64,000 nt of DNA, taken from Callorhinchus milii (taxonomy: Eukaryota). The notes under the pieces were generated by a model. That model searched no databases. It was not told the DNA's origin and worked only from the letters and a program-made list of their open reading frames with translations. Shown piece by piece: positions 1-64,000 of this stretch. A program made the translations under genes and the position numbers. Location of the stretch: NCBI RefSeq assembly GCF_018977255.1, contig NW_024704742.1:76076001-76140000 (forward strand). The letters are read 5' to 3'. How positions within the stretch are numbered: the stretch's first letter is position 1; each line of letters begins with the position of its first letter.

Positions 1-2201
1 AATGGCCTCCTTCTTTCTGTACATTTCTACAGTTCCATCACCAATTCACACAACCAAGTGTGATTATACTTGTGAAGGGCAATTCTAGGATAGATATTGG
101 GAAAGATTTATTTATGCCGAGGTTTAATCATCAGCTAGTTGAGGTCACCCAGGAAAGGTTATACAGCATCGGACCACTGGACGCGTTCAACAAACAACTC
201 AATGTTATGATGGGAAGATTAGTTGGATTTGTATTGAGGGCGGATAAGATTGAATGGGGTGAAATTGATATTCCTGACCAATAACACAATTGAGTTTTTC
301 AAACACTCTGAGATGTTATTTCCATGAAGAGGGATCCTAAACTAATAATGTTAACTCCTTGAGATACAAAAAGCAGCTGAAAAGGCATTGTAAAAAAGGA
401 AATAAAAAACAAAAGAAAAACTTGAGAAAGAAAATCAACATCCACAACTATAAATCTTTGTATAAACTCTTAAAGGGCTGTATCCCAGTGAGAGGAAACC
501 TGTTCCCAATTCCTGCTCTACTTCAATCGAGGAGCTTCTGCCTGACCAAGACACCCAGACCATGACTGGGAGAGATGTGTGGTTAAAGAGACAGTCCCTC
601 TGTATTTTCTCAAGCTGAAATAATGCTCTTCGGAAACCTTCACGTCCACCCCCACCCCCCATTTCCATCTTGTTATCCAATTTTTGTTACAATTTTAGAT
701 CAAAGCACTTTACATTAAAAGACGTCAGTTAAAAGCAGCCTTTTTGAATGAGAAATCAGAGGGAGATACCAGGTGTGGATGAAAAGGCAAGCCCAAAGGT
801 TAGAGAAGGCACTTTGGATGAAACAGCAGGCACCGACAAAACAGCAGCTACTAACAGAAGGGAGTTGTAGGATTAGCCTGATATAGCCTGGAATTGAAGC
901 TGAATTGGCATCATGCTGGAATTACAAAGGGTGCATAATCAGACTCGCAGATACCACGGTCAGATATAATGGGGTAAAAACAAAATATGATGATTATGGT
1001 GCAAATGGAATAAACAGCATTGTTAACATTAAAGTCATCGAAAACTACAGCATTTGTTACATCTCTCCAGTAAATGGAATTAAAGTGCATTATTGTGTCT
1101 TAATCACACTGAGATGTCTTAAAACACTTTATAGTAATGATAGCTACGTATAGTGACCTTTTTTGTAAGCAGCAGCCACTTGACTCTGATTCTCACACCT
1201 CAGAAGATGTATCAGATGTTCTATGGTCTGTGAGTCATTAAATGGGACATAGAACCATTGGGGTCCATGTGACTTAGAACAAAGTAAAATATATCTTCTA
1301 CCACTTTATATCTCATACCTTCATTTAACTTCATCAAATACCTGCCTAATTCCCTCTTGAATTTTCTGACCCAATTGTCCACTCTCATCCGTCTGGTAAC
1401 TTTTAGCCAGATATTCACCATTCTTTCTGTAAAGTACACATCCCTCTTCTGAGCTTAGGTCTGTGACCCTATGATCTAGTTTCTCTGCTCACATTAAACA
1501 GTCATAGAGTTCAAGATAACTGTTCCATTTTGCACCTTGAATACAAGAAGATAATAATAACAATAATAATAAATAATAATGCTTATTTTATTTTCAGTGA
1601 GTACTGTGAGGAGGATTGATTCCATCATATTCAGAAAGCTTATTGTGAGCGGACAAGGAGGGAGTCAAAAAGTCCTCTACAAAAACTCCAATAGTGTAAT
1701 AATGTAACTAAGTATTTAGAGGCTAAGTGCTCTGAGACACTACTCTGCGTGGAGGACGCTACATAAGTGCAAGTTGTTGTAGAGGTTGACTGAATGAGTT
1801 AGAAAGTGCTGCTGATGATTACATTGCTGTTTCCTATTAACAGGTGCAGTATAAAGAGCTCACACAGAGCCTTGATTCTGTTAAACAACTGATCCACTTT
1901 GCACTTTCCTAACACAGCAAATTGTCACATCCATAAACATCGCCTTCTCAGGCAAACACCCACCGAGAACACCAGAGAGGAATGAACATTTGAACAAATC
2001 CAGGTAAACCTTAGTGAAGTACAGTGATCACGTACAGCTATTGAAAGGTGGCATTGATCTGTATCTAATCAAGGACAACGCCTCAGAGTTGCAGCAGGGA
2101 AGTGTAACCCACACAGTCCACTACTAGGACAATAAACTGAATTCCCTAAATCCAACACCAATAAATCATAGTTCCTTACATACAAATAATTATTTACATA
2201 C

Positions 2202-2274
2202 CCTCCATCTCCGATTCATCGCAAACGTGCTTGAGGAAGGAAGCCCCTCTGTCCAGCACTGCCTCGTCCTCCAT
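2202..2274 (-). CDS. SLC4A4: SLC4A4 (electrogenic Na+/HCO3- cotransporter NBCe1-B/C) first coding exon; remainder of gene lies left of the window
   Basis: Translates [24 protein letters not shown](G), nearly identical to the human NBCe1-B N-terminus [25 protein letters not shown]. Acceptor ctacag|G-ATG (exon starts 2275) and donor G|gtatgt at 2201. Confidence 0.95.
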
Positions 2275-4247
2275 CCTGTAGTAATAGAACAGAAAGAAGG
2301 ATTGATCACACTTTTCCTGAAGACTGCAGTTTCTCAGTCTTGGTTGGAGAAAGTCAGTGTACAAACTGTTACTCATTTTGGGTCCTTTTGTCTGCTTTCT
2401 AGATGCGGAGTATCCAATCCACCACAATCCCACATGGTCTCACAAAGCTGGAGATCCTGCCCTTGAAAGGGCTGTGCTGCTTCTTGTAAACAGCCTAATC
2501 CAGGCCAGGTTGGCTCATTTATAGCAGATTGAGTTTGATGTGCTAGGATGTGACAGGTGGACCCCCAGGACCGGATGTTGTTTGTGGGGGTGGGATGGGA
2601 GGCTGGGAGGCAGGGAGGGAGAAGAAGAAATCCCTCCTGTCAGTCAACTACTAATGTCAGAAGAATTCATCCAATCCTCCCTCTGTCAGTCTCTTTAAGT
2701 TACGTGTTTGCTGGCTACTAATATGTCATCTCAAGATTATCTCCCACTATCAGCAGCAGGATTTTCAAGCCATAGATAGTATGAAGACACAGATACAACG
2801 CGTAACAAGATAGCATAGGTCCGTGGATGCCAGGCAGAACTCAGGCTCACTCCAACGTGGTTTTGAAGCACCTGTGCAGAAATACTAGAGCGAAGCCACA
2901 AATGGTACAATGAAAAACTGAATGTTTTTCCAACAGAAAAGATATTGGGACTGTTATAAATAAAATATGTTTATGGCGTAGTGTTTGGTGTGTACGTGTG
3001 TGTAAGGGGGCAGTAACTAGATAGTACAGTAGATTACAACACCCTCCTGTCAGCTATGCGACTTGAGTTCATGCGCAGTTCAGACTGACGGGATGAAAGG
3101 CTACATGCTCTCTGTGTTCCACCCCAGTTTAGGGGTGGAAAGTCTACAACATAGTAGTGGCTATGAACTGGCACAGGTTAACATCAACTAAAAGAGGAAC
3201 GACAGTAAAAATTGTTTATAGCATTTGAATTCAAGGCTCAACTGTGTCTAGGCTAAATAACAACAAACAACAAAAAATTACATTTGTATAGCGCCTTTCG
3301 TGTCAGGAGGACGTCCCAAGGCATGGCATAAATGCCATCATGGCACAAGCTCCACTAACTCGAACAAGAAAAATGGGACACCATGACTTTGAGCAGTATG
3401 ATAAATAACTCCTCACCCAAAGTGGCCACAAAATCCCACTGCCAAGTTACTCAGTCAACCTAAATTCTGGAGCTTTATAAACACATCAGCGTGCTGGCCA
3501 TCAGAGATCATTATTTATCCAACTCAAGCAAACATAAATCTATTCAAAACATTTTTGCCTATTCAATACTTTTGATGTCAAAATGCACGATATTCTTAAA
3601 TAAACCAAAGCGTGAGTGGTCAGAGATTCCTGCTCTTTCCTTTCACTGAGCATTATTTAAACTTGACATTATTATAACTTGGGTGCTACAGAGCTTATGT
3701 TTCTAGCATAGAGTTGCTCTTAGTCAATCCATGCCAGCAGTGAATCTGGCTAGAGACACACCCTGCTCTTTGCCATTTGGGGTATTCAGCAGCTGCAACT
3801 TGAACACATATTGATTTCACTGACCTGCAGAACACACAAAGCTGCAGTCTAGAGTGGACAGCAATGCCAGTCAGGTCAATTCTCCATTCTCCACAACATA
3901 ACTATATTGTCATTGATGAATGAGAACAGGTCACAGACCTGGAAAGGTAGTCGAGCGATTTTAACATCACAATACTTGATCCAGAGAATTCTGCACTTGG
4001 CAGCGATGTGAGACTAGAGGTTGGACCAGCAGTGCTAGAACCTTTCTCTGTTACATATTGCTTTAATGACTTAACTGGCAATTGGACATTGACAATGAGA
4101 AGAAGCAAGTATAAAAAGTATAAAAAGAAAAGTGATTGGGTAGATTTTGGAAGTGTAAGGTTCAAATAAAGAAACTAGTTAATCAAAACTGTGTTTGTAC
4201 AAAGATTACATTCTCTTTACTATTACTGAATTTTAATATTAGTAACG

Positions 4248-4402
4248 AAAACAGAAGTCGCTGGGAACACTCAGCAAGTCAGGCAGCATCTATGGAGAAG
4301 CTCACTTTTCTTTCTCCATAGATGCTGCCTGACCTGCTGAGTGTTCCCATCGACTTCTGTTTTTGTTAAAGATTTCCAGCATCTGCAGTATTTTGCGTTT
4401 TC
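4248..4402. mobile_element. Palindromic (inverted-arm) repeat, probably Penelope-like derived; copies at ~28968-29215 and ~29845-30032
   Basis: Arms gctgggaacactcagcaagtcaggcagcatctatggagaa / ttctccatagatgctgcctgacctgctgagtgttccc; longer copies carry hammerhead-like cores. Confidence 0.7.
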
Positions 4403-4664
4403 TTAATATTAATACTTGCATTTGTTACAGCATCTTATCACAGAAAAACATCTCAAAGCACTTCACATAATGTTACATAAAAGGTAGTGACCGTTGATGT
4501 TGACAGAAAGCTGTCATGAGACTATCTGCTCTGCGGGGCCTTTATCCGCCCTACAACGGGCAGCCCACAAGTCTTTTTAAATGAAACCTGTACTTGGACA
4601 CTCAAGCATAAGGTCATAGTAAGCACTCGTTCCAGAGTCTTTAGTAATTCCCCACCAACTTGCT

Positions 4665-6165
4665 GGTCACCCAGCCCCCCTCCTCTGCCCACTACTGGCT
4701 GATGTCATCAATTAATCCCTCTCCTCTGGATCAGTCGCTGCCCCCCTCAAAACTGCTGTCATCACCCCACTCCTCAAAAAACCTTCCCTAGATCCCTCAA
4801 ACCTCAGCCACTACCGCCCTATTTCAAACCTGCCCTTCCTCGCAAAAGTCCTAGAACGCATTGTTGCCATTCAACTTCGCGCGCACCTCTCCTCCCACTC
4901 CCTCTTCGAACCCCTCCAGTCTGGTTTACGCCCTGCCCACAGTACAGAGACTGCGCTTGTGAAAGTCTCAAATGACATCTTCTCTATCTGTGACCAGGGA
5001 TCCCTCTGCCTCCTTGTCCTCCTGGACCTCGCCTCGTTCAAGTCCTACCTCACGAACCGCCAGGAGTACATCTGTACAAACGGCTTCTCCTCCCGCTCTC
5101 ACCCGGTTACCTGTGGGGTACCCCAAGGATCCATCCTTGGCCCCCTCCTCTTCCAAATCTATATGCTCCCTCTTGGGGATGTCATCCGCAGACATGGGGT
5201 ACGCTTCTACATGGATGCGGACAACACCCAACTCTATTTTCCACCTCTCTTTGCGACCCCCAGTCCCCTGATGTTCTGTCAGCCTGCCTGTCAGATCTCA
5301 GGAGCTGGATGAGCGCGAATTTCCTTCAGCTAAATGTTGACAAGATGGAAGCCATACTCTTTGGCTCTCGTCAACGTCTAAAATCACATGGTTCTCACCT
5401 ACTCCACCTACCCGACCTCCCCCTAAAAACCTCCGAACCCGTATGCAACCTAGGCGTCAGGTTCAACGCCCAATTATCCTTCCTCCCCCACATCCGGTCC
5501 CTCACCAGCACTGCTTTCTTCCATCTCTGACTCGTCGCCCGTCTCCGCCAATACCTCTCTCTGAAAGCCACTGAAACCCTGGTCCATGCCTTTGTCACCT
5601 CTCGGCTGGACTATTCAAATGCCCTCCTCGCCGGTCTCCCCTCCACTAACATCCATAAAATCCAGGTCATCCAGAACTCTGCCGCCCGCATTCTTTCCCA
5701 CCCCAAACTCTGCTCCCCGATTACTCCAGTCCTTGCCAGACTGCATTAGCTGCCTGTCACAGAGAAGATCCACTTCAAGATTCTCACTCTTGTCTTCAAA
5801 TCCCTCCACTCCTCTGCATCCCACCCTACCTCTCTGACCTCCTCTCTCCTCACAACAGTATACCCGTTGCCTTCACTCCACCGGGTCTGACCTCCTCGTC
5901 CCGCGAATCCTCCGCTCCACCATCGGCGGCCACGCTTTCAGCCACTACGCACCGAGGCTTTGGAACTCCCTTCCTCACTCCCTTCGCCTCACCCGCCCCC
6001 CCTTCCTATTTTCAGGTCTCAGCTGAAGGCCTTTCTTTTCGACCGCGCATTTGGTCACCTTCTTCCCCCTCCCCCTGGCTCGGCCCGGGATCTGTTGCTG
6101 TGAAGTGCTTTGAGACGCCGTCCGGCGTGGAGGGCGCTATATAAATCCAAGCTGTTGTTGTTGTA
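4665..6165 (+). mobile_element. L2-clade LINE, 5'-truncated, decayed reverse transcriptase
   Basis: RT motifs [48 protein letters not shown], with stops and frameshifts; 3' end gcgctatataaat...(tgt)n. Confidence 0.9.
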
Positions 6166-7116
6166 GCAATACTTTAGTGGATGATAACAAGTATGTGGGT
6201 GGGAAACTCCACCTACTTAAAAAGGAGCTTTTGAGCAGAAATGTGGCCTGACTCAAGCCTTTCTAATTGGAGCCACAACTCAAATCTTTCCTGTAACATT
6301 TCAGCCTTTTGATATAACACCTTATCACGTCTCAAGACATCAGAAAGTGCTTCACAGGATTTACTGTAAAGTGGATTGACTGTGTATTTTGTGGGGAAAC
6401 ACAGCAGCCAGTTTTTGCACAGCAATGTCCCACAAACAACCATAGAGTGAGTGACTATAACCCAGCCTGGGGAAAGAAGGGGTAAAGATAAAGAATTGCT
6501 GTAAAACCTGAAGCAATATAATTTGGTTACCCTCAGCTAGGGGCCAGGGCTGCCGTAAGAGGGGGGGGTGAGCTGCAGTAAGTCAGGAGGCTGGCTGCTG
6601 CAAATCGCTTCAGCACCTGTGACATGGAAGGAAAAGTTCAGGCCATGGTTGGTTTTATTCCATTTGGGTCTCTTTTCTACTCAAATGAGTGTCGCGTGAG
6701 GCTTTGTGGATGTGCTTGGTTATGCTTGGTTAAGACGATTAACCGTCCATTCGGTCAAATAACCTGCCAATGCTCACTGTCATAGATCATATGCAAATAT
6801 CATAATTTCACATATGCTTACACTGCAGACACACATACATATACAAACACACCCACACAAACTGTACAACTACTGCTTGGCACAGGAGCTCACCAGGAGC
6901 ATATGTGAGAGAGGGTATGGGGGCGAGGGGGAGCTCAGTTGGGAACATGAGGATATGGACTAAATGGGCCAAATCATCTGTTTCGGTGCTGTAGATTCTA
7001 TGTAATTGCACACAGTCCAGTATGACGCTCCAGTTTAGTACTGGGAATTGTTACATGTCAGAGGTGCTGCCATTCTGATGAGATATTAAATTGAGCTCCA
7101 TGTGTACGTGGAACAA

Positions 7117-7865
7117 AAACAACAGGATTACATTTGTATTGCGCCTTTCACATCAGGAGGACGTCCCAAAGTGCTGGACAGCGTACAGCATTTCAGACCT
7201 GAGCTGGGGTCAGGGGGGAGAAGGGAGGGGAGGGGAAGGGGAGTGGCCGATGGCATGGTCGAAGAGGAGGGTCTTGAGGCGGGACTTGAAGGAGGCTAAG
7301 GAGGGGGCGAGGGGGAGTGATTGGGGGATGGAATTCTAGAGGTTAGGGGCAGAGTGGCTGAAAGCTCTCCCGCCAATGGTGGGGCGGGTGAGTCGGGGGA
7401 CATGGAGCAGACCGGAGCCGGCTGAGCGGAGGGAGCGGGCGGGTTGGTAGGGGGTTAGGAGGTCGCAGAGGTAGGGTGGGGTGAGGCCATGGAGGGCTTT
7501 GTAGGTGAGGACCAAGATCGTGAACTGGATCCTCTGAAGGATAGGGAACCGGAGTCGGGCGAGAGTGGGGGAGATGGGGTCACGGAGTTTGGTGCGGGAG
7601 AGGACATGGGTTGCAGAGTTCTGGATTATCTGCAGCCTGTGGAGGGAGGAGTTGGGAAGGCTGACAAGCAGGGCGTTTGCATAGTCGAGCCTGGAGGTGA
7701 TGAAGGCATGAACAAGAGTTTCAGCGGCCTGAGGTTGAGGTAGTGGCAGAGTCGGGTGATGTTACAGAGTTGAGGGAAGGCAGAACGGGTCATGGCTTGG
7801 ATGTGTGGAAGAAAAGACAGTTGAGGTTGAACAAGACACCTAGGTTCCTGACTGGTTTGGTGAAA
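7117..7865 (-). mobile_element. L2 LINE 3' fragment
   Basis: Reverse-complement similarity to 5440-6165, with (aac)n tail at the left end. Confidence 0.85.
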
Positions 7866-8380
7866 TCCCAGAGATGGATTGTTGGAATGTAATACGCACT
7901 CTCTCCCTGGAGGGAAGCATCCTGCTTACCTAATTCCAGAAAGTATTAGTCGCAGGTTGGCAAAAGCCAAGGCTTGGGGACCCCAGAGTGTGCACTGGGG
8001 TACTGCTGGAGTCTAACCAGCTAAAACTACATAGTTTGCCATTGATATTGCGGTCTGGCGAGCTTTCCTGCTGCTTATCCAACTAGGCCCATACTACTAC
8101 CCTTTAGCAATTTGGCTTGCAGGGTTAACTGAAGCTGAGTGGTATGATTCCCTGCCTCTAGTGACTGATCTGCCCTTCCAGGTCCTGCCAATGAGCCAGG
8201 TTGGCTGTGCTGTCATCAGCAGTGCCCTGGAATACTGCGGCCCTACCTGGCTCAGGAACCGGACTACCAAGACCACCACAGAAGACTGGCTGGATTCTGG
8301 CATTTCGTTGCCAAGCATGTCATCTTGGAGCCAGTTCAGTTTCAAGGGGACCTTGTTTACCTCCCCCCAAGGGGGATAAA
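7866..8380 (+). mobile_element. Unclassified interspersed repeat family; copies at ~11990-12330 (-), 24480-25200 (-), 27410-27860 (+), 28500-28790 (-), 30830-31255 (+), 50410-50960 (-), 56960-57090 (+)
   Basis: Shared blocks tggaat..gcactctctccctggagggaagc, ggggtactgctggagtctaacca, gctttcctgctgctt.tcca, tgccaa.catg.ca.cttggagc. Confidence 0.8.
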
Positions 8381-10739
8381 ATTCCTAAATTCAGTCTAAA
8401 TTTGGATGCCAGTTTTTTTCCTGTGATCTTAAACAGTGCCAACTTCTAAATTAAGACTGAATTTGCAACAATTCTGTGTGATCTTAAATTGGAAGACAAA
8501 ATGGTCTTACAGGAGAAGACTAGATGGCATTTTTGGGCGTCAGATGTTTAAATATAGATTAAAAGAAGCCTGGGAGTGATTACATTTTAGTAATCTAATT
8601 GAGATGTTCAGGTATCGTCATTAATCATGAGAGCAAAGCTTCAGCGGTCTGGAGCTAACAACTCTAACCTGGCATTAGCACCATGACATGCCACCAGATT
8701 GCCCATTATTTTTAAGCAGATGTGTTTACCATTTTTGTATTGTAATGTGTCTTTTTTGCTCGTTGGGGTGGGGGGCAGTTTTGCATTGAAAGGAGCTGTC
8801 AGTGCCGACACTGTATGTCAGTGCATAACCACCGATGCGTGACATTCACACTGAAACATTAATGACCGTGATATCATTACTGGATGTTCCCCATGAAATA
8901 ATCCTCAGTCACATGCTGTGGAATAATCACAAATTCAAAAGTCACCAAACAGAAAGAGCTACCGAAGCTCATGCCTTCTGTTCTTGCCCATACTCCACAA
9001 AGTATTCAGTTTCCTTTTGAATGGCCTTAATGTTTTTGCCTCTACCACATCACCTGGTAAATCTTTCCATACAGATATCACTGTGTCACCGCTATCACTC
9101 AATGCTCGTGAATGCTGGTAAATATAATGTAACAACGTGTGCTAGATGAGCTCATCAACAAAATGCACCACAGAGCATCGCTCGCTTTGGGTAAAAGCCT
9201 TCTTCTTTCTTAATATCTCTTAAAACTGTCTGGCTCACTGGTCTTTTTTCTGACTTATGCTGGTTTCCAGAATTTGCACTTTATCATTTGCGAGATCAGC
9301 AATCCGATATTTGCGATCTGGAAATTACAACTAATGCATCAGATCCATTTTGGGAATATCGTTTATTAGATCTCATCAAGTTTATGTCCCTTTACCTAAT
9401 TTCTTGCTTTAATTTCAAATAATATTCTGAGTTTTATCCTAACTATACCACTCATATTATACTCTTATTGCAAAAGGTATTAAGGGATATGAGGATAAGG
9501 CAGGGTTAGGTTATTAGCTGGAGTTAGATTAGAAGATCAGCCATGATTGAATGGCGAGGCAGGCTCGAAGGGCCGAATGGCCTACTCCTGCTCCTACATG
9601 TTATGTTATCTTATATCTTCTAGCTATCTTCGATATACTAATAAAACAATGATGTCTGTCTGCGCTTCAAGAAGGATCTCAATAACCGATTGACGTAGAG
9701 ACATGATTTATAACTCAATGGAAAGTTCTTGCATCTGAGAGTGACATGGGCAGATTTGCTTTTGGGGATCTCCTATTTTTCATGAGTTATTTACAGTTTT
9801 TCATTGCAGTTACACCTGGTGGCCACAGAATCAAAGTGGCGCGGCAGCATCATGCGTCACAGAGCACCTGCGTATGTACACACACACTGCAGTTACACCT
9901 GGTAGCTGCGCCTGCTGACGTGGCACTGTGGCATCCTACGTCACAGAGCACACATGCAGCCAAGTGGCAGGAACAAAATAAAGAACCCAGACGAAGCTAA
10001 GCCACGGCAACAACAACAAAGTTACATCTTTGAAGCGCTGAGTCCTCCCACTGAGTCCTCCCAAAAGGAGTCCTCCCATTGGAGTTCTCCCAGATGAGTA
10101 TAGATAAAGATGAAATGTCTGTCTGTGTGTGAATCTACATTCAATATTGGATCCTTTAGCTGCAAGCGAAGCCTGCAATGGGTGCAGCTAGTATATAATA
10201 TACACATGACAAACCCATTATAACATGCCTAGTAGAGTGGATTCTGCTGTTTGTTAACAGTAGCTATCTGTGGACCCGAGCTAACCAGAAGCATTTGCTT
10301 CCAGCATTTACGTCTGGGACAAGATCCTTGGACCAAATGTACTGCCCACTGCCCCATCAACTGAGATTAGATACCCCAGAGCAGGGTCTCCAATCTTTTG
10401 ACTGCTGAGGGCCGGATGCCCTATTTGAGAAACGTCCGCAGGTCGCAAAAGCAATATTTTTCACTGTTTCACTGCCAGAAGCATAACATTTTCGGGTTAT
10501 GGGAGGGAGCAGATAGGCCGGATGAAATGGAGGTGGGGTGTGGGCGACGGATTAAATCTGCCCTAGAGAATAAGGCCTGAGTCAGGATTTCACATTACCT
10601 ACTACATTTAGAAGCCTAGAGTTTGGAGACCTGAGATGACCTGACCTGAGAAAACTGAGATTTTTAAAGGCTGACCCATTTAATATTTAGCCTTCAATGA
10701 AATAGTATACAGTTCATTATTAGTGTAAAAGTGCTTTAG

Positions 10740-10990
10740 GTGAGAAGTTAAACCAAGATTTTTCACACAGCGACCTATTCAAATCTGGAATGCATTGCCT
10801 GAAAGGGTATTGAAGCAGATTCGATAACAACTTTCAAGAGAGAAGTGGATAGATATTTGGGGAGGACAAATTTGCAGGGCTATGGGGAGAGAACGGGGGA
10901 GTGGGATTAATATGGACAGCTCTTTCAAAGAGCCGGCATGTGCATGATGGGCTGAATGGCTTCAGTGTTGTATAATTCTATGATTCTGTG
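10740..10990 (+). mobile_element. CR1-type LINE 3' end (similar pieces at ~60-280, ~1240-1540, ~9480-9610, ~22350-22440, ~38325-38700, ~59140-59500, ~62910-63040)
   Basis: Typical CR1 3' features: tttttcacacag..tggaatgcattgcc, ttcaagagagaa.tggatagata, gggctgaatggc, and a short tandem tail (attctatg). Confidence 0.7.
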
Positions 10991-13900
10991 ATAAGATCTC
11001 GTCTGCCTGTCCAGATAGATGTTAAAGATCTCATGACACTATTCGAAAAGAGAAGGGAGTTTCTCCCGGTGTGCTGGCACCAAATCCTCCAATCCTTACT
11101 TACTCCATGACTGTTGTGTCCAAAATTGGCTGCCACATTCACCCACAAAAAACATACAGTCACCCCACTTTGCATTGTATCCTGTGAAGTGCTTTGCAAT
11201 GTCTCAACCACATGAATAGGTGCTACACCAAATGCAAGGATTACTATTATTATTAAAGAGACACAAATTGTCACCATATTCTCAAAGACGCAAGCATTGT
11301 ATCGCTTCACTCCCTGGTGTGAAATAATATTGAACAACATACCTAAATAATAGAGAAAACATTCACAACAAGATTCAACAATGCTAAGCGGTGTTATCAA
11401 ACATTTCTTACTGGTACTCCTTTCTAATAAACTCACAGGGGTTGTTGTGATGTGTATCCACTTACCAGAGAGTCTCTATTTCCCAACTCAGATTCCTTAT
11501 TGAGGAATCCTGTTAACAAATACTACAAATTAAACCCTGTCATCTCCATTTACTTTTAATTTTCACTTATTAAATGTGCTCTTTTGATTATCTCACTATT
11601 GTGAAGGTGTGACAACCTAGTGTCAGTCTAGCTCAGTTGGTAGCACTCCCTGATTCAGTAGGTTGTGGGTTCAAATCCCACTTCTGGGGGAGGGGCGGTG
11701 CCCTACATTGTCAGAGGTGCCATTATTCAGATGAAATGCTAAACTAAGGTCCTGTCTGTCTGATCAGACGGAAGTCAAAGATCCGGTGGCATTATCTGGT
11801 GGAGTCTCTCCTAGTGTTCTGGTGAATAATATCTAAGTTAAAAGGTGGCCATTCAGTTCAGAGTTGCTTGCTGTCTGCAGATTGGCTGCTGTGGTTTCCT
11901 ACAATTACACAATTTACAGAAAAACTCTGAAGTGTATAGGCGCCATATCAAATGCAACGATTATTATCAACTAGTAATAATCCATCAAAGAACATCAGTG
12001 AAATCCTATACTTATAAGTGAGCCAATTCCTGAGCCAGGCAGATCTGCACTCCTCCAGCGCACTTGCGATGACAGACCAGCCAGCCTGGCTCATCAGCAG
12101 AACTTGGAGGGGCAGACCAATTGGTCACTAGGATAGGGATTCTTCCCACTCAGCTCCTATTAACTCTGAAGCCATAGGCCTAATGGGTATGATGGTACAA
12201 GGTGGACAAGCAGCGGGAAAGCTTGACAGACAGTGGTAATGGGCAAACTAAGCAGTTTTTACCTGGTTAAACTTCAGCAGTAACTCAACACATGCTCTTG
12301 ATTTCCCAGGCCTTGGCTCTTGCCAAAACTGAAATTCAAAAAGTTTTCCACTGGTTCATCCATGAATATTTGAATGCTCATAAAAACCAAGTCGTCCTGC
12401 TGGCTGTTTGCAACAGAAAACCCCCATATCCACACACGGAGAACCGTTGTTCTTCTGAGAAACACTTTGATTAATAGATCAGTTCTCGAAACAGTGTACT
12501 ATAATACTCTATTTGTGTATCTGGACAGGTAGATACTATTAACACAGAGTCCTCTAGCAGAAAATTTATTAAGTGCAGTAAAAGAAAAGTAGCCTGCAAA
12601 CATATGAAAGTTAAACAAGTGTTTGGATTGCAACACCACAAACTGAATTCTAGAGGTCTGCCTGAGGTAGAAGTAAGGTTTGCTGTTAATGTTTCAAATT
12701 GTGCATCCAGTGGGGTTACTTTTTGATTTGTTTTTAGCAGTAATTGATTTTCTTTGGAAGATTAGGTTTATAAATAATCCTTGCGCACTATGTTTAGACT
12801 GATTAAAGTAAATGTTTTCCATTTAGAATATCTAAAACTACTTTCCAAATTCTTCCTATTGTTTGTTTTATCCGCTTCCTTCTCATCCTGTGACAAATTT
12901 CATACAATTTCTAAAAAAAAGGATACATGTCTGAAAAGCTTCCTACTGCTTGTCCAACGAGGACCACCCTACCCATTTGGGCTTTGGCTTGTAGGGTTAA
13001 CAGAAGCCAAGTGGGAATAATAATAATCCTTTAAACTCACATATCTAATGCAGTGGTTGGGGTGTGCTACATTGTTGGAGGTGCTGTCCTTCACATGAGA
13101 CATTAAACCGAGGTTCTATCTCCCATTCAGTTGGACATTAAAGATCCCATGGGATTATTCAAAAAGAGAACTGAGTTTCTCCCAGTGTCTTGGCCCAAAT
13201 CCCCCAGATAAAATTGGGCATTCACTTCCTGGTTGTTTGTGGCACATTGTTGTGCATAAACTGGCTGTCCTGTTTGCAAACCAAACACACAATCATTACA
13301 CTTTACTGTAACTCCTGTGAACTGCTTTGAGATGTCCTCGAAATGTAAAATGCACTAAATAAAATGCAAGGATTATTATTTTAATCATTACGCAAGCCTT
13401 GATTGTGAACATTGGTAAAGGAAGCATTTTTCACACTGTGTAGAGCAATGACAGCCACACCCGATCCTTGCCCTAACCCAAACTCCACAAACATTCCTCT
13501 CGCAGGGACCTCTAGACTGTGATGAAGAGTGGGAACCCTGGTTGTTATTACTCTCTGTGAACCCAGCAGAACTGAAGACAATTGCAGTGGTCTATACTGC
13601 TGTCTCAGCTGAGATCAGCTAGCTCAACACAGGCTGGGGATTGAACCCATGCTCATTAGATAAACTGGCCATGCCAAGGGGAGAGCCCTTTTATTTAAAT
13701 TCTTAAGATGGATTTTTAAAAAATTTTCCTCATTAAAGGAACATAGGAATTGCTAGACGAAAAAAGACCAAGGTCAATCTAGTTCACCTTCTACCATCCT
13801 AGTAATAATAAGAATCCTTGCATTTGATATAGCGCTTTTCACATCTTTTAGAATGTCTCAAAGCGCTTCACAGAATGACTGTAAAGTGAATTGACTGTAT

Positions 13901-16542
13901 ATTTGTGGGCGAAATGCGGCATCCAATGGCGCACAGCAGTGTCCCACAAACAGTCGTGGACTGAAATGACCAATTGTTTTTTTACAGCCCATCCATCTAG
14001 TAGAAGGCAAACTAGAAAAATGGAAATTTTGACAGTAATTAATTCTGTATGGATTAGTCTACAACAGTGTGGAAAGCTTTAAGAACTTTAGACCCAAAGT
14101 TGCCTGGTTCTTCCAAGCATATTACGCTTACCATATATCATGTCTCAAATGACTTGGATAGTAAAGTAAGAATTACTCGCACAGTACTTATACAGTAAGA
14201 ATTAACTCACAATAACAATAGCCCATCCATCTGCTTAACAAATACGTCAATTCATTTTACAGTATATTCTGTAAATATACATCACCAGCTTTCAAGCCTA
14301 CCCAAGACAGGAGAGGCAATATCTTTAAAAATCCTGAAACAGAACGTTAATTCCATCATATAGTGTAATTATCATTTCAAGAATGTACCTTTTCCTTTCT
14401 GCTCCTCCACTGCAAATACCAAATATTATCCTGCCTGTGTGCATATGCTAATTTAAATTATTTCATCAGGAAATGAAAATAGGAACCAGTATTTCTACAC
14501 TGCTCTTTTTTTTACTGAAGTACAATTTAATAATCAAATTTTAAACTCATACCCAGGCAGGTCTAGGCAAAACAGTGAGAGCATCTGCAATACACCTATG
14601 AGAGTAGTAAAACACTATTGCATTTAAGTTTTTACTTCCTTCTAGTTTATGTATGTCTAGGTCTATTTTGCCACGTGTGAATCGCTTTTGTGTTCCTCTG
14701 CCAAATTCCCAACCCAGTTTCCTGCGGATATCCAACCTGTTCCCCTTCCTCTCTTTCTCACGCCTCTCCTTCCACCATCACTTTTGAATCCTTGAGGTCT
14801 GAAATAGCTAAATTCAGAACTGTGAGCAGAGTAACTTTCATGGTGCAGCATTAATTCAATAGTATTTCGCCCACAAAATACACAGTCAATCTATTTTGCA
14901 GTATACTCTGTGAAGCGCTTTGAGACGTCTCAACAACGTGATAAGGCACTGTATAAAATGCAAGTATTATTATTAAATATCTCGACCTTTACATATGAGT
15001 GGTTTGGGCATAGTACATGTGATATCACCTTAATTTAGCCTCAGATCTGTGTCAGGTCCCTGACCTTCAGCAGAGATTGCAAGTGTACTTGAACACAAAG
15101 GGGTTATTTCATTCCCTTGGGTAAAAATACCAGACTTTCCAAGATAAGTTTTTAAAAACATCGGTAAATTGGCTACATCTAGACAAATGGGATGGAAAAT
15201 AACACACGCACTTGGCACACATCAGTGTACACCGGGTGTTGGCTAGTGCAGAACCTGAACCCAGTTTAACTTTGAACTTTGAAATCCACCTCGATCCAGT
15301 TACCATCCGCAGCGCGTTTACATCCAAACCGTGGCACAGCCCAAACCACAAGCTGCGTTCAGTCTCAGGCCAGGCTGTGAGGGAGGGAGGAGGGTGGGAG
15401 GACAAGTTTGCTGCTGTACCTGTGGACACGCTCCAGTTCCCGGGCCGCTAGGAGCAAGCGCACCGTAGTGGACTCGGAATCAGAAAGACGCCTCATGTGC
15501 AATCCTCAAACTTGTATTTAAAGCTCAAAAAAAAGTGAGAAAAGCGATAGAAAGTGGCTTCAGGTGATCATCTCTCTGGAGTTGGAAACGCAATGACAGC
15601 GTTTAATCCATATTTATGTCAGGATGGGCAGAGCTATGTATAGCGATGGATTAGATTAAGCACATCTGGCCGTTTGACTAGGGCTCTCTCTAGGCGGTTA
15701 TATTAATATCTACTTACTGTAGTAGGAGGAAATCCCCCGATCGCTTCCTCTCCCCCATCCCCTCCAATGTGTACTACACTAGTTTGAATGAGCTCCCACT
15801 CACAGGCAGGAACCAGTTTTTGTGCATGTGAAAACAAGCCTCCTGTTAGCGGATGCAAACTGCACCAGCTGATGATAAGAATCTGGGAATCTCGGTGGCT
15901 AAGCTATCCTTAGCTTATTGCAAGATTGTGTAAGTTGGACTGTCTCTGAACTGAAAGTAGTCTTCCTTTTCTCTCTCCCCTCCTCTCTCTCATCACACCC
16001 AGTGCTCAGGCATTGCTGTGTTGTTACAGCAATGGGCTGAAAATCATCACCACATTGACTCAAATGCGATCCCAATTGGAGTAATAAAACTCTTTTCTCT
16101 CTATCTCTGATGCTGGCAAGGGGGTCGGAAATTGGTTAAAAGGTAGCATTGTCTGCAGGGGAAAAATACGATTTTTAAAAAAAATAGTTCATATAGATAA
16201 GATGTTTAAAAGGATAAGGTGTTAAAAAGATAAGGCGAGATTTTTTAAAAAAACAACTAACAAATGTCATTTGTTGTTTTTAACCCCAAAACACACACCT
16301 GATCCCTGGCAAGTGCTGTGTGACAGGATCCGGTTTATGATCAGATGAGAAATGGCACGAATGGGAAATGTGTTTTAAGGATAAAATGATACAAATCAGA
16401 TCGATCCCTCGATCCCCCTGTTTTTGGGGGAAGATAAATACATCAGATATTGGGAATCAAATGCGATTGTGCTGAACCGCTTTGAAGGGGGAAAAGTTGA
16501 TTTGAAAATCAATGCAGAATCTTTATAAACCAGCAGGTTTAA

Positions 16543-17121
16543 GTCCAACTCCCTGACACAATCCAACTCCCTGACACAGTTCAAACACCTGACACAGTCC
16601 CACTCCCTGACACAGTCCAAACACCTGACACAGTCCCACTCCCTGAAACAGTCCAAACCCCTGACACAGTCCAAACCCCCGACACAGTCCAAACCCCCGA
16701 CACAGTCAAACTCGCTGACACAGTCCAAACCCCTGACACAGTCCCACTCCCTGACACAGTCCAACTCCCTGACACAGTCCAAACCCCTGACACAGTCCAA
16801 CTCCCTGACACAGTCCAACTCCCTGACACAGTCCAACTCCCTGACACAGTCCAAACCCCCGACACAGTCAAACTCCCTGACACAGTCCAAACCCCTGACA
16901 CAGTCCAAACCCCTGACACAGTCCAACTCCCTGACACAGTCCAAACCCCCGACACAGTCAAACTCCCTGACACAGTCCAAACCCCTGACACAGTCCAACT
17001 CCCTGACACAGTCCAAACCCCTGACACAGTCCAAACCCCTGACACAGTCCAAACCCCTGACACAGTCCAACCCCCTGACACAGTCCAAACCACTGACACA
17101 GTCCAACTCCCTGACACAGTC
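16543..17121. repeat. 18-bp minisatellite, about 32 copies (gtccaaacccctgacaca / gtccaactccctgacaca)
   Basis: Directly visible tandem array. Confidence 0.97.
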
Positions 17122-19559
17122 AAGGTCAAGTTGTGTCATGTGTGTGTTTAGCAGCAATCTTGTCTTGAGAAGCCTGGCAGCCAAAGTGCTGTGTATAAAT
17201 GAATGGACCTTTCTTATATTGCTGCAGGGGAAACATCTTCAGACTTCACTCACAGCGATCGCGGTGTTGTACTAGACACAGAGAGTCACTGATAATAACA
17301 TAGGATAGCTGCGAGTAAATAACATTTACTTTCTAACCATTGTACGTGACCCTGGGCACTGGGAAATCACGGTGACAGAGTGCCCATGCCTATCTACTAT
17401 TTCTACAGTTGAAAAAGTAAACGTGCGCCTAGTTTACAACTGTAAGCCATTGTGTTGGGTGTATTAACTGAAAAGGGATAGTCTCATTTGTGTATATGTG
17501 TGACTGTAAATAGGGGCAGTCTATAGCACTGTACATGTATAGAACTGGTGTGTGCTGTCAGTGGGTGTTGTGTTGAGGGGGTGCATTAATGCGTGTACAA
17601 CAGTGTATTGCTTTGCGGATTCATTTGTGACATTTCATAACAGTACTGATATGATGTTATGAAATGTTGCAAATTTATCCCCTTTGTATGTGTAGGTAGG
17701 TTATGTGTGTGTGTATGTGTGTGTAGATGATTATGTGTGCGGGTGTGGAGGAGGGGGGGGAGGATTATTTGTATCTGTGTGGGGGGGGGGAGGATTATTT
17801 GTGTGTGTGTGTGTTGGGTGGGGGGTGTTTGTAGTGTTTGTTTCATCTGTAGTGTAATGACCTTGTGCAGTTCTACTGTGCGGGAGAGGAGAGTGCATGA
17901 GGTTAGGTTCTTTCTGAATGATTTCATAGATTCATAGAATTATAATAATAATCCTTGCATTTGATATAGCGACTTTTCACATCTTCTAGACATCTCAAAG
18001 CGCTTCGCAGAATATACTGTAAAGTGAATTGACTATAATTGTGGGCGAAACGTGCAAGGCAGTGTCCCACAAATAGTTGTGGATTCAAGTGACCAATTTA
18101 TTATTTTTTTCTTGAGGGATTACTATCAGGCGTGTGAAGTAAGGAAACTTGCCCAAAGTTTCGCCCTGCTGGAAATCGAACCAGGTCTCTCGCTAGCAAG
18201 GCAAGTGCTTTAACCACTGAGCTACAGGACCAATTATGCAACACAGAAGGAGGCCATTTGACTATCCAAGAGCTATCCAAATCAATCCCACTCCCCCGCG
18301 CTCTCCCCATAGCTCTGCAAACGTGCTCTCCCCAAATAATCATCTAATTTGAAGAAGGTTGACCCAGAGAGAGAACGACCCGGGGTCTGAGTGGGTGTAT
18401 ACATGACTACATTGGGTAGAAATTCCATTGTAGTTTTTACTCATTTTTCTCAGTTCTTCAGATCGTCTCAAAATATGGCCCATACTTCGAAACAGTCTTC
18501 AGTTAAAATAAATAATAATAAATAATAGAAATAAATAAAATAAAAATAAATAAGAAATAATAGAAATAACAAAAAAAACAAAGAAACATTAGCTTTCAAG
18601 TGGGACTGAATTTGACAATCTTACCAAATTCCGGATGATCTGAAATGCTAATAAATCAGAAGAAATCGTGACCCAGAGTAAATTTGTGCCCCCAATATAG
18701 CCATTACCTTGTCGTTTTCTCTAAGGAACATCCTTCCTTCCCCCAAATAAAAGCATCCAGCCATCCAGCTATCATCATTCCAGGCAGGGCGAAACCTTGG
18801 GCAAGTTTCCTTACTCCACCCGCCTAATAATAATCCCTCCAAAAAAAACAATAATAAATTGGTCATATTCAATCTACGACTGTTTGTGGGACATTGCTGT
18901 GCGCAATTGGCTGCCGCGTTCGCCCACAAATATGCAGTCAATTCACTTTACAGTGTGTTCTGTGAAGCGCTTTGGGACGTCTTTCCGACGTGAAAAGCGC
19001 TATATCAAATGCAAGGATTATTATTATTATTATTATGCACTGCCCTCATCCCCGCCCTGTATGAGCCTCCTGCAGCCCAGACAGAGATGGGTGTCTCACT
19101 GTGGCAGCCGCCCGGACAGGAGCCGCTCTCTGTGGAGCAGCAGCAGGAGCCGGGGGTGGGGTGGGGTGGGGTGGGGACATGTTGTTGTGAAGTCCTCACT
19201 TTCTCCCCCCCCCCCCCCCCACCCCAGTCACAGACACATGTTGGGCTATGGCGCCCTCAATAGTAAGAGGCAGAGCTTGGAAGTATCTGTTGAGATTGTT
19301 TTCCACCACCATCACCTGGTAATCCCCCCCCCACCCCCACACACACACACACATACACACACCACTGACATTAACCAGCACCGACATACCGGTCAGAGGC
19401 AGACACGGGGGGGGGGGGGGGGGCTCTGACACCACTTGCGGTTTGGAGGGCAGAGGTACATGCTGGAGGGGGGGAGGGGGGGGGCTGTGTGCATCTGACC
19501 CCTCCACCCCTTCCATTGCAAGTGCGCGGTACAAACATCCCGAAAGAATAGCAGCACCG

Positions 19560-19982
19560 CCCGCCCTGTGCTGCCCTGTGCTGCCCTGCCCTGTGATGCC
19601 CTGCCCTGTGCTGCCCTGTGATGCCCTGCCCTGTGATGCCCTGCCCTGTGATGCCCTGCCCTGTGCTGCCCTGTGATGCCCTGCCCTGCGATGCCATGCC
19701 CTGCCCTGTGCTGCCCTGTGATGCCCTGCCCTGTGCTGCCCTGTGATGCCCTGCCCTGTGCTGCCCTGCCCTGTGATGCCCTGTGCTGCCCTGCCCTGTG
19801 CTGCCCTGTGATGCCCTGCCCTGTGATGCCCTGCCCTGTGCTGCCCTGTGATGCCCTGCCCTGCCCTGTGCTGCCCTGCCCTGTGCTGCCCTGCCCTGTG
19901 ATGCCCTGTGCTGCCCTGCCCTGTGATGCCCTGCCCTGCCCTGTGATGCCCTGCCCTGCCCTGCCCTGTGCTGCCCTGTGCT
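19560..19982. repeat. Compound pentamer satellite (gccct / gtgat / gtgct units)
   Basis: Directly visible; source of the multi-frame QGRA/ALPC ORFs. Confidence 0.95.
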
Positions 19983-20900
19983 CTCGCCCCCCAGCGATTG
20001 AAGAGATGCAAACACGTGGCAGCGGAGTGATGAGCATCAACACCACCCAACTCTATTGTCCTTCCTCACGTTCACAGGAGCCCACGGCCGCGGCCCCCAG
20101 TGAGGAGCATCTCCACTGAGGCACTGAGGCACTGAGGGACAGGTCTCTCTCTCTCTGTCTCTTTGTTACCGGCATCTGCTGTGGTGTCTCTCTGCTCCGG
20201 GTTTAGTGCAGAGGCGATCTCAAGCTCTCCCTCTCAATCGGATCGCTTTTTAAAATGTTTCACACTCCCCCCCTCCCCCCCCCCCCCCCCACACACACAC
20301 ACACACAAGTAACTCAAAACACTAACCACGTTTGCAACGCTGTCATCTACTTTCTCTCTGTGTCTCTCTCTCACACACACAGACACACACACACACGGGG
20401 TGAGAAGCGAAGCGCCGACGGGTCGGGTTGAGCGCTGCGCCTTGTGTCGGAACAGCAGCAAAAGCGACTCGGATCTCTGAAGGGACTCTTTTTCAAAAGT
20501 CTCCCAACTCTCTGCCCTCCCGCTTCCATCTTACCTCGGACTGGATCTGCGCTGCAGCCGCTGGTCAGTCTGGGTGGAAGTGGTCAAAATCCCAGGGAGA
20601 GGGGGAGAGGGAGAGGGAGGAGGGAGGGAGGGAGAGAGGGAGGGAGGGAGGGAGAGACAGTGAAAGCCCCGACCAGCTTTCTGACCCTTGGAGTCGGCAA
20701 GACTTTCACACCATGAGGCTGTGGCTACAAGACGAGCATTTCCTTCCCCTCCTCCTGAGACTGTGGGCTTGTGACTCAGAGAGGACGCCGAACTCACTCA
20801 CTCACTCACTCACTCACTCACTCGGTCGGTCAGTGTGTGTGTGTGTGTGTGGCTGCTTTGTGTCTGTGAGTGAGAGTGGGTCAGGGAGTGAGTGAGTGAG
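19980..20900. promoter_or_regulatory. CpG-enriched, GC-rich putative SLC4A4 promoter region
   Basis: Many CpGs (e.g. gaagcgccgacgggtcgg, gcgctgcgcc) against a CpG-poor background; (GGGA)n purine tract at ~20595-20655; flanked by microsatellites. Confidence 0.5.
20535..20800 (-). other. SLC4A4: Candidate non-coding first exon (5' UTR) of SLC4A4; 5' boundary uncertain
   Basis: Strong minus-strand donor CCGAG|gtaaga at 20535/20534 within a CpG-enriched region upstream of the acceptor-led coding exon; mammalian NBCe1-B also has a non-coding exon 1. Confidence 0.55.
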
Positions 20901-21260
20901 TGAGTGAGGGTGAGAGAGTGAGTGAGGGTGAGAGTCAGTGAGTGAGAGAGTGAGTGAGTGAGTGAGGGTGAGAGTCAGTGAGTGAGAGTGAGTGAGTGAG
21001 TGAGTGAGGGTGAGAGAGTGAGTGAGGGTGAGAGTCAGTGAGTGAGAGTGAGTGAGAGAGTGAGTGAGGGTGAGAGAGAGAGAGTGAGTGAGGGTGAGAG
21101 TCAGTGAGAGTGAGTGTGAGAGTCAGTGAGTGAGAGTGAGTGAGAGAGTCAGTGAGTGAGTGTGAGAGTCAGTGAGAGTGAGTGAGAGTCAGTGAGAGAG
21201 AGTGAGAGTCAGTGAGAGAGAGTGAGAGTCAGTGAGTGTGTGAGAGAGAGTGAGAGTGGG
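20884..21260. repeat. Compound (GAGT)/(GA) microsatellite; inverted (CACT)n at ~20792-20823
   Basis: Directly visible. Confidence 0.95.
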
Positions 21261-24200
21261 TCTGTCTGTGTTGTGAAATGTGTTGAGTTACAAAGCAGCT
21301 TCACTTTCCTCATTTAAAGTGTTGCCCTTCCAACACGTCACTGGCCGAAAGGGGGTTGGCAAGACCAGAGTGGTGGTGTGTGTGTGTGTGTGTGTGTGTG
21401 TGGTGGTGGTGGGGGGGGGGAGGAGGGGGTTCAAAGTGTTGCAATCTTTCCTACAATGTCTTCTCCTCTTGTTTTCAGTCACCAATAGGATCGATCAGGG
21501 TTATAAGTCGCTCATATCAGCTGTAGACGGTGAGGACTCAACAGCAGACTATACAATCCCCCCCTCACACACCCCCCACCCCCCACTGCAAATCCCTCCA
21601 CTCCGCGAAACCTGCAACTTGTAAAATGCAGGAAATCACACCTTGTGAAATAAAATCACATAAAAGAAAAGTCAAGTGCAACGTATGAAATGTGCCAATA
21701 AAGCCACGAGATTGTGGTTCTGGGGCCGGTTTCGCTTCTCCTTTTTTAATGCTTTCCAATTTCGACACGAACCTTCAAAACTCTGCCACTCGCCTGGAAG
21801 TTTATTCAGCTCTTAAGTTCACTGGAGAAGCCACGAGATGCAATGTTCCCCACACCATGGCCATCAATTTCTGGCAACGGTCCAGATCTCGAGCAATGCA
21901 CACGAAAAAACAAATGCCATTTATAAAAAAACAAATGCCATTTATAAAAACAAATGTATATGTTGTTTCTGATGGAGTTGACCCTTTGAATACGATCGTG
22001 ATAAAAGTGGCTGTGAGGTTTGGGAGATGCACACACTGTTTTGCAGCCCAGGAGCACAGCAAATAGAGGACAAGTGCTGCATTTGAACAGATTGCCTTTG
22101 GCTCACAGCGCCCTCTTGTGTGGTTAGACCCGTCCTGGTATCTCTGTGGCACACATTATACGCTGCAAAATAAATAACAATCCCTACATTATTGGTAGCG
22201 ATTTTCACACCGGACTGTGTCTCAAAGTGCTCCATTTGGATACACTGTGAAGTGCAGTGACTGTATATTTTGTGGGTGAATGCGACAGCCAATTTGCACG
22301 CAGCAATGTCCCACAAACAGCCATGTTTACCTGAATTTTATCATATTCATAATCATAGAATTATACAACGCAGAAAGAGGCCATTCGGCCCATCGGGTCT
22401 GTGCCGGCTCTTTGAAAAGAGCTTCCCAAACCAATCCCGCTATGGAATCATAGGATTATATTTTATTTTGTATGTATAATATAATATAAATAACATTTAT
22501 TTATAATAGTTAGATATTAATATTATCATATTTAGAATGTCCAATTTAATCTGGGATATTGTTGGCCAGGACACAGAGATAAACTCCCTTCTCCTTTCGA
22601 ATAGTTCCATGGTATCTTTAATATCCACTTGAACATCCTCCGCCTGAGGGGTGCTATATAAATTCAAGTTGTTGTTGTTGAACAGGCAGACATGACCTTA
22701 TCCAATCATCTTATCTGAAGCACAGCACCTCTGACATCTGAAAATATAGTTCTGTGTTTGCTTTCTTTAGCATGTAAATCAGCCCCTGGAACAAATTATC
22801 GGGAAGATTGAAAGGACATTGGACTCATTTAAGAAGCAACTTGACATTGCAATGACAAGAAAGGAGGGTTAGTATTCTGGGAGGATAAGATTAAATGGAC
22901 CAAAGGGTCTTCTTCATTCAAAACTCTCTTGTGAATATGTGTTAAGCCCAAAGGAATCTTAGCAAGCGTTTTAAAAAAAAGTTTTTAAAGTAAAACTTTT
23001 AAAACTGCAACACTATGTGAAATCGGATTTCATTATTGGCAAAATCAGTTGCAATTGTGAAGTGACAGAAAGTTACGTAGCCCCCTATTTTTCCAATTAA
23101 TGCTCTTTTCTCAATAGGTGGTGGACAAAGATTTCCTGCATGGTTTGTTTATATTTGTCTGATTTATTGTTCCCCTTTTTGTACAATGCAGACATGCGTG
23201 TGTGCATTTCTTGGATAAATTGGTCATTCATTTTATGGCTCTTTGTGGGCCATTGCTGTATGCAAACTGGCCGCCACATTTGTGTACAAAACAGTCACTA
23301 CATTTAACAGTAAATCATGCAAAGCCTTTATAGACATTCTCCCAACATCAAGCTCTCCAAGACACTGCCCCATGTGAACATAAGTCATAAGAACAAAAGA
23401 ATTAGGAGCAGGAGTAGGCCATTCGGCCCCTCTAGGAAGAGATCTATACAAATGTAAGTTGCTATAGTTCTTGTTGAAAGGCCCTACGGCAAATGGAGGG
23501 ATTACTTTTTATGTTTAGTAATAAGGTGGACACAAAATATATAAAATAATAATTCTCACCTTTCAAAAATGGAAAGCTACAGAAATGCTGTAGAAGGCTG
23601 CTGGAAAAGCCCGAAACTTCCTCTTGTCTTTTCTTGTTTCTGTAGGAAAGACTCTGGTTAGGAGTAAGAAAGGCTAAAATCTTTTAGGAAGTGTGGGATT
23701 TGACACTTCAGAGTTTATAAACCAAAGACTTTTCCAGCAGTCGATTCTTTTCATAAGACCCTTTTGTGAATAACAGTAATGTGAGGAATCTGTCATTTGG
23801 ATAGTTGGTGGAACACCTGATTCACAGTCCAAGAACTGAAAATTCCACCCAGTCATAGCTTTTAATACCATTTTGGGTTGTTAAATTCACGTAGACTTGT
23901 GGACATGTTGTGTGATGTCCTCCAGCACAACATGCTGGATATAATTCCCGGATGGGTTGAAACGTCAGGCAAGTTTTCTTACTCCGCACACCTCTGTTAA
24001 CCTAGCAGTAAGTAGGAATCCAGTTGTTAGTCAATTGGCAGATTGCTTTTCCAGAGGTAATGATCCCTTCAAATTTTTAAAAAATATATAATAATTTGGT
24101 CACCCAATCTACGACTGCTGTGCAAAATTGGCTGTCATGTTTTGCCCACGAAATATACTGCCAATTCACTTCCCAGTATATTCTGTGAAGTGCTTTGAGA

Positions 24201-24405
24201 CGTCTTGAAGACGTGATCAGGCGCTATATCAAATGCAAAGATATTATCATTTTTATATAAAGTGTATTTTGTAGACAAGAGTAATTTGCAATTATTATTA
24301 CTATAAAAACAAGACAAAGACTAGCAGCATAGAACATCTTCATTGAAAAGCAAGTTTTCTGCAGAGCTTATAAAGAATTAGTTTATAAATGAAAACTGAA
24401 TTTTA

Positions 24406-24476
24406 ATTGTGCAGAATTATTGAAATATTCTTAAATTAAAACTGAATTTAAGAATATTTCAATAATTCTGCACAAT
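24406..24476. repeat. Perfect AT-rich palindrome with 32-bp arms and 7-nt spacer
   Basis: attgtgcagaattattgaaatattcttaaatt-aaaactg-aatttaagaatatttcaataattctgcacaat. Confidence 0.9.
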
Positions 24477-26609
24477 CTTAAATTTTAAGGTAAAATGGAC
24501 TTTGAAGGTTGGAATTTCGGGCCTTGTGTCTGAAGGAAAGAAGAAGAAAGAGCGTTCCTGTAGTGCTGGACTTTACACAACCGTAGAATAAATGGTGTTC
24601 TCCACGTCCTTGGGGGAGAGGGAAACGGGGTCTCCTCAGAGCTAAACTGTCTCCAAAGTGACATATTTGGCAATGGAATATCAGAATCGAGCCAACCCTT
24701 TGTAGAGGTCTCAGTGGTCCAGTTTTTGAGCTGTAGTACTCCAGAGCACTGCTGATGACAGCACAGTCCTGGTTCATCAGCAAGACTTGGAAGGGCACAC
24801 CAGTTACTGGGGACTGGGAATCTTCCAACTCAGCTGCCCTTAACCCCGCAAGCCAAAGCCCTAATGGGTAGGATGGTCCTAGCTGGACAATCAGCAGAAA
24901 AGCTTGGCAGACAGTGCTTTCAATGGCAAGCTGAGTGATTTTAGCTGGTTAGACCCCAGCAGTACCCCAACACAGACTCTGGGGACCTTAGCTTTGGCTC
25001 TTGCCAACCAGCACTTAATATTTTCTGGAATTAGGTAAGCAGGATGTGATCCTCCAGACAGAGAGTGTGCATTCCATTCCAAAAAATATTTCTGGGATTT
25101 TCATGTGTAGATGGGATTCATGGAATTCTCAATTTGGTTTGGATACTCTTAAACACTGTGATGGGTTTCCACATGCGTTGGACATTCGGCTGACCAAAAA
25201 AAAACCGAGTCTGTAACCACTGAGCAAGCGTATGCAAGGGTACATTAGCCCATTAAGTATTTGTTTAGGTTTATACTGCAAGTGAATTGTGCTTGGTGTA
25301 AGCCGAGCACTTTGTTTACTCTATTGAAATTTGGTTCAAATCAAATAAGTAGTTATGTAAGTCTGTGTTGCAATGACCCAGAAAATAGCCACAAAGTGAA
25401 TGACCAATTAACTGCATGATTCTTGGACACTGAGAAAATCTCCTTTCTCTTTTCAAATAGTACCATGGGATGAATAATACCCACCTGAACAGGCAGATGG
25501 GACTCATCTTAACATTTCACTTGAAAGAGTGAAATAGCCAGTGCAGCACTCTTCCAGCATTACACTGAAACCTCAGGCTAAACTATGGGCTCAAAGCCCT
25601 AATAAGGTTTCTGTGAGCCCTAGAGTGAGTAATGGTCGAGAATATCAATAACGTTGTATTTTGTGGGCGAACGTGGCAGCCAATTTATGCATAGCAATGT
25701 CCCACAAACATTGCAATGATTGAAACAAATTACCAATTTCATTTGGGGGATTGTTGGCCAAGACACAGTGAGAAAATCACTTTCCTTTTTGAATAGTGCC
25801 ATGGGATCTTTAACGTCCACCTGAACAAGCACGCGGGGCCTTGCATTTCATATAATAAACCTTGCATTTAATGTAGTGCCTTATCACTTCATCAAAATTT
25901 CTCAGAGCACTTCACAAGATTTACATAATGTAGTAACTGCTCATATGTACTGCTCTGGTTACTCACATCTAAAGGTGAAAATTCTTCTCTATCCTCTGCA
26001 GCTTCAAACTTGGCAATTCAGACTTTCCCAGTGCTGCTCTTTAAACCACTGAAGCCCTGATATACAAGCTTGATTGCTCCATTAAAATACTTTAAGCACA
26101 TATGACACTACCGCTGCACAACCTAATAAAATGAAATGCATTCTAGTATATCTTGTTCTCTGTCATTTTAATTGTGCTGAAAATAAAGATCTGTTATAAT
26201 CCTTGCACTTGATACATCTCAAACCCATGTGAAGTCCGGTAACTGCATTTATAGGCAAATGCTGCAGCCAGTTTGTGTGCAGCAAAGTCTTGCATAAAGC
26301 TATAATAATAATAATATCCTTGCATTTGATATAGCGCCTTATTAAGTCTTCTAAATGTCTCAAAGCGCTTTACAGAATATACTGTAAACTGACCAAATTA
26401 TTACTAATATATATATATTTTTGAAGGGTTTATTACCCACGGAAAAGCAATCTGCCAATCAACTAACAACCGGGTTCCTACTTACTGCTAGGTAGACAGA
26501 GGCTCGTGGAGTAAGAAAACTTGCCCAGCGTTTCGCCCTGTCTGAGAATCGGACTCGCATCCTCTTGCTTGCAAGGCAAATGCTCTAACCAGTAAGCTAC
26601 AGGACTGCC

Positions 26610-26641
<32 letters not shown>

Positions 26642-29600
26642 CCTTGCATTTGATATAGCGCTTTTCACGTCAGGAGGACGTCCCAAAGCGCTTCACAGAA
26701 CACACTGTAAAGTGAATTGACTGTATATTTGTGGGCGAACGCGGCAGCCAATTGCGCACAGCAATGTCCCACAAACAGTCGTAGATTGAAAATGACCAAG
26801 TTATTATTGTTTTTGGTTTTGGAGGGATTATTATTAGGCTCTGTGTGGAGTAAGGAAACTTGCCCAAGGTTTCGCCCTGCCTGGAATTGAACTCAGGTCT
26901 CTCACTTGCAAAGCGAGTGCTCTAACCACTGAGCTACAGGACTCCACGATAAAGTGGATGATCCATTTTTTCCAGGGACGGATGACCAGGACAAGAGGAG
27001 AAACTCCCTTCTCTTTTTGAATAGTGGCATGGAATCTTTAATGTCCACTTGAAAAGGCAGAGTGTGGCCAGGTTTAACATCTCATCCAAAGGATGAGATC
27101 TCCTCATGACATCTCATCTAACTTCAATAAATCGGCATTCTACCAACACTGCTACTGGAGTGCCAGCCACGACTAGGAGCTTAGCAAGCCAAAAAGGAAT
27201 GTGCAACATTGCAAAAAATATAGATATGTCATAATTCTGATGCTATAAATATGTGCGTACAAAATATGTACATTTTGCCCAATTGCATATACCACCAGAA
27301 CAATGAGCACTGAGATCTGGGATTAGTTTTCTGCTGGTTCCTGTACTGGGAATATGGTGTTTCAGAGCATTCTTTGTCTCCTTAATAAAGTGAAAGAGCA
27401 AAACTGGCTACATCCAGAGATCTCTTTGAACCAAACCAAGCTGAGATTTCCCTGCATCCCACCTGCACATGGAAATCCCAGAGATAGATTGTTGGAATGG
27501 AATGCGCACTCTCTCCCTGGAGGGAAGCAACTGAATTACTTAATCCCAGAAAGTATTAGGTGCAGGCTGGCAAGATCAAAGGCTTGAGGACCCTAGAGTG
27601 TGCGTTGGGGTACTGCTGGAGTCTAACCAACTAAAACTGCATAGCTTGCCATTATGAACACTGTCTGGGAAGCTTTCCTGCTGCTTGTCCAGCTAGAACT
27701 GCCCTACCCGTTAGGACTTTGGCTTGCTTTGGCCTGTAATACTGCGGACTCGTCTGGCTCAGGAATTGGACTACCGAGACTGCTACGGAGGGCTGGCTCG
27801 ATACGACATTCTATTGCCAAACATGCCACCTTGGAGCGAGTTTACCTCCCCCCGAGGAGGATAGTCACTAGATGATTGTCCGACATCTGACAAGCGAGGG
27901 TTTGAGCCCTCAATGGGTGGATGCTAGGTTACGTATAAGGATGGAAAGTAGCACTTACTCTTTGAACATTACTGATCAGAGACCACATCCTGAGAAGAAC
28001 TGTTGGTTTTTCTAATACCTTTCACATTATTTCCACACACAGGAATTTTTATGGCTTTTTCCAGACCCTGACAACCATTTGCTAGTTATTCTGTTTTCCG
28101 ACAAACTGTAGTGCCGCTCTCAACCAGGAAAAATCCTGGTTTTCTCAGCTTTGCAGAACAATGTGTATTTTCTTTTCAAGGCGAGGATAGCAGACGCATT
28201 GAAGTGATTTGGAACGAAAGAATAACTCACATTTTTATACCATCTTGGAATGTCAAAACATCTCCAAGCACTTCACAAACTAATAGATGTCACAAGTGTG
28301 GCATCTGCTTTTGTTGGCAAACCCAACAGCCATTTGTGCCAGCCAAATCTCACAAACAGTCCTGAGGTGAAAAATCCATTAAGCTGGGGATTGTTTTACA
28401 ATCTGCCACACAAATCTATATTTCCCACCAAGTTCCAAACAACTGCAATTAGCAAAGGGTAATCAATGACTGGAACAGGTTGCCACGAAAAGTGAAAGAC
28501 TCATATAAAAAGCCTTGCTCTCCGTGGTAAGCTATGTAATTTTAACTGGTTAGACTCCAGCAGTACCCCAACACACACTCCGGGGTCCTCAAACCCCCAA
28601 TCTGTGCCTAATACTTCATAATTAGGTAAAAAGGATGAGGCGCTCTGGGAAGAGAGGGTGCATTCCATTCCAAACACAGGAATTTCCATTGGTGGGATGC
28701 ATGGAATCTCAATCTGGTTTGGATACTCAAGCATGGTGATGGTTTTCCGCATTTGTCAGACAACCGGTTTTCCAAACACAACGGAAAGTTTCTTGAGGGA
28801 GACAGTGCACATTGCATTCCAGACACGAGCAAAATATAATGTGAATGTGGAACTCTCAGCCTGACTTGGATCCACTTATGTATGGCGATGAGTTTCCACT
28901 CAGCTGACCAAAACAAAATCTGATTTTGTATCTCTTTTTTTGGCAGCAGTGATTCTTTGGTTAATCAAAACACAAAATACTGCAAATGCTGGAAATCTGA
29001 AAACCAAAACAGAAGTCGCTGGGAACACTCAGCAGGTCAGGCAGCATCTATGGAGAAAGGAAAGTGAGTCAATGTTTCTGGTCTACAACCTTTTGTCAGA
29101 GTTCTGACCCAATTCTTTCAAAGGCTCGTGGACCCAAAACGTTGACTCGCTTTCCTTTCTCCATAGATGCTGACGGATCTGCTGAGTGTTCCCACCGACT
29201 TCTGTTTTTGTTTTCATTCTTTGGTTAATGTTGCCTGTAGAGCGTAAGGGTTGCACCTTCTTAAGAAATTTAGCCCTAAAGTCCATTGATATACTCTTAA
29301 TAATAGCTAAAAAGTGAGAATGTTTCGACAATTAGACTGAATAAAATAAACTGTTGATCAGACTACCATCTATGTACTTCAACCAGTTGAACAGGACGTA
29401 TTTATCTTGTTGTGCCCTCTTGTGGCGAAACTCCTGCATAACTGCTGTATAAAAACTTTCCCTGAGTTTACATTACTTTTGTCGAAATTTCCAATGTATC
29501 TTGTGCCTGTTATTTGTTAGATAACAACTGGTGAAGTTTTGCAGTGGGCAGAGACCACATGGACAGAGCACTTTATTTGTTTCCTTGATTCAAACTTTCA

Positions 29601-31320
29601 CCCTTAGAATAAAAAGGGGATTAAAGAGCAATACGAAATTGTAGAAATATGCAGAAAATAGCAAAATATAACAATAATCTTTATATTTGATACCTCACCG
29701 CTCACGTTGAGAGGATGTCTCAAATTGCTTCATAGGATTTACTTGAGTGCAGTTACTGTGTGTTTTGTACGTGAAAACAGCAGCCAATTTGCGCAAAGTC
29801 CCACAAACAGCTGATGAATTAAGTGAACAATTTTATCTGAGTAAACCACAAAATACTGCAGATGCTGGAATCTGAAACAAAAACAGAGAGAGCTGGGAAA
29901 ACTGAGCAAGTCAGGTAGCATCTATGGAGAAAGGAAAGTGAGTCAACATTTCGGGTCCACGACCCTTCGTCAGAAACGTTGACTCACTTTCCTTTCTCCA
30001 TAGATGCTGCCTGACCTGCTGAGTTTTCCCAGGACGTTGGGAGAAGCTCTTTCGTTTTTTGGAATAGTGATGTGGAATCTTTAAAGTCCACCTGAACAGA
30101 CAGACTAGACCTTGTTTTAACATCTCATCCAAAAGATCTCACCCCCAACAATGCAGCAATCTCCCGAGCACTGCATTGGAGTGGCAATCTAGACGATGTG
30201 ATTTCAAAGTCCCGACATGGGGCATGAACCCCAAACCTTCTGACCTAGAGACAAGGGTGCTACGGAGTGAGCCAGGCTGACACACATCTTGAAATAGAAT
30301 CAAATGTAGTAACACTATTTCAGGGCTCAGATTAAAGAAGCTCTTGTTGTATCTGTTTATTCCAAACTTCATATATTTATTTTTTCGAACAAATAAGCAT
30401 TCATCCTTGTGTCTAAATCTATAGAAATGATAGAAATGTATAGGTTAAACTGATCCATCAAACACGACAATACAGTGAGCGACTGCTTGCTTTCATGAAT
30501 CCCCACAGTGGCCACAATCTTTATTTAAAATAGGTTATCGGGGGGAGGGAAGGGAACAAGTGGGGAGGGATGAGGAGAGGTCTAAGTGGTGATTCTCCAC
30601 TGTTCCAGAAATTTCCCAAGTTTATAGTGAGGAAATTCCATTGACTGACCAGCAGAAAATCAACAGCTTATCCACCAAGTTTGGTGATTAATCACCACGA
30701 AGGTGCCAGAGAGGAAACTCATGTTCTTTAATGCTCCTCACAGGACCAGGCCTCAAGTTATTTATTTATTTGGGCCAGCCAGGCATCTAACACACATGAA
30801 AACCCCTCACTATGCTAAACAAAATGACCGAGTTCCACATATGCATGGTCATTTCCCTTTGTCTAGAATGGGGTGCGCACTCCCTCTCCAGAGGAAAACA
30901 CGCTGCTCATCCAGTCCTGGAAAATATTTGTTGTAGGTTGGCAAGAGGCATGGCTTGAAGACCCCAGAGTGTGTAATGGAGTACCAGTTTAACCAGTTTA
31001 AACACTGTTGTTTTCTTTTTCACTTTCTTTTTTTACACACCCTTATGGCTTTGACTTGATTAATAGGAACCAAGGATTAATAGGAACCAAGGCTGAAGAA
31101 TCCTAATCCTCATCCTGCTGATAAGCCAGACTGGAGCACTGCAGACCTGCTCGGCTCAAGAACTGGATGAAAGAAATCATCACAGAGGATTGTCTCGATT
31201 CTGATATTCCATTGCGAGGCATGTCACCTTGGAGCCAGCTCAACCCCAAAGGGACCACTATGAATATTATATGCACAAATTTGCTTCTGTATTCACCTAT
31301 AAAAACAAAGGGGTCATATT

Positions 31321-31439
31321 AAATGCACAGATCGTACATGTCAGATGTTTAATAACTAACTAATTACTATCCTCATCTCTAAGGAGGGTAGTAATTAATT
31401 GGTTATATTAGACATCTGACATGTACAATCTGTGCATTT
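31321..31439. repeat. Imperfect palindrome with ~55-bp arms and 9-nt spacer
   Basis: aaatgcacagatcgtacatgtcagatgt...ctatcctc / gagggtag...acatctgacatgtacaatctgtgcattt. Confidence 0.9.
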
Positions 31440-31504
31440 GTTATAACAGCCTTGTAACGTCCGTTTTTTGTAGGTAAATAAAAAACAGATGTTACAACGG
31501 TGTT

Positions 31505-33155
31505 ACAAGGGGTCCTCAAATTCTGACTGTGAGGAGATGCTGGATTTCTTTGAGTCATCCATTCAACTCCTCCGCCCTCACAACCGCCACCACCTCCCGA
31601 TCTCCCCACCACACTCCGATCCCTACCCATCCCTCCCTCCACATTTTCAAACCTGTCTCTCCCTCCTCTCTCATCACCACCATATCCAGCATGAAACACA
31701 CCACCTGCTCCCTTGACCCCATCCCCACCCCTCTCCTTACCTCCCAGCTCTACCTCCTCATCCTTCAACGCTCCGAAACCATCAATCTCTCCCTTTCATC
31801 TGGCACTGATCCCATCCCCCTAAAAACAGCTATCAACCCCATCCTCAAAAAACCTTCCCTGAACCCATCCCTGCCTCCTAACTGCCGGCCCATCTCCAAC
31901 CTCCCTTTTCTTTCGAAGGTCCTTGAAAGAGTCACTCATTCCTCTCCTACCACTTCCTTCACAAGTCCCTCCAATCGGGCTTCTGTGCTGTGAGCAGCAT
32001 GGAAACTGCTCTGGTCAAGGTGACAAACAATATTTTGTCCATCTGTGAACAGGGCTCCCTCTGCCTCCTCATCCTCCTCAACCTCTCTGCTGTCTTCGAT
32101 ACTCTGGACTATTCCAGCCTCCTCCACCGCCTCTCCTCTCACTTCAACCTTCAAGGTTCTGTCCTTGAATAGTTCATGTCTTACTTCTCACACCGTCTCC
32201 AATTCGTCTCTGCCAACGGTTTCTCTTCCAGCCCCTGCACAGTCTTGTGCGGTCTTCTTCAGAGCTCTGTCCTGGGTCCCCTCCTCTTCAACCTCTACAT
32301 GCTCCCCCTTGGGACATCATCCACAAATATGGGGTCAACTTCCACATATATGCGGCTGACACCCAACTCTTTTCTCTCTGTCTCCACCCTCGATTCCTGG
32401 ACAACTGATATTCTGACAGACTATATGTCCTGGATGAGAGTCAACTTTCTGCAGCTGAATGTCAGCAAGACTGAGACCCTCCTGATTGGCTCGTGCCAGC
32501 ACCTCCGCACCTCAGGCACATCAGCATGCACCGTGGCACACTCCACTTCACCAAGCCAGTCAGGAACCTAAGCGTCTTGTTCAACCCTCAACTGTCCTTT
32601 CTCCCCCATATCCATGCCATGACCCTCTCTGCTTTCCCCCACCTCTGCAACGTTGCCCGACTCCGCCACTGCCTCACCCCTCACACTGCTGAAACCCTCA
32701 TACACGCATTCATCACCTCAAGGATATGGAAATTCCCTCCTTGTCGACCTCCCCAACTGTTCCCTCCACAAGCTGCAGATCATCTAGAACTCTGCACCTC
32801 GTGTACTCTCCCGCACCAGGCTCCGTGACCCCATCACCCCTAGCTTCGCCCGGCTCTACTGGCTCCCCATCCCTCAGAGGATAAAATTCAAAATGCTTGT
32901 GCTCATTTTCAAGGCCCTCCACGGCCTTGCATCCTCCTACCTCTCTGACCTGCTGACCCCCTATCAACCTGACCACTCCCTCCTTTCAGCAGGCTCCAGC
33001 CTGCTCCATGTCTCCTGACCAACCTGTCCTACCATCAGCAGCTGGGCTTTCAGCCATTCTGCCCCCACTCTTTGCCCCCACTGAACTCCATCCCTCAATC
33101 CCTTCACCATACTCCCTCTCTTGCCTCTTGCTTTACAAATGTCATTTTGTTGTTG
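31505..33155 (+). mobile_element. L2 LINE fragment, decayed RT
   Basis: [59 protein letters not shown], with stops and frameshifts. Confidence 0.9.
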
Positions 33156-34729
33156 TTTGTTGTAAATGCAGAAGCTAATTTGTGCATAGTAACATTCCAC
33201 AACCAGGCATGAAATTAATTTACAATTAGCTAGAGAATTATTGGCAAGAAGACCAGGAGAAACTTCCTTCTCTTTTTGAATAACAACATCCATCATCTAC
33301 AGATGCGACTTTGGTTTAATATCTCATCTGAAGGACACCTTCAGCTCCTCATTGGACTGTTATCTTAGACTATATGATTTCCATATATTCCACTTGAATA
33401 TGAGTTCCAAGTCCTGACATGGAGCTTGAACCCACATCCTTCTGACCCAGAAGTGGGAATGCCACTAACTGAGCCAGGCTGCCATAATTAACTCCAAATT
33501 AACATTAACATAACATAACTAACTACAAACGAACATTAACAAAACATGATCAACATAATTAACTCCAAAGTATGAATGAATATTGAAAAGTTATACCACC
33601 TGAATAGGCAGATGGGACCTTGGTTTAACATGTTATCCAAAGGACAGCACCTCTGACACACTTCACTCCAACTGCAGTGGATTGCCAAAGTATTAATATG
33701 GAGCTTTAACCCACAACCGTCTGACCTAGTGCTTATCAGCTGAGCCAAGCTGATACAAAATGTTTTGTTATTCTATATTAGGAACAGATCCCATCTGTTT
33801 TGCTCTGAACAATGAACTCGATTTCACATTTTTGAAGCACGATTCAGTCAAATAGCTAAAGATTTTCACTACCTCGGTGATCAACAATAAAATCATCTCA
33901 GCCTGGGGACTGGGACAGCTGTGATAATCAACACAGTTTGACCTAAATCCCCACTTAGTGAAGGTTGAATATGGCCAGAGAATTACTGGATGGGTGCTGA
34001 AAATAGACTGTCTGTCTGAGAGCGGGCGGGGACTGACTTTTATTTTGAATTCCACATGGTGAAAGCCAACACAGGTTGGCAGATGGGATTATTCAGTTTA
34101 TTATATCTTTCTGCCATCCGGAGATGAGCAATTAAAAGACCATATTAGAGGAGGGGAAAACACTCGAATAAGAATGTCTTATTAATTTGCATGGCTGCTA
34201 ATCTTTCTAAAGTTAACTTTAGTTTTCCTCTGCTCTCTTAAAGAAATACCTATGGCGTTGAGTAATAAGTTAACCTTTTACCGAGTGTGTTTGGGCATTG
34301 TCCGGGTTGTGTGATGCTGCCCAATGTTTGATACAATTGAAGATGGTCAAAGTGGCACTTCAAATCTGTGGAATATTAATTAGCTCTCGGGGCAGCATGA
34401 TATTGTCCTGGATTTACTTCAAGTGGCAGAGTGCAGCATATGGTTAGATTCATAAGCTGGGAATCAACTTAACAGATAAGGCGGCGATTTAAAGGCACCT
34501 TGTTTCAATGAGTATTGCTGGGTTCCACTATGCACAGAACATTAAGAGCGGTACTAGTGTATCTGTACACAGTTTCAAACTATGCTTGTTTAAAAGCGGG
34601 ATCCTAACTACAGGAGGAGTAGTCATGGCCTGGAATCGCTCACACCATTTTTGTCTCACACCTGCCTTTAGTGACCAGTTCCTACCACTCCACAGAGAAA
34701 GTGAAATCTATCCATACTTTGCATTCTGT

Positions 34730-35125
34730 AGCTCAGTCTGCACTCACTGAACCAGACTGAATTCTGACCCATCACTCAACATCCAGCCTGTACTCACTGA
34801 CTCATAAAACAATTTACATCCAGTCGACACTCACTGAGTGAGACTACAGTCTGACACCTGTCAATCAACATACAGCTCTGGACTCACTGAGCGAGACTGT
34901 ATTCTGACCTGTCACTCAACATCCAATCTGCACTCACTGAGCCAGTCTGCAGTCTGACAACAACAGCAAATTACATTTATATGGCGCCTTTCACGTCGGG
35001 AGGATGTCTGAAGGAGCTGGCACCTGTCAATCAACATCCAGTCTGAACTCACTGAGCCAGACAACAGTCTGACCTGTCAATCAACAACAGTTTTGTGCTT
35101 GTTTAGTCAGGCTGCAGTCTGACCG
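34730..35125. repeat. Degenerate ~48-bp tandem repeat, about 7 units, interrupted by an L2-tail fragment
   Basis: Recurring cactcactgagccagact..agtctgacctgtcaatcaacatccagtctg. Confidence 0.85.
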
Positions 35126-36854
35126 TCAATGGCACCCACTGAGTGGCACTGCTGCACTCAGGCCCTGGAGGTGTTGACGTATGTTAGGATATGCTTCAAT
35201 GGGCATCAATCAGCTTCCTAGTATGTCACCCAAGTGGCTATTCTTCATGAATAAGACAAGATGCTGAGTATCAGCAAATTATTGAACCATATGGGGCACC
35301 ACAACTGAGCCCGAACCTGTTCTCACATAACATTCCCCACACTTTGCAACAGGAGGCTGTGATCAGTGCAGGAAGTCAGGCTACCGAGCCCTGGAAATAC
35401 TGAGGCCAATTGCAGGCCAGTGCCTCCCCTGTGCACTCGAGTACATTATAGCATTTCAAAACTTGGCAAGTTCCTCTTTAATTTGATTGAATTTAGGCCA
35501 ACTCATCGCGTGGTTAACTTGCTACAGGTCGTTATTCGCAGTCACACTCTGTCAACAAACCTCTGACTGAACCTGAGCTGTTTTCCCCCCTGTAGTGACA
35601 CTACGTCTGCAAAGATTTCTCTTAAAGCCTATCACTAACTTAGACAAACATCCAGCATTTGTCCCATGTGCACACATAGGGCAGTACAGTTCAAGAAGGA
35701 ATGTATTTCTGTTTGTTAAACCTTAACTTTGCTTTCCGCCTGAAATCCTGTTCACAATTCATGAGATCATTAAGCAATCACATGAGTGCCCTTCATTCAT
35801 TGCCACATTATGGGAATCAATCCGGCATTTCTGTGCCATCAGGAATGAGAGCACGAAATCCAGAGAAAAATGCTGGACACAAACATTGTGAGGAACAGAT
35901 TGAAGGCATGATGAAAAGTATATAAGCTATAGCCTGAAACTGAAATGACAGCATTATGAAATGACAGCAAATTTGTAATATTATGAATTCTATCCTCCTT
36001 GGGGTATATCTATGTGTAGTTTCTTTGGGACTAAACTTCTCCAAGGTGACGTGCTTGGTGGCAGAATGTCGGAATCAAGTCAATCTTCTGTTGTTTTCTC
36101 AGTAGTCTTGCATGCTATAAATTGGCCACCGCTGGCTTAGTGGGAAAAGGCACCACTTGATGCTGTCCTACACCATACAGTGTGGAAAGTTGTAGGTTCA
36201 CATCCTGATCTCCTCTAAGTTAGATAATTTAAATTAAAATATACTTAGGTCTATAACAAGTCTGTTAAAGAATCAGTCAGGGTTTCCAGGCCTGATTGCT
36301 TACTAGAGATTCATTCCAGAAGGTATATCTGCAACAACTTGTATTTATATAGCACTCTTCACGTGGGCTGGCATCTCAGAGCGCTTGTCTAGAGATTTAT
36401 TCTAGAAGCTGGATATCAGATTAGATCCAGTTTGACTGTCCCCCAAATAACAGCCACGTGGGTGAGATAGCAGAGGGTGACTGAAGTTCATGAAACCGTA
36501 CCCCAGTAGAAGCAAAGAGTGAATGAAAGTCTTAAAGAGAGGTTGTGGGGAGGAGAGAACCAAACAGGAATGAAACAGGTCACTTCCCCTCCAATTCTTA
36601 CAGACTCGTATCTTTCTCCCTGCCCTTGCATCTGATGCCCACCTCTGTCCATTGTTTGACCACCAGTGAAGCACTCCTTCAAATAAATACCGAGTGGATA
36701 GTGACCAAGTACAATGCAGACCTGTCATTCTGAATTAAAAGCTAAATGTTCCTTACAGACCAAGAAGGGGAACAAGTGACATGCAAATAATAATGAGAAA
36801 TCAGTCAAGAGTTTGTTTTTCCATTGTTTGTTTCTCTCTACTTCGGCCTCTAGT

Positions 36855-36985
36855 CTACCCCCCCCCACCATCCCCCAACACCTCTCTAGTTTTCCCCTAT
36901 CCCTCCCCCTCTCCCTTCTGCCCTTCCTCCATTTCTCCTCCCTCTCCCTTCCCCCAACCGCTCTTCTCTCCTTCTCTATCACATC
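36855..36985. repeat. C/T-rich low-complexity polypyrimidine tract
   Basis: Directly visible (ccctccccctctcccttct...). Confidence 0.8.
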
Positions 36986-39319
36986 AGTGAATCACACTAG
37001 TATTTACTACAGTAAGTAAAATAAATTCACTGATGGTAATAGAGGGAAAGTAATCACCACTGCAGTGGGAAACATATTGAGGTACTAGAAGCTGAGGGAA
37101 TCAGTTGTGACTCTTGAGAAACAGCAGGTGAGAATATGGTATTTAGCAATAGGCCAGTTTATTGTACAGTAATCCACTTGTATCTGACGTTTCACCCGCA
37201 AAATACAAAGTGACACCACTAGCCATTATATCCTGTGAGGCACTTTGAGACATCTTAATGATAAAGTGCTATATCAAGTGCAAGGATTATTATAATTATT
37301 TTCCAGCTCCTACAGACTTGCACGTCCAGTGCTGTATCTTTAAAAGACAAATAGCAACACTGACTTGTACCCCATCTGGATGTCCCCTGTGATGCCTCTC
37401 TCTTATGTCATCAGCCAAGTTTCACTCTGTTCCAGCAGTCAGGCTCACTGACTGAGTTACAGCAGCAAAAGTCAATCTGTTTATATTTATACCCTACACA
37501 TATATAGTCAAAATTCCAGAATTCCAATAATACATTCCACTCCTTATTTCAGGAACATTTGCTAAAATGTGTTTTGAAACATTTCCCTGGATTTCAGAAT
37601 AATGGTAGTGCCCACAACCAGTTGAAACTGCTTGGAGCCTCCTCTTGTAAGGTGGGTTAATCCCTTATCCTATCAGGCGGCATTGAGTCAACATGGTCTA
37701 AAGTCCTAACCTGTGATATCAGGGCAGTCAGGGTCAGTCACCACTCTCTTTTAGGCCTTCTGCACCAACGCATTGAATAGCAGGATATCACTATTAAAAG
37801 TGGGGAGGGATGGGGGGTTCACAACAAATAGATTTAATGCGCTTGAAAGGCATTCCTTACATAGGGAATGGGATACATTTAAGAATAATGCAATTTTGAC
37901 CCCATTTGTGTGTGATTGAGTAGAGGGTATGGATATATCTGACCCCAGTGTACTTGTGTAGAGAATATGAATATGACCCTGGTAGTTAATGTAGAAGGTG
38001 TCTCAAGTATCACAATCTCCAACCGTACATTGACATATTTTATTGGTTGTTCTTTTTTAGTTTGTGAATAAATTCAGAAATTGATTATGAAAATTACATT
38101 GTGTTCACAGAGTGAAGCCTACTCACAGAAGGAATGTTAATGTTATGAATCACAGGCTTTATGGCTTTTGCATTACACTAGATGTCAGCAATATTTAGAA
38201 AGGAAATATGGCTATTGTACACATCTAATCAAAAACTGACAAGAGGGGATGGTCTAGCCATGTTAATAAACTAACCACTACATTTGAGAATTTAATTATA
38301 TTTCCCAACTACAATCAGGTTACATAAGAACATAAGAAGATGGGAGCAGGAGGAGGGCATTCCCACGAAGCCTGTTCCCTGTTCACAAGATTTATCAGAT
38401 CTGGCAGATCTTTTAATCTCAATGCTTTGCACTTTTGCCATCCCCCTTAATACAACTGGTACTGTACCCAAGCATCTCTTCCTTAAACATCCCTATTGAT
38501 TCCTTCTCTATTACTTTCTGGGTTAGAGAATTCCACGTCTTCACAACGCCCTCTGTGGAGAAATACTTCCTGACCTCAGTCCTAACCACCTTAGTCCTGA
38601 TTTTAGGGCTACGCCCCCAAGTGATGGATTCCTCTGCCAGAAGGAAGGGTCACCCACTAACCAACCTACCAATTCTTTTCATTCTGTCATTCTGTTAAAT
38701 ACATCAGTTAAATGTTTATAAGATATTGGCGGTGAGAATCAGATATTCGGAAAAGGAGTCACAAGTCAAGATTCTAAGTTGCAAATAGCAATCCCTGGCA
38801 GCAAGCAGAGGTGTGTCACACCTAACTATAGGACCTCAGCTGCAACACACTCTGGGTGTAGATTTTGTCAGAATGGAGCTCCCGTGAATTCCTTCGAGTA
38901 CCAGCTGGAATTGGTATTTGCAGTTCCTGTTATGAAAACAGTGTTTAAACCCCCACAGCCAGATAATTCCACAGATCCATTTTATATATTATTCCTTCAT
39001 TTAATTGTTTTCTATTTTATTTTCTAATGTTCTCCCTCATTAGCAAATGTGGAGATTTAGTGTCCTCTTGGCCAACTGGGCATTGTTCATGTTTAAACCT
39101 TGGATTCATGTTTTGATAGGTCACCCGACTGTCAAACCGGTCACAGCCGAGCCAGACCACTCCCATCCATCTGCCACACAGGCACCCAACCAGTAGAGAA
39201 GGACCGATCAGCACCCTGGCCATTTTTTCCCTCTCTAAGCCTGGATAGGCCAGAGCCAATTTAGCCTCCCATGCAATCCTGCTGAGACCAGCAAACTCAG
39301 CATCGAATGGAATTCTAGT

Positions 39320-39610
39320 GAACTCATGTGCCCTCTACACGCCGCCTTTACTCAGCTAGCACGGGTCTGCTGCACATCCCTCAGCCCCTCCACTCTTGGC
39401 GGTTGTGCTTTCAGCCACTTTGCCTGAATCTCTGCCTCAATCTCTCCGTCTTGCTCCCTCTCTGCTCGTCTTCAAATCACACCTGAATAATTTCCTCTTT
39501 GATTATGCCTTCAGTCACCTCCCCTCCCTTTCCAGCTCAGCATTGTGCCACATTGCTGTTAAGTGCTCCAAGACACTACCTCCACAACGGGCGCTATATA
39601 AGTACAAGTA
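39320..39610 (+). mobile_element. Short L2 3' fragment (similar pieces at ~45480-45830 -, ~46245-46510 +, ~60170-60520 +)
   Basis: Similar to the 3' end of the 4665-6165 element (gctttcagccact, gcgctatata tail). Confidence 0.75.
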
Positions 39611-41757
39611 GTTTCAGTATTAAAATGAGATAAGTTGACTTCAGGTCTACGTTTTTAGTCCCTTCTTGTGAACACGCAGCCTCGAAGCCTAATTGGTTTT
39701 GGTGCCTGGTGAAACATAGGTGATTTCCCCCTTTCCAGCTCAGTGTCAAACCATGTTATTTTTTTACTGCTTTGTGACGCTACCTGCATGAAGAACGTGA
39801 TATGAATGTAAGTTGTTGTTGATGGTCCATAAGCTGCAGCTCTATTGCACCATTGGGTTGCCCTTTATTTTATTGTTGAAGCTCTGAGACCCAGTAGAAA
39901 GTACATTGATGTCAGTTTAAAACCTTGCTTGAATATAAAACAATGCATAACACAAATGTGAGTAAACCCTGACTATAAATGAAACATTTAACCAGTGTAG
40001 AAACACCCGGCAGTAGCTCTGGCACTAGATCTGAAAATCAAGAGCAAGCTTTCAATTAAAAAGCAGGGATCACCTGTGCGAGGCCAAAAGCAGATGGGCT
40101 TCGAGGCTGCATGTTCACAGGAAGGGAATAAAAATTAGACCTGAATTCAACTTGTGTCACTCTAGCACCTCCTGCTGGCCAGTTCTGGAGTGGCCGGCTC
40201 CTCAGTGGCAGATGTGGAGGAATCTGCCAAGTTACCTGCACGATAGTGAATCAGCTCAAAAGAGAGATGAAACATGCAGAGAAGTAACAGAACACACATA
40301 TGCCAGTGTACTGTGCTGATATTGTAATACTTGTGAATTTATTAGTGAAAGCAATGTATTGCCAGTGTTCTGGAGAGAACAGTTTTCAGCAGAAATTCTT
40401 TACTATGGAAAATTGAAAGGAACTTCTGGCCTACAAGTGTTAAGTACGGAATACTGATATTTTCACATTTTTCTTTCCAATACACCGCCTGCCCTGGGGC
40501 TCTCTGAAGGTGACTGACACCAGGCATTTTGCTGGGAGGTAACACGCACTAGTGTCCAGGTTGAGCTGAACTCCATTCAAATAAGGCCCTTAAAGCTAAT
40601 AGACAAGAGATGGAAGTTATTCACTCTCCCGGGCTGGTTGGATTCAAACAAGTCCCAACGGGTAAATCTTTATTCGTTATTCACATATTCTTTCCTAAGT
40701 TTAGAAAGTGCTTGAGAATCCTAAAATTCTTCCAGCATTCATGTATATGATGATGACAATTATACACGGGCAACCCATCTCACTTACGGCAGCTGTATAG
40801 GGCTCGCATGTCAGTGTTGGAACTATTTGAGCACGATACCCAGTCACACCCTCAAACCACCTGCTGCTGGCGATGGTCACACACAATGTAAGATTCCTAT
40901 CAAACAGCACTCTGGGTGGGGCCAATATCTCAATGGATGCCAACGGTACTGTGGCCACCTGTCACCTTTCTGATTTTCATGTTGTGTATGTTCCTTCCAG
41001 AAAATTGTAGGACTCCAAGTGTAAGTGATACGAACTAATAGTCAACCTGTCATTGTTCATCACCAGACAACTGTGAGCAGGACACCTGGTAGTTTTGAAC
41101 TGACATCCCAGGCAACCCTGATTGTCTTCTCCAATTGCAAATACACAGTACATTCCTACTCCACCCCCCCACCACCACCACCCCTCCCCATCTTGCAAAG
41201 GAATAAGCAGGACTTGCAAGCCTCTGGCTGACCTCCAGCATTCTGAAATGACACCAAGGTAATAATAATAATAATCCTTGTATTTGATATAGCGCCTCAT
41301 CATGTTGTTGAGACTTCTCAAAGCGCTTCACAGAATATATTAAGTGGATTCGTTGTGTATTTTGTGGGTGAAATGCAGCAGCCAATTGTGCGCAGAAGAT
41401 TCCCACAAACAGTTGTGAATTGAGTGACCAAACGTTTGTTTTGGGAGAGATTATTACCCCCTGGAATTGACTAACAATGGGATTCCTACGTACTACTAGG
41501 TAAACAGAGGTGTGTGGAGTAAGGAAACTTGCCTAAGGTTTCGCCCTGTCCGGAAATCAAACCCAGGTCCTCTCGCTTGCGAGGTGAGTGCTCTAACTAA
41601 CCATTACACTACAGGACTCCAATATGCTCTAGGATTCCAAAGGTCATGAAGTTGACACTGATATCCCCTCCACTTCAACAGTAGCAACATAGTGATCCAT
41701 AATCCATTCAAAGAGCCCCCTACACTTTTTTCAAGGTGGTGAATAGACACAACAGTG

Positions 41758-42072
41758 TAATAATAATAATAATCCTTGCCTTTGATATAGTGCTTTTCAT
41801 GTATTCGAGACGTCTCAAAGCGCTTCACAGAATATACTGTAAAGTGAATTGACTGTATATTTGTGGGTGAAACTCGGCAGCCAATTGCGCACAGCAGTGT
41901 CCCACAAACAGTCGTGGATTGAAGAGACCAATTTATTATTGTTTTTTATTTTCTTGAGGAATTATTATCAGGCGTGTGGAGTAAGGAAACTTGCCCAACA
42001 TTTTGCCCTTCCAGGAATCAAACCCAGGTCTCTCGCTTGAGAGGCGAGTGTTCTAACCACTGAGCTACAGGA
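41758..42072 (-). mobile_element. tRNA-headed SINE with (TAT)n tail; copies at ~17940-18228, 18770-19035 (+), 26300-26605, 26610-26943, 41260-41620, 44245-44570, 59625-60000
   Basis: Minus strand begins ctcctgTAGCTCAGTGGttagaacactcgcc...GGTTTGATTCC (Pol III A and B boxes); the 3' part is shared with the DeuSINE; copies are highly similar to each other. Confidence 0.85.
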
Positions 42073-44906
42073 GTGTACGGTATGAGTGACAGCAAGACCT
42101 TTTGCTCAGCGACACTTCACAGTGTGTTTCACGGAGCCTTGTGGATTATGGCTTAAGATACGTTTATAAAAAGAGACTGCAGTAATTCATGGTTGCCACC
42201 CAGGCATTCTCCATAGGTCTCGGAAAGTGCTTCATGACATTTTAAAATACCTGCCGGCTGCAATTCTGCTGATAACCGCCACAGGAAAATAACACTTTTT
42301 ACAATCCAAGTGAAATGAAGGATGAGGCTTTGAAATCACATAATAGTACATTAATCTAGTAGCACATGAACTTCACTTTTTTATATCAGAACACACAGTC
42401 AGCAGCCCCTTATCTATCTTGTATAACTGTTCCTGGAAAATACAAGCAATACATCTGCTTTAGCTACAAATTTTAAAAAATTACACTCTTGCCTCTAAAT
42501 GTGGGTTCAAGCCCCAGAACTTTTTTTAGATTGTGGTCGGGACTTTGAGCTCGTCTTGGCTGATACGCTAAGGCAGTTCTGTGGTGTGTGGCAATGGTGG
42601 TGGTTGGGAGGGGGGTTTGAGGGCCTCATTGTTTGAGGTGCCATTCTTCAGATAAAACATTAAATCAAACCTGGCAGCTGAGGGCCTTCTTTATTCAGAA
42701 TAATACTGATCTTGTGAAGAGGAACATTTAAAAGGCTCACTAGTCATATTACAATCTCCTTCTGCCCCAGGAAGGCAGGAACAACGATTGATTAGTGAGA
42801 GCAGGATATCTAAGGTGTCCTGGCTCAGGTGATAGCACTCTTCCCTTAAATCAGAAGCTTATACGCTGCATTGTTTGAGGTGTTGACCTTCAGATGAGAA
42901 GTTAAACAAAGGTCCCATCTGCTTGTTCAAGTGTATGACCATCACTATTGCAAAAGAGAAGAAAGTTTCTCTCGGTCTCCTGGCCAACAATCCTCCTGAG
43001 AAAATGGGCGCTCATCCATGACTGTTTGTGGGACATTGCTGAGTGCAAATTATTATTACATTCTGTTTTTACTTTCATTTTTTAAAAAATGGCATTTCAT
43101 CTTATACTTCACAGATGTGTCAGCCTGGCTCAGTTGGTTGTTTTCTTCTCTCCTCTCCTGAAGGCATTACTACAACTATTGATTTGTCCAGACCCACCTA
43201 TAATGTACCACCCTGCTATGATTGGATTGGGTTGTGGTCAGAAAGCTGTAGCCTTAAGCTCCACTTAGGGAACTTTGAGCCCACTGTCAAGACTGACACT
43301 CCAGTCCAGTGCTGGGAGAGCACTGCATTGTTGGAGGTGTGTCCTTCAGATGAGACAATAAATCGAGATCCCATCTGCGGTATTTCAGTGTACAACAGAG
43401 ATCCACTCTACTTAAAATGAGAAGGGAATTTCTCCTGTCGTTTGGGCCAACATTTCCATAGATTTAAAAAAAACGGTAATTCCTTTCTTAGCTTGTAGGA
43501 CATTGTTGTGTACATATTGGCTGCCACATTTGCCTACAACTATCCAGTCATTATATTTTACAGTAAATTCTGTTTAGCGCTTTGAAATATTTCAAGATTG
43601 TGATAAGACTATATCAAATGCAAGGATTATTATTGTGACCAAACACTTGCTCTCCAGGCTAACACATGAAGAATAGTCACTTGGTTGAGGTGTGCTAGGT
43701 CTTTGGAGCCTATGAACAGTGCTCCAGCCAGAGCTACCACTTTCAGCAAAAAATAGGGGAAACGTTTTGTGGGGAGAAAACAATCTATGAATAATAATAA
43801 AAATGTGCCTTGGATTCAATGAGATGATAAGGCACTCTTATTATATTTTATAACTCAATTTCAAAAAGCAACAAAGGGTTATAGTGAATTAATATCAATA
43901 GTACTGCAATATAAAATGCTTCACTGTAGCCTGAATTTGCTTAGAATGCAGTCAGACTGTGGACCTAATTTGCAGCCTGCTGGATTCCCATCAGCTTGGT
44001 TTTAGCACTAAAACAGCTGACTACTGGGTCATCAAGTAACTGCCAATGTCACTGCAAAATAATCTTGCCTTTGTAATGCCCTTTATCACATCGGAACATC
44101 TGAAAGATCTTCAGAGATATTCACGGACAAGTGACTGTTTTTGTTGGCTAATTCAGAATTTGTTTAACACAAACAGNAAAAAGCTACAAGATGAACAACC
44201 ATTTAAACTGGAGAAGTGTTAGCCAGGGCACTGGAGTAACTTTATTATAATAATATAATCCTTGCATTTGATATAGCGTCTTATCACATTTTCGAGACGT
44301 CTCAAAGAGCTTCACAGAATACACTGCAAAGTGAATTGACTGTAAATTTTGGGGGAAAATGCGGCAGCCAATTGCGCACAGCAGTGTCCTACAAACAGTC
44401 GTGGATTGAGCGACCCAATTGTTATTAAGGGATTATTACTGCCGGAAAAGCGATCTGCTAATCCACTAACAACCGGGATCCTACTTACTGCTAGGTAAAC
44501 AGAGGTGTGTTGAGTAAGTAAACTTGCCCAACATTTCATCCTGCTGGGAATCGAACCCACGTCCTATCGGCTCAGGATCTTTAACGTCCACCTGAACAGT
44601 CAGACACAATCTCGGTTTAATGTGTCATCCATATGACGGCACTCCTGACAGTACCCCTCCCCTAGTCTACACTATTGTAATTCTAGCCTGGGATCTTAAG
44701 TTAGGTGTGGGGTTTGAACCCACAACCTTTTGACCCAGAACAAGAGTGCTGATAATTGAGCTAAACTAACACCTCATGTTCCTTTCAATTGCATTTACTC
44801 GTTAGGTTTTTAGTTCTAATTTGAATGCAATTATGAAGTTGCTTTCAATTGTAATAAATTAAAAAAATTAAAGCATTCTTGAAAATATAAAAAGTTGCTG
44901 CCTTAC

Positions 44907-45022
44907 TGCATAGTCTTATGATGAAGTTAACATTCGTGTTTATAATGGAACGTTTCCAGGTACTTCATTAAAATTCCCTGGTCTTCATGTCTGCCTCTCA
45001 GGAAAAGCCTATTCATACATTC
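44907..45022 (-). pseudogene. DCK: Deoxycytidine kinase (DCK) exon remnant with premature stop
   Basis: ttttccag|GAA TGT...ATG CA|gtaagg, 116 bp. Translates [37 protein letters not shown] versus human [39 protein letters not shown]. TAA at 44929-44927 replaces W. Lies between MOB1B and SLC4A4 on the same strand, as DCK does in human. Confidence 0.85.
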
Positions 45023-47789
45023 CTGGAAAATACAGTGAAACAAATATAATGAGATATTTGAGGGAATGGATTATCTAGGAAGATAGACACTGGCCTTTCA
45101 TCTATGGGCCTGTTTGAATCCGCACGAACTGAGGGATGACAATCATCTGTTTCGAATTTGGGACAGTTTCAACCCAACTCCTGGTGAACATAAGCTGAAA
45201 GCTGCTTTTAACTTGGAACCAATTGGCTATCACATTCAGCCAGGCCACAGGATAGCTCATCAATGTTCCACTGGTTCAGTGTGAAGAATGTTCTCTGCTG
45301 GGCTGAGTAGATAATAAGAGAGATTCAGATGAAGAACCTTTGGCCCATTTGATATCATCTTTCCAGAATATCCATCCAATTGTCTTCCTTTTATAGCATC
45401 AAATTGTCCCTTAAATGAGGAACAAATTACATTTATAATGGGATGATGTCCAAAAGGTGCTGGACAGATAAGGATTTGCACCCGAGCTCCTGGTTGGAAT
45501 CAAGAGGGATGGAGGGTAAGGGGGCGGGGATGGGAGGCATGGTCAAAGAGGAATGTCTTAAGATAGGCTGTGAAGGAGGCCAGGGAGGGGGGGTGAAGTG
45601 GAGGGATTCTGCAATTGAGTTCCAAAGGGTGGGGGCAGAAAGGCAAAGGCCTGGTCGCTGATGGTGGAGAAGGCAGTGGGGGGCACAGAGGAAGCCAGTA
45701 CCCGCTGAGTGGAGAGAACAGAGAGGTTGGTTTGGTGTAATTAGGCCACAGAGGTAGGGAGGAGCAAAACCATTAAGGGCTTTAAAAGTGAGGGCAAGGA
45801 TTTTAAACTCAATCCTCTCCGGGATAGTCATTCTTCATAAGATGCATAACTCACAATTTAGTCCAACCTGAGTCTTACTGCTCTGTGACCTGTGTGACTT
45901 CTATTCTGTTAGCACACATCACACCCATCAAATTCCCTTCCATCTCTAGAGGTGCTGGCACAGTCCAAGTACACGTTTACTGGAGATGGTCACTTTCTGT
46001 ATCTTGCTCAAATGCCCATTCTCCCCAAATCTCTTCATGCACGCCTTCTCTTCCCTGCCCCCAAACCCTGATGCAAATGTAACTTTTTGACTGTGTAGTG
46101 TGTTTGATACCCTCAAACACTTCCTTCTTCCCACCCTGCTCGAGAATACATTGTATATTGCTATCAGCACTCGATCCTCATCATCTTTGTGGGAGTGTGT
46201 CCAGATGTCCACTTTATGTGATAGATCTTAAATAACTAAGTTTTGTTCTGCACGTCGCTGGTCCCCTCCACTCCACCATCAGCGGCCGTGCTTTCAGCCA
46301 CGACACCTCAAAACTTTGGAACTCATTGCCTCAATCCCATGACCTTGCCTCCTCTTTGCCCATCTTCAGCATCGCACCTGAGGATTTTCGTCTTCGACTG
46401 TGCCTCCAGTCGTCTCCCCTCTCTCCCTGGCTGTGTCAAACTCACCCATTGTTAAGCACTCCGAGAGGTTGACCCTCAAGAACAGCAGTAGATAAATGCA
46501 ACTTGTTGTTGTATTGGGTCATTTGCGGCAGGGCAGAAGAAAACTAGGGCCGAGCGCAAGTTTCCAACAGGTTTACAAAATACCAAACAGCAGTGGAATC
46601 CTAGCTAACTTTCTCCGCCTATGGTACGGTAACTGAGACTAATTATAGCTACCAAACTGGTGCCCTGTCACTCAATCTGGGCACTAGGTCAATAATGATC
46701 GGGTTCAGAGGTTAGTGGCTCTACATTATTGTGAAATATGAATAGATAAAAATGACACATTTTAGCCAAAAAATATCCTTGATCCAAGGTTCGCTGACAG
46801 GATCACGCCATCTGTTGAAGAGGCTTAGAGTTAATATCACAAACCAGAGCAGCTGTAATGCAAGACTATCCGACAAATAGCATCCCACATTCCAGATACA
46901 ACAGGCCTGTGGATTAGTTTCACTGCCTACACAGAAATCCCTACGATATTCAGTCCTGCTGCAGGGTGGAAAAAGAAACTCTTGATCTGGTCCTACCAAC
47001 ATGGCAATCGGAGCCCTGTCACACATAGAAGTTTGGAGAGAAAATAAAGATAGCCCTCCCAATCGGAGAGCTGCTCTTAGCCCTCAGCCAATGTCATTCT
47101 CGACGTGAGAGGTGCCATACAGCAACACACCACATGCTGATAAGCATTGTGCGCAAGTGACTGCCACATTTCACCCACAAATAGTCAATTCACTTTACAG
47201 AATATTCTGTGAAGCTCTCTGAGACATCTCAATTACATGATAAGGAACTATATCAGATGCAAGGATTATTATTATAATACCTCTTTTAAAAGCATCTTCC
47301 AAAATGATTCACAGCAAACCAGAAAATTCAAACACAAAATGCAACCTTGTATTGTAGGTGTCGACCTGGCTGAGTTGGTAACAATCTGGCCTCTGAGTCA
47401 GAAGGTTGACGATTAAGGTACCAACCGTGGTGCTCAAAGCAGTTAGCCTGACATTCCTGTAGCAGGGATGGGGCAGTGCCACCTTTTGGACATGCCGCCC
47501 TTCGGATGAAATGTTAAACCGAGGTCCCACCTGGCTGTTCAGGTAGACATTAAAGTTCCCATGGCACTATTTGAAAAGGGAAAGGAGTTTCTCCTGGTGT
47601 CCTGGCCAACAATCCCCCAAATATAAAGAATACTCATTCACTTCACGGCTGTTTATGGGACGTTACTTGGAAGATCTAACAGAGTACGTTTTGTACGCCA
47701 CACGAGTACATTTTAGCTATAATCCAGCAACCTACTCCCCCTCCCATTAGCTCAGATCCATGTGTTAAAAACAACAACCGAGACAAGTT

Positions 47790-50700
47790 TGCTTTGTTTT
47801 TGATAAACTTTAATTTTCTTTATAAATAGCCTCACAACATAAATCCTATAAGTTTAAATATTTGAACTTTTTTCCAACCCATCACAATACAACAAGCTGT
47901 ACACATTATTTACATATATCTGGCAACTATGTTATCAAACAAACACTAGAAGAGCTGGTAAAATTAAAATAACTTGTCAAAAAGGGCTCCTCTTCGGATT
48001 GCCAATTACAGTGTGTCTGCTTTAAGTGCGTCAAAGCTGTGAATCCAGCAGCATTGTTGGTACAGTTAGTGTATTCTACTGATTCCTCCATGTCCCCAAA
48101 TTCATTGAATTACATTTGAAATGGGGGAAATTATTTTCTCCCAAGACACAATATCTAGCTGATGCAGAACTCAGAACCCTCTGGTCCCAAGTTAACTGAC
48201 GGACCAACCCCTGCATGGTGTTAGCTAACATCTGCCAGGTGTTGGTATAGATCAGTTGGTAGCACTCTCTCTTCTAAGTCAGAAGGTTGTCACTTTGAGC
48301 TCATAGTCTAGTCTGAAACTCCAGTGAGTGCTGAATATGCTGACGTTGTACACCTAATACGTCTTGAGTTCACAGTCTAAGCGGACACTCCAGCACAGTA
48401 CTGGGGGATCGCTGCATTGTCGGAGATGCCATCATTTGGATGAGACTTTAAACTGAGGCCCTGTCTGCCTGCGCAGATGTATGTTAAAGACCCCATGACT
48501 CTATTCGAAAAGAGGAGGGAGTTTCTCCCAGGGTCCTGGCCAACAATTCTCCAGATAGAATGAGTCATTAACTTTATGGATGCTTGTGGGAAATTGCTGT
48601 TGGTTGCCATGTTCGCTTACATATACAGTCACTAGTTTGCGGTAAATCTTGTGAAGCGTTTTGAGATGTTTTGATGATGTGATAAAGCGCTATATCAAAA
48701 TGCAAGGATTATTACATCTAGGCCGTTGAGTTAATTTTGCCTGTGAAAATTTTGGCCACAAATTATTACTAAGAGTTAAGCATCTACATAAATGCTTGCT
48801 TAGGAGTGAACTCAAAAATGAAGGCACACTGGCATAGGCTTGGTGACTGACCAGAACTAATCCTGCGTTTTGCTGTGTAGACCACTATCCCAGTCAGGTT
48901 TTTCAAAATACATGTACTGTAGGAGGCTGCTGGCGAAGATTATATAGGAGATATCTTAACATGTTATCACTGCTTGTTCTGTCAGATGGTTTGGGGGGGA
49001 ACGGATAAAGAATCCTAACACAAACCCCCTTAAACTGGATTCAAAGACCAAACACATTTGCACAGTACAAATCAATATTGGTTCAGTTTTGTAAATCATG
49101 ATGTGAATTTACAGCATGCAGTGCCCAGACTGCAAAATGCTTTGTGAATCAGGCTCCTTGCCATCAATCAGGCTAGACAGGCTATATGCCTTTTCCACAT
49201 TTTAGTTCCAAAAGCCCTCAATAGACACCCAAACCCCAAAGCTTTGTTTATAGTGTCCTCCAGGGACCCACAGTATTGCGATACATTTCCTGCTTTCAAG
49301 GCTGATTGGACATCTTCCTGGGCATGGTTCACAGGACCTCCCGACATCTGTAGAGACTTAGTAACCGCTGGAAATGTGGACTGGCTGGCTTTCTGTGCAC
49401 GATGTACAGGGGCTTATATATACTGAGGCTTGGCGGTGTATTATAACTCAATCCTTTAAACAGGGTAACATGGAGTCTGATTTTCTGGATCCAACCAGTG
49501 TTATAATGGTGTCAGGCTATAGCCCACCTTTCAACTCAAATATAAACTGCACTGTGTCAAAATCCTAAAAATTGCTGCAATACAATTTGCCGTATATCTA
49601 GGCAAACAAATCCCAGTCTAAACTACACTCTGCTAATGTTCAAATACCAAACCACTACAACTTTCAATGCATAATTCAAAGAATAAAATCTGACCCCGCA
49701 ATCAAACCCCCCCAAAAAACTCAATCTTAAATAGAGTTTAAAATACAGCATCACAATGGGGGAAAGGGGAATTCATCCTCAGTGAGTCAATAACTATAGT
49801 ATCTATAGTTTAAAAGTGCAACTCTTTGGATACAAGATGAATGAATCAAGCCTATGGCCTGAAATTCCACCCATTCTTAGTCTGCAAGTTCTTGCTGCCA
49901 TAAACATTATCTGTGTGCCAGCCTGGTTCTCGCTTCTGAGTCAGAAGGTTGTGAGGTCAAGCCCCACCCTGGGAATTAAACTCATTGTCCAAACTGACAT
50001 GCCAATGCAGTGTAGGTGTGTGTCGCATTGTCAGAGGTGCTTGTCCTTCAGCTGAGACATAAAACCGAGGTCCCGTCTACCTGCTCAGGTGGACATTAAA
50101 GATGCCATGGCACTATTCAAAAAGGGAAGGATGCTTCTCTTAGAGCCCTGGCCAATAAGCCCCCAAATAAAATTGGTCATTCATTTCATGGCTGTTTGTG
50201 AGACATTGCTGTGTGCAAATTGGCTGCTTCGTACACCCAAAAATACAGTCAATCCACTTTACAGTGTATCCTATGAAGCTCTTTGAGATGTCCTCTGGAC
50301 ATGAAAGGTGCTATATCAAATGCAAGGATTATTATTATTATTATTATGCAGATTAGTGAAAAATTCATTAATTCCACCTAAATTTGGAAGCTGTTTTTTC
50401 TGAAGAAGGGTTTAGGGATTCTTCCCACTCAGCTCCCGTTAACCTTGCAAACCAAAGTCACAGTGTGGTCCTAGCTGGACAAGTAGTGTGAAGCTTGCCA
50501 GACAGTGCTCAGAGTGGCAATCTGTGCCAGAAAGGGTAGCCGTAATCTGAACATTGGACTTATTTAAAAAACAACTTGTTGTTGTGATGGAAAACCTCTA
50601 GGGTGGGTATTCTGGAAGAATTAAACCAGATGGGCCAAAGGCTGTCTTCATTGGAACAAATCTTGTGATCACACTTTCTGGAATTAGGTAAGATGGATGC

Positions 50701-53189
50701 GTCCCTCCATAGAGAGTGTGAACTCAATTCTATTACCTATGATAAATTTCCACTTGCAGTTGGCACACATATGTATATGTGGAACTCACATACATATGTG
50801 GAACTCTCACTCTGATTTGAAGTTACTCTTAAACATTGCTAAGGGATTCAGCATGCGTCAGGCACCTAGCTAACCAAATGCAAAAACAAACATTTTGACT
50901 GAATTTAAGAATATTTCACAATTCTGCATAACCTAAAGTTTTAAAACTAAATGATCCAGGTGGAATTTCATACCTGTCCTGTTTTTCTGGTTTGATATAT
51001 CTGAACGCAAAGAGGATATTTTCTCCATATTAAACTGTGTGTTTTCACCTAGACCATTTAGTTTTAAAACAAGATCCCAAGCTTCTTAGCCTACAAAGAC
51101 AATATTAACTGATGCAACATAAATCTCCTTTAAAGTACATCAGCCTCTAATAAGGTGCCAGTGACAAGTAAAGGTGATGGTTTTACTAACGGAGACCTTA
51201 ACAACTACAAATGACATATGGATAGTGCCTTTCACACCTGGAGGAAGTAACCAGATTACGGTCCACGTTACTGAGGTTACACTCAATCCCGCTGCTGATT
51301 TGATTTAAATTGCTTGTAAAAATCTACCAAGGCTGAACAAGAAGGAATTATTATTATTATTAGGGACTAAAATGAACAAATTGCAGAAATTATGCTTGAA
51401 GTAATTCTCAAGACGCAGCCTGTTTTACGAGACACAGAGAAGTAGGTTGCATAGTTAGCCAGAGATCAGCCATGTAAGAAATACAGCTTTAGGATATAAG
51501 TGTTTACTAGTTAGCTAATCAGAACTCGAGCTCGGCAAAATCGTTGTTATTTTCACATGCCGTTTTGATATGTGTGTATTTACCAATGCAGTTTCTTTTA
51601 AAAGGGCATCTTTAAGACATAATTTATTAAAAGGGTGTATTAATTTACTCTTATGACAGCCTACATTATTCTTTTGAAAGCATCAGATTAAAAACACTGG
51701 AGCGGAGGATATCCGAACTTGAATAACCAGCTAACCAGCGTACTCAATAATCATGCCTCAACGCACCATCATAGAAACCCCGAGGCACTTCAAAGGTTTT
51801 ACGAGCTGAGCTCAAGTTCTGAATACCGAGTAAAATACCACTGAGGCTAAGAAAATGAATCACACTCATGAAAATAAGACCAGACTTTACCATCAATATC
51901 CAGCCCAATCCATTTTGCAGGCAGTACACAGAATTACATAGAATGCTACAGCACAGAAACAGGCCATTTGGCCTTACTAGTCCACGGTCAGTGTTTATAC
52001 TCCAAATGAGCCTCTTCCCCTCCTAGACTCCTCTCCCTTACCCCCTCTATTCCCTAAAGCCCTGTAATGCTGGTATCAGAACTATGTAAGTATGATAGAA
52101 GCAGTGTATTGGAAGAAACTTATTGACAGTAGTGTAGAAGATATTCTCTTGCGATAAAAGCTTCAGATCTCTTACTTTACTCTCAATCTCCAGTGTAGCC
52201 TTTACAGATCTGGTAGAGTGAATGGATAACATCTGGTGTATCCATGAACTAAATATATTTAATCAACCTAGCATTGCAGGGTTGTATTGACAAAACAATG
52301 TCCCGACTATAACATAAATTACCAGCATCAATTGTACCATTAAACTATTAAGAGACAGAAATTCCAGCCTAGTCGATATTTAGTCTGTTTTCTTCGCATT
52401 TTAGACCATCAAGAATTAGACAAATTCTTACATACGGTTTTAATTTAATGCCAGTTTTTTGAAAGCTGAAGCATTTGCCCACAAAACACAGTCACCCCAC
52501 TTTACAGTAAATCCTGTGAAGCGTTTTGGGACATCTCCCGACGTGAAAGCGCTACACCAATTACAAGGATTATTAAGACTGAATAATAATCCTTGTAATT
52601 GATATACCGCTTTCTACAAGCTCTGAAGTGCTTAGCCAATTGACTAAATATAGACTCATGTGGAATTTCTACCCCTTAGTATAGAGTGGTCAAAAATACC
52701 CTGCAGGGAGCATCTAAGGAACCAGCAGCCTTTTCTCAGTGAGAAGCTTTGAGAAACAAACCTATTTTTTCGACTGAAAGCTTTCTAGTCCAGCAGTGTC
52801 AAGCCCAGAATGCAATGTTGCTTTGCCAACCCATCTAAGTCCACGTGATGAAGCAGTTCAGGCACTTACTTGGATATAATGTATCTTCTACTGGGTGCCA
52901 ACAATGAATTGCACATCCAATGGGTATACGAGGATCTTAGGCCTCGTGATGCCTTAGGCCATCCCAAGTACATAGTTCACCACACACAAGCCTCCCGTCT
53001 AAATGAAGTCCTGTAACACCTACCAACACCATCCTTTTTGAAGCCTTCAAATAAGAAGTCAAGTTTTTGTCAACGCCAGCTCAGGATTAGCCAGGCTGCT
53101 CATACAAACCAGCACTGTGCTAGTTTAAAGGAAAAAAAATGCCTTGAAGAATAATGACGAGACTGTGTTTGTCCTTGTCCACTTCCTGT
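47790..53189 (-). other. MOB1B: Possible long MOB1B 3' UTR with candidate distal poly(A) signal
   Basis: Minus-strand ATTAAA at ~47809-47814 followed by GU/U-rich cttgtctcggttgttgttttt; another AATAAA at ~51623-51628. Extent is inferred, not shown. Confidence 0.3.
48235..48715 (+). mobile_element. Deu-domain SINE (tRNA-like head, Deu core, L2-like tail); many other copies e.g. ~11620-11970, 13050-13380, 25340-25900, 29670-30280, 43120-43635, 47360-47670, 49915-50346, 58625-59035, 63660-64000
   Basis: Core gctgcattgtcggagatgcc..ggatgagac.ttaaac.gagg.cc.gtctgcc..gttaaaga.cccatg.c.ctattcgaa..ggagtttctccc..gtcctggccaa resembles the DeuSINE (SacSINE1/AmnSINE1) core; tail gcgctatatcaaa.tgcaaggatta. 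Confidence 0.8.
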
Positions 53190-53267
53190 TTATCTGTCTT
53201 TTGTAGTTAGTTTCTCGATCAACTCCTGAAGTGGAGCCAACTCTCTCCTGTCTATGAGGTTAAACTC
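53190..53267 (-). CDS. MOB1B: MOB1B last coding exon (EFNLIDRRELAPLQELIEKLTTKDR*)
   Basis: tttcag|GAGTTT...AGA TAA; contained in ORF 53190..53393. Confidence 0.96.
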   Translation of the reverse strand, partial: EFNLIDRRELAPLQELIEKLTTKDR

Positions 53268-53749
53268 CTGAAAATGAAAGATAAGCAGCATTGAGACACA
53301 ATTCCTGAACGTACTTGCGCTGTACCCGAAATTCACTATGTACACAAAAAGCAGTTTCGCATTTGCACGTCCCATGCAGGTATCTGACACCAAAATAAAG
53401 CTCCAAGCTGGTCAGCCAATGCCAGCAGTTACACAGGAATGTACAGGGCCATTGGGGTCCATCTGGCCAGCAGAGGTTGTTCACCACTGATGTGAGTGAG
53501 GATGCCTCTGTATATCTATCTACACATCCCATTTCCCTAGTCTCCACATTGCTTTAGGTTATAGCCTCAACTCCCTGCCTCCAACCCTCCGACTCCCAGA
53601 TAAACCAAGATACAGGCATCAGGTTCTGCAATGTAAGATGCGTGCACACATTTGTCCTTAAGGATGGATGTCAATGAATTCCTTGGTCTTTCTTTTGATT
53701 CACTGAACCTGGATTCGTCTTACAACCATTCCGCCTGGGCCATTCCTAC

Positions 53750-53913
53750 CTGAACAAAGAAGATAAAGTGCTTGAAGGAGGTATTTAAGTGGGCCTCTTC
53801 CTGCAGCTGGATCACAGAGTCAAAGTGTTGATGGTAAATGTGGGCGTACACACGAAACAGGCGTTTCAGGATCGTCTTCCCCACCGACATAAAATTCTTT
53901 GGGAAAGGAACAC
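53750..53913 (-). CDS. MOB1B: MOB1B exon 5 ([54 protein letters not shown])
   Basis: ccacag|GTGTT...GTTCAG|gtagga; 164 bp; contained in ORF 53720..53932. Confidence 0.96.
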
Positions 53914-54380
53914 CTGTGGAGAAAGCATACATAACCCGTCACCGCAATGCCCTCGTGGTAACAATATTTCACACACACTGTGAATCCCAACACATCATTG
54001 TGCGAGCAGGCGTGGAGGAAGACAAACGATTAGTTCTTTTTTTAGAAAGAATATATTTTCTCTTCCAATGATCCAACCCCCAACTCGGGGGCAAATCCTT
54101 GATTATCCAGTACCTTGGGACATTCCTCCCAATGTGAAAGCTGCTATATAAATGCAATTTGTTATTGTTATTTGTCTGTGTGTTCAGGTGGGCATTAGAG
54201 ATCCATGGCACTCTTGGGTACATCGCTATGTGCAAAATAGTTGTTGTGTTTGGCCTCAAAAGATACAGTCACTACAATATACAGCAAAGGGCTTTGAGAT
54301 GGCCTTCTGACATGAAAGGTGATATATTAATTGAAAGGATTATGATTTTGATATTGGAATGGTCTGATTTAAATGTGTAC

Positions 54381-54514
54381 CTATTTTGGAAGGAAAGAGA
54401 GCCTCATCATCCAGCTGATCTTGTACCCAGGTCATCAGGTAGTCAATGTACTTTGGTGCCGAACATTTGATGGGTTTCTTAATATTTGTTCCGTCAGCCC
54501 AGTGATACTCATAC
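54381..54514 (-). CDS. MOB1B: MOB1B exon 4 (YEYHWADGTNIKKPIKCSAPKYIDYLMTWVQDQLDDEALFPSKIG)
   Basis: atctag|GTATGAG...AAAATAG|gtacac; 134 bp; canonical MOB1 sequence. Confidence 0.95.
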
Positions 54515-55701
54515 CTAGATGAACAGCAAGAAAGAGAGAACCATTCCAGTCATACAAGACAACCAGTTAATCGTCACTACATACATTATCCAACTTTTAT
54601 ATTAACCTTCATATTCCAACACAATAAAACACAAAAATAATAAAAAAATAAATAAAATAAAAATAATTCTATTTCCAATAGGGCAAATTCTTTTTCACAT
54701 ATATCGATGGTTATAAGGACAGGGAGGTGGTGGAAGCAGAAAGTGTTGATTCATTCAGATGCAAATTAGAAGCAGAATAGGTTTATAAATAGCACTTTTC
54801 ACATCTTCGAGATGTCTCAAAGCGCTTTAAAGAATATACTGTAATAATAATAATAATCCTTGCATTTGATATAGCGCTTTTCACGTCGGGAGGACGTCCC
54901 AAAGCGCTTCACAGAACACACTGTAAAGTGAATTGACTGTATATTTGTGGGCAAACACGGCAGCCAATTGCGCACAACAGTGTCCCAAAAGGTTTCAAAG
55001 GGGAATCAGACAAACATCTGATAAGGAATAATATAAATTAAAATGGGGGGTGGGGGGAGAGGAGAAAAAAAGCAAGAGAGACAGACTGAACGAGAGAAGC
55101 AACACATAGACAATGGATCAAACAACCTCCTTCTGTACTGAAAAACTACGATTTTTGCACCAAGGTTCCCCATTCTCAAACCTCGGGGGAAAATAACAAG
55201 TGTAAATTAGAGCGTCAGAAGAAATGAAACCCCGCAGAATCACAGCGCATGCAGCAATCTGACAAGAGGTGAAAAGATAGTTTGCTGCCTCCTGCTCAGC
55301 GATGAAACATATGCAACTGAAATAGTCACTTTGCTGGCTGTCTCACACCCTGAAGTCAGTGCAAAAACAGAGTAAAACATTCAGACACCAGATACTGTTC
55401 AAGCTCAGATAAGCCAACATTCCCATTAAAGTAAACAGCTTGCTCTTGCAGATCGCTGGCACTTTGCTCAGTAAATCTCTGCTAAAAGTTTGTGCCACTG
55501 TTTGACTTGGGCAAAACGATAATTAATTTTGCATGGCCTACTCAACAGCAAATTGCATTTACATAGAGCTCTTCACACAAGATAGCCTCTTAGGGTGCTG
55601 CTCAGCAAACAGACCCTCAGATAGTGACAGGCATAGAAAATAGTTCAGTAAGAAAGCAGAGAACAGGCACTGAACTTGAAACTTTGAAACCTGTGACGCA
55701 C

Positions 55702-55795
55702 TTTGGCCCAGCTGACATGAGGGGGCAGCTCTCCTCAGTACAGAAGTCCGTTATTGTTCCATACAGCATGTTGATCTGGTTAAAGAAGTCCACAG
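55702..55795 (-). CDS. MOB1B: MOB1B exon 3 ([32 protein letters not shown])
   Basis: aaacag|CTGTGG...CCAAA|gtgcgt; 94 bp; phases fit exons 2 and 4. Confidence 0.95.
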
Positions 55796-55938
55796 CTGTT
55801 TAAAAACAAAACATACAAGTGGCTATATTAATATTAGTAGAAGGAGATTTCAAGTGCAGTTTTTTTTTAATTCTTAAAAGAACATATAGAAAACCGGCAT
55901 GTTTTTAAAAAGCAGCAACTTAAACATTTTTGGGGTAA

Positions 55939-56006
55939 CTGATGACCTGGGTACAAGATCAGCTGGATGATGAGGCTCTCTTTCCTTCCAAAATAGGTAC
56001 ACATTT
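55939..56006 (+). repeat. Inverted 68-bp perfect duplicate of MOB1B exon 4 3' half plus donor site
   Basis: Exact reverse complement of 54371-54438; explains the + strand ORF beginning MTWVQDQLDDEALFPSKIG. Confidence 0.97.
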
Positions 56007-57472
56007 CTTATTGTTGACAGTAATTATCCTTACATTTGGTATAACGTCTTCCACATTGGAGGATATCCCAAAGCGCTTCTCAGGATATACTGTGAATTGC
56101 AGTGACTGTGTGATTTGTAGGCAAACACCAATTTTGTGCATAACAATATCCCACAAACAGCCATGAAATGAATGACCAATTTTATTTGGGGATTGATGAT
56201 TTGTTTTCTTGCTTATCATCTACACTAGATAGTGATCCATATATATGTGGAATTCTCTGTCCGGTTTGAATACTCTTTAAGCATGGTGATGGGTTGTGTC
56301 AGACACCCGGCTGTCCAAATAAAATCCACACACCCAAACAGAAAGGAATTTACATTCTGCCCTTGTATCAAGTACAGGTAGAAATTCCACCCAAATCTTT
56401 CTATAGCATTTTAAGCCAGGCAGAATTTCACAAACAACAACAATTGCACTTATATAATGCCTTTCATGTCAGGAGTACATCCCAGGCCGCTTGACAATGA
56501 GGGATTTGCACCTGAGCTGTGGGTTGGGATCAGAGAGCAAGCGGGTATTGTCTTGGATGTCTGACAGACAATCCATCAGGACAGCAGAGGTCCTGGGGCG
56601 AAGGTGGAGGCAGAGAGATAAGAGTTGGGTGTTGCCCAACTCTTATATCCCCGAGCGAGAGCATGTAAATATTAAAAAGGAGCCCTTACAAAAGTAAATT
56701 ATTTTCTGTTTGGGCGTGTGGATTTTATTTGGTGCGAGGGTTAGAGGAGAAGCAATTGGTGGAATTATTTTAACAAGAAAAACATGATCAAAGTTAAGGC
56801 TAAATTCAACAATTAAGCAAATTCTGCACACACTTTGAAATCCTATGAAAATACCCCTTTGTAACATGCTCCGATATAGCACAGTCATGTCGTGGACCTG
56901 ACTGAAGTCAGTACACGTCTGGTTTACTACGCTCACTGGCGAGGAACTGGCCATGCACATGCAAGCAGTAAGTGATATCAGCAATGACCCGGACCACCGA
57001 GGCCGCCACAGTGAGCTGGCTCGATTCCGACATTCTCGATTCCAGCCAGTTCAGCTCCATGGAGATCCCGCTTACCTCTCCCCCAAAGAGGATAGACAGC
57101 ATTAAAATGTGGTGTCTCAGTTTATAGCCTCAAACCACTGCTTTATAACAGAGTCAACCTGTTGAGTACAACAATAACAACGTTCATTTATACAGCATCT
57201 TTCGCAATCGGGTTATGTCTTGGAGATTTTTATAAGACTGGGATTATACACCAAGTAAGAGAGAGGGAACCGAGGGAGGTGGCCCCAGAATCATTCAAAG
57301 AGTTAAGTTTTGAGGCAGGACAAAAAAACAGAAAGAGTGGGGGCCACTAAGAACAAGGTAGAATTTCTCTCCCAAAGAATCTGAAGTCAAAGAGACTGCT
57401 CAGATTGTACATGATAGAGACTGCACCAATTGTACACGATGAGCAGTTTTGAAAGACAAACTTAACCCTTAC

Positions 57473-57639
57473 TATTGACTGCGACCCATTCATTTAGATC
57501 TTCGCCATCGGGCAACATGACAGCCATTCGCAGATTGCCGCTGCCCAGTGTAGCTTCCGCATGCTTCAAGAGCTCATACTGATGGGACCCTTCCGGAATG
57601 TTCTTCTTTGGCTTAAACGTCTTCGATGAACGGCTTCCG
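57473..57639 (-). CDS. MOB1B: MOB1B exon 2 (GSRSSKTFKPKKNIPEGSHQYELLKHAEATLGSGNLRMAVMLPDGEDLNEWVAVN)
   Basis: Manual translation matches MOB1B-type residues (GSRSS, RMAVML, EWVAVN). 167 bp, donor A|gtaagg; expected acceptor reads ttgcAT instead of AG. Confidence 0.93.
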
Positions 57640-60600
57640 ATGCAAAAACAAGAAATGGCTGTAGTTTAAGAGCAGCAACGCAACACAGGCACACACTCAA
57701 GCTGTTACACATAACCTTCACTTTGAAGAGATAGAGATTCAAACTAATCCCCATATATACATCACTACTCCTATAGTCACCACTGCCTCGGTAGATCCCG
57801 CTACTCCCATAGGCTATTAGTCGATTGGAGAATCTCTTTTGGGGTAATAATCACTCCCAAAATAAATAATAAATGTGATAGCCAAATCCATGACTGCTTG
57901 TGGGACATTGTTGTGCGTAATTGGCTATCACATTTTGCCCTCAAAATATAGTCACTCCACTTTACAATATATTCTGTGAAGTGCTTTGAGATTTATCAAT
58001 GACGTGATAAAGCGCTAGTTCAAATACAAGGATTATTATTATTAGTTAACGCTATTATTAGACTCCCAAACTGTACATACACCACTGCCTGTGTATGTGC
58101 CGCCGTCTGCATACGCCTGTTAGATTGGCTCGTGTTACCTTCTCGGGCTCAGATCGGGTACATTTCTAGGCACTTTCTTTCAGTGTTAACTCAGCATGGG
58201 ATGCAAACAAAGTACTGTAGTCAAATAGGAAACCTTCAGATGACTCACACGTCCACCTGATCCATTCTGCTCAGTGAGAAATGGTATAAATGGCACAAGG
58301 TGGCAGAGTTAGTATTAGGATGGGGGTGGGTCAAGCAATAGCACACCACTATCTAGACAACGCTGGCACAAATCCCTTGATATGAAGAACACTTTTCACA
58401 AAGGAAAAAGGAATCCCCTTTCTCAGTCCATTTGAATGCAGCAACTGCAGATATCTGCTTCCCTGGCAGCTACAGTACCAGCTGTGACATGGAGACGCAG
58501 GTTCACTAACTCCATTTGTTTATTCACTCTGACAAACTGAAAGCCTGTATGCTCTATTCCCTCCCTCCAGCATTTCTATTGCTGTTTCTTAGAACAAATA
58601 AACTCACCCAACAAAAGCACTGTGTGTCAGCCTGGCTCAGTTAGCAGCACTCTTGCCTCCGAGTCAGAAGGTTGTGGGTACAAGCCCCCCATCAGCACTT
58701 TGAACTCACATAGTCTAGGCTGACACTCCAGCGCAGTGCTGTTGGAGGTGGCATTCTTCAGATGAGACATTCAAACGAAAGTCCCATCTGACTGTTCAAG
58801 TGGACATTCAAGATCCCACGGCAGTAGTCGAAAACATTTCTCCTGGTATCCTGGCCAATAATCCCCCAGATAAAGTTAGGCATTCACTGTATGGTTGTTT
58901 GTGGGACAGTGTTGCATGCAAATTAGAGTTCCCCTACAAAATACAATCACTACACCTTACATTAAATCTTGTGAAACACTTTGAGACATCCCTGCCAACA
59001 TGAAAGCTGCTGTATTCAATGTAAGGATGATTATTGTGGACCACACTGCTGAATGTAAATTGAAGAGGGATAAGATTCAGCAATGTCAGCCAGCCTCTCC
59101 TCCATTAAAACACCAGACATATTGATTCAGCAACAGGGTATCAGAAGGAGGCAAAAAGGGCCATTGTGAGTGTGCTGGCTCCCCCGTTGCAGTGATCTGC
59201 TCGAATACCATTCCCTCTGCTCTTTCCCGTACTTATCAAAATTAGTTTCCTCAAGTATCCATTCAATTCTCTTTTAAATGCTGTTATTGATTCAGTTTCG
59301 ACAGCCATTTGTGGTGAGGAATTCATTCCAGAGTCAAACAATGTAAAAAATTTCTTACAAGCATGCTCTTTGTGTTCTGGTAATAAACCCCACTTTAGAC
59401 CCTCTTAAAAACAATCCTTGCATGTGCACATTTGTGACTGACTTGCCGATTAGTGGAAATAGCCCTTCTCTATTTACTCTGTCAAAACCATACATTATTT
59501 TGAATCTATTTTATGTGGATCGATAAACCAGCAACGATCTTCCTGTTCCCAGGATCACAAGTCCATCAGATCTATGGCTGTACACTGCCTAAGGGAATTG
59601 GGGACTGACTGCACAATCTGGGCATAATAATAATAACCTTTGCATTTGATATAGTGTCTTATTACATCATCAAGACGTCTCAAAGCACTTCACAGAATAT
59701 ACTGTGAAGTGACTTCACTATATAGTTTGTGGGCAAAACGCTGTAGCAAATTGCAAACAGCAGTGTCCCACAAACAGCCATGGATTGAGTGACCAAATTA
59801 TTCTTATTTATTTATTTGGAGGGATTATTACTTCTGGAAAGCAATCCAACAATTGACTAACAACAGGGTTTCTACTTACTACTAGATAAACAGAGGCCTG
59901 TAGAATAAAGAAACTTGCCTAACGTTTCAGCCTGCCCGGGAATCAAACCTGGGTCCTCTCGCTTGTGAGGTGAGTGCTCTAACCAATATGCTACAGGACT
60001 CCCACTTGTTCAATTCTCCACTGGTCCCACCCATGTTGATGGACTGCACCTGGTGGGGCTAGCATGCAATACTGGAGAAAAACATCAACTGAGAGTTTGT
60101 GTTGTGTGCGCACGTGTGGGGTCCTCTTGTGCACCATTATAACAATAATCCTTGCTTTTGATATAGTACCTACCTCTATAACCTCCTAACCCCTACCATC
60201 TTGTTCTCTCCCTCCGCTCAGCGGGCTCCGGCCTGCTTCACGTCCTCCGCCTCACTCGCCCCACTATTGGTGGGTGGGCCTTCCGCCACTCTGCCCCCAC
60301 CCTCTGGAACTCCATCCCGCAGTCCCTTTGTCTCGACCCCTCACTCGCCACCTCCAAGACCCATCTCTTAGACCCTCCTCTTCAATTGTGCTTTTGATCT
60401 CCCTGCTTCCCCCCTGCCCCACCCCAACTCCCAGCTCGGGTCCGTAACTCTGTCTGTCCAGTGCCTTGGGACGTCCTCCCGATATGGAAGGCGCTATACA
60501 AATGTAATTTTGTTGTTGCTGTAGTGACTTCCCACATCATGTAGATGTCTCAAAACCTGGAAAGTCATGTTCTCAAAAGGCATCCATAACCGGAGCCAGC

Positions 60601-61631
60601 AGCCAAAGACTGCAACTAAACAGCTGCAGTCCTTGGTAAGGAGAGCAAGGCTAGGCTTCCCTATCGCCCAAATTCAGGTCGCGGAAATTAATTTTAGCCC
60701 AGATCAGGACAGAAAGGAGAGGGACACACTGGAAGAAATTAATACATTTATCAGGAATAAGCAACAGGGCATCCCGGCAATCCCAGCCAATCAGTTTAGA
60801 GTCTTTTTGAATAATGCGATGCGATCTTTGTCTGTGTGGCCTTGATTCGACATCGCATCCGAAGGGTGGCACCTCCAGCAATGCAACACACCCCAGCTCA
60901 GGGCTGTCTCGGCTCAGACTATTGGAGTTCAAATCCCAACACAGGGCTTAAACTGACAACCATCTGACTCACAGGCACGATTGCAGCCAACTGAGCCAGG
61001 CTGACACCACCTGAGAGTGAACAGGATTGGGAAACCTGACTTGTTATCCCTCCTAACCCTGGGACACCAAAACCAATCAGCATTATGAGGGCAATGTATA
61101 AACACAAGTTATTGTTTTTGTAGCACCCAAACTGCTGTCCTGGCAGAAATCACCTAATTCAGCACAAACGGTGTATGCTGTGTAGCACATTTCCAGGCAG
61201 GTTCAATTTTTAAACCACCCTCCGTCCCCCATGCAACAGAAAAAATGCTTTGAAAACAACAGCAAATACAATACAAATACAATTGATGGGAGTTTAAGTA
61301 TGCTTGAAAGCCTTCCTGACTGTCCACTGGGCCAGAAATTCCCCTGATGTTAGACTTAAACTTCTCAACAATCCAGACAGTGCAGAATTTTGGCAAATTA
61401 TTCAATCCAGATTTAAATTTGGGAACCTGTTTTCTGTAGGTCTTAAAAGTACCTGGGGAAAACCAGGAGAGGGAATGAGAATTCAACAATTGAACCGAAT
61501 AACCAGGGCTCACACTTTTGAGTACAGAGCCATCGTTTCACATTGTTTCTAGCAAAAGAGCACTGATATACCACCTTATGTCGTTGAGACGTCTCAATAC
61601 GCTTCACAGAATATACTGTAAAATTAATTTG

Positions 61632-62190
61632 GTAGGGCGGGTCGGGCGGGAGACAAGGAGCAGACCGGAGCCCGCTGAACAGAGAAAGCGGGCAGGTTGG
61701 TAGGGAGTCAGCAGGTCAGAGAGGCAGGAGGAGGCAAGGCCGTGGATGGCCTTGAAAGTGAGGACGAGGATCTTGAATTCGATCCTCTGAGAGTTGGGGA
61801 GCGAGTGGAGTCGAGCGAGGGTGGGAGTGATGGGGTTACGGAGCCTGGTGCGCAAGAGTACACGAGCTGCAGAGTTTTGGATGACCTGCAGCTTGTGAAG
61901 GGAGGAGTTGAGAAGGCCGATGAGGAGACAATTTCCATAATCGAGCCTTGAGGTGACGAATGCGTGGGTGAGGGTTTCGGCAGCCTGAGGGGTGAGGCAG
62001 TGGTGGAGTCTGGCAATGTTGCGGAGGTGGTGGTAGGCAGTGCCGGTCATGGCGCGGATGTGGGGGAAAAAGGACAGTTCAGGGTCAAACAAGACACCCA
62101 GGTTCCTGACTGGCTTAGTGAGGTTGAGTGTGCAGCCATGGAAGCTGATGCTGACAGCGCCCGAGACGTTCAGAAGAGGGAGAGGGAGAC
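61632..62190 (-). mobile_element. L2 LINE fragment
   Basis: ORF 61604..62356 contains VRNLGVLFDPELSF, HAFVTSRLDYGN, KLQVIQNSAARVL, RIEFKILVLTFKAIHGLA. Confidence 0.9.
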
Positions 62191-62623
62191 AACTGTCCAA
62201 AAAAAGCCACAGATTTACAGATGCATCATACGTTAAAGACATTGAGACATCAAATCGAGGTCTTGTCTGCATGTTCAGGTGGAAGTTAAAGATCTCGTGG
62301 CACTTTTCGAAAAGAGAATGGAGTTTCTCCTGGTGTCCTGGCCAAAAGTCCTCCAAATAAAATTGGTTGTGAGAAGATTATTATTATTAGGATTATTATT
62401 CTACAAATTCTCACTGGTACGGAGAACAAACATTGGGATTGAATCCCACTTCAAAATGAAGCAGAGGTGCAGTGGGTTATTTTTTACTTAAAGCTTTCTT
62501 AATTGCATTAACCTAATCCCTACTTGCAGTAATTGAAAAAAATAGCTATTTAGATATTTTAACTCCTTTTAACAACAAGCAGTGACCCTCGTTCCTGCAG
62601 CCTTTATTCCGCAGGCACACAGA

Positions 62624-62706
62624 TGGCATGTAATATTGAGCCAGTGGTTCATGGCCTGGCTAATATGCAGCCACAACATGAACAATTGGTCCAATATTAC
62701 GTGCCA
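62624..62706 (+). other. 83-nt hairpin (pre-miRNA-like or MITE remnant)
   Basis: 30-bp stem with 25 Watson-Crick pairs, 3 G-U and 2 mismatches when read on the + strand. Confidence 0.5.
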
Positions 62707-64000
62707 AGGGTTGTCAGCCAGGAGGCTGCGATGGACAACCACAACCTACCCAAATGCTATCACTCGTGTCTCTGGAATAGCAAGCATCTGCGTATCATGA
62801 GCTTGTTCCCTCCTCTCCCCTATAAACAGTAAGCAGCCCTTAAAATACATGCAAGGGCACGTCTCAGATTTTCAGCTGTTGAATTGCAGCATATTTGGAT
62901 AGATAATTATTTAGGGAGGACAAGTTTGCAGGGCTATGGGGAGAGAGCGATTGATTTGGGCAGCTCTTTTCAAAGATCCGGCACAGACCCAATGGGCCGA
63001 GTGACCTCCTTCTGTGTTGTATAATTCTATGATTCTATATTTGTAATAGGGAAACAGGCTCCAGTTTAAAATGAATTGAGTCTGTAAAAGGAAATTCAAG
63101 TTTGTTCAGACTGTTTAAGTAAAGCAGAAAAACACTTCCACTTCAGAAAATGCATCCAAAGCTGCAGAGTGAAACAGCTTTAAACAATCCTGGAACGTGC
63201 TATAAACTCTTCTATAAATCAGTTTGTGAACGATGCTCTGCACCACTTACTGCGGCTTAGTGTGGGCAAATTAAGGACTATTTTCATTGTACCCTTCAAT
63301 GATGTTTAAACTGATGCAGGGCAAGAGACTGGGGTGAAAACATTACAAGTCAAACCTTCACCACCATTTTAACGACACTGTTATCCAGAGGCAAAGAAAG
63401 TTACAGTACCCAGAAACAGCCTTAAGATAATTGAAAAAAGGATACAACGTGACAGGCTGCTGAGTGAATATCACCAATAATTCGGAAGGGGGAAACCAGG
63501 GTGACAGATCGTTTAGGTGTTGTTGGTCAAACATGAATAGGATAGATTGATAAGAGGGTTATTGATCCGTCAGGAAGTTATCACTCTTTTTGGGAGAGGG
63601 AGATCGCTCCCTTGGCGGGTCACTCTCCATCAGCGGGCTATCGATCAGTGAGGGTTATTAATGATAATAATAATCCTTTCATTTGATGTGGCACCTTTCA
63701 CGTCATAAGGCCTCTCAAAACCCTTTGTAGCATTTACTGCAAAGTGTAGCGACTCTGTATTTCGAGGGTAGATACGGCAGCTACTTTGCACATAAGCAAC
63801 GTACCCACAAACTGTCATGGAGTGAGTAACCCAATTTTATTTGGGGGATTGTTAACCAGGACACCAGGAGAAACTCCCTTCCTTTTTTGAATAGTGCCAC
63901 GGGATCTTTAACATCCACCTGAACACACAGCTGTGACCTCGGATTAACATCTCACCCGAAGGATGGCACCTCCGACAATGCATCGCACCCCCAGCACTGG

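Follow-up and report, generated by a model that had tools for sequence, protein, structure and literature searches.

Gene Order at the Locus

In the window (i.e., the whole 64,000-nucleotide stretch of Callorhinchus milii DNA that was analyzed), MOB1B and an N-terminal coding exon of SLC4A4 lie on either side of a solitary exon that resembles exon 5 of deoxycytidine kinase (DCK), hereafter the relic, and all three are on the minus strand (Table 1). The human genes at this place follow the order MOB1B-DCK-SLC4A4 on one strand, and the preliminary description of this DNA had accordingly placed the exon at the syntenic position of DCK, which the mapping of both neighbors bears out. The name SLC4A4 is our assignment from an N-terminal motif that we take to be diagnostic, together with the PF07565 hits; the Band-3 domain exons start approximately 50 kb past the window start. 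The same adjacency is found in the fused MOB1-DCK gene models of a catfish and a rodent (P0127 and P0161).

Table 1. Features of the MOB1B-SLC4A4 interval in window coordinates.
Feature	Position	Strand	Evidence or remark
MOB1B coding exons 2-6 (upstream neighbor)	53190..57641	minus	Four spliced joints in RNA-like contigs
MOB1B 3' UTR, ~5.4 kb, with several repeat copies	47790..53190	minus	ATTAAA signal at 47814
Gap from MOB1B 3' end to relic	45023..47790		2.8 kb; expected place of DCK promoter and exons 1-4
Intact splice acceptor and pyrimidine tract of relic	45023..45050	minus	Sequence read directly
Putative DCK exon 5 relic	44907..45022	minus	116 nt, no indels; lid region, human residues ~184-222
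TAA replacing conserved Trp	44927..44929	minus	Trp in 182/182 working DCK/DCK2 rows
Intact splice donor (GTAAGG) of relic	44901..44906	minus	Sequence read directly
SLC4A4 N-terminal coding exon (downstream neighbor)	2200..2276	minus	N-terminal motif; PF07565 hits

The contig cover of the MOB1B 3' end stops at 47791-47948 in four RNA-like runs. At least 1,182 bp of the gap between this end and the relic are repeats, and neither a CpG island nor a DCK exon signal was found in the gap, where the observed/expected CpG ratio is 0.17-0.53, compared to 1.06 and 0.97 at the first exons of DCK2 and DGUOK, respectively. Elsewhere in the window, the last part of a MOB1B coding exon, together with the donor site, recurs as a 71-bp inverted copy (55936-56006 vs. 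54371-54441; 98.6% identical) within an upstream MOB1B intron, and two long tandem-repeat tracts (16396-17275 and 19196-20119) contain repetitive open frames on both strands.

Upstream of MOB1B are a RUFY-type gene and, on the opposite strand, a qRRM gene (GRSF1-type), which we take to be RUFY3 and GRSF1, respectively, and the order on C1 is RUFY-type gene, qRRM gene, MOB1B, relic, and SLC4A4. On C13, where 147 of 214 open reading frames were scanned, a FYVE/RUFY-type gene comes first, followed by an oppositely oriented hnRNP-H-type gene, then DCK2, and then an SLC4 gene. Given that the two blocks agree in order and relative orientation, DCK2 is probably an ancient duplicate at a locus of its own rather than a DCK that has moved. 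No PF03637 (MOB) match was found on C13 among the 20 listed, and none between the hnRNP-H-type gene and DCK2 (block at 6.255-6.315 Mb); a MOB1 duplicate in the DCK2 block was likely lost. On C28, a MOB1 gene is found ~110 kb from DGUOK.

Structure and Lesions of the Relic

On the minus strand, the bases just 5' of the relic read ...TATTTTCCAG. The minus-strand exon of 116 bp with AG and GT sites, its translation, and its TAA are all as given in the preliminary description, and the proposed match to the DCK lid region is substantiated by the 31 residues ahead of the stop, which match human dCK at an E-value of 1e-8 and human dGK at 6.5e-4. Exon 5 of DCK2 on C13 and exon 5 of DGUOK on C28 are equal to the relic in length (116 nt) and phase. 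The relic and the organism's own DCK2 exon 5 are 67% identical in DNA with an excess of third-position differences, which number 13, 6, and 21 at codon positions 1, 2, and 3, respectively, over 38 codons; this pattern is a coding signature. With a DCK exon-5 profile, the relic scored 137, and the next-best place on both strands of 174 kb scored 38.7. A genome-wide search with PF01712 also recovered the exon (E-value of 0.004). A homologue search with the relic itself as the query returned zero candidates. A processed pseudogene was rejected, as the relic is a single exon with splice sites at both ends and no joined exons.

The relic shares exon length, phase, and position with vertebrate DCK (PF01712; human PDB 1P5Z; shark DCK-like XP_067902694.1), and the lid positions R188, R192, R194, and Y204 are kept. 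It differs from vertebrate DCK in being one exon of seven, with a stop codon at an invariant Trp and without a promoter-like CpG island.

To count the damage, 212 proteins were collected, 193 of them with 150-330 residues were aligned, and 182 filled exon 5; these working rows were divided by FastTree clade into 64 DCK and 118 DCK2 proteins. Among 18 near-invariant columns, the relic breaks three, i.e., the Glu corresponding to human E197, a Leu, and the Trp, each of which is present in 182 of the 182 other rows. Working rows that break 0, 1, and 2 of these columns number 155, 24, and 3, respectively, and none breaks more than two (n = 182). The relic also loses a Pro that is found in 64 of 64 DCK rows, and a K>T change at its residue 24 is likewise derived. 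The alignment upholds the earlier statement that Trp is replaced by TAA and that further conserved residues are altered (E>D, P>L, E>K, and L>F). Of the 118 working DCK2 proteins, one also has the E>K change. The residue that is changed to Asp in the relic, Glu197, touches the sugar hydroxyl of the substrate (PMC11053780). With the ancestral residues that were assumed, the relic is at least 10 base changes away from a working-type sequence. Two codons, 44927-44929 (Trp to TAA) and 44969-44971 (Pro to TTA), each need two changes, and both can be read as adjacent CC>TT/GG>AA doublets, which may be chance.

Phylogenetic Placement and the Surviving Kinases

In a 40-row tree, the relic fell within DCK (99/97), beside the elasmobranch DCK rows (94/44), and another maximum-likelihood tree also placed it in DCK (95/85). 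The trees agree with the earlier identification of the exon as DCK, while AU tests over 37 columns rejected none of the alternatives (p = 0.13 and 0.17 with DCK2; p = 0.12 with DGUOK). Identities of the relic were 20-26 of 38 residues to DCK and DCK2 rows and 15 of 38 to the C28 gene, with a tie at 26/38 between Heterodontus DCK and Carcharodon DCK2. The relic residues N4, H12, and K36 are found in 17, 2, and 19 of the 64 DCK rows, compared to 2, 0, and 4 of the 118 DCK2 rows. We infer, by position first and by tree second, that the relic is orthologous to DCK.

Of the 17 matches from the PF01712 search of the genome, C13 (at 6.28 Mb), C28, and C14 hold four each and C6 holds three; the other two are the relic and one weak stray match. 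By translation, the C14 and C6 matches presumably correspond to TK2 and NDUFA10. When the genome was searched with two shark DCK proteins, there were 9 matches for one and 12 for the other, and apart from a single match (E-value of 6.3) they fell on C13, on C28, or at the relic. None of these three queries, of which the best candidates were scored, uncovered an intact DCK in the assembly, in line with the earlier proposal that DCK was lost at this locus and that a dead exon remains.

The C13 gene is DCK2 (the organism's own copy, XP_007903717.1), with an intact frame of 264 residues. It grouped with DCK2 in the 40-row tree (94/82) and in the other tree (96/86), and an AU test of its placement in DCK gave p = 0.06. 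DCK2 aligns end to end with human dCK (E-value of 1.6e-116), and 18 of the 19 pocket and lid residues checked match those of human dCK, the exception being Met85, which is Leu; the list of 19 was drawn in part from PMC11053780. These features suggest that DCK2 likely supplies deoxycytidine salvage. The relic shares family, exon structure, and a paralogous gene block with the DCK2 of non-mammalian vertebrates; the relic is broken, whereas DCK2 is intact, on another chromosome, and in a separate clade.

The C28 gene is DGUOK, as it groups with DGUOK-type proteins (100/100), and human dGK is the top PDB match for two of the three C28 exons tested, with exon 3 slightly favoring dCK. The first exon of the DGUOK-type gene (575-581 kb of C28) opens with a short basic stretch directly before the kinase domain, and the long N-terminal extension of a Hemiscyllium DGUOK-type protein (P0214) is absent from the six joined C28 exons. 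Salvage had been proposed to depend on a paralogue such as DCK2 or DGUOK or on a relocated copy; both paralogues were found in the assembly, and a relocated DCK was not.

Fate of the Remaining Exons

No DCK exon other than exon 5 was found on C1 with tblastn, a profile HMM, and a frameshift-tolerant exon scan over 174 kb. The absence of any other convincing DCK exon, noticed earlier from the letters of the window, therefore extends over 174 kb and, genome-wide, over the assembly. Weak tblastn candidates at 51101-50994, 40752-40714, 40570-40451, and 46429-46337 were dropped as noise-level, the first of them also being inside the MOB1B 3' UTR. In controls for the frameshift-tolerant scan, paralogue exons 2-6 scored 78-265 and noise was at most 39 for exon 5; exon 7, being too short, went undetected in the controls as well, and exon 1 was borderline.

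When DCK2 exons were decayed neutrally in simulation, exons 2, 3, 4, and 6 were detected in 100, 100, 100, and 99 of 100 trials, respectively, at 0.1 changes per base; at 0.2, the corresponding counts were 93, 100, 99, and 78. The score of the relic falls between the simulated medians for 0 and 0.1 changes per base (156 and 107, respectively). As exons 2, 3, 4, and 6 would still be detectable at this level of decay, they were likely deleted. We propose that one deletion would have removed exons 1-4 along with the DCK promoter and another everything from exon 6 onward, so that at least two deletions, in whatever order relative to each other and to the stop codon, would have taken both flanks, and that the relic is most likely functionless and decaying neutrally. 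The loss would be placed after the split from sharks and rays; within chimaeras, Callorhinchus parted from Chimaera phantasma and Hydrolagus about 187 million years ago (PMC12952989). That one exon with both splice sites should survive between two deletions is somewhat odd.

Alternative Explanations

The disabling lesion is real and not an error of the assembly. In each of four DNA runs from a single study, checked over 44000-46000, one contig covers the relic exon with zero listed differences inside it, including the reported TAA at 44929-44927, and the flanking SNPs vary among the runs; contigs also bridge the one N, at 44177. As the run that matches best may come from the very sample that was assembled, the weight lies with the other three. 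Outside 44000-46000, a collapsed stretch in the interval is conceivable, as is a DCK copy that the assembly lacks. Given this agreement, the breakage of Glu197 and of the Leu, both otherwise invariant in 182 rows, and the missing remainder of the exons, there is next to no chance that the stop codon stems from faulty assembly or from a rare allele in a gene that is otherwise alive. It is also very unlikely that the relic arose as a stray copied piece of DCK2, or of an intact DCK absent from the assembly. The AU tests leave placement with DCK2 standing, the genome-wide searches scored their top candidates only, and parts of the genome may be missing from the assembly; however, the relic is at the position and on the strand of DCK, its 67% DNA identity to the organism's own DCK2 exon 5 comes with a third-position excess, and its N4, H12, and K36 are commoner in DCK rows than in DCK2 rows. 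Moreover, no Callorhinchus DCK protein was found among the 88 matches listed (93 candidates collected).

A third reading, which we consider improbable though less so than either of the foregoing, accepts that DCK is dead and holds that exon 5 was kept by selection, as an SLC4A4 enhancer or as a non-coding exon in a transcript that either reads through from MOB1B or forms the SLC4A4 5' end, whereas the rest of the gene decayed past recognition. Exon 5 is indeed the sole survivor, free of indels and with both splice sites intact, and simulated decay of 0.6 changes per base hid the remaining exons in 89-98 of 100 trials. Against this reading, the approximately 10 amino-acid-changing base changes fit free decay, and by simple arithmetic four preserved splice bases and no indel are expected at ~10% decay; the lack of SNPs within 116 bp is uninformative, as only ~1 would be expected from the density in the flanks. 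No RNA run was listed as containing 44600-45300, which says nothing either way; in run X5, probably RNA, a fraction of 0.44 of the sequence words of 44600-45300 is present, and the depth of the bin that holds the relic, which includes repeats, is 8.2 in X5, 2.3 in X8, and 0 in each of two others (42000-58000). None of the 15 joints listed, out of 155 in RNA-like contigs, which cannot show absence, uses the splice sites of the relic.

The evidence thus points to a broken exon 5 of DCK between MOB1B and SLC4A4, which is very probably all that can still be detected of the gene; the promoter and the rest of its exons were likely deleted, and DCK2 likely covers its role. A functional dCK gene would have an open frame of seven exons with the P-loop, the ERS motif, and the lid, whereas the relic has a stop codon and exons 2, 3, 4, and 6 were not found. 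As judged from sequence, the locus is very probably a unitary DCK pseudogene reduced to one exon and likely buffered by its ohnologue DCK2.

DCK in Sharks and Rays

Full-length DCK-like proteins are found in Heterodontus and Pristiophorus (isoforms of 260 residues). Other sharks gave no DCK match among the 93 candidates collected, which carries no weight at that sample size. Both DCK-like models of Hypanus sabinus (P0213 and P0357) turn into unrelated sequence after exon 4, the single isoform seen in Narcine has its exon 4 out of frame, and Rhincodon has a partial model on a 51-kb contig. The Hypanus, Narcine, and Rhincodon models came from 50%-cluster representatives, a kind of search that favors odd isoforms, and these oddities may come from faulty annotation or assembly. 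In three of three species pairs, elasmobranch DCK shows more differences than DCK2 does (32 vs. 19 of 161, p = 0.07; 23 vs. 14 of 112, p = 0.15; 11/103 vs. 9/102), so that faster evolution of DCK than of DCK2 is a trend only.

It is conceivable, albeit rather doubtful, that several lineages of cartilaginous fishes are each losing DCK on their own, by deletion that left exon 5 in Callorhinchus, with Hypanus models that end after exon 4 and an elasmobranch DCK that drifts faster, which would mirror the situation in mammals and leave lymphocyte salvage to DCK2.

Implications of the DCK Loss

Unitary pseudogenes and reciprocal loss of ohnologues are known after the early vertebrate genome duplications, in which DCK and DCK2 would themselves have arisen. 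In this pattern, a single-copy gene decays where its ancestor stood and a duplicate of ancient origin lives on, and the relic is a case of this kind. It differs from the mammalian version of the pattern in that the copy lost in Callorhinchus is the copy that mammals keep. Losses of dCK2 and dGK were reportedly described by Konrad in 2014 and Mutahir in 2016, and no mammalian name was found among the 120 DCK2-led matches listed. Our literature search found no report of DCK loss in chimaeras, which surveys of vertebrate deoxynucleoside kinases might mention; in the silver chimaera genome paper, the main text and one supplement do not contain "dck."

As DCK2 keeps the dCK pocket, the loss of DCK was likely nearly neutral. 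In mice, dCK is needed for the development of T-, B-, and red cells, in which knockouts fail (PMC12162289). Given these failures, the loss in Callorhinchus is most simply explained by redundancy. The mechanism of the loss is ordinary, and XP_007903717.1 of Callorhinchus, formerly labeled "deoxycytidine kinase," is DCK2. Callorhinchus provides a natural case of reciprocal ohnologue retention, and a jawed vertebrate with adaptive immunity but without DCK implies that DCK2 can likely stand in for DCK.

Follow-up and report, generated by a model that had tools for sequence, protein, structure and literature searches.

A probable template-switch insertion, young and possibly still polymorphic, extending an old inverted SINE pair across the exon-4 splice donor of a MOB1B-type gene

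How did a perfect antisense copy of the end of an exon, splice donor included, come to lie in another intron of the same gene, and is it of any consequence for that gene? These questions are raised by an inverted repeat in the 64-kb stretch of DNA analysed here (hereafter the window; C1:76076001-76140000), in which the reverse complement of positions 55939-56006 agrees with positions 54371-54438 at 68/68 positions. The match had been claimed in an initial annotation of this DNA and was borne out by direct sequence comparison over the window.

The repeat lies within a gene on the minus strand, the MOB1 exons of which were recognised from stop-to-stop frames. The Pfam family Mob1_phocein (PF03637) matches exons 2-5 with E-values from 3e-6 to 2e-22, and the best PDB chains are those of 5b5v, 5b5w and 5b6b, entitled 'MOB kinase activator 1B', with B-type residues in the alignments. 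Among the matches to solved structures, MOB1B chains rank ahead of MOB1A chains for exons 2 and 3. Judging from these protein-level similarities, the minus-strand gene is of the MOB1B type, closer to MOB1B than to MOB1A, as had been proposed. Synteny was uninformative as to MOB1A versus MOB1B, as a scan of 60 ORFs returned Mob1, one RVT_1 and one sub-threshold ATP-sulfurylase match only. Exon coordinates were taken from the splice sites in the sequence together with the reading frames and place exon 2 at about 57473-57635, exon 3 at 55702-55795 (94 nt), exon 4 at 54381-54514 (134 nt; GT donor at 54380/54379) and exon 5 at 53750-53913, all on the minus strand.

Within this gene, the two arms of the repeat can be observed directly. 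Arm A, the source, covers 54371-54438 (minus strand) and consists of 10 nt of intron 4, including the GT donor, and the last 58 nt of exon 4, a composition that the splice sites and frames confirmed. Arm B, the copy, is found at 55939-56006 in intron 2; there, the exon-4 sense reads on the plus strand, and the segment is antisense in the minus-strand pre-mRNA. Between the perfect arms is a spacer of 1500 nt which contains exon 3, and this spacer and the exon coordinates uphold the geometry given initially (arms about 1.5 kb apart, exon 3 between them, arm B in intron 2). When extended, the inverted match comprises 71 nt (54371-54441 and 55936-56006) with a single mismatch at 54439/55938, and the identity of the arms stops abruptly at both ends. 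The chance expectation for a perfect inverted 68-mer pair in 64 kb is about 2e-32.

The sequence of the arms is otherwise unique. The assembly to which the window belongs (1762 contigs, 991,535,955 bases in total) was searched with the 71-mer and with 161 nt around arm B, and two places only were returned, arm A and arm B. A third copy or a paralogue as the source of arm B was rejected, as none was found in this genome search, and a paralogous exon 4 that occurs in the sequencing runs was rejected as well, since its divergence of about 15% is incompatible with a perfect copy. The window contains 110 exact repeats of at least 30 nt; among the 40 longest, the pair of arm A and arm B alone represents unique sequence, and the remaining entries are SINE copies or tandem arrays. 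Two further local inverted repeats were re-found on the same chromosome, one of 102 nt (96% identity, 344 nt between the arms) and one of 159 nt (99% identity, 616 nt between the arms), the latter adjoining SINE sequence. These two cases suggest that mutations which copy local sequence in inverted orientation happen repeatedly in this genome, and such a recurrence favours reading arm B as a mutational by-product.

The junctions show that the inserted unit is longer than the arm. It measures 77 nt (55930-56006) and is composed of a 9-nt filler (55930-55938, plus strand), which leads from the recipient flank to the perfect copy, and the 68-nt arm B; within the filler, 55936-55937 match the donor and 55938 does not. 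The hexamer ACATTT is found directly to the left of the filler (55924-55929, plus strand) and recurs at the end of arm B (56001-56006), so that it precedes the 77-nt unit and also forms its last six bases, either as microhomology or as a TSD-like direct repeat. Its donor counterpart at 54371-54376 reads AAATGT on the plus strand. Inspected by eye, ACATTT directly after the SINE tail occurs in 0/18 other SINE copies listed and is, therefore, not a motif of the family. An (ATT)n or poly(A) tail is absent from the 77-nt insert. Hence the junctions carry the marks of a templated insertion of class 2 (TSIP), i.e., microhomology, non-templated bases and no poly(A), while for a class 1 (LINE-mediated) insertion or a SINE 3′ transduction, the tail, a TSD of the whole unit and a near-identical source SINE are all missing. 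A second templated patch as the origin of the filler was considered on account of an 11-nt exact match at 57837-57847, but rejected, as about 1.5 such matches are expected by chance in the window. A search for a source of the neighbouring 55895-55929 gave low-complexity matches only.

The location of the copy is best understood from the SINEs beside it. SINE A, an old element in intron 4 (54200-54370, plus strand), has a body that can be aligned as far as about 54358; the remainder, up to arm A, is a degenerate tail or spacer. SINE B in intron 2 (56007-56195, minus strand) is likewise old and is 5′-truncated, and no more than about 3 nt separate its degenerate tail from arm B. Thus, SINE 3′ tails adjoin both arms in the same relative orientation, with the arms at the inner ends. 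The two SINEs are collinear in opposite orientation and agree in 109/148 columns (73.6%). Elsewhere in the genome, the best matches of SINE B reach 78-82% (40 of 4964 candidates scored) and begin at query positions 4-25, and the SINE A body has one match at 73%. The similarity of SINE A to SINE B is, therefore, no higher than that of SINE A to others, and the two represent independent old insertions rather than a joint recent duplication. No flank motif was found beyond the 5′ end of SINE B, and, with no TSD enclosing SINE B and the copy, these two must have been inserted separately. Co-insertion with SINE B by 3′ transduction was rejected for the low similarity of SINE A and SINE B (only 73.6%) and the lack of a near-identical SINE (best match 82% in the 40 of 4964 candidates scored), and Pol III read-through from SINE A because, by eye, T-runs are present both within the tail and 14 nt inside the arm. 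A young SINE is also present in intron 3 inside the loop (54842-55000, minus strand); it has exact stretches of 46-64 nt in common with copies at about 18935-19036 and about 26626-26736.

The initial annotation overlooked that the arms form the inner extension of this pre-existing inverted pair of old SINEs. In the minimum free energy (MFE) fold of 54180-56220 as DNA, 70 arm-arm pairs are contiguous with 101 SINE-SINE pairs, and as modelled by this fold, the perfect 68 bp are the inner extension of a SINE-SINE quasi-palindrome of about 250 nt with an old and imperfect outer part. The identity of the arms does not reach into the SINE tails, and the SINE homeology was therefore not itself the copied tract. 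The window contains 19 SINE 3′ ends, and a random site would fall within 3 nt of one of them in about one case in a thousand by rough, post-hoc arithmetic; it is, therefore, improbable that the copy is in register with the partner SINE by accident. As the inverted pair of old SINEs accounts for the location, a mutational by-product is the simplest reading of the copy.

Sequencing runs were analysed as stored contigs at 80% likeness, and the results given here cover the pieces listed. Logan contigs are built with k=31. In X2, a DNA-type run of organism A, one contig ends at 54400 and another starts at 54409, in both cases exactly 30 nt inward from an end of the 68-nt repeat. Breaks at such points arise in a 31-mer graph only if the repeat has two contexts, as it would with arm B present in X2; the paralogous exon 4 that differs by about 15% in the runs would predict other break points. 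The contig ends of X2, a run possibly not independent of the source sample of the assembly, thus support the presence of arm B. Around arm B, the contigs of the same run end at 55930 and restart at 56005 (depth 3.66, compared to 8.5-12.6 for the neighbours), rather than 30 nt inside the arm. A heterozygous empty allele was rejected as the cause of these two ends, since simple deletion alleles predict ends that are 1-4 bases off. Among the contigs listed, none spans either junction of arm B, and the stretches without listed cover, 55931-56004 in X2 and 55730-56165 in X1, carry no weight as evidence of absence.

A second run, X1, represents another haplotype, with non-reference letters at 53978 and 54224. 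Its depths of about 200-740 in exons and about 9-12 in introns, together with contig ends at 54408 and 55729, where branch points between spliced and unspliced forms are expected, suggest an RNA-type run that contains both forms. A contig of this run (53886-54408) crosses the boundary 54370|54371 unbroken, where a break would be expected were arm B present in the sample. Comparing the contig patterns of X2 and X1, the insert may be polymorphic. Since X1 may lack the insert, its apparently canonical splicing of exons 3-4-5 is uninformative on carriers.

The age of the copy can be estimated from relatives. Relative B has a contig with alignments at 55078-55311 and at 55598-55894, and relative C has one with an alignment at 55773-55894; both run on for 121-122 nt unaligned, and in the pieces listed homology is lost 41 nt before arm B. 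Among the listed pieces, intron stretches of relative B show differences to the window of about 9-15% (34/234, 52/570 and 50/451). If arm B were older than the split from relative B, about 3-5 changes would be expected in 68 nt, but 0 are observed (Poisson P about 0.01-0.05). On this comparison of sequences, the copy is probably younger than the split from relative B, unless it was homogenised, and the former description of the copy as recent is plausible.

What the copy could do in the pre-mRNA was assessed by folding. The RNA duplex of the two arms (68 bp) has a predicted energy of -134 kcal/mol, the MFE structure of a 1741-nt pre-mRNA stretch contains all 68/68 pairs, and about 100 kcal/mol of predicted MFE are lost when arm B is forbidden to pair. 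The pre-mRNA duplex that had been proposed is, therefore, supported as a thermodynamic prediction. The predicted stem includes the donor of exon 4 and leaves exon 3 in the loop, and the inverted SINEs in introns 2 and 4, with 101 predicted pairs, bracket exons 3-4 as flanking repeats do in circularising exons. In carriers, the predicted structure of the pre-mRNA is an extended stem with about 100 SINE-SINE pairs and 68 perfect pairs. Effects on splicing and editing are known for distant pairings within pre-mRNA and for complementary sequences in introns (PMC8052449, PMC1920255). In X1, no variant letters occur in 54381-54438 among the rows listed, from contigs that drop rare variants and a run that may lack the insert. 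The insert likely has no or only a small consequence, as a neutral by-product; the splice-regulatory, ADAR or siRNA role proposed initially would be hypothetical.

Based on these results, we consider it moderately probable (roughly 60%) that the locus is a young, possibly still polymorphic 77-nt template-switch insertion by which an inverted repeat of two old SINEs was extended over the donor of exon 4. The structure of the locus, the restriction of the arms to two places in the genome and the separate origin of the old SINEs are established by the sequences, while the order of events is inferred as follows. Before the insertion, the two old SINEs, A in intron 4 and B in intron 2, would have been an imperfect inverted pair arranged tail to tail, and the hexamer AAATGT/ACATTT would already have been common to the sequence just inside each SINE tail. 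Replication or the repair of a break would then have given rise to a template switch mediated by microhomology. The growing strand at the tail of SINE B would have copied the sequence beside the SINE A tail and then returned, and the quasi-palindrome would have been lengthened inward by 62-68 perfect base pairs. The distance of 1.5 kb counts against a template switch, as it exceeds the short-range events modelled for this mechanism (PMC5453318); SINE-SINE pairing as seen in the modelled fold could have brought the distant sites together. The unbroken X1 contig at arm A and the X2 contig ends at 55930 and 56005 likewise weigh against this reading, and among the pieces listed there is neither an empty site nor a contig across an arm-B junction. 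We favour DNA as the template, while nascent pre-mRNA is possible. The initial annotation had described the copy as a DNA-level insertion and not a retrocopy, which holds in so far as the intron bases in the copy exclude spliced mRNA as the template, but goes too far with respect to unspliced pre-mRNA, which would still be a possible template.

Indeed, an RNA-templated patch is conceivable, although we regard it as unlikely. A nick or break at the SINE B tail would have been extended by reverse transcription on the gene's own nascent unspliced pre-mRNA, by a LINE reverse transcriptase or by polymerase theta acting on RNA; a 3′ end ...AAATGT would have primed at ACAUUU 10 nt into intron 4, and the hexamer would be a target-site duplication. 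A cDNA of sense pre-mRNA joined to a minus-strand 3′ end ending in AAATGT yields the inverted copy observed, the inserted unit shows a 6-nt flanking repeat and a 9-nt filler, and it is located at a SINE tail. Further, the window holds an RVT_1 ORF, its young SINE copies show retrotransposition activity, and class 2 templated insertions have been proposed to use RNA (PMC5110952). However, the insert has no tail, RNA and DNA templates yield identical sequence, and the register with the inverted SINE pair is more naturally explained by pairing of DNA strands. The same register, with a SINE beside each arm in the same relative orientation, would also be expected of an old inverted duplication of a block containing the SINE and the end of exon 4, in which the SINE diverged while gene conversion from the exon preserved the identity of the 68 nt. 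This scenario appears very improbable, as the similarity between SINE A and SINE B (73.6%) does not exceed that of either SINE to copies unrelated to the pair (73% and 78-82%), the 77 nt are set apart as an insertion of their own by the filler and the hexamer repeat, and a sharp-ended conversion tract of 68 bp directly beside 26% divergence is unlikely.

An error of the assembly, with the inverted 77 nt present in the assembled sequence only, would agree with the lack of a contig across the arm-B junctions among those listed and with the X1 contig that has no repeat-boundary break at arm A. Yet the ends at 54400/54409 in X2 agree with the repeat boundaries to the nucleotide, assemblers do not usually err by creating a short internal inverted insert that has microhomology and filler, and two similar structures exist elsewhere on the chromosome; we hardly expect such an artefact. 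If the insert is real, it could also have been kept as a functional cis-antisense element that controls MOB1B by splicing, circularisation, ADAR editing or small RNAs. The predicted duplex is strong (-134 kcal/mol, with about 100 kcal/mol of the MFE depending on arm B), exon 3 is enclosed by the arms and by the SINE pair, which extend to the exon 4 donor, and regulation by long-range pairing in pre-mRNA and by intronic editing-complementary sequences is known (PMC8052449, PMC1920255). On the other hand, a conservation signal is missing, with the contigs of relatives B and C losing alignment at 55894 in the pieces listed, and perfect identity is also expected of a new neutral copy. Mutational scars at the junctions and the recurrence of similar inverted copies elsewhere on the chromosome argue in the same direction, as does exon 4 in X1, which is free of variant letters among the rows listed, bearing in mind that contigs hide rare variants and that X1 may lack the insert. 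Selection for such a function is, in our view, quite improbable.

The template-switch reading has implications beyond this locus. If right, it provides a clean and datable case of template switching at inverted repeat elements that gives rise to long perfect RNA stems in genes, here over a splice donor, in a host whose genome is slowly evolving and in a gene which we take to be a core member of the Hippo pathway. Should the insert be polymorphic, the effect of a new intramolecular 68-bp duplex on splicing, circularisation and editing could be tested directly by comparing carriers with non-carriers. One may go further and speculate, with rather low confidence, that the insert is a segregating, very recent allele in which one template switch put a perfect 68-bp antisense mask over a constitutive MOB1B donor, on a pre-existing inverted SINE pair, and that carriers show allele-specific skipping of exons 3/4, a circular RNA of exons 3-4 or hyper-editing of exon 4. 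If so, the locus would offer a natural comparison of the states before and after a long-range RNA structure came into being.

The insert probably belongs to a known class, the templated or template-switch insertions. In the quasi-palindrome model of Ripley, template switching is a route to perfected inverted repeats; unlike in quasi-palindrome correction, the pre-existing SINE repeat at MOB1B was not itself homogenised. The four-point model of Loytynoja and Goldman, which treats short-range events only, describes how copying of the reverse complement makes inverted repeats and hairpins, classically at imperfect inverted repeats (PMC5453318), and RNA hairpins arising by template-switch mutation have been described as well (PMC8794818). 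Like such mutations, the MOB1B insert is a new perfect inverted repeat able to form an RNA stem, an imperfect inverted repeat (the SINE pair) pre-exists at the site, and microhomology is found at the return. The insert is also the reverse complement of a nearby sequence on the same chromosome (68/68, 1.5 kb), as the four-point model demands. In contrast to the events in PMC5453318, its source is 1.5 kb off, the copied segment of 62-68 nt is long for the model, and a 9-nt filler is present. In comparison with the two re-found inverted copies of 102 and 159 nt, the MOB1B copy stands out by containing the donor of a constitutive exon and by its place at the 3′ tail of a SINE that is old and has no TSD around SINE and copy.

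Class 2 templated sequence insertions, or TSIPs, were reportedly described by Onozawa et al. Class 2 insertions are characterised by microhomology, non-templated bases and no poly(A), with an RNA template proposed (PMC5110952). The MOB1B patch is similarly short and templated, has microhomology and non-templated bases at its junctions, lacks poly(A), and could have had an RNA template. Whereas the donors of TSIPs are described as distant genomic regions, the MOB1B donor lies in the same gene at 1.5 kb and its copy is in inverted orientation. In its 6-nt flanking repeat, the insert is similar to class 1 insertions with their TSD, but other marks of class 1 are missing. Inverted SINE/Alu pairs in flanking introns promote exon circularisation, and the repeats in MOB1B introns 2 and 4 bracket exons 3-4 in the same way. 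Finally, like the editing-complementary sequences of ADAR substrates (PMC1920255), the MOB1B insert is an intronic sequence complementary to the end of an exon. The known duplexes of this kind are conserved and imperfect, whereas the MOB1B duplex is perfect, apparently young, and placed over the donor itself.

Around the perfect inverted copy of the MOB1B exon 4 end in intron 2 (arm B, 55939-56006), the contigs of two sequencing runs and of two related organisms were compared with the window. Among the contigs listed for X2, the DNA-type run, the alignments end at 55930 and start again at 56005, the contig starting at 56005 having a depth of only 3.66. Each of these two positions lies within a T-run, and they are found at opposite edges of the insertion. 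Simple models of an empty allele were tried for the two ends and placed them one to four bases off. In X1, the RNA-type run from another haplotype, the listed contigs have depths of 41-56 in upstream intron 2 (56166-57502) versus 9-12 in introns 3-5 (53243-55729), and the change point falls somewhere across the region of arm B and the adjoining SINE (SINE B). This difference is a hint only, contig depth being a poor measure that is inflated by repeats.

In the listed contigs of both related organisms, the alignment to the window ends at exactly 55894, leaving 121-122 nt unaligned. This shared end point suggests a lineage-specific difference which would begin 41 nt before arm B. Apart from low-complexity matches, no further match to 55895-55929 was found in the window or the genome.

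Three SINE copies (18868-19036, 26622-26790 and, in MOB1B intron 3 between the two arms, 54842-54952) have exact stretches of 46-66 nt in common, including the (ATT)n tail, which indicates that a subfamily of this SINE was recently active. Of the long direct repeats with exact identity in the window, most belong to three tandem arrays (16746-17071, 19582-19925 and 20886-21056) with units of roughly 18-25 nt. Intron 2 also contains a 42-nt inverted repeat (56315-56356/56691-56732; 90% complementary, 334 nt between arms), and its two arms resemble the terminal inverted repeats found at the ends of small, MITE-like DNA transposons.

A reverse-transcriptase ORF fragment (4716-5309, plus strand; RVT_1, E 1e-16) and a 257-aa open frame lacking a Pfam match (61607-62377, minus strand) are probably LINE remnants. 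A weak ATP-sulfurylase match on the plus strand (2128-2463; E 4e-4, 20.3 bits, under the 24.3-bit cut-off) may stem from a PAPSS-like gene, as one of its exons. Only one N is present in the window, at 44177.

On the same chromosome, a NAF1 intron harbors another inverted copy, of 159 nt (in the region L005:1230-1456, C1:20849129-20849355), adjoining SINE sequence at L005:1389. There, the copy seems to be joined to the truncated 5′ side of the SINE, whereas in MOB1B it is joined to the 3′ tail.
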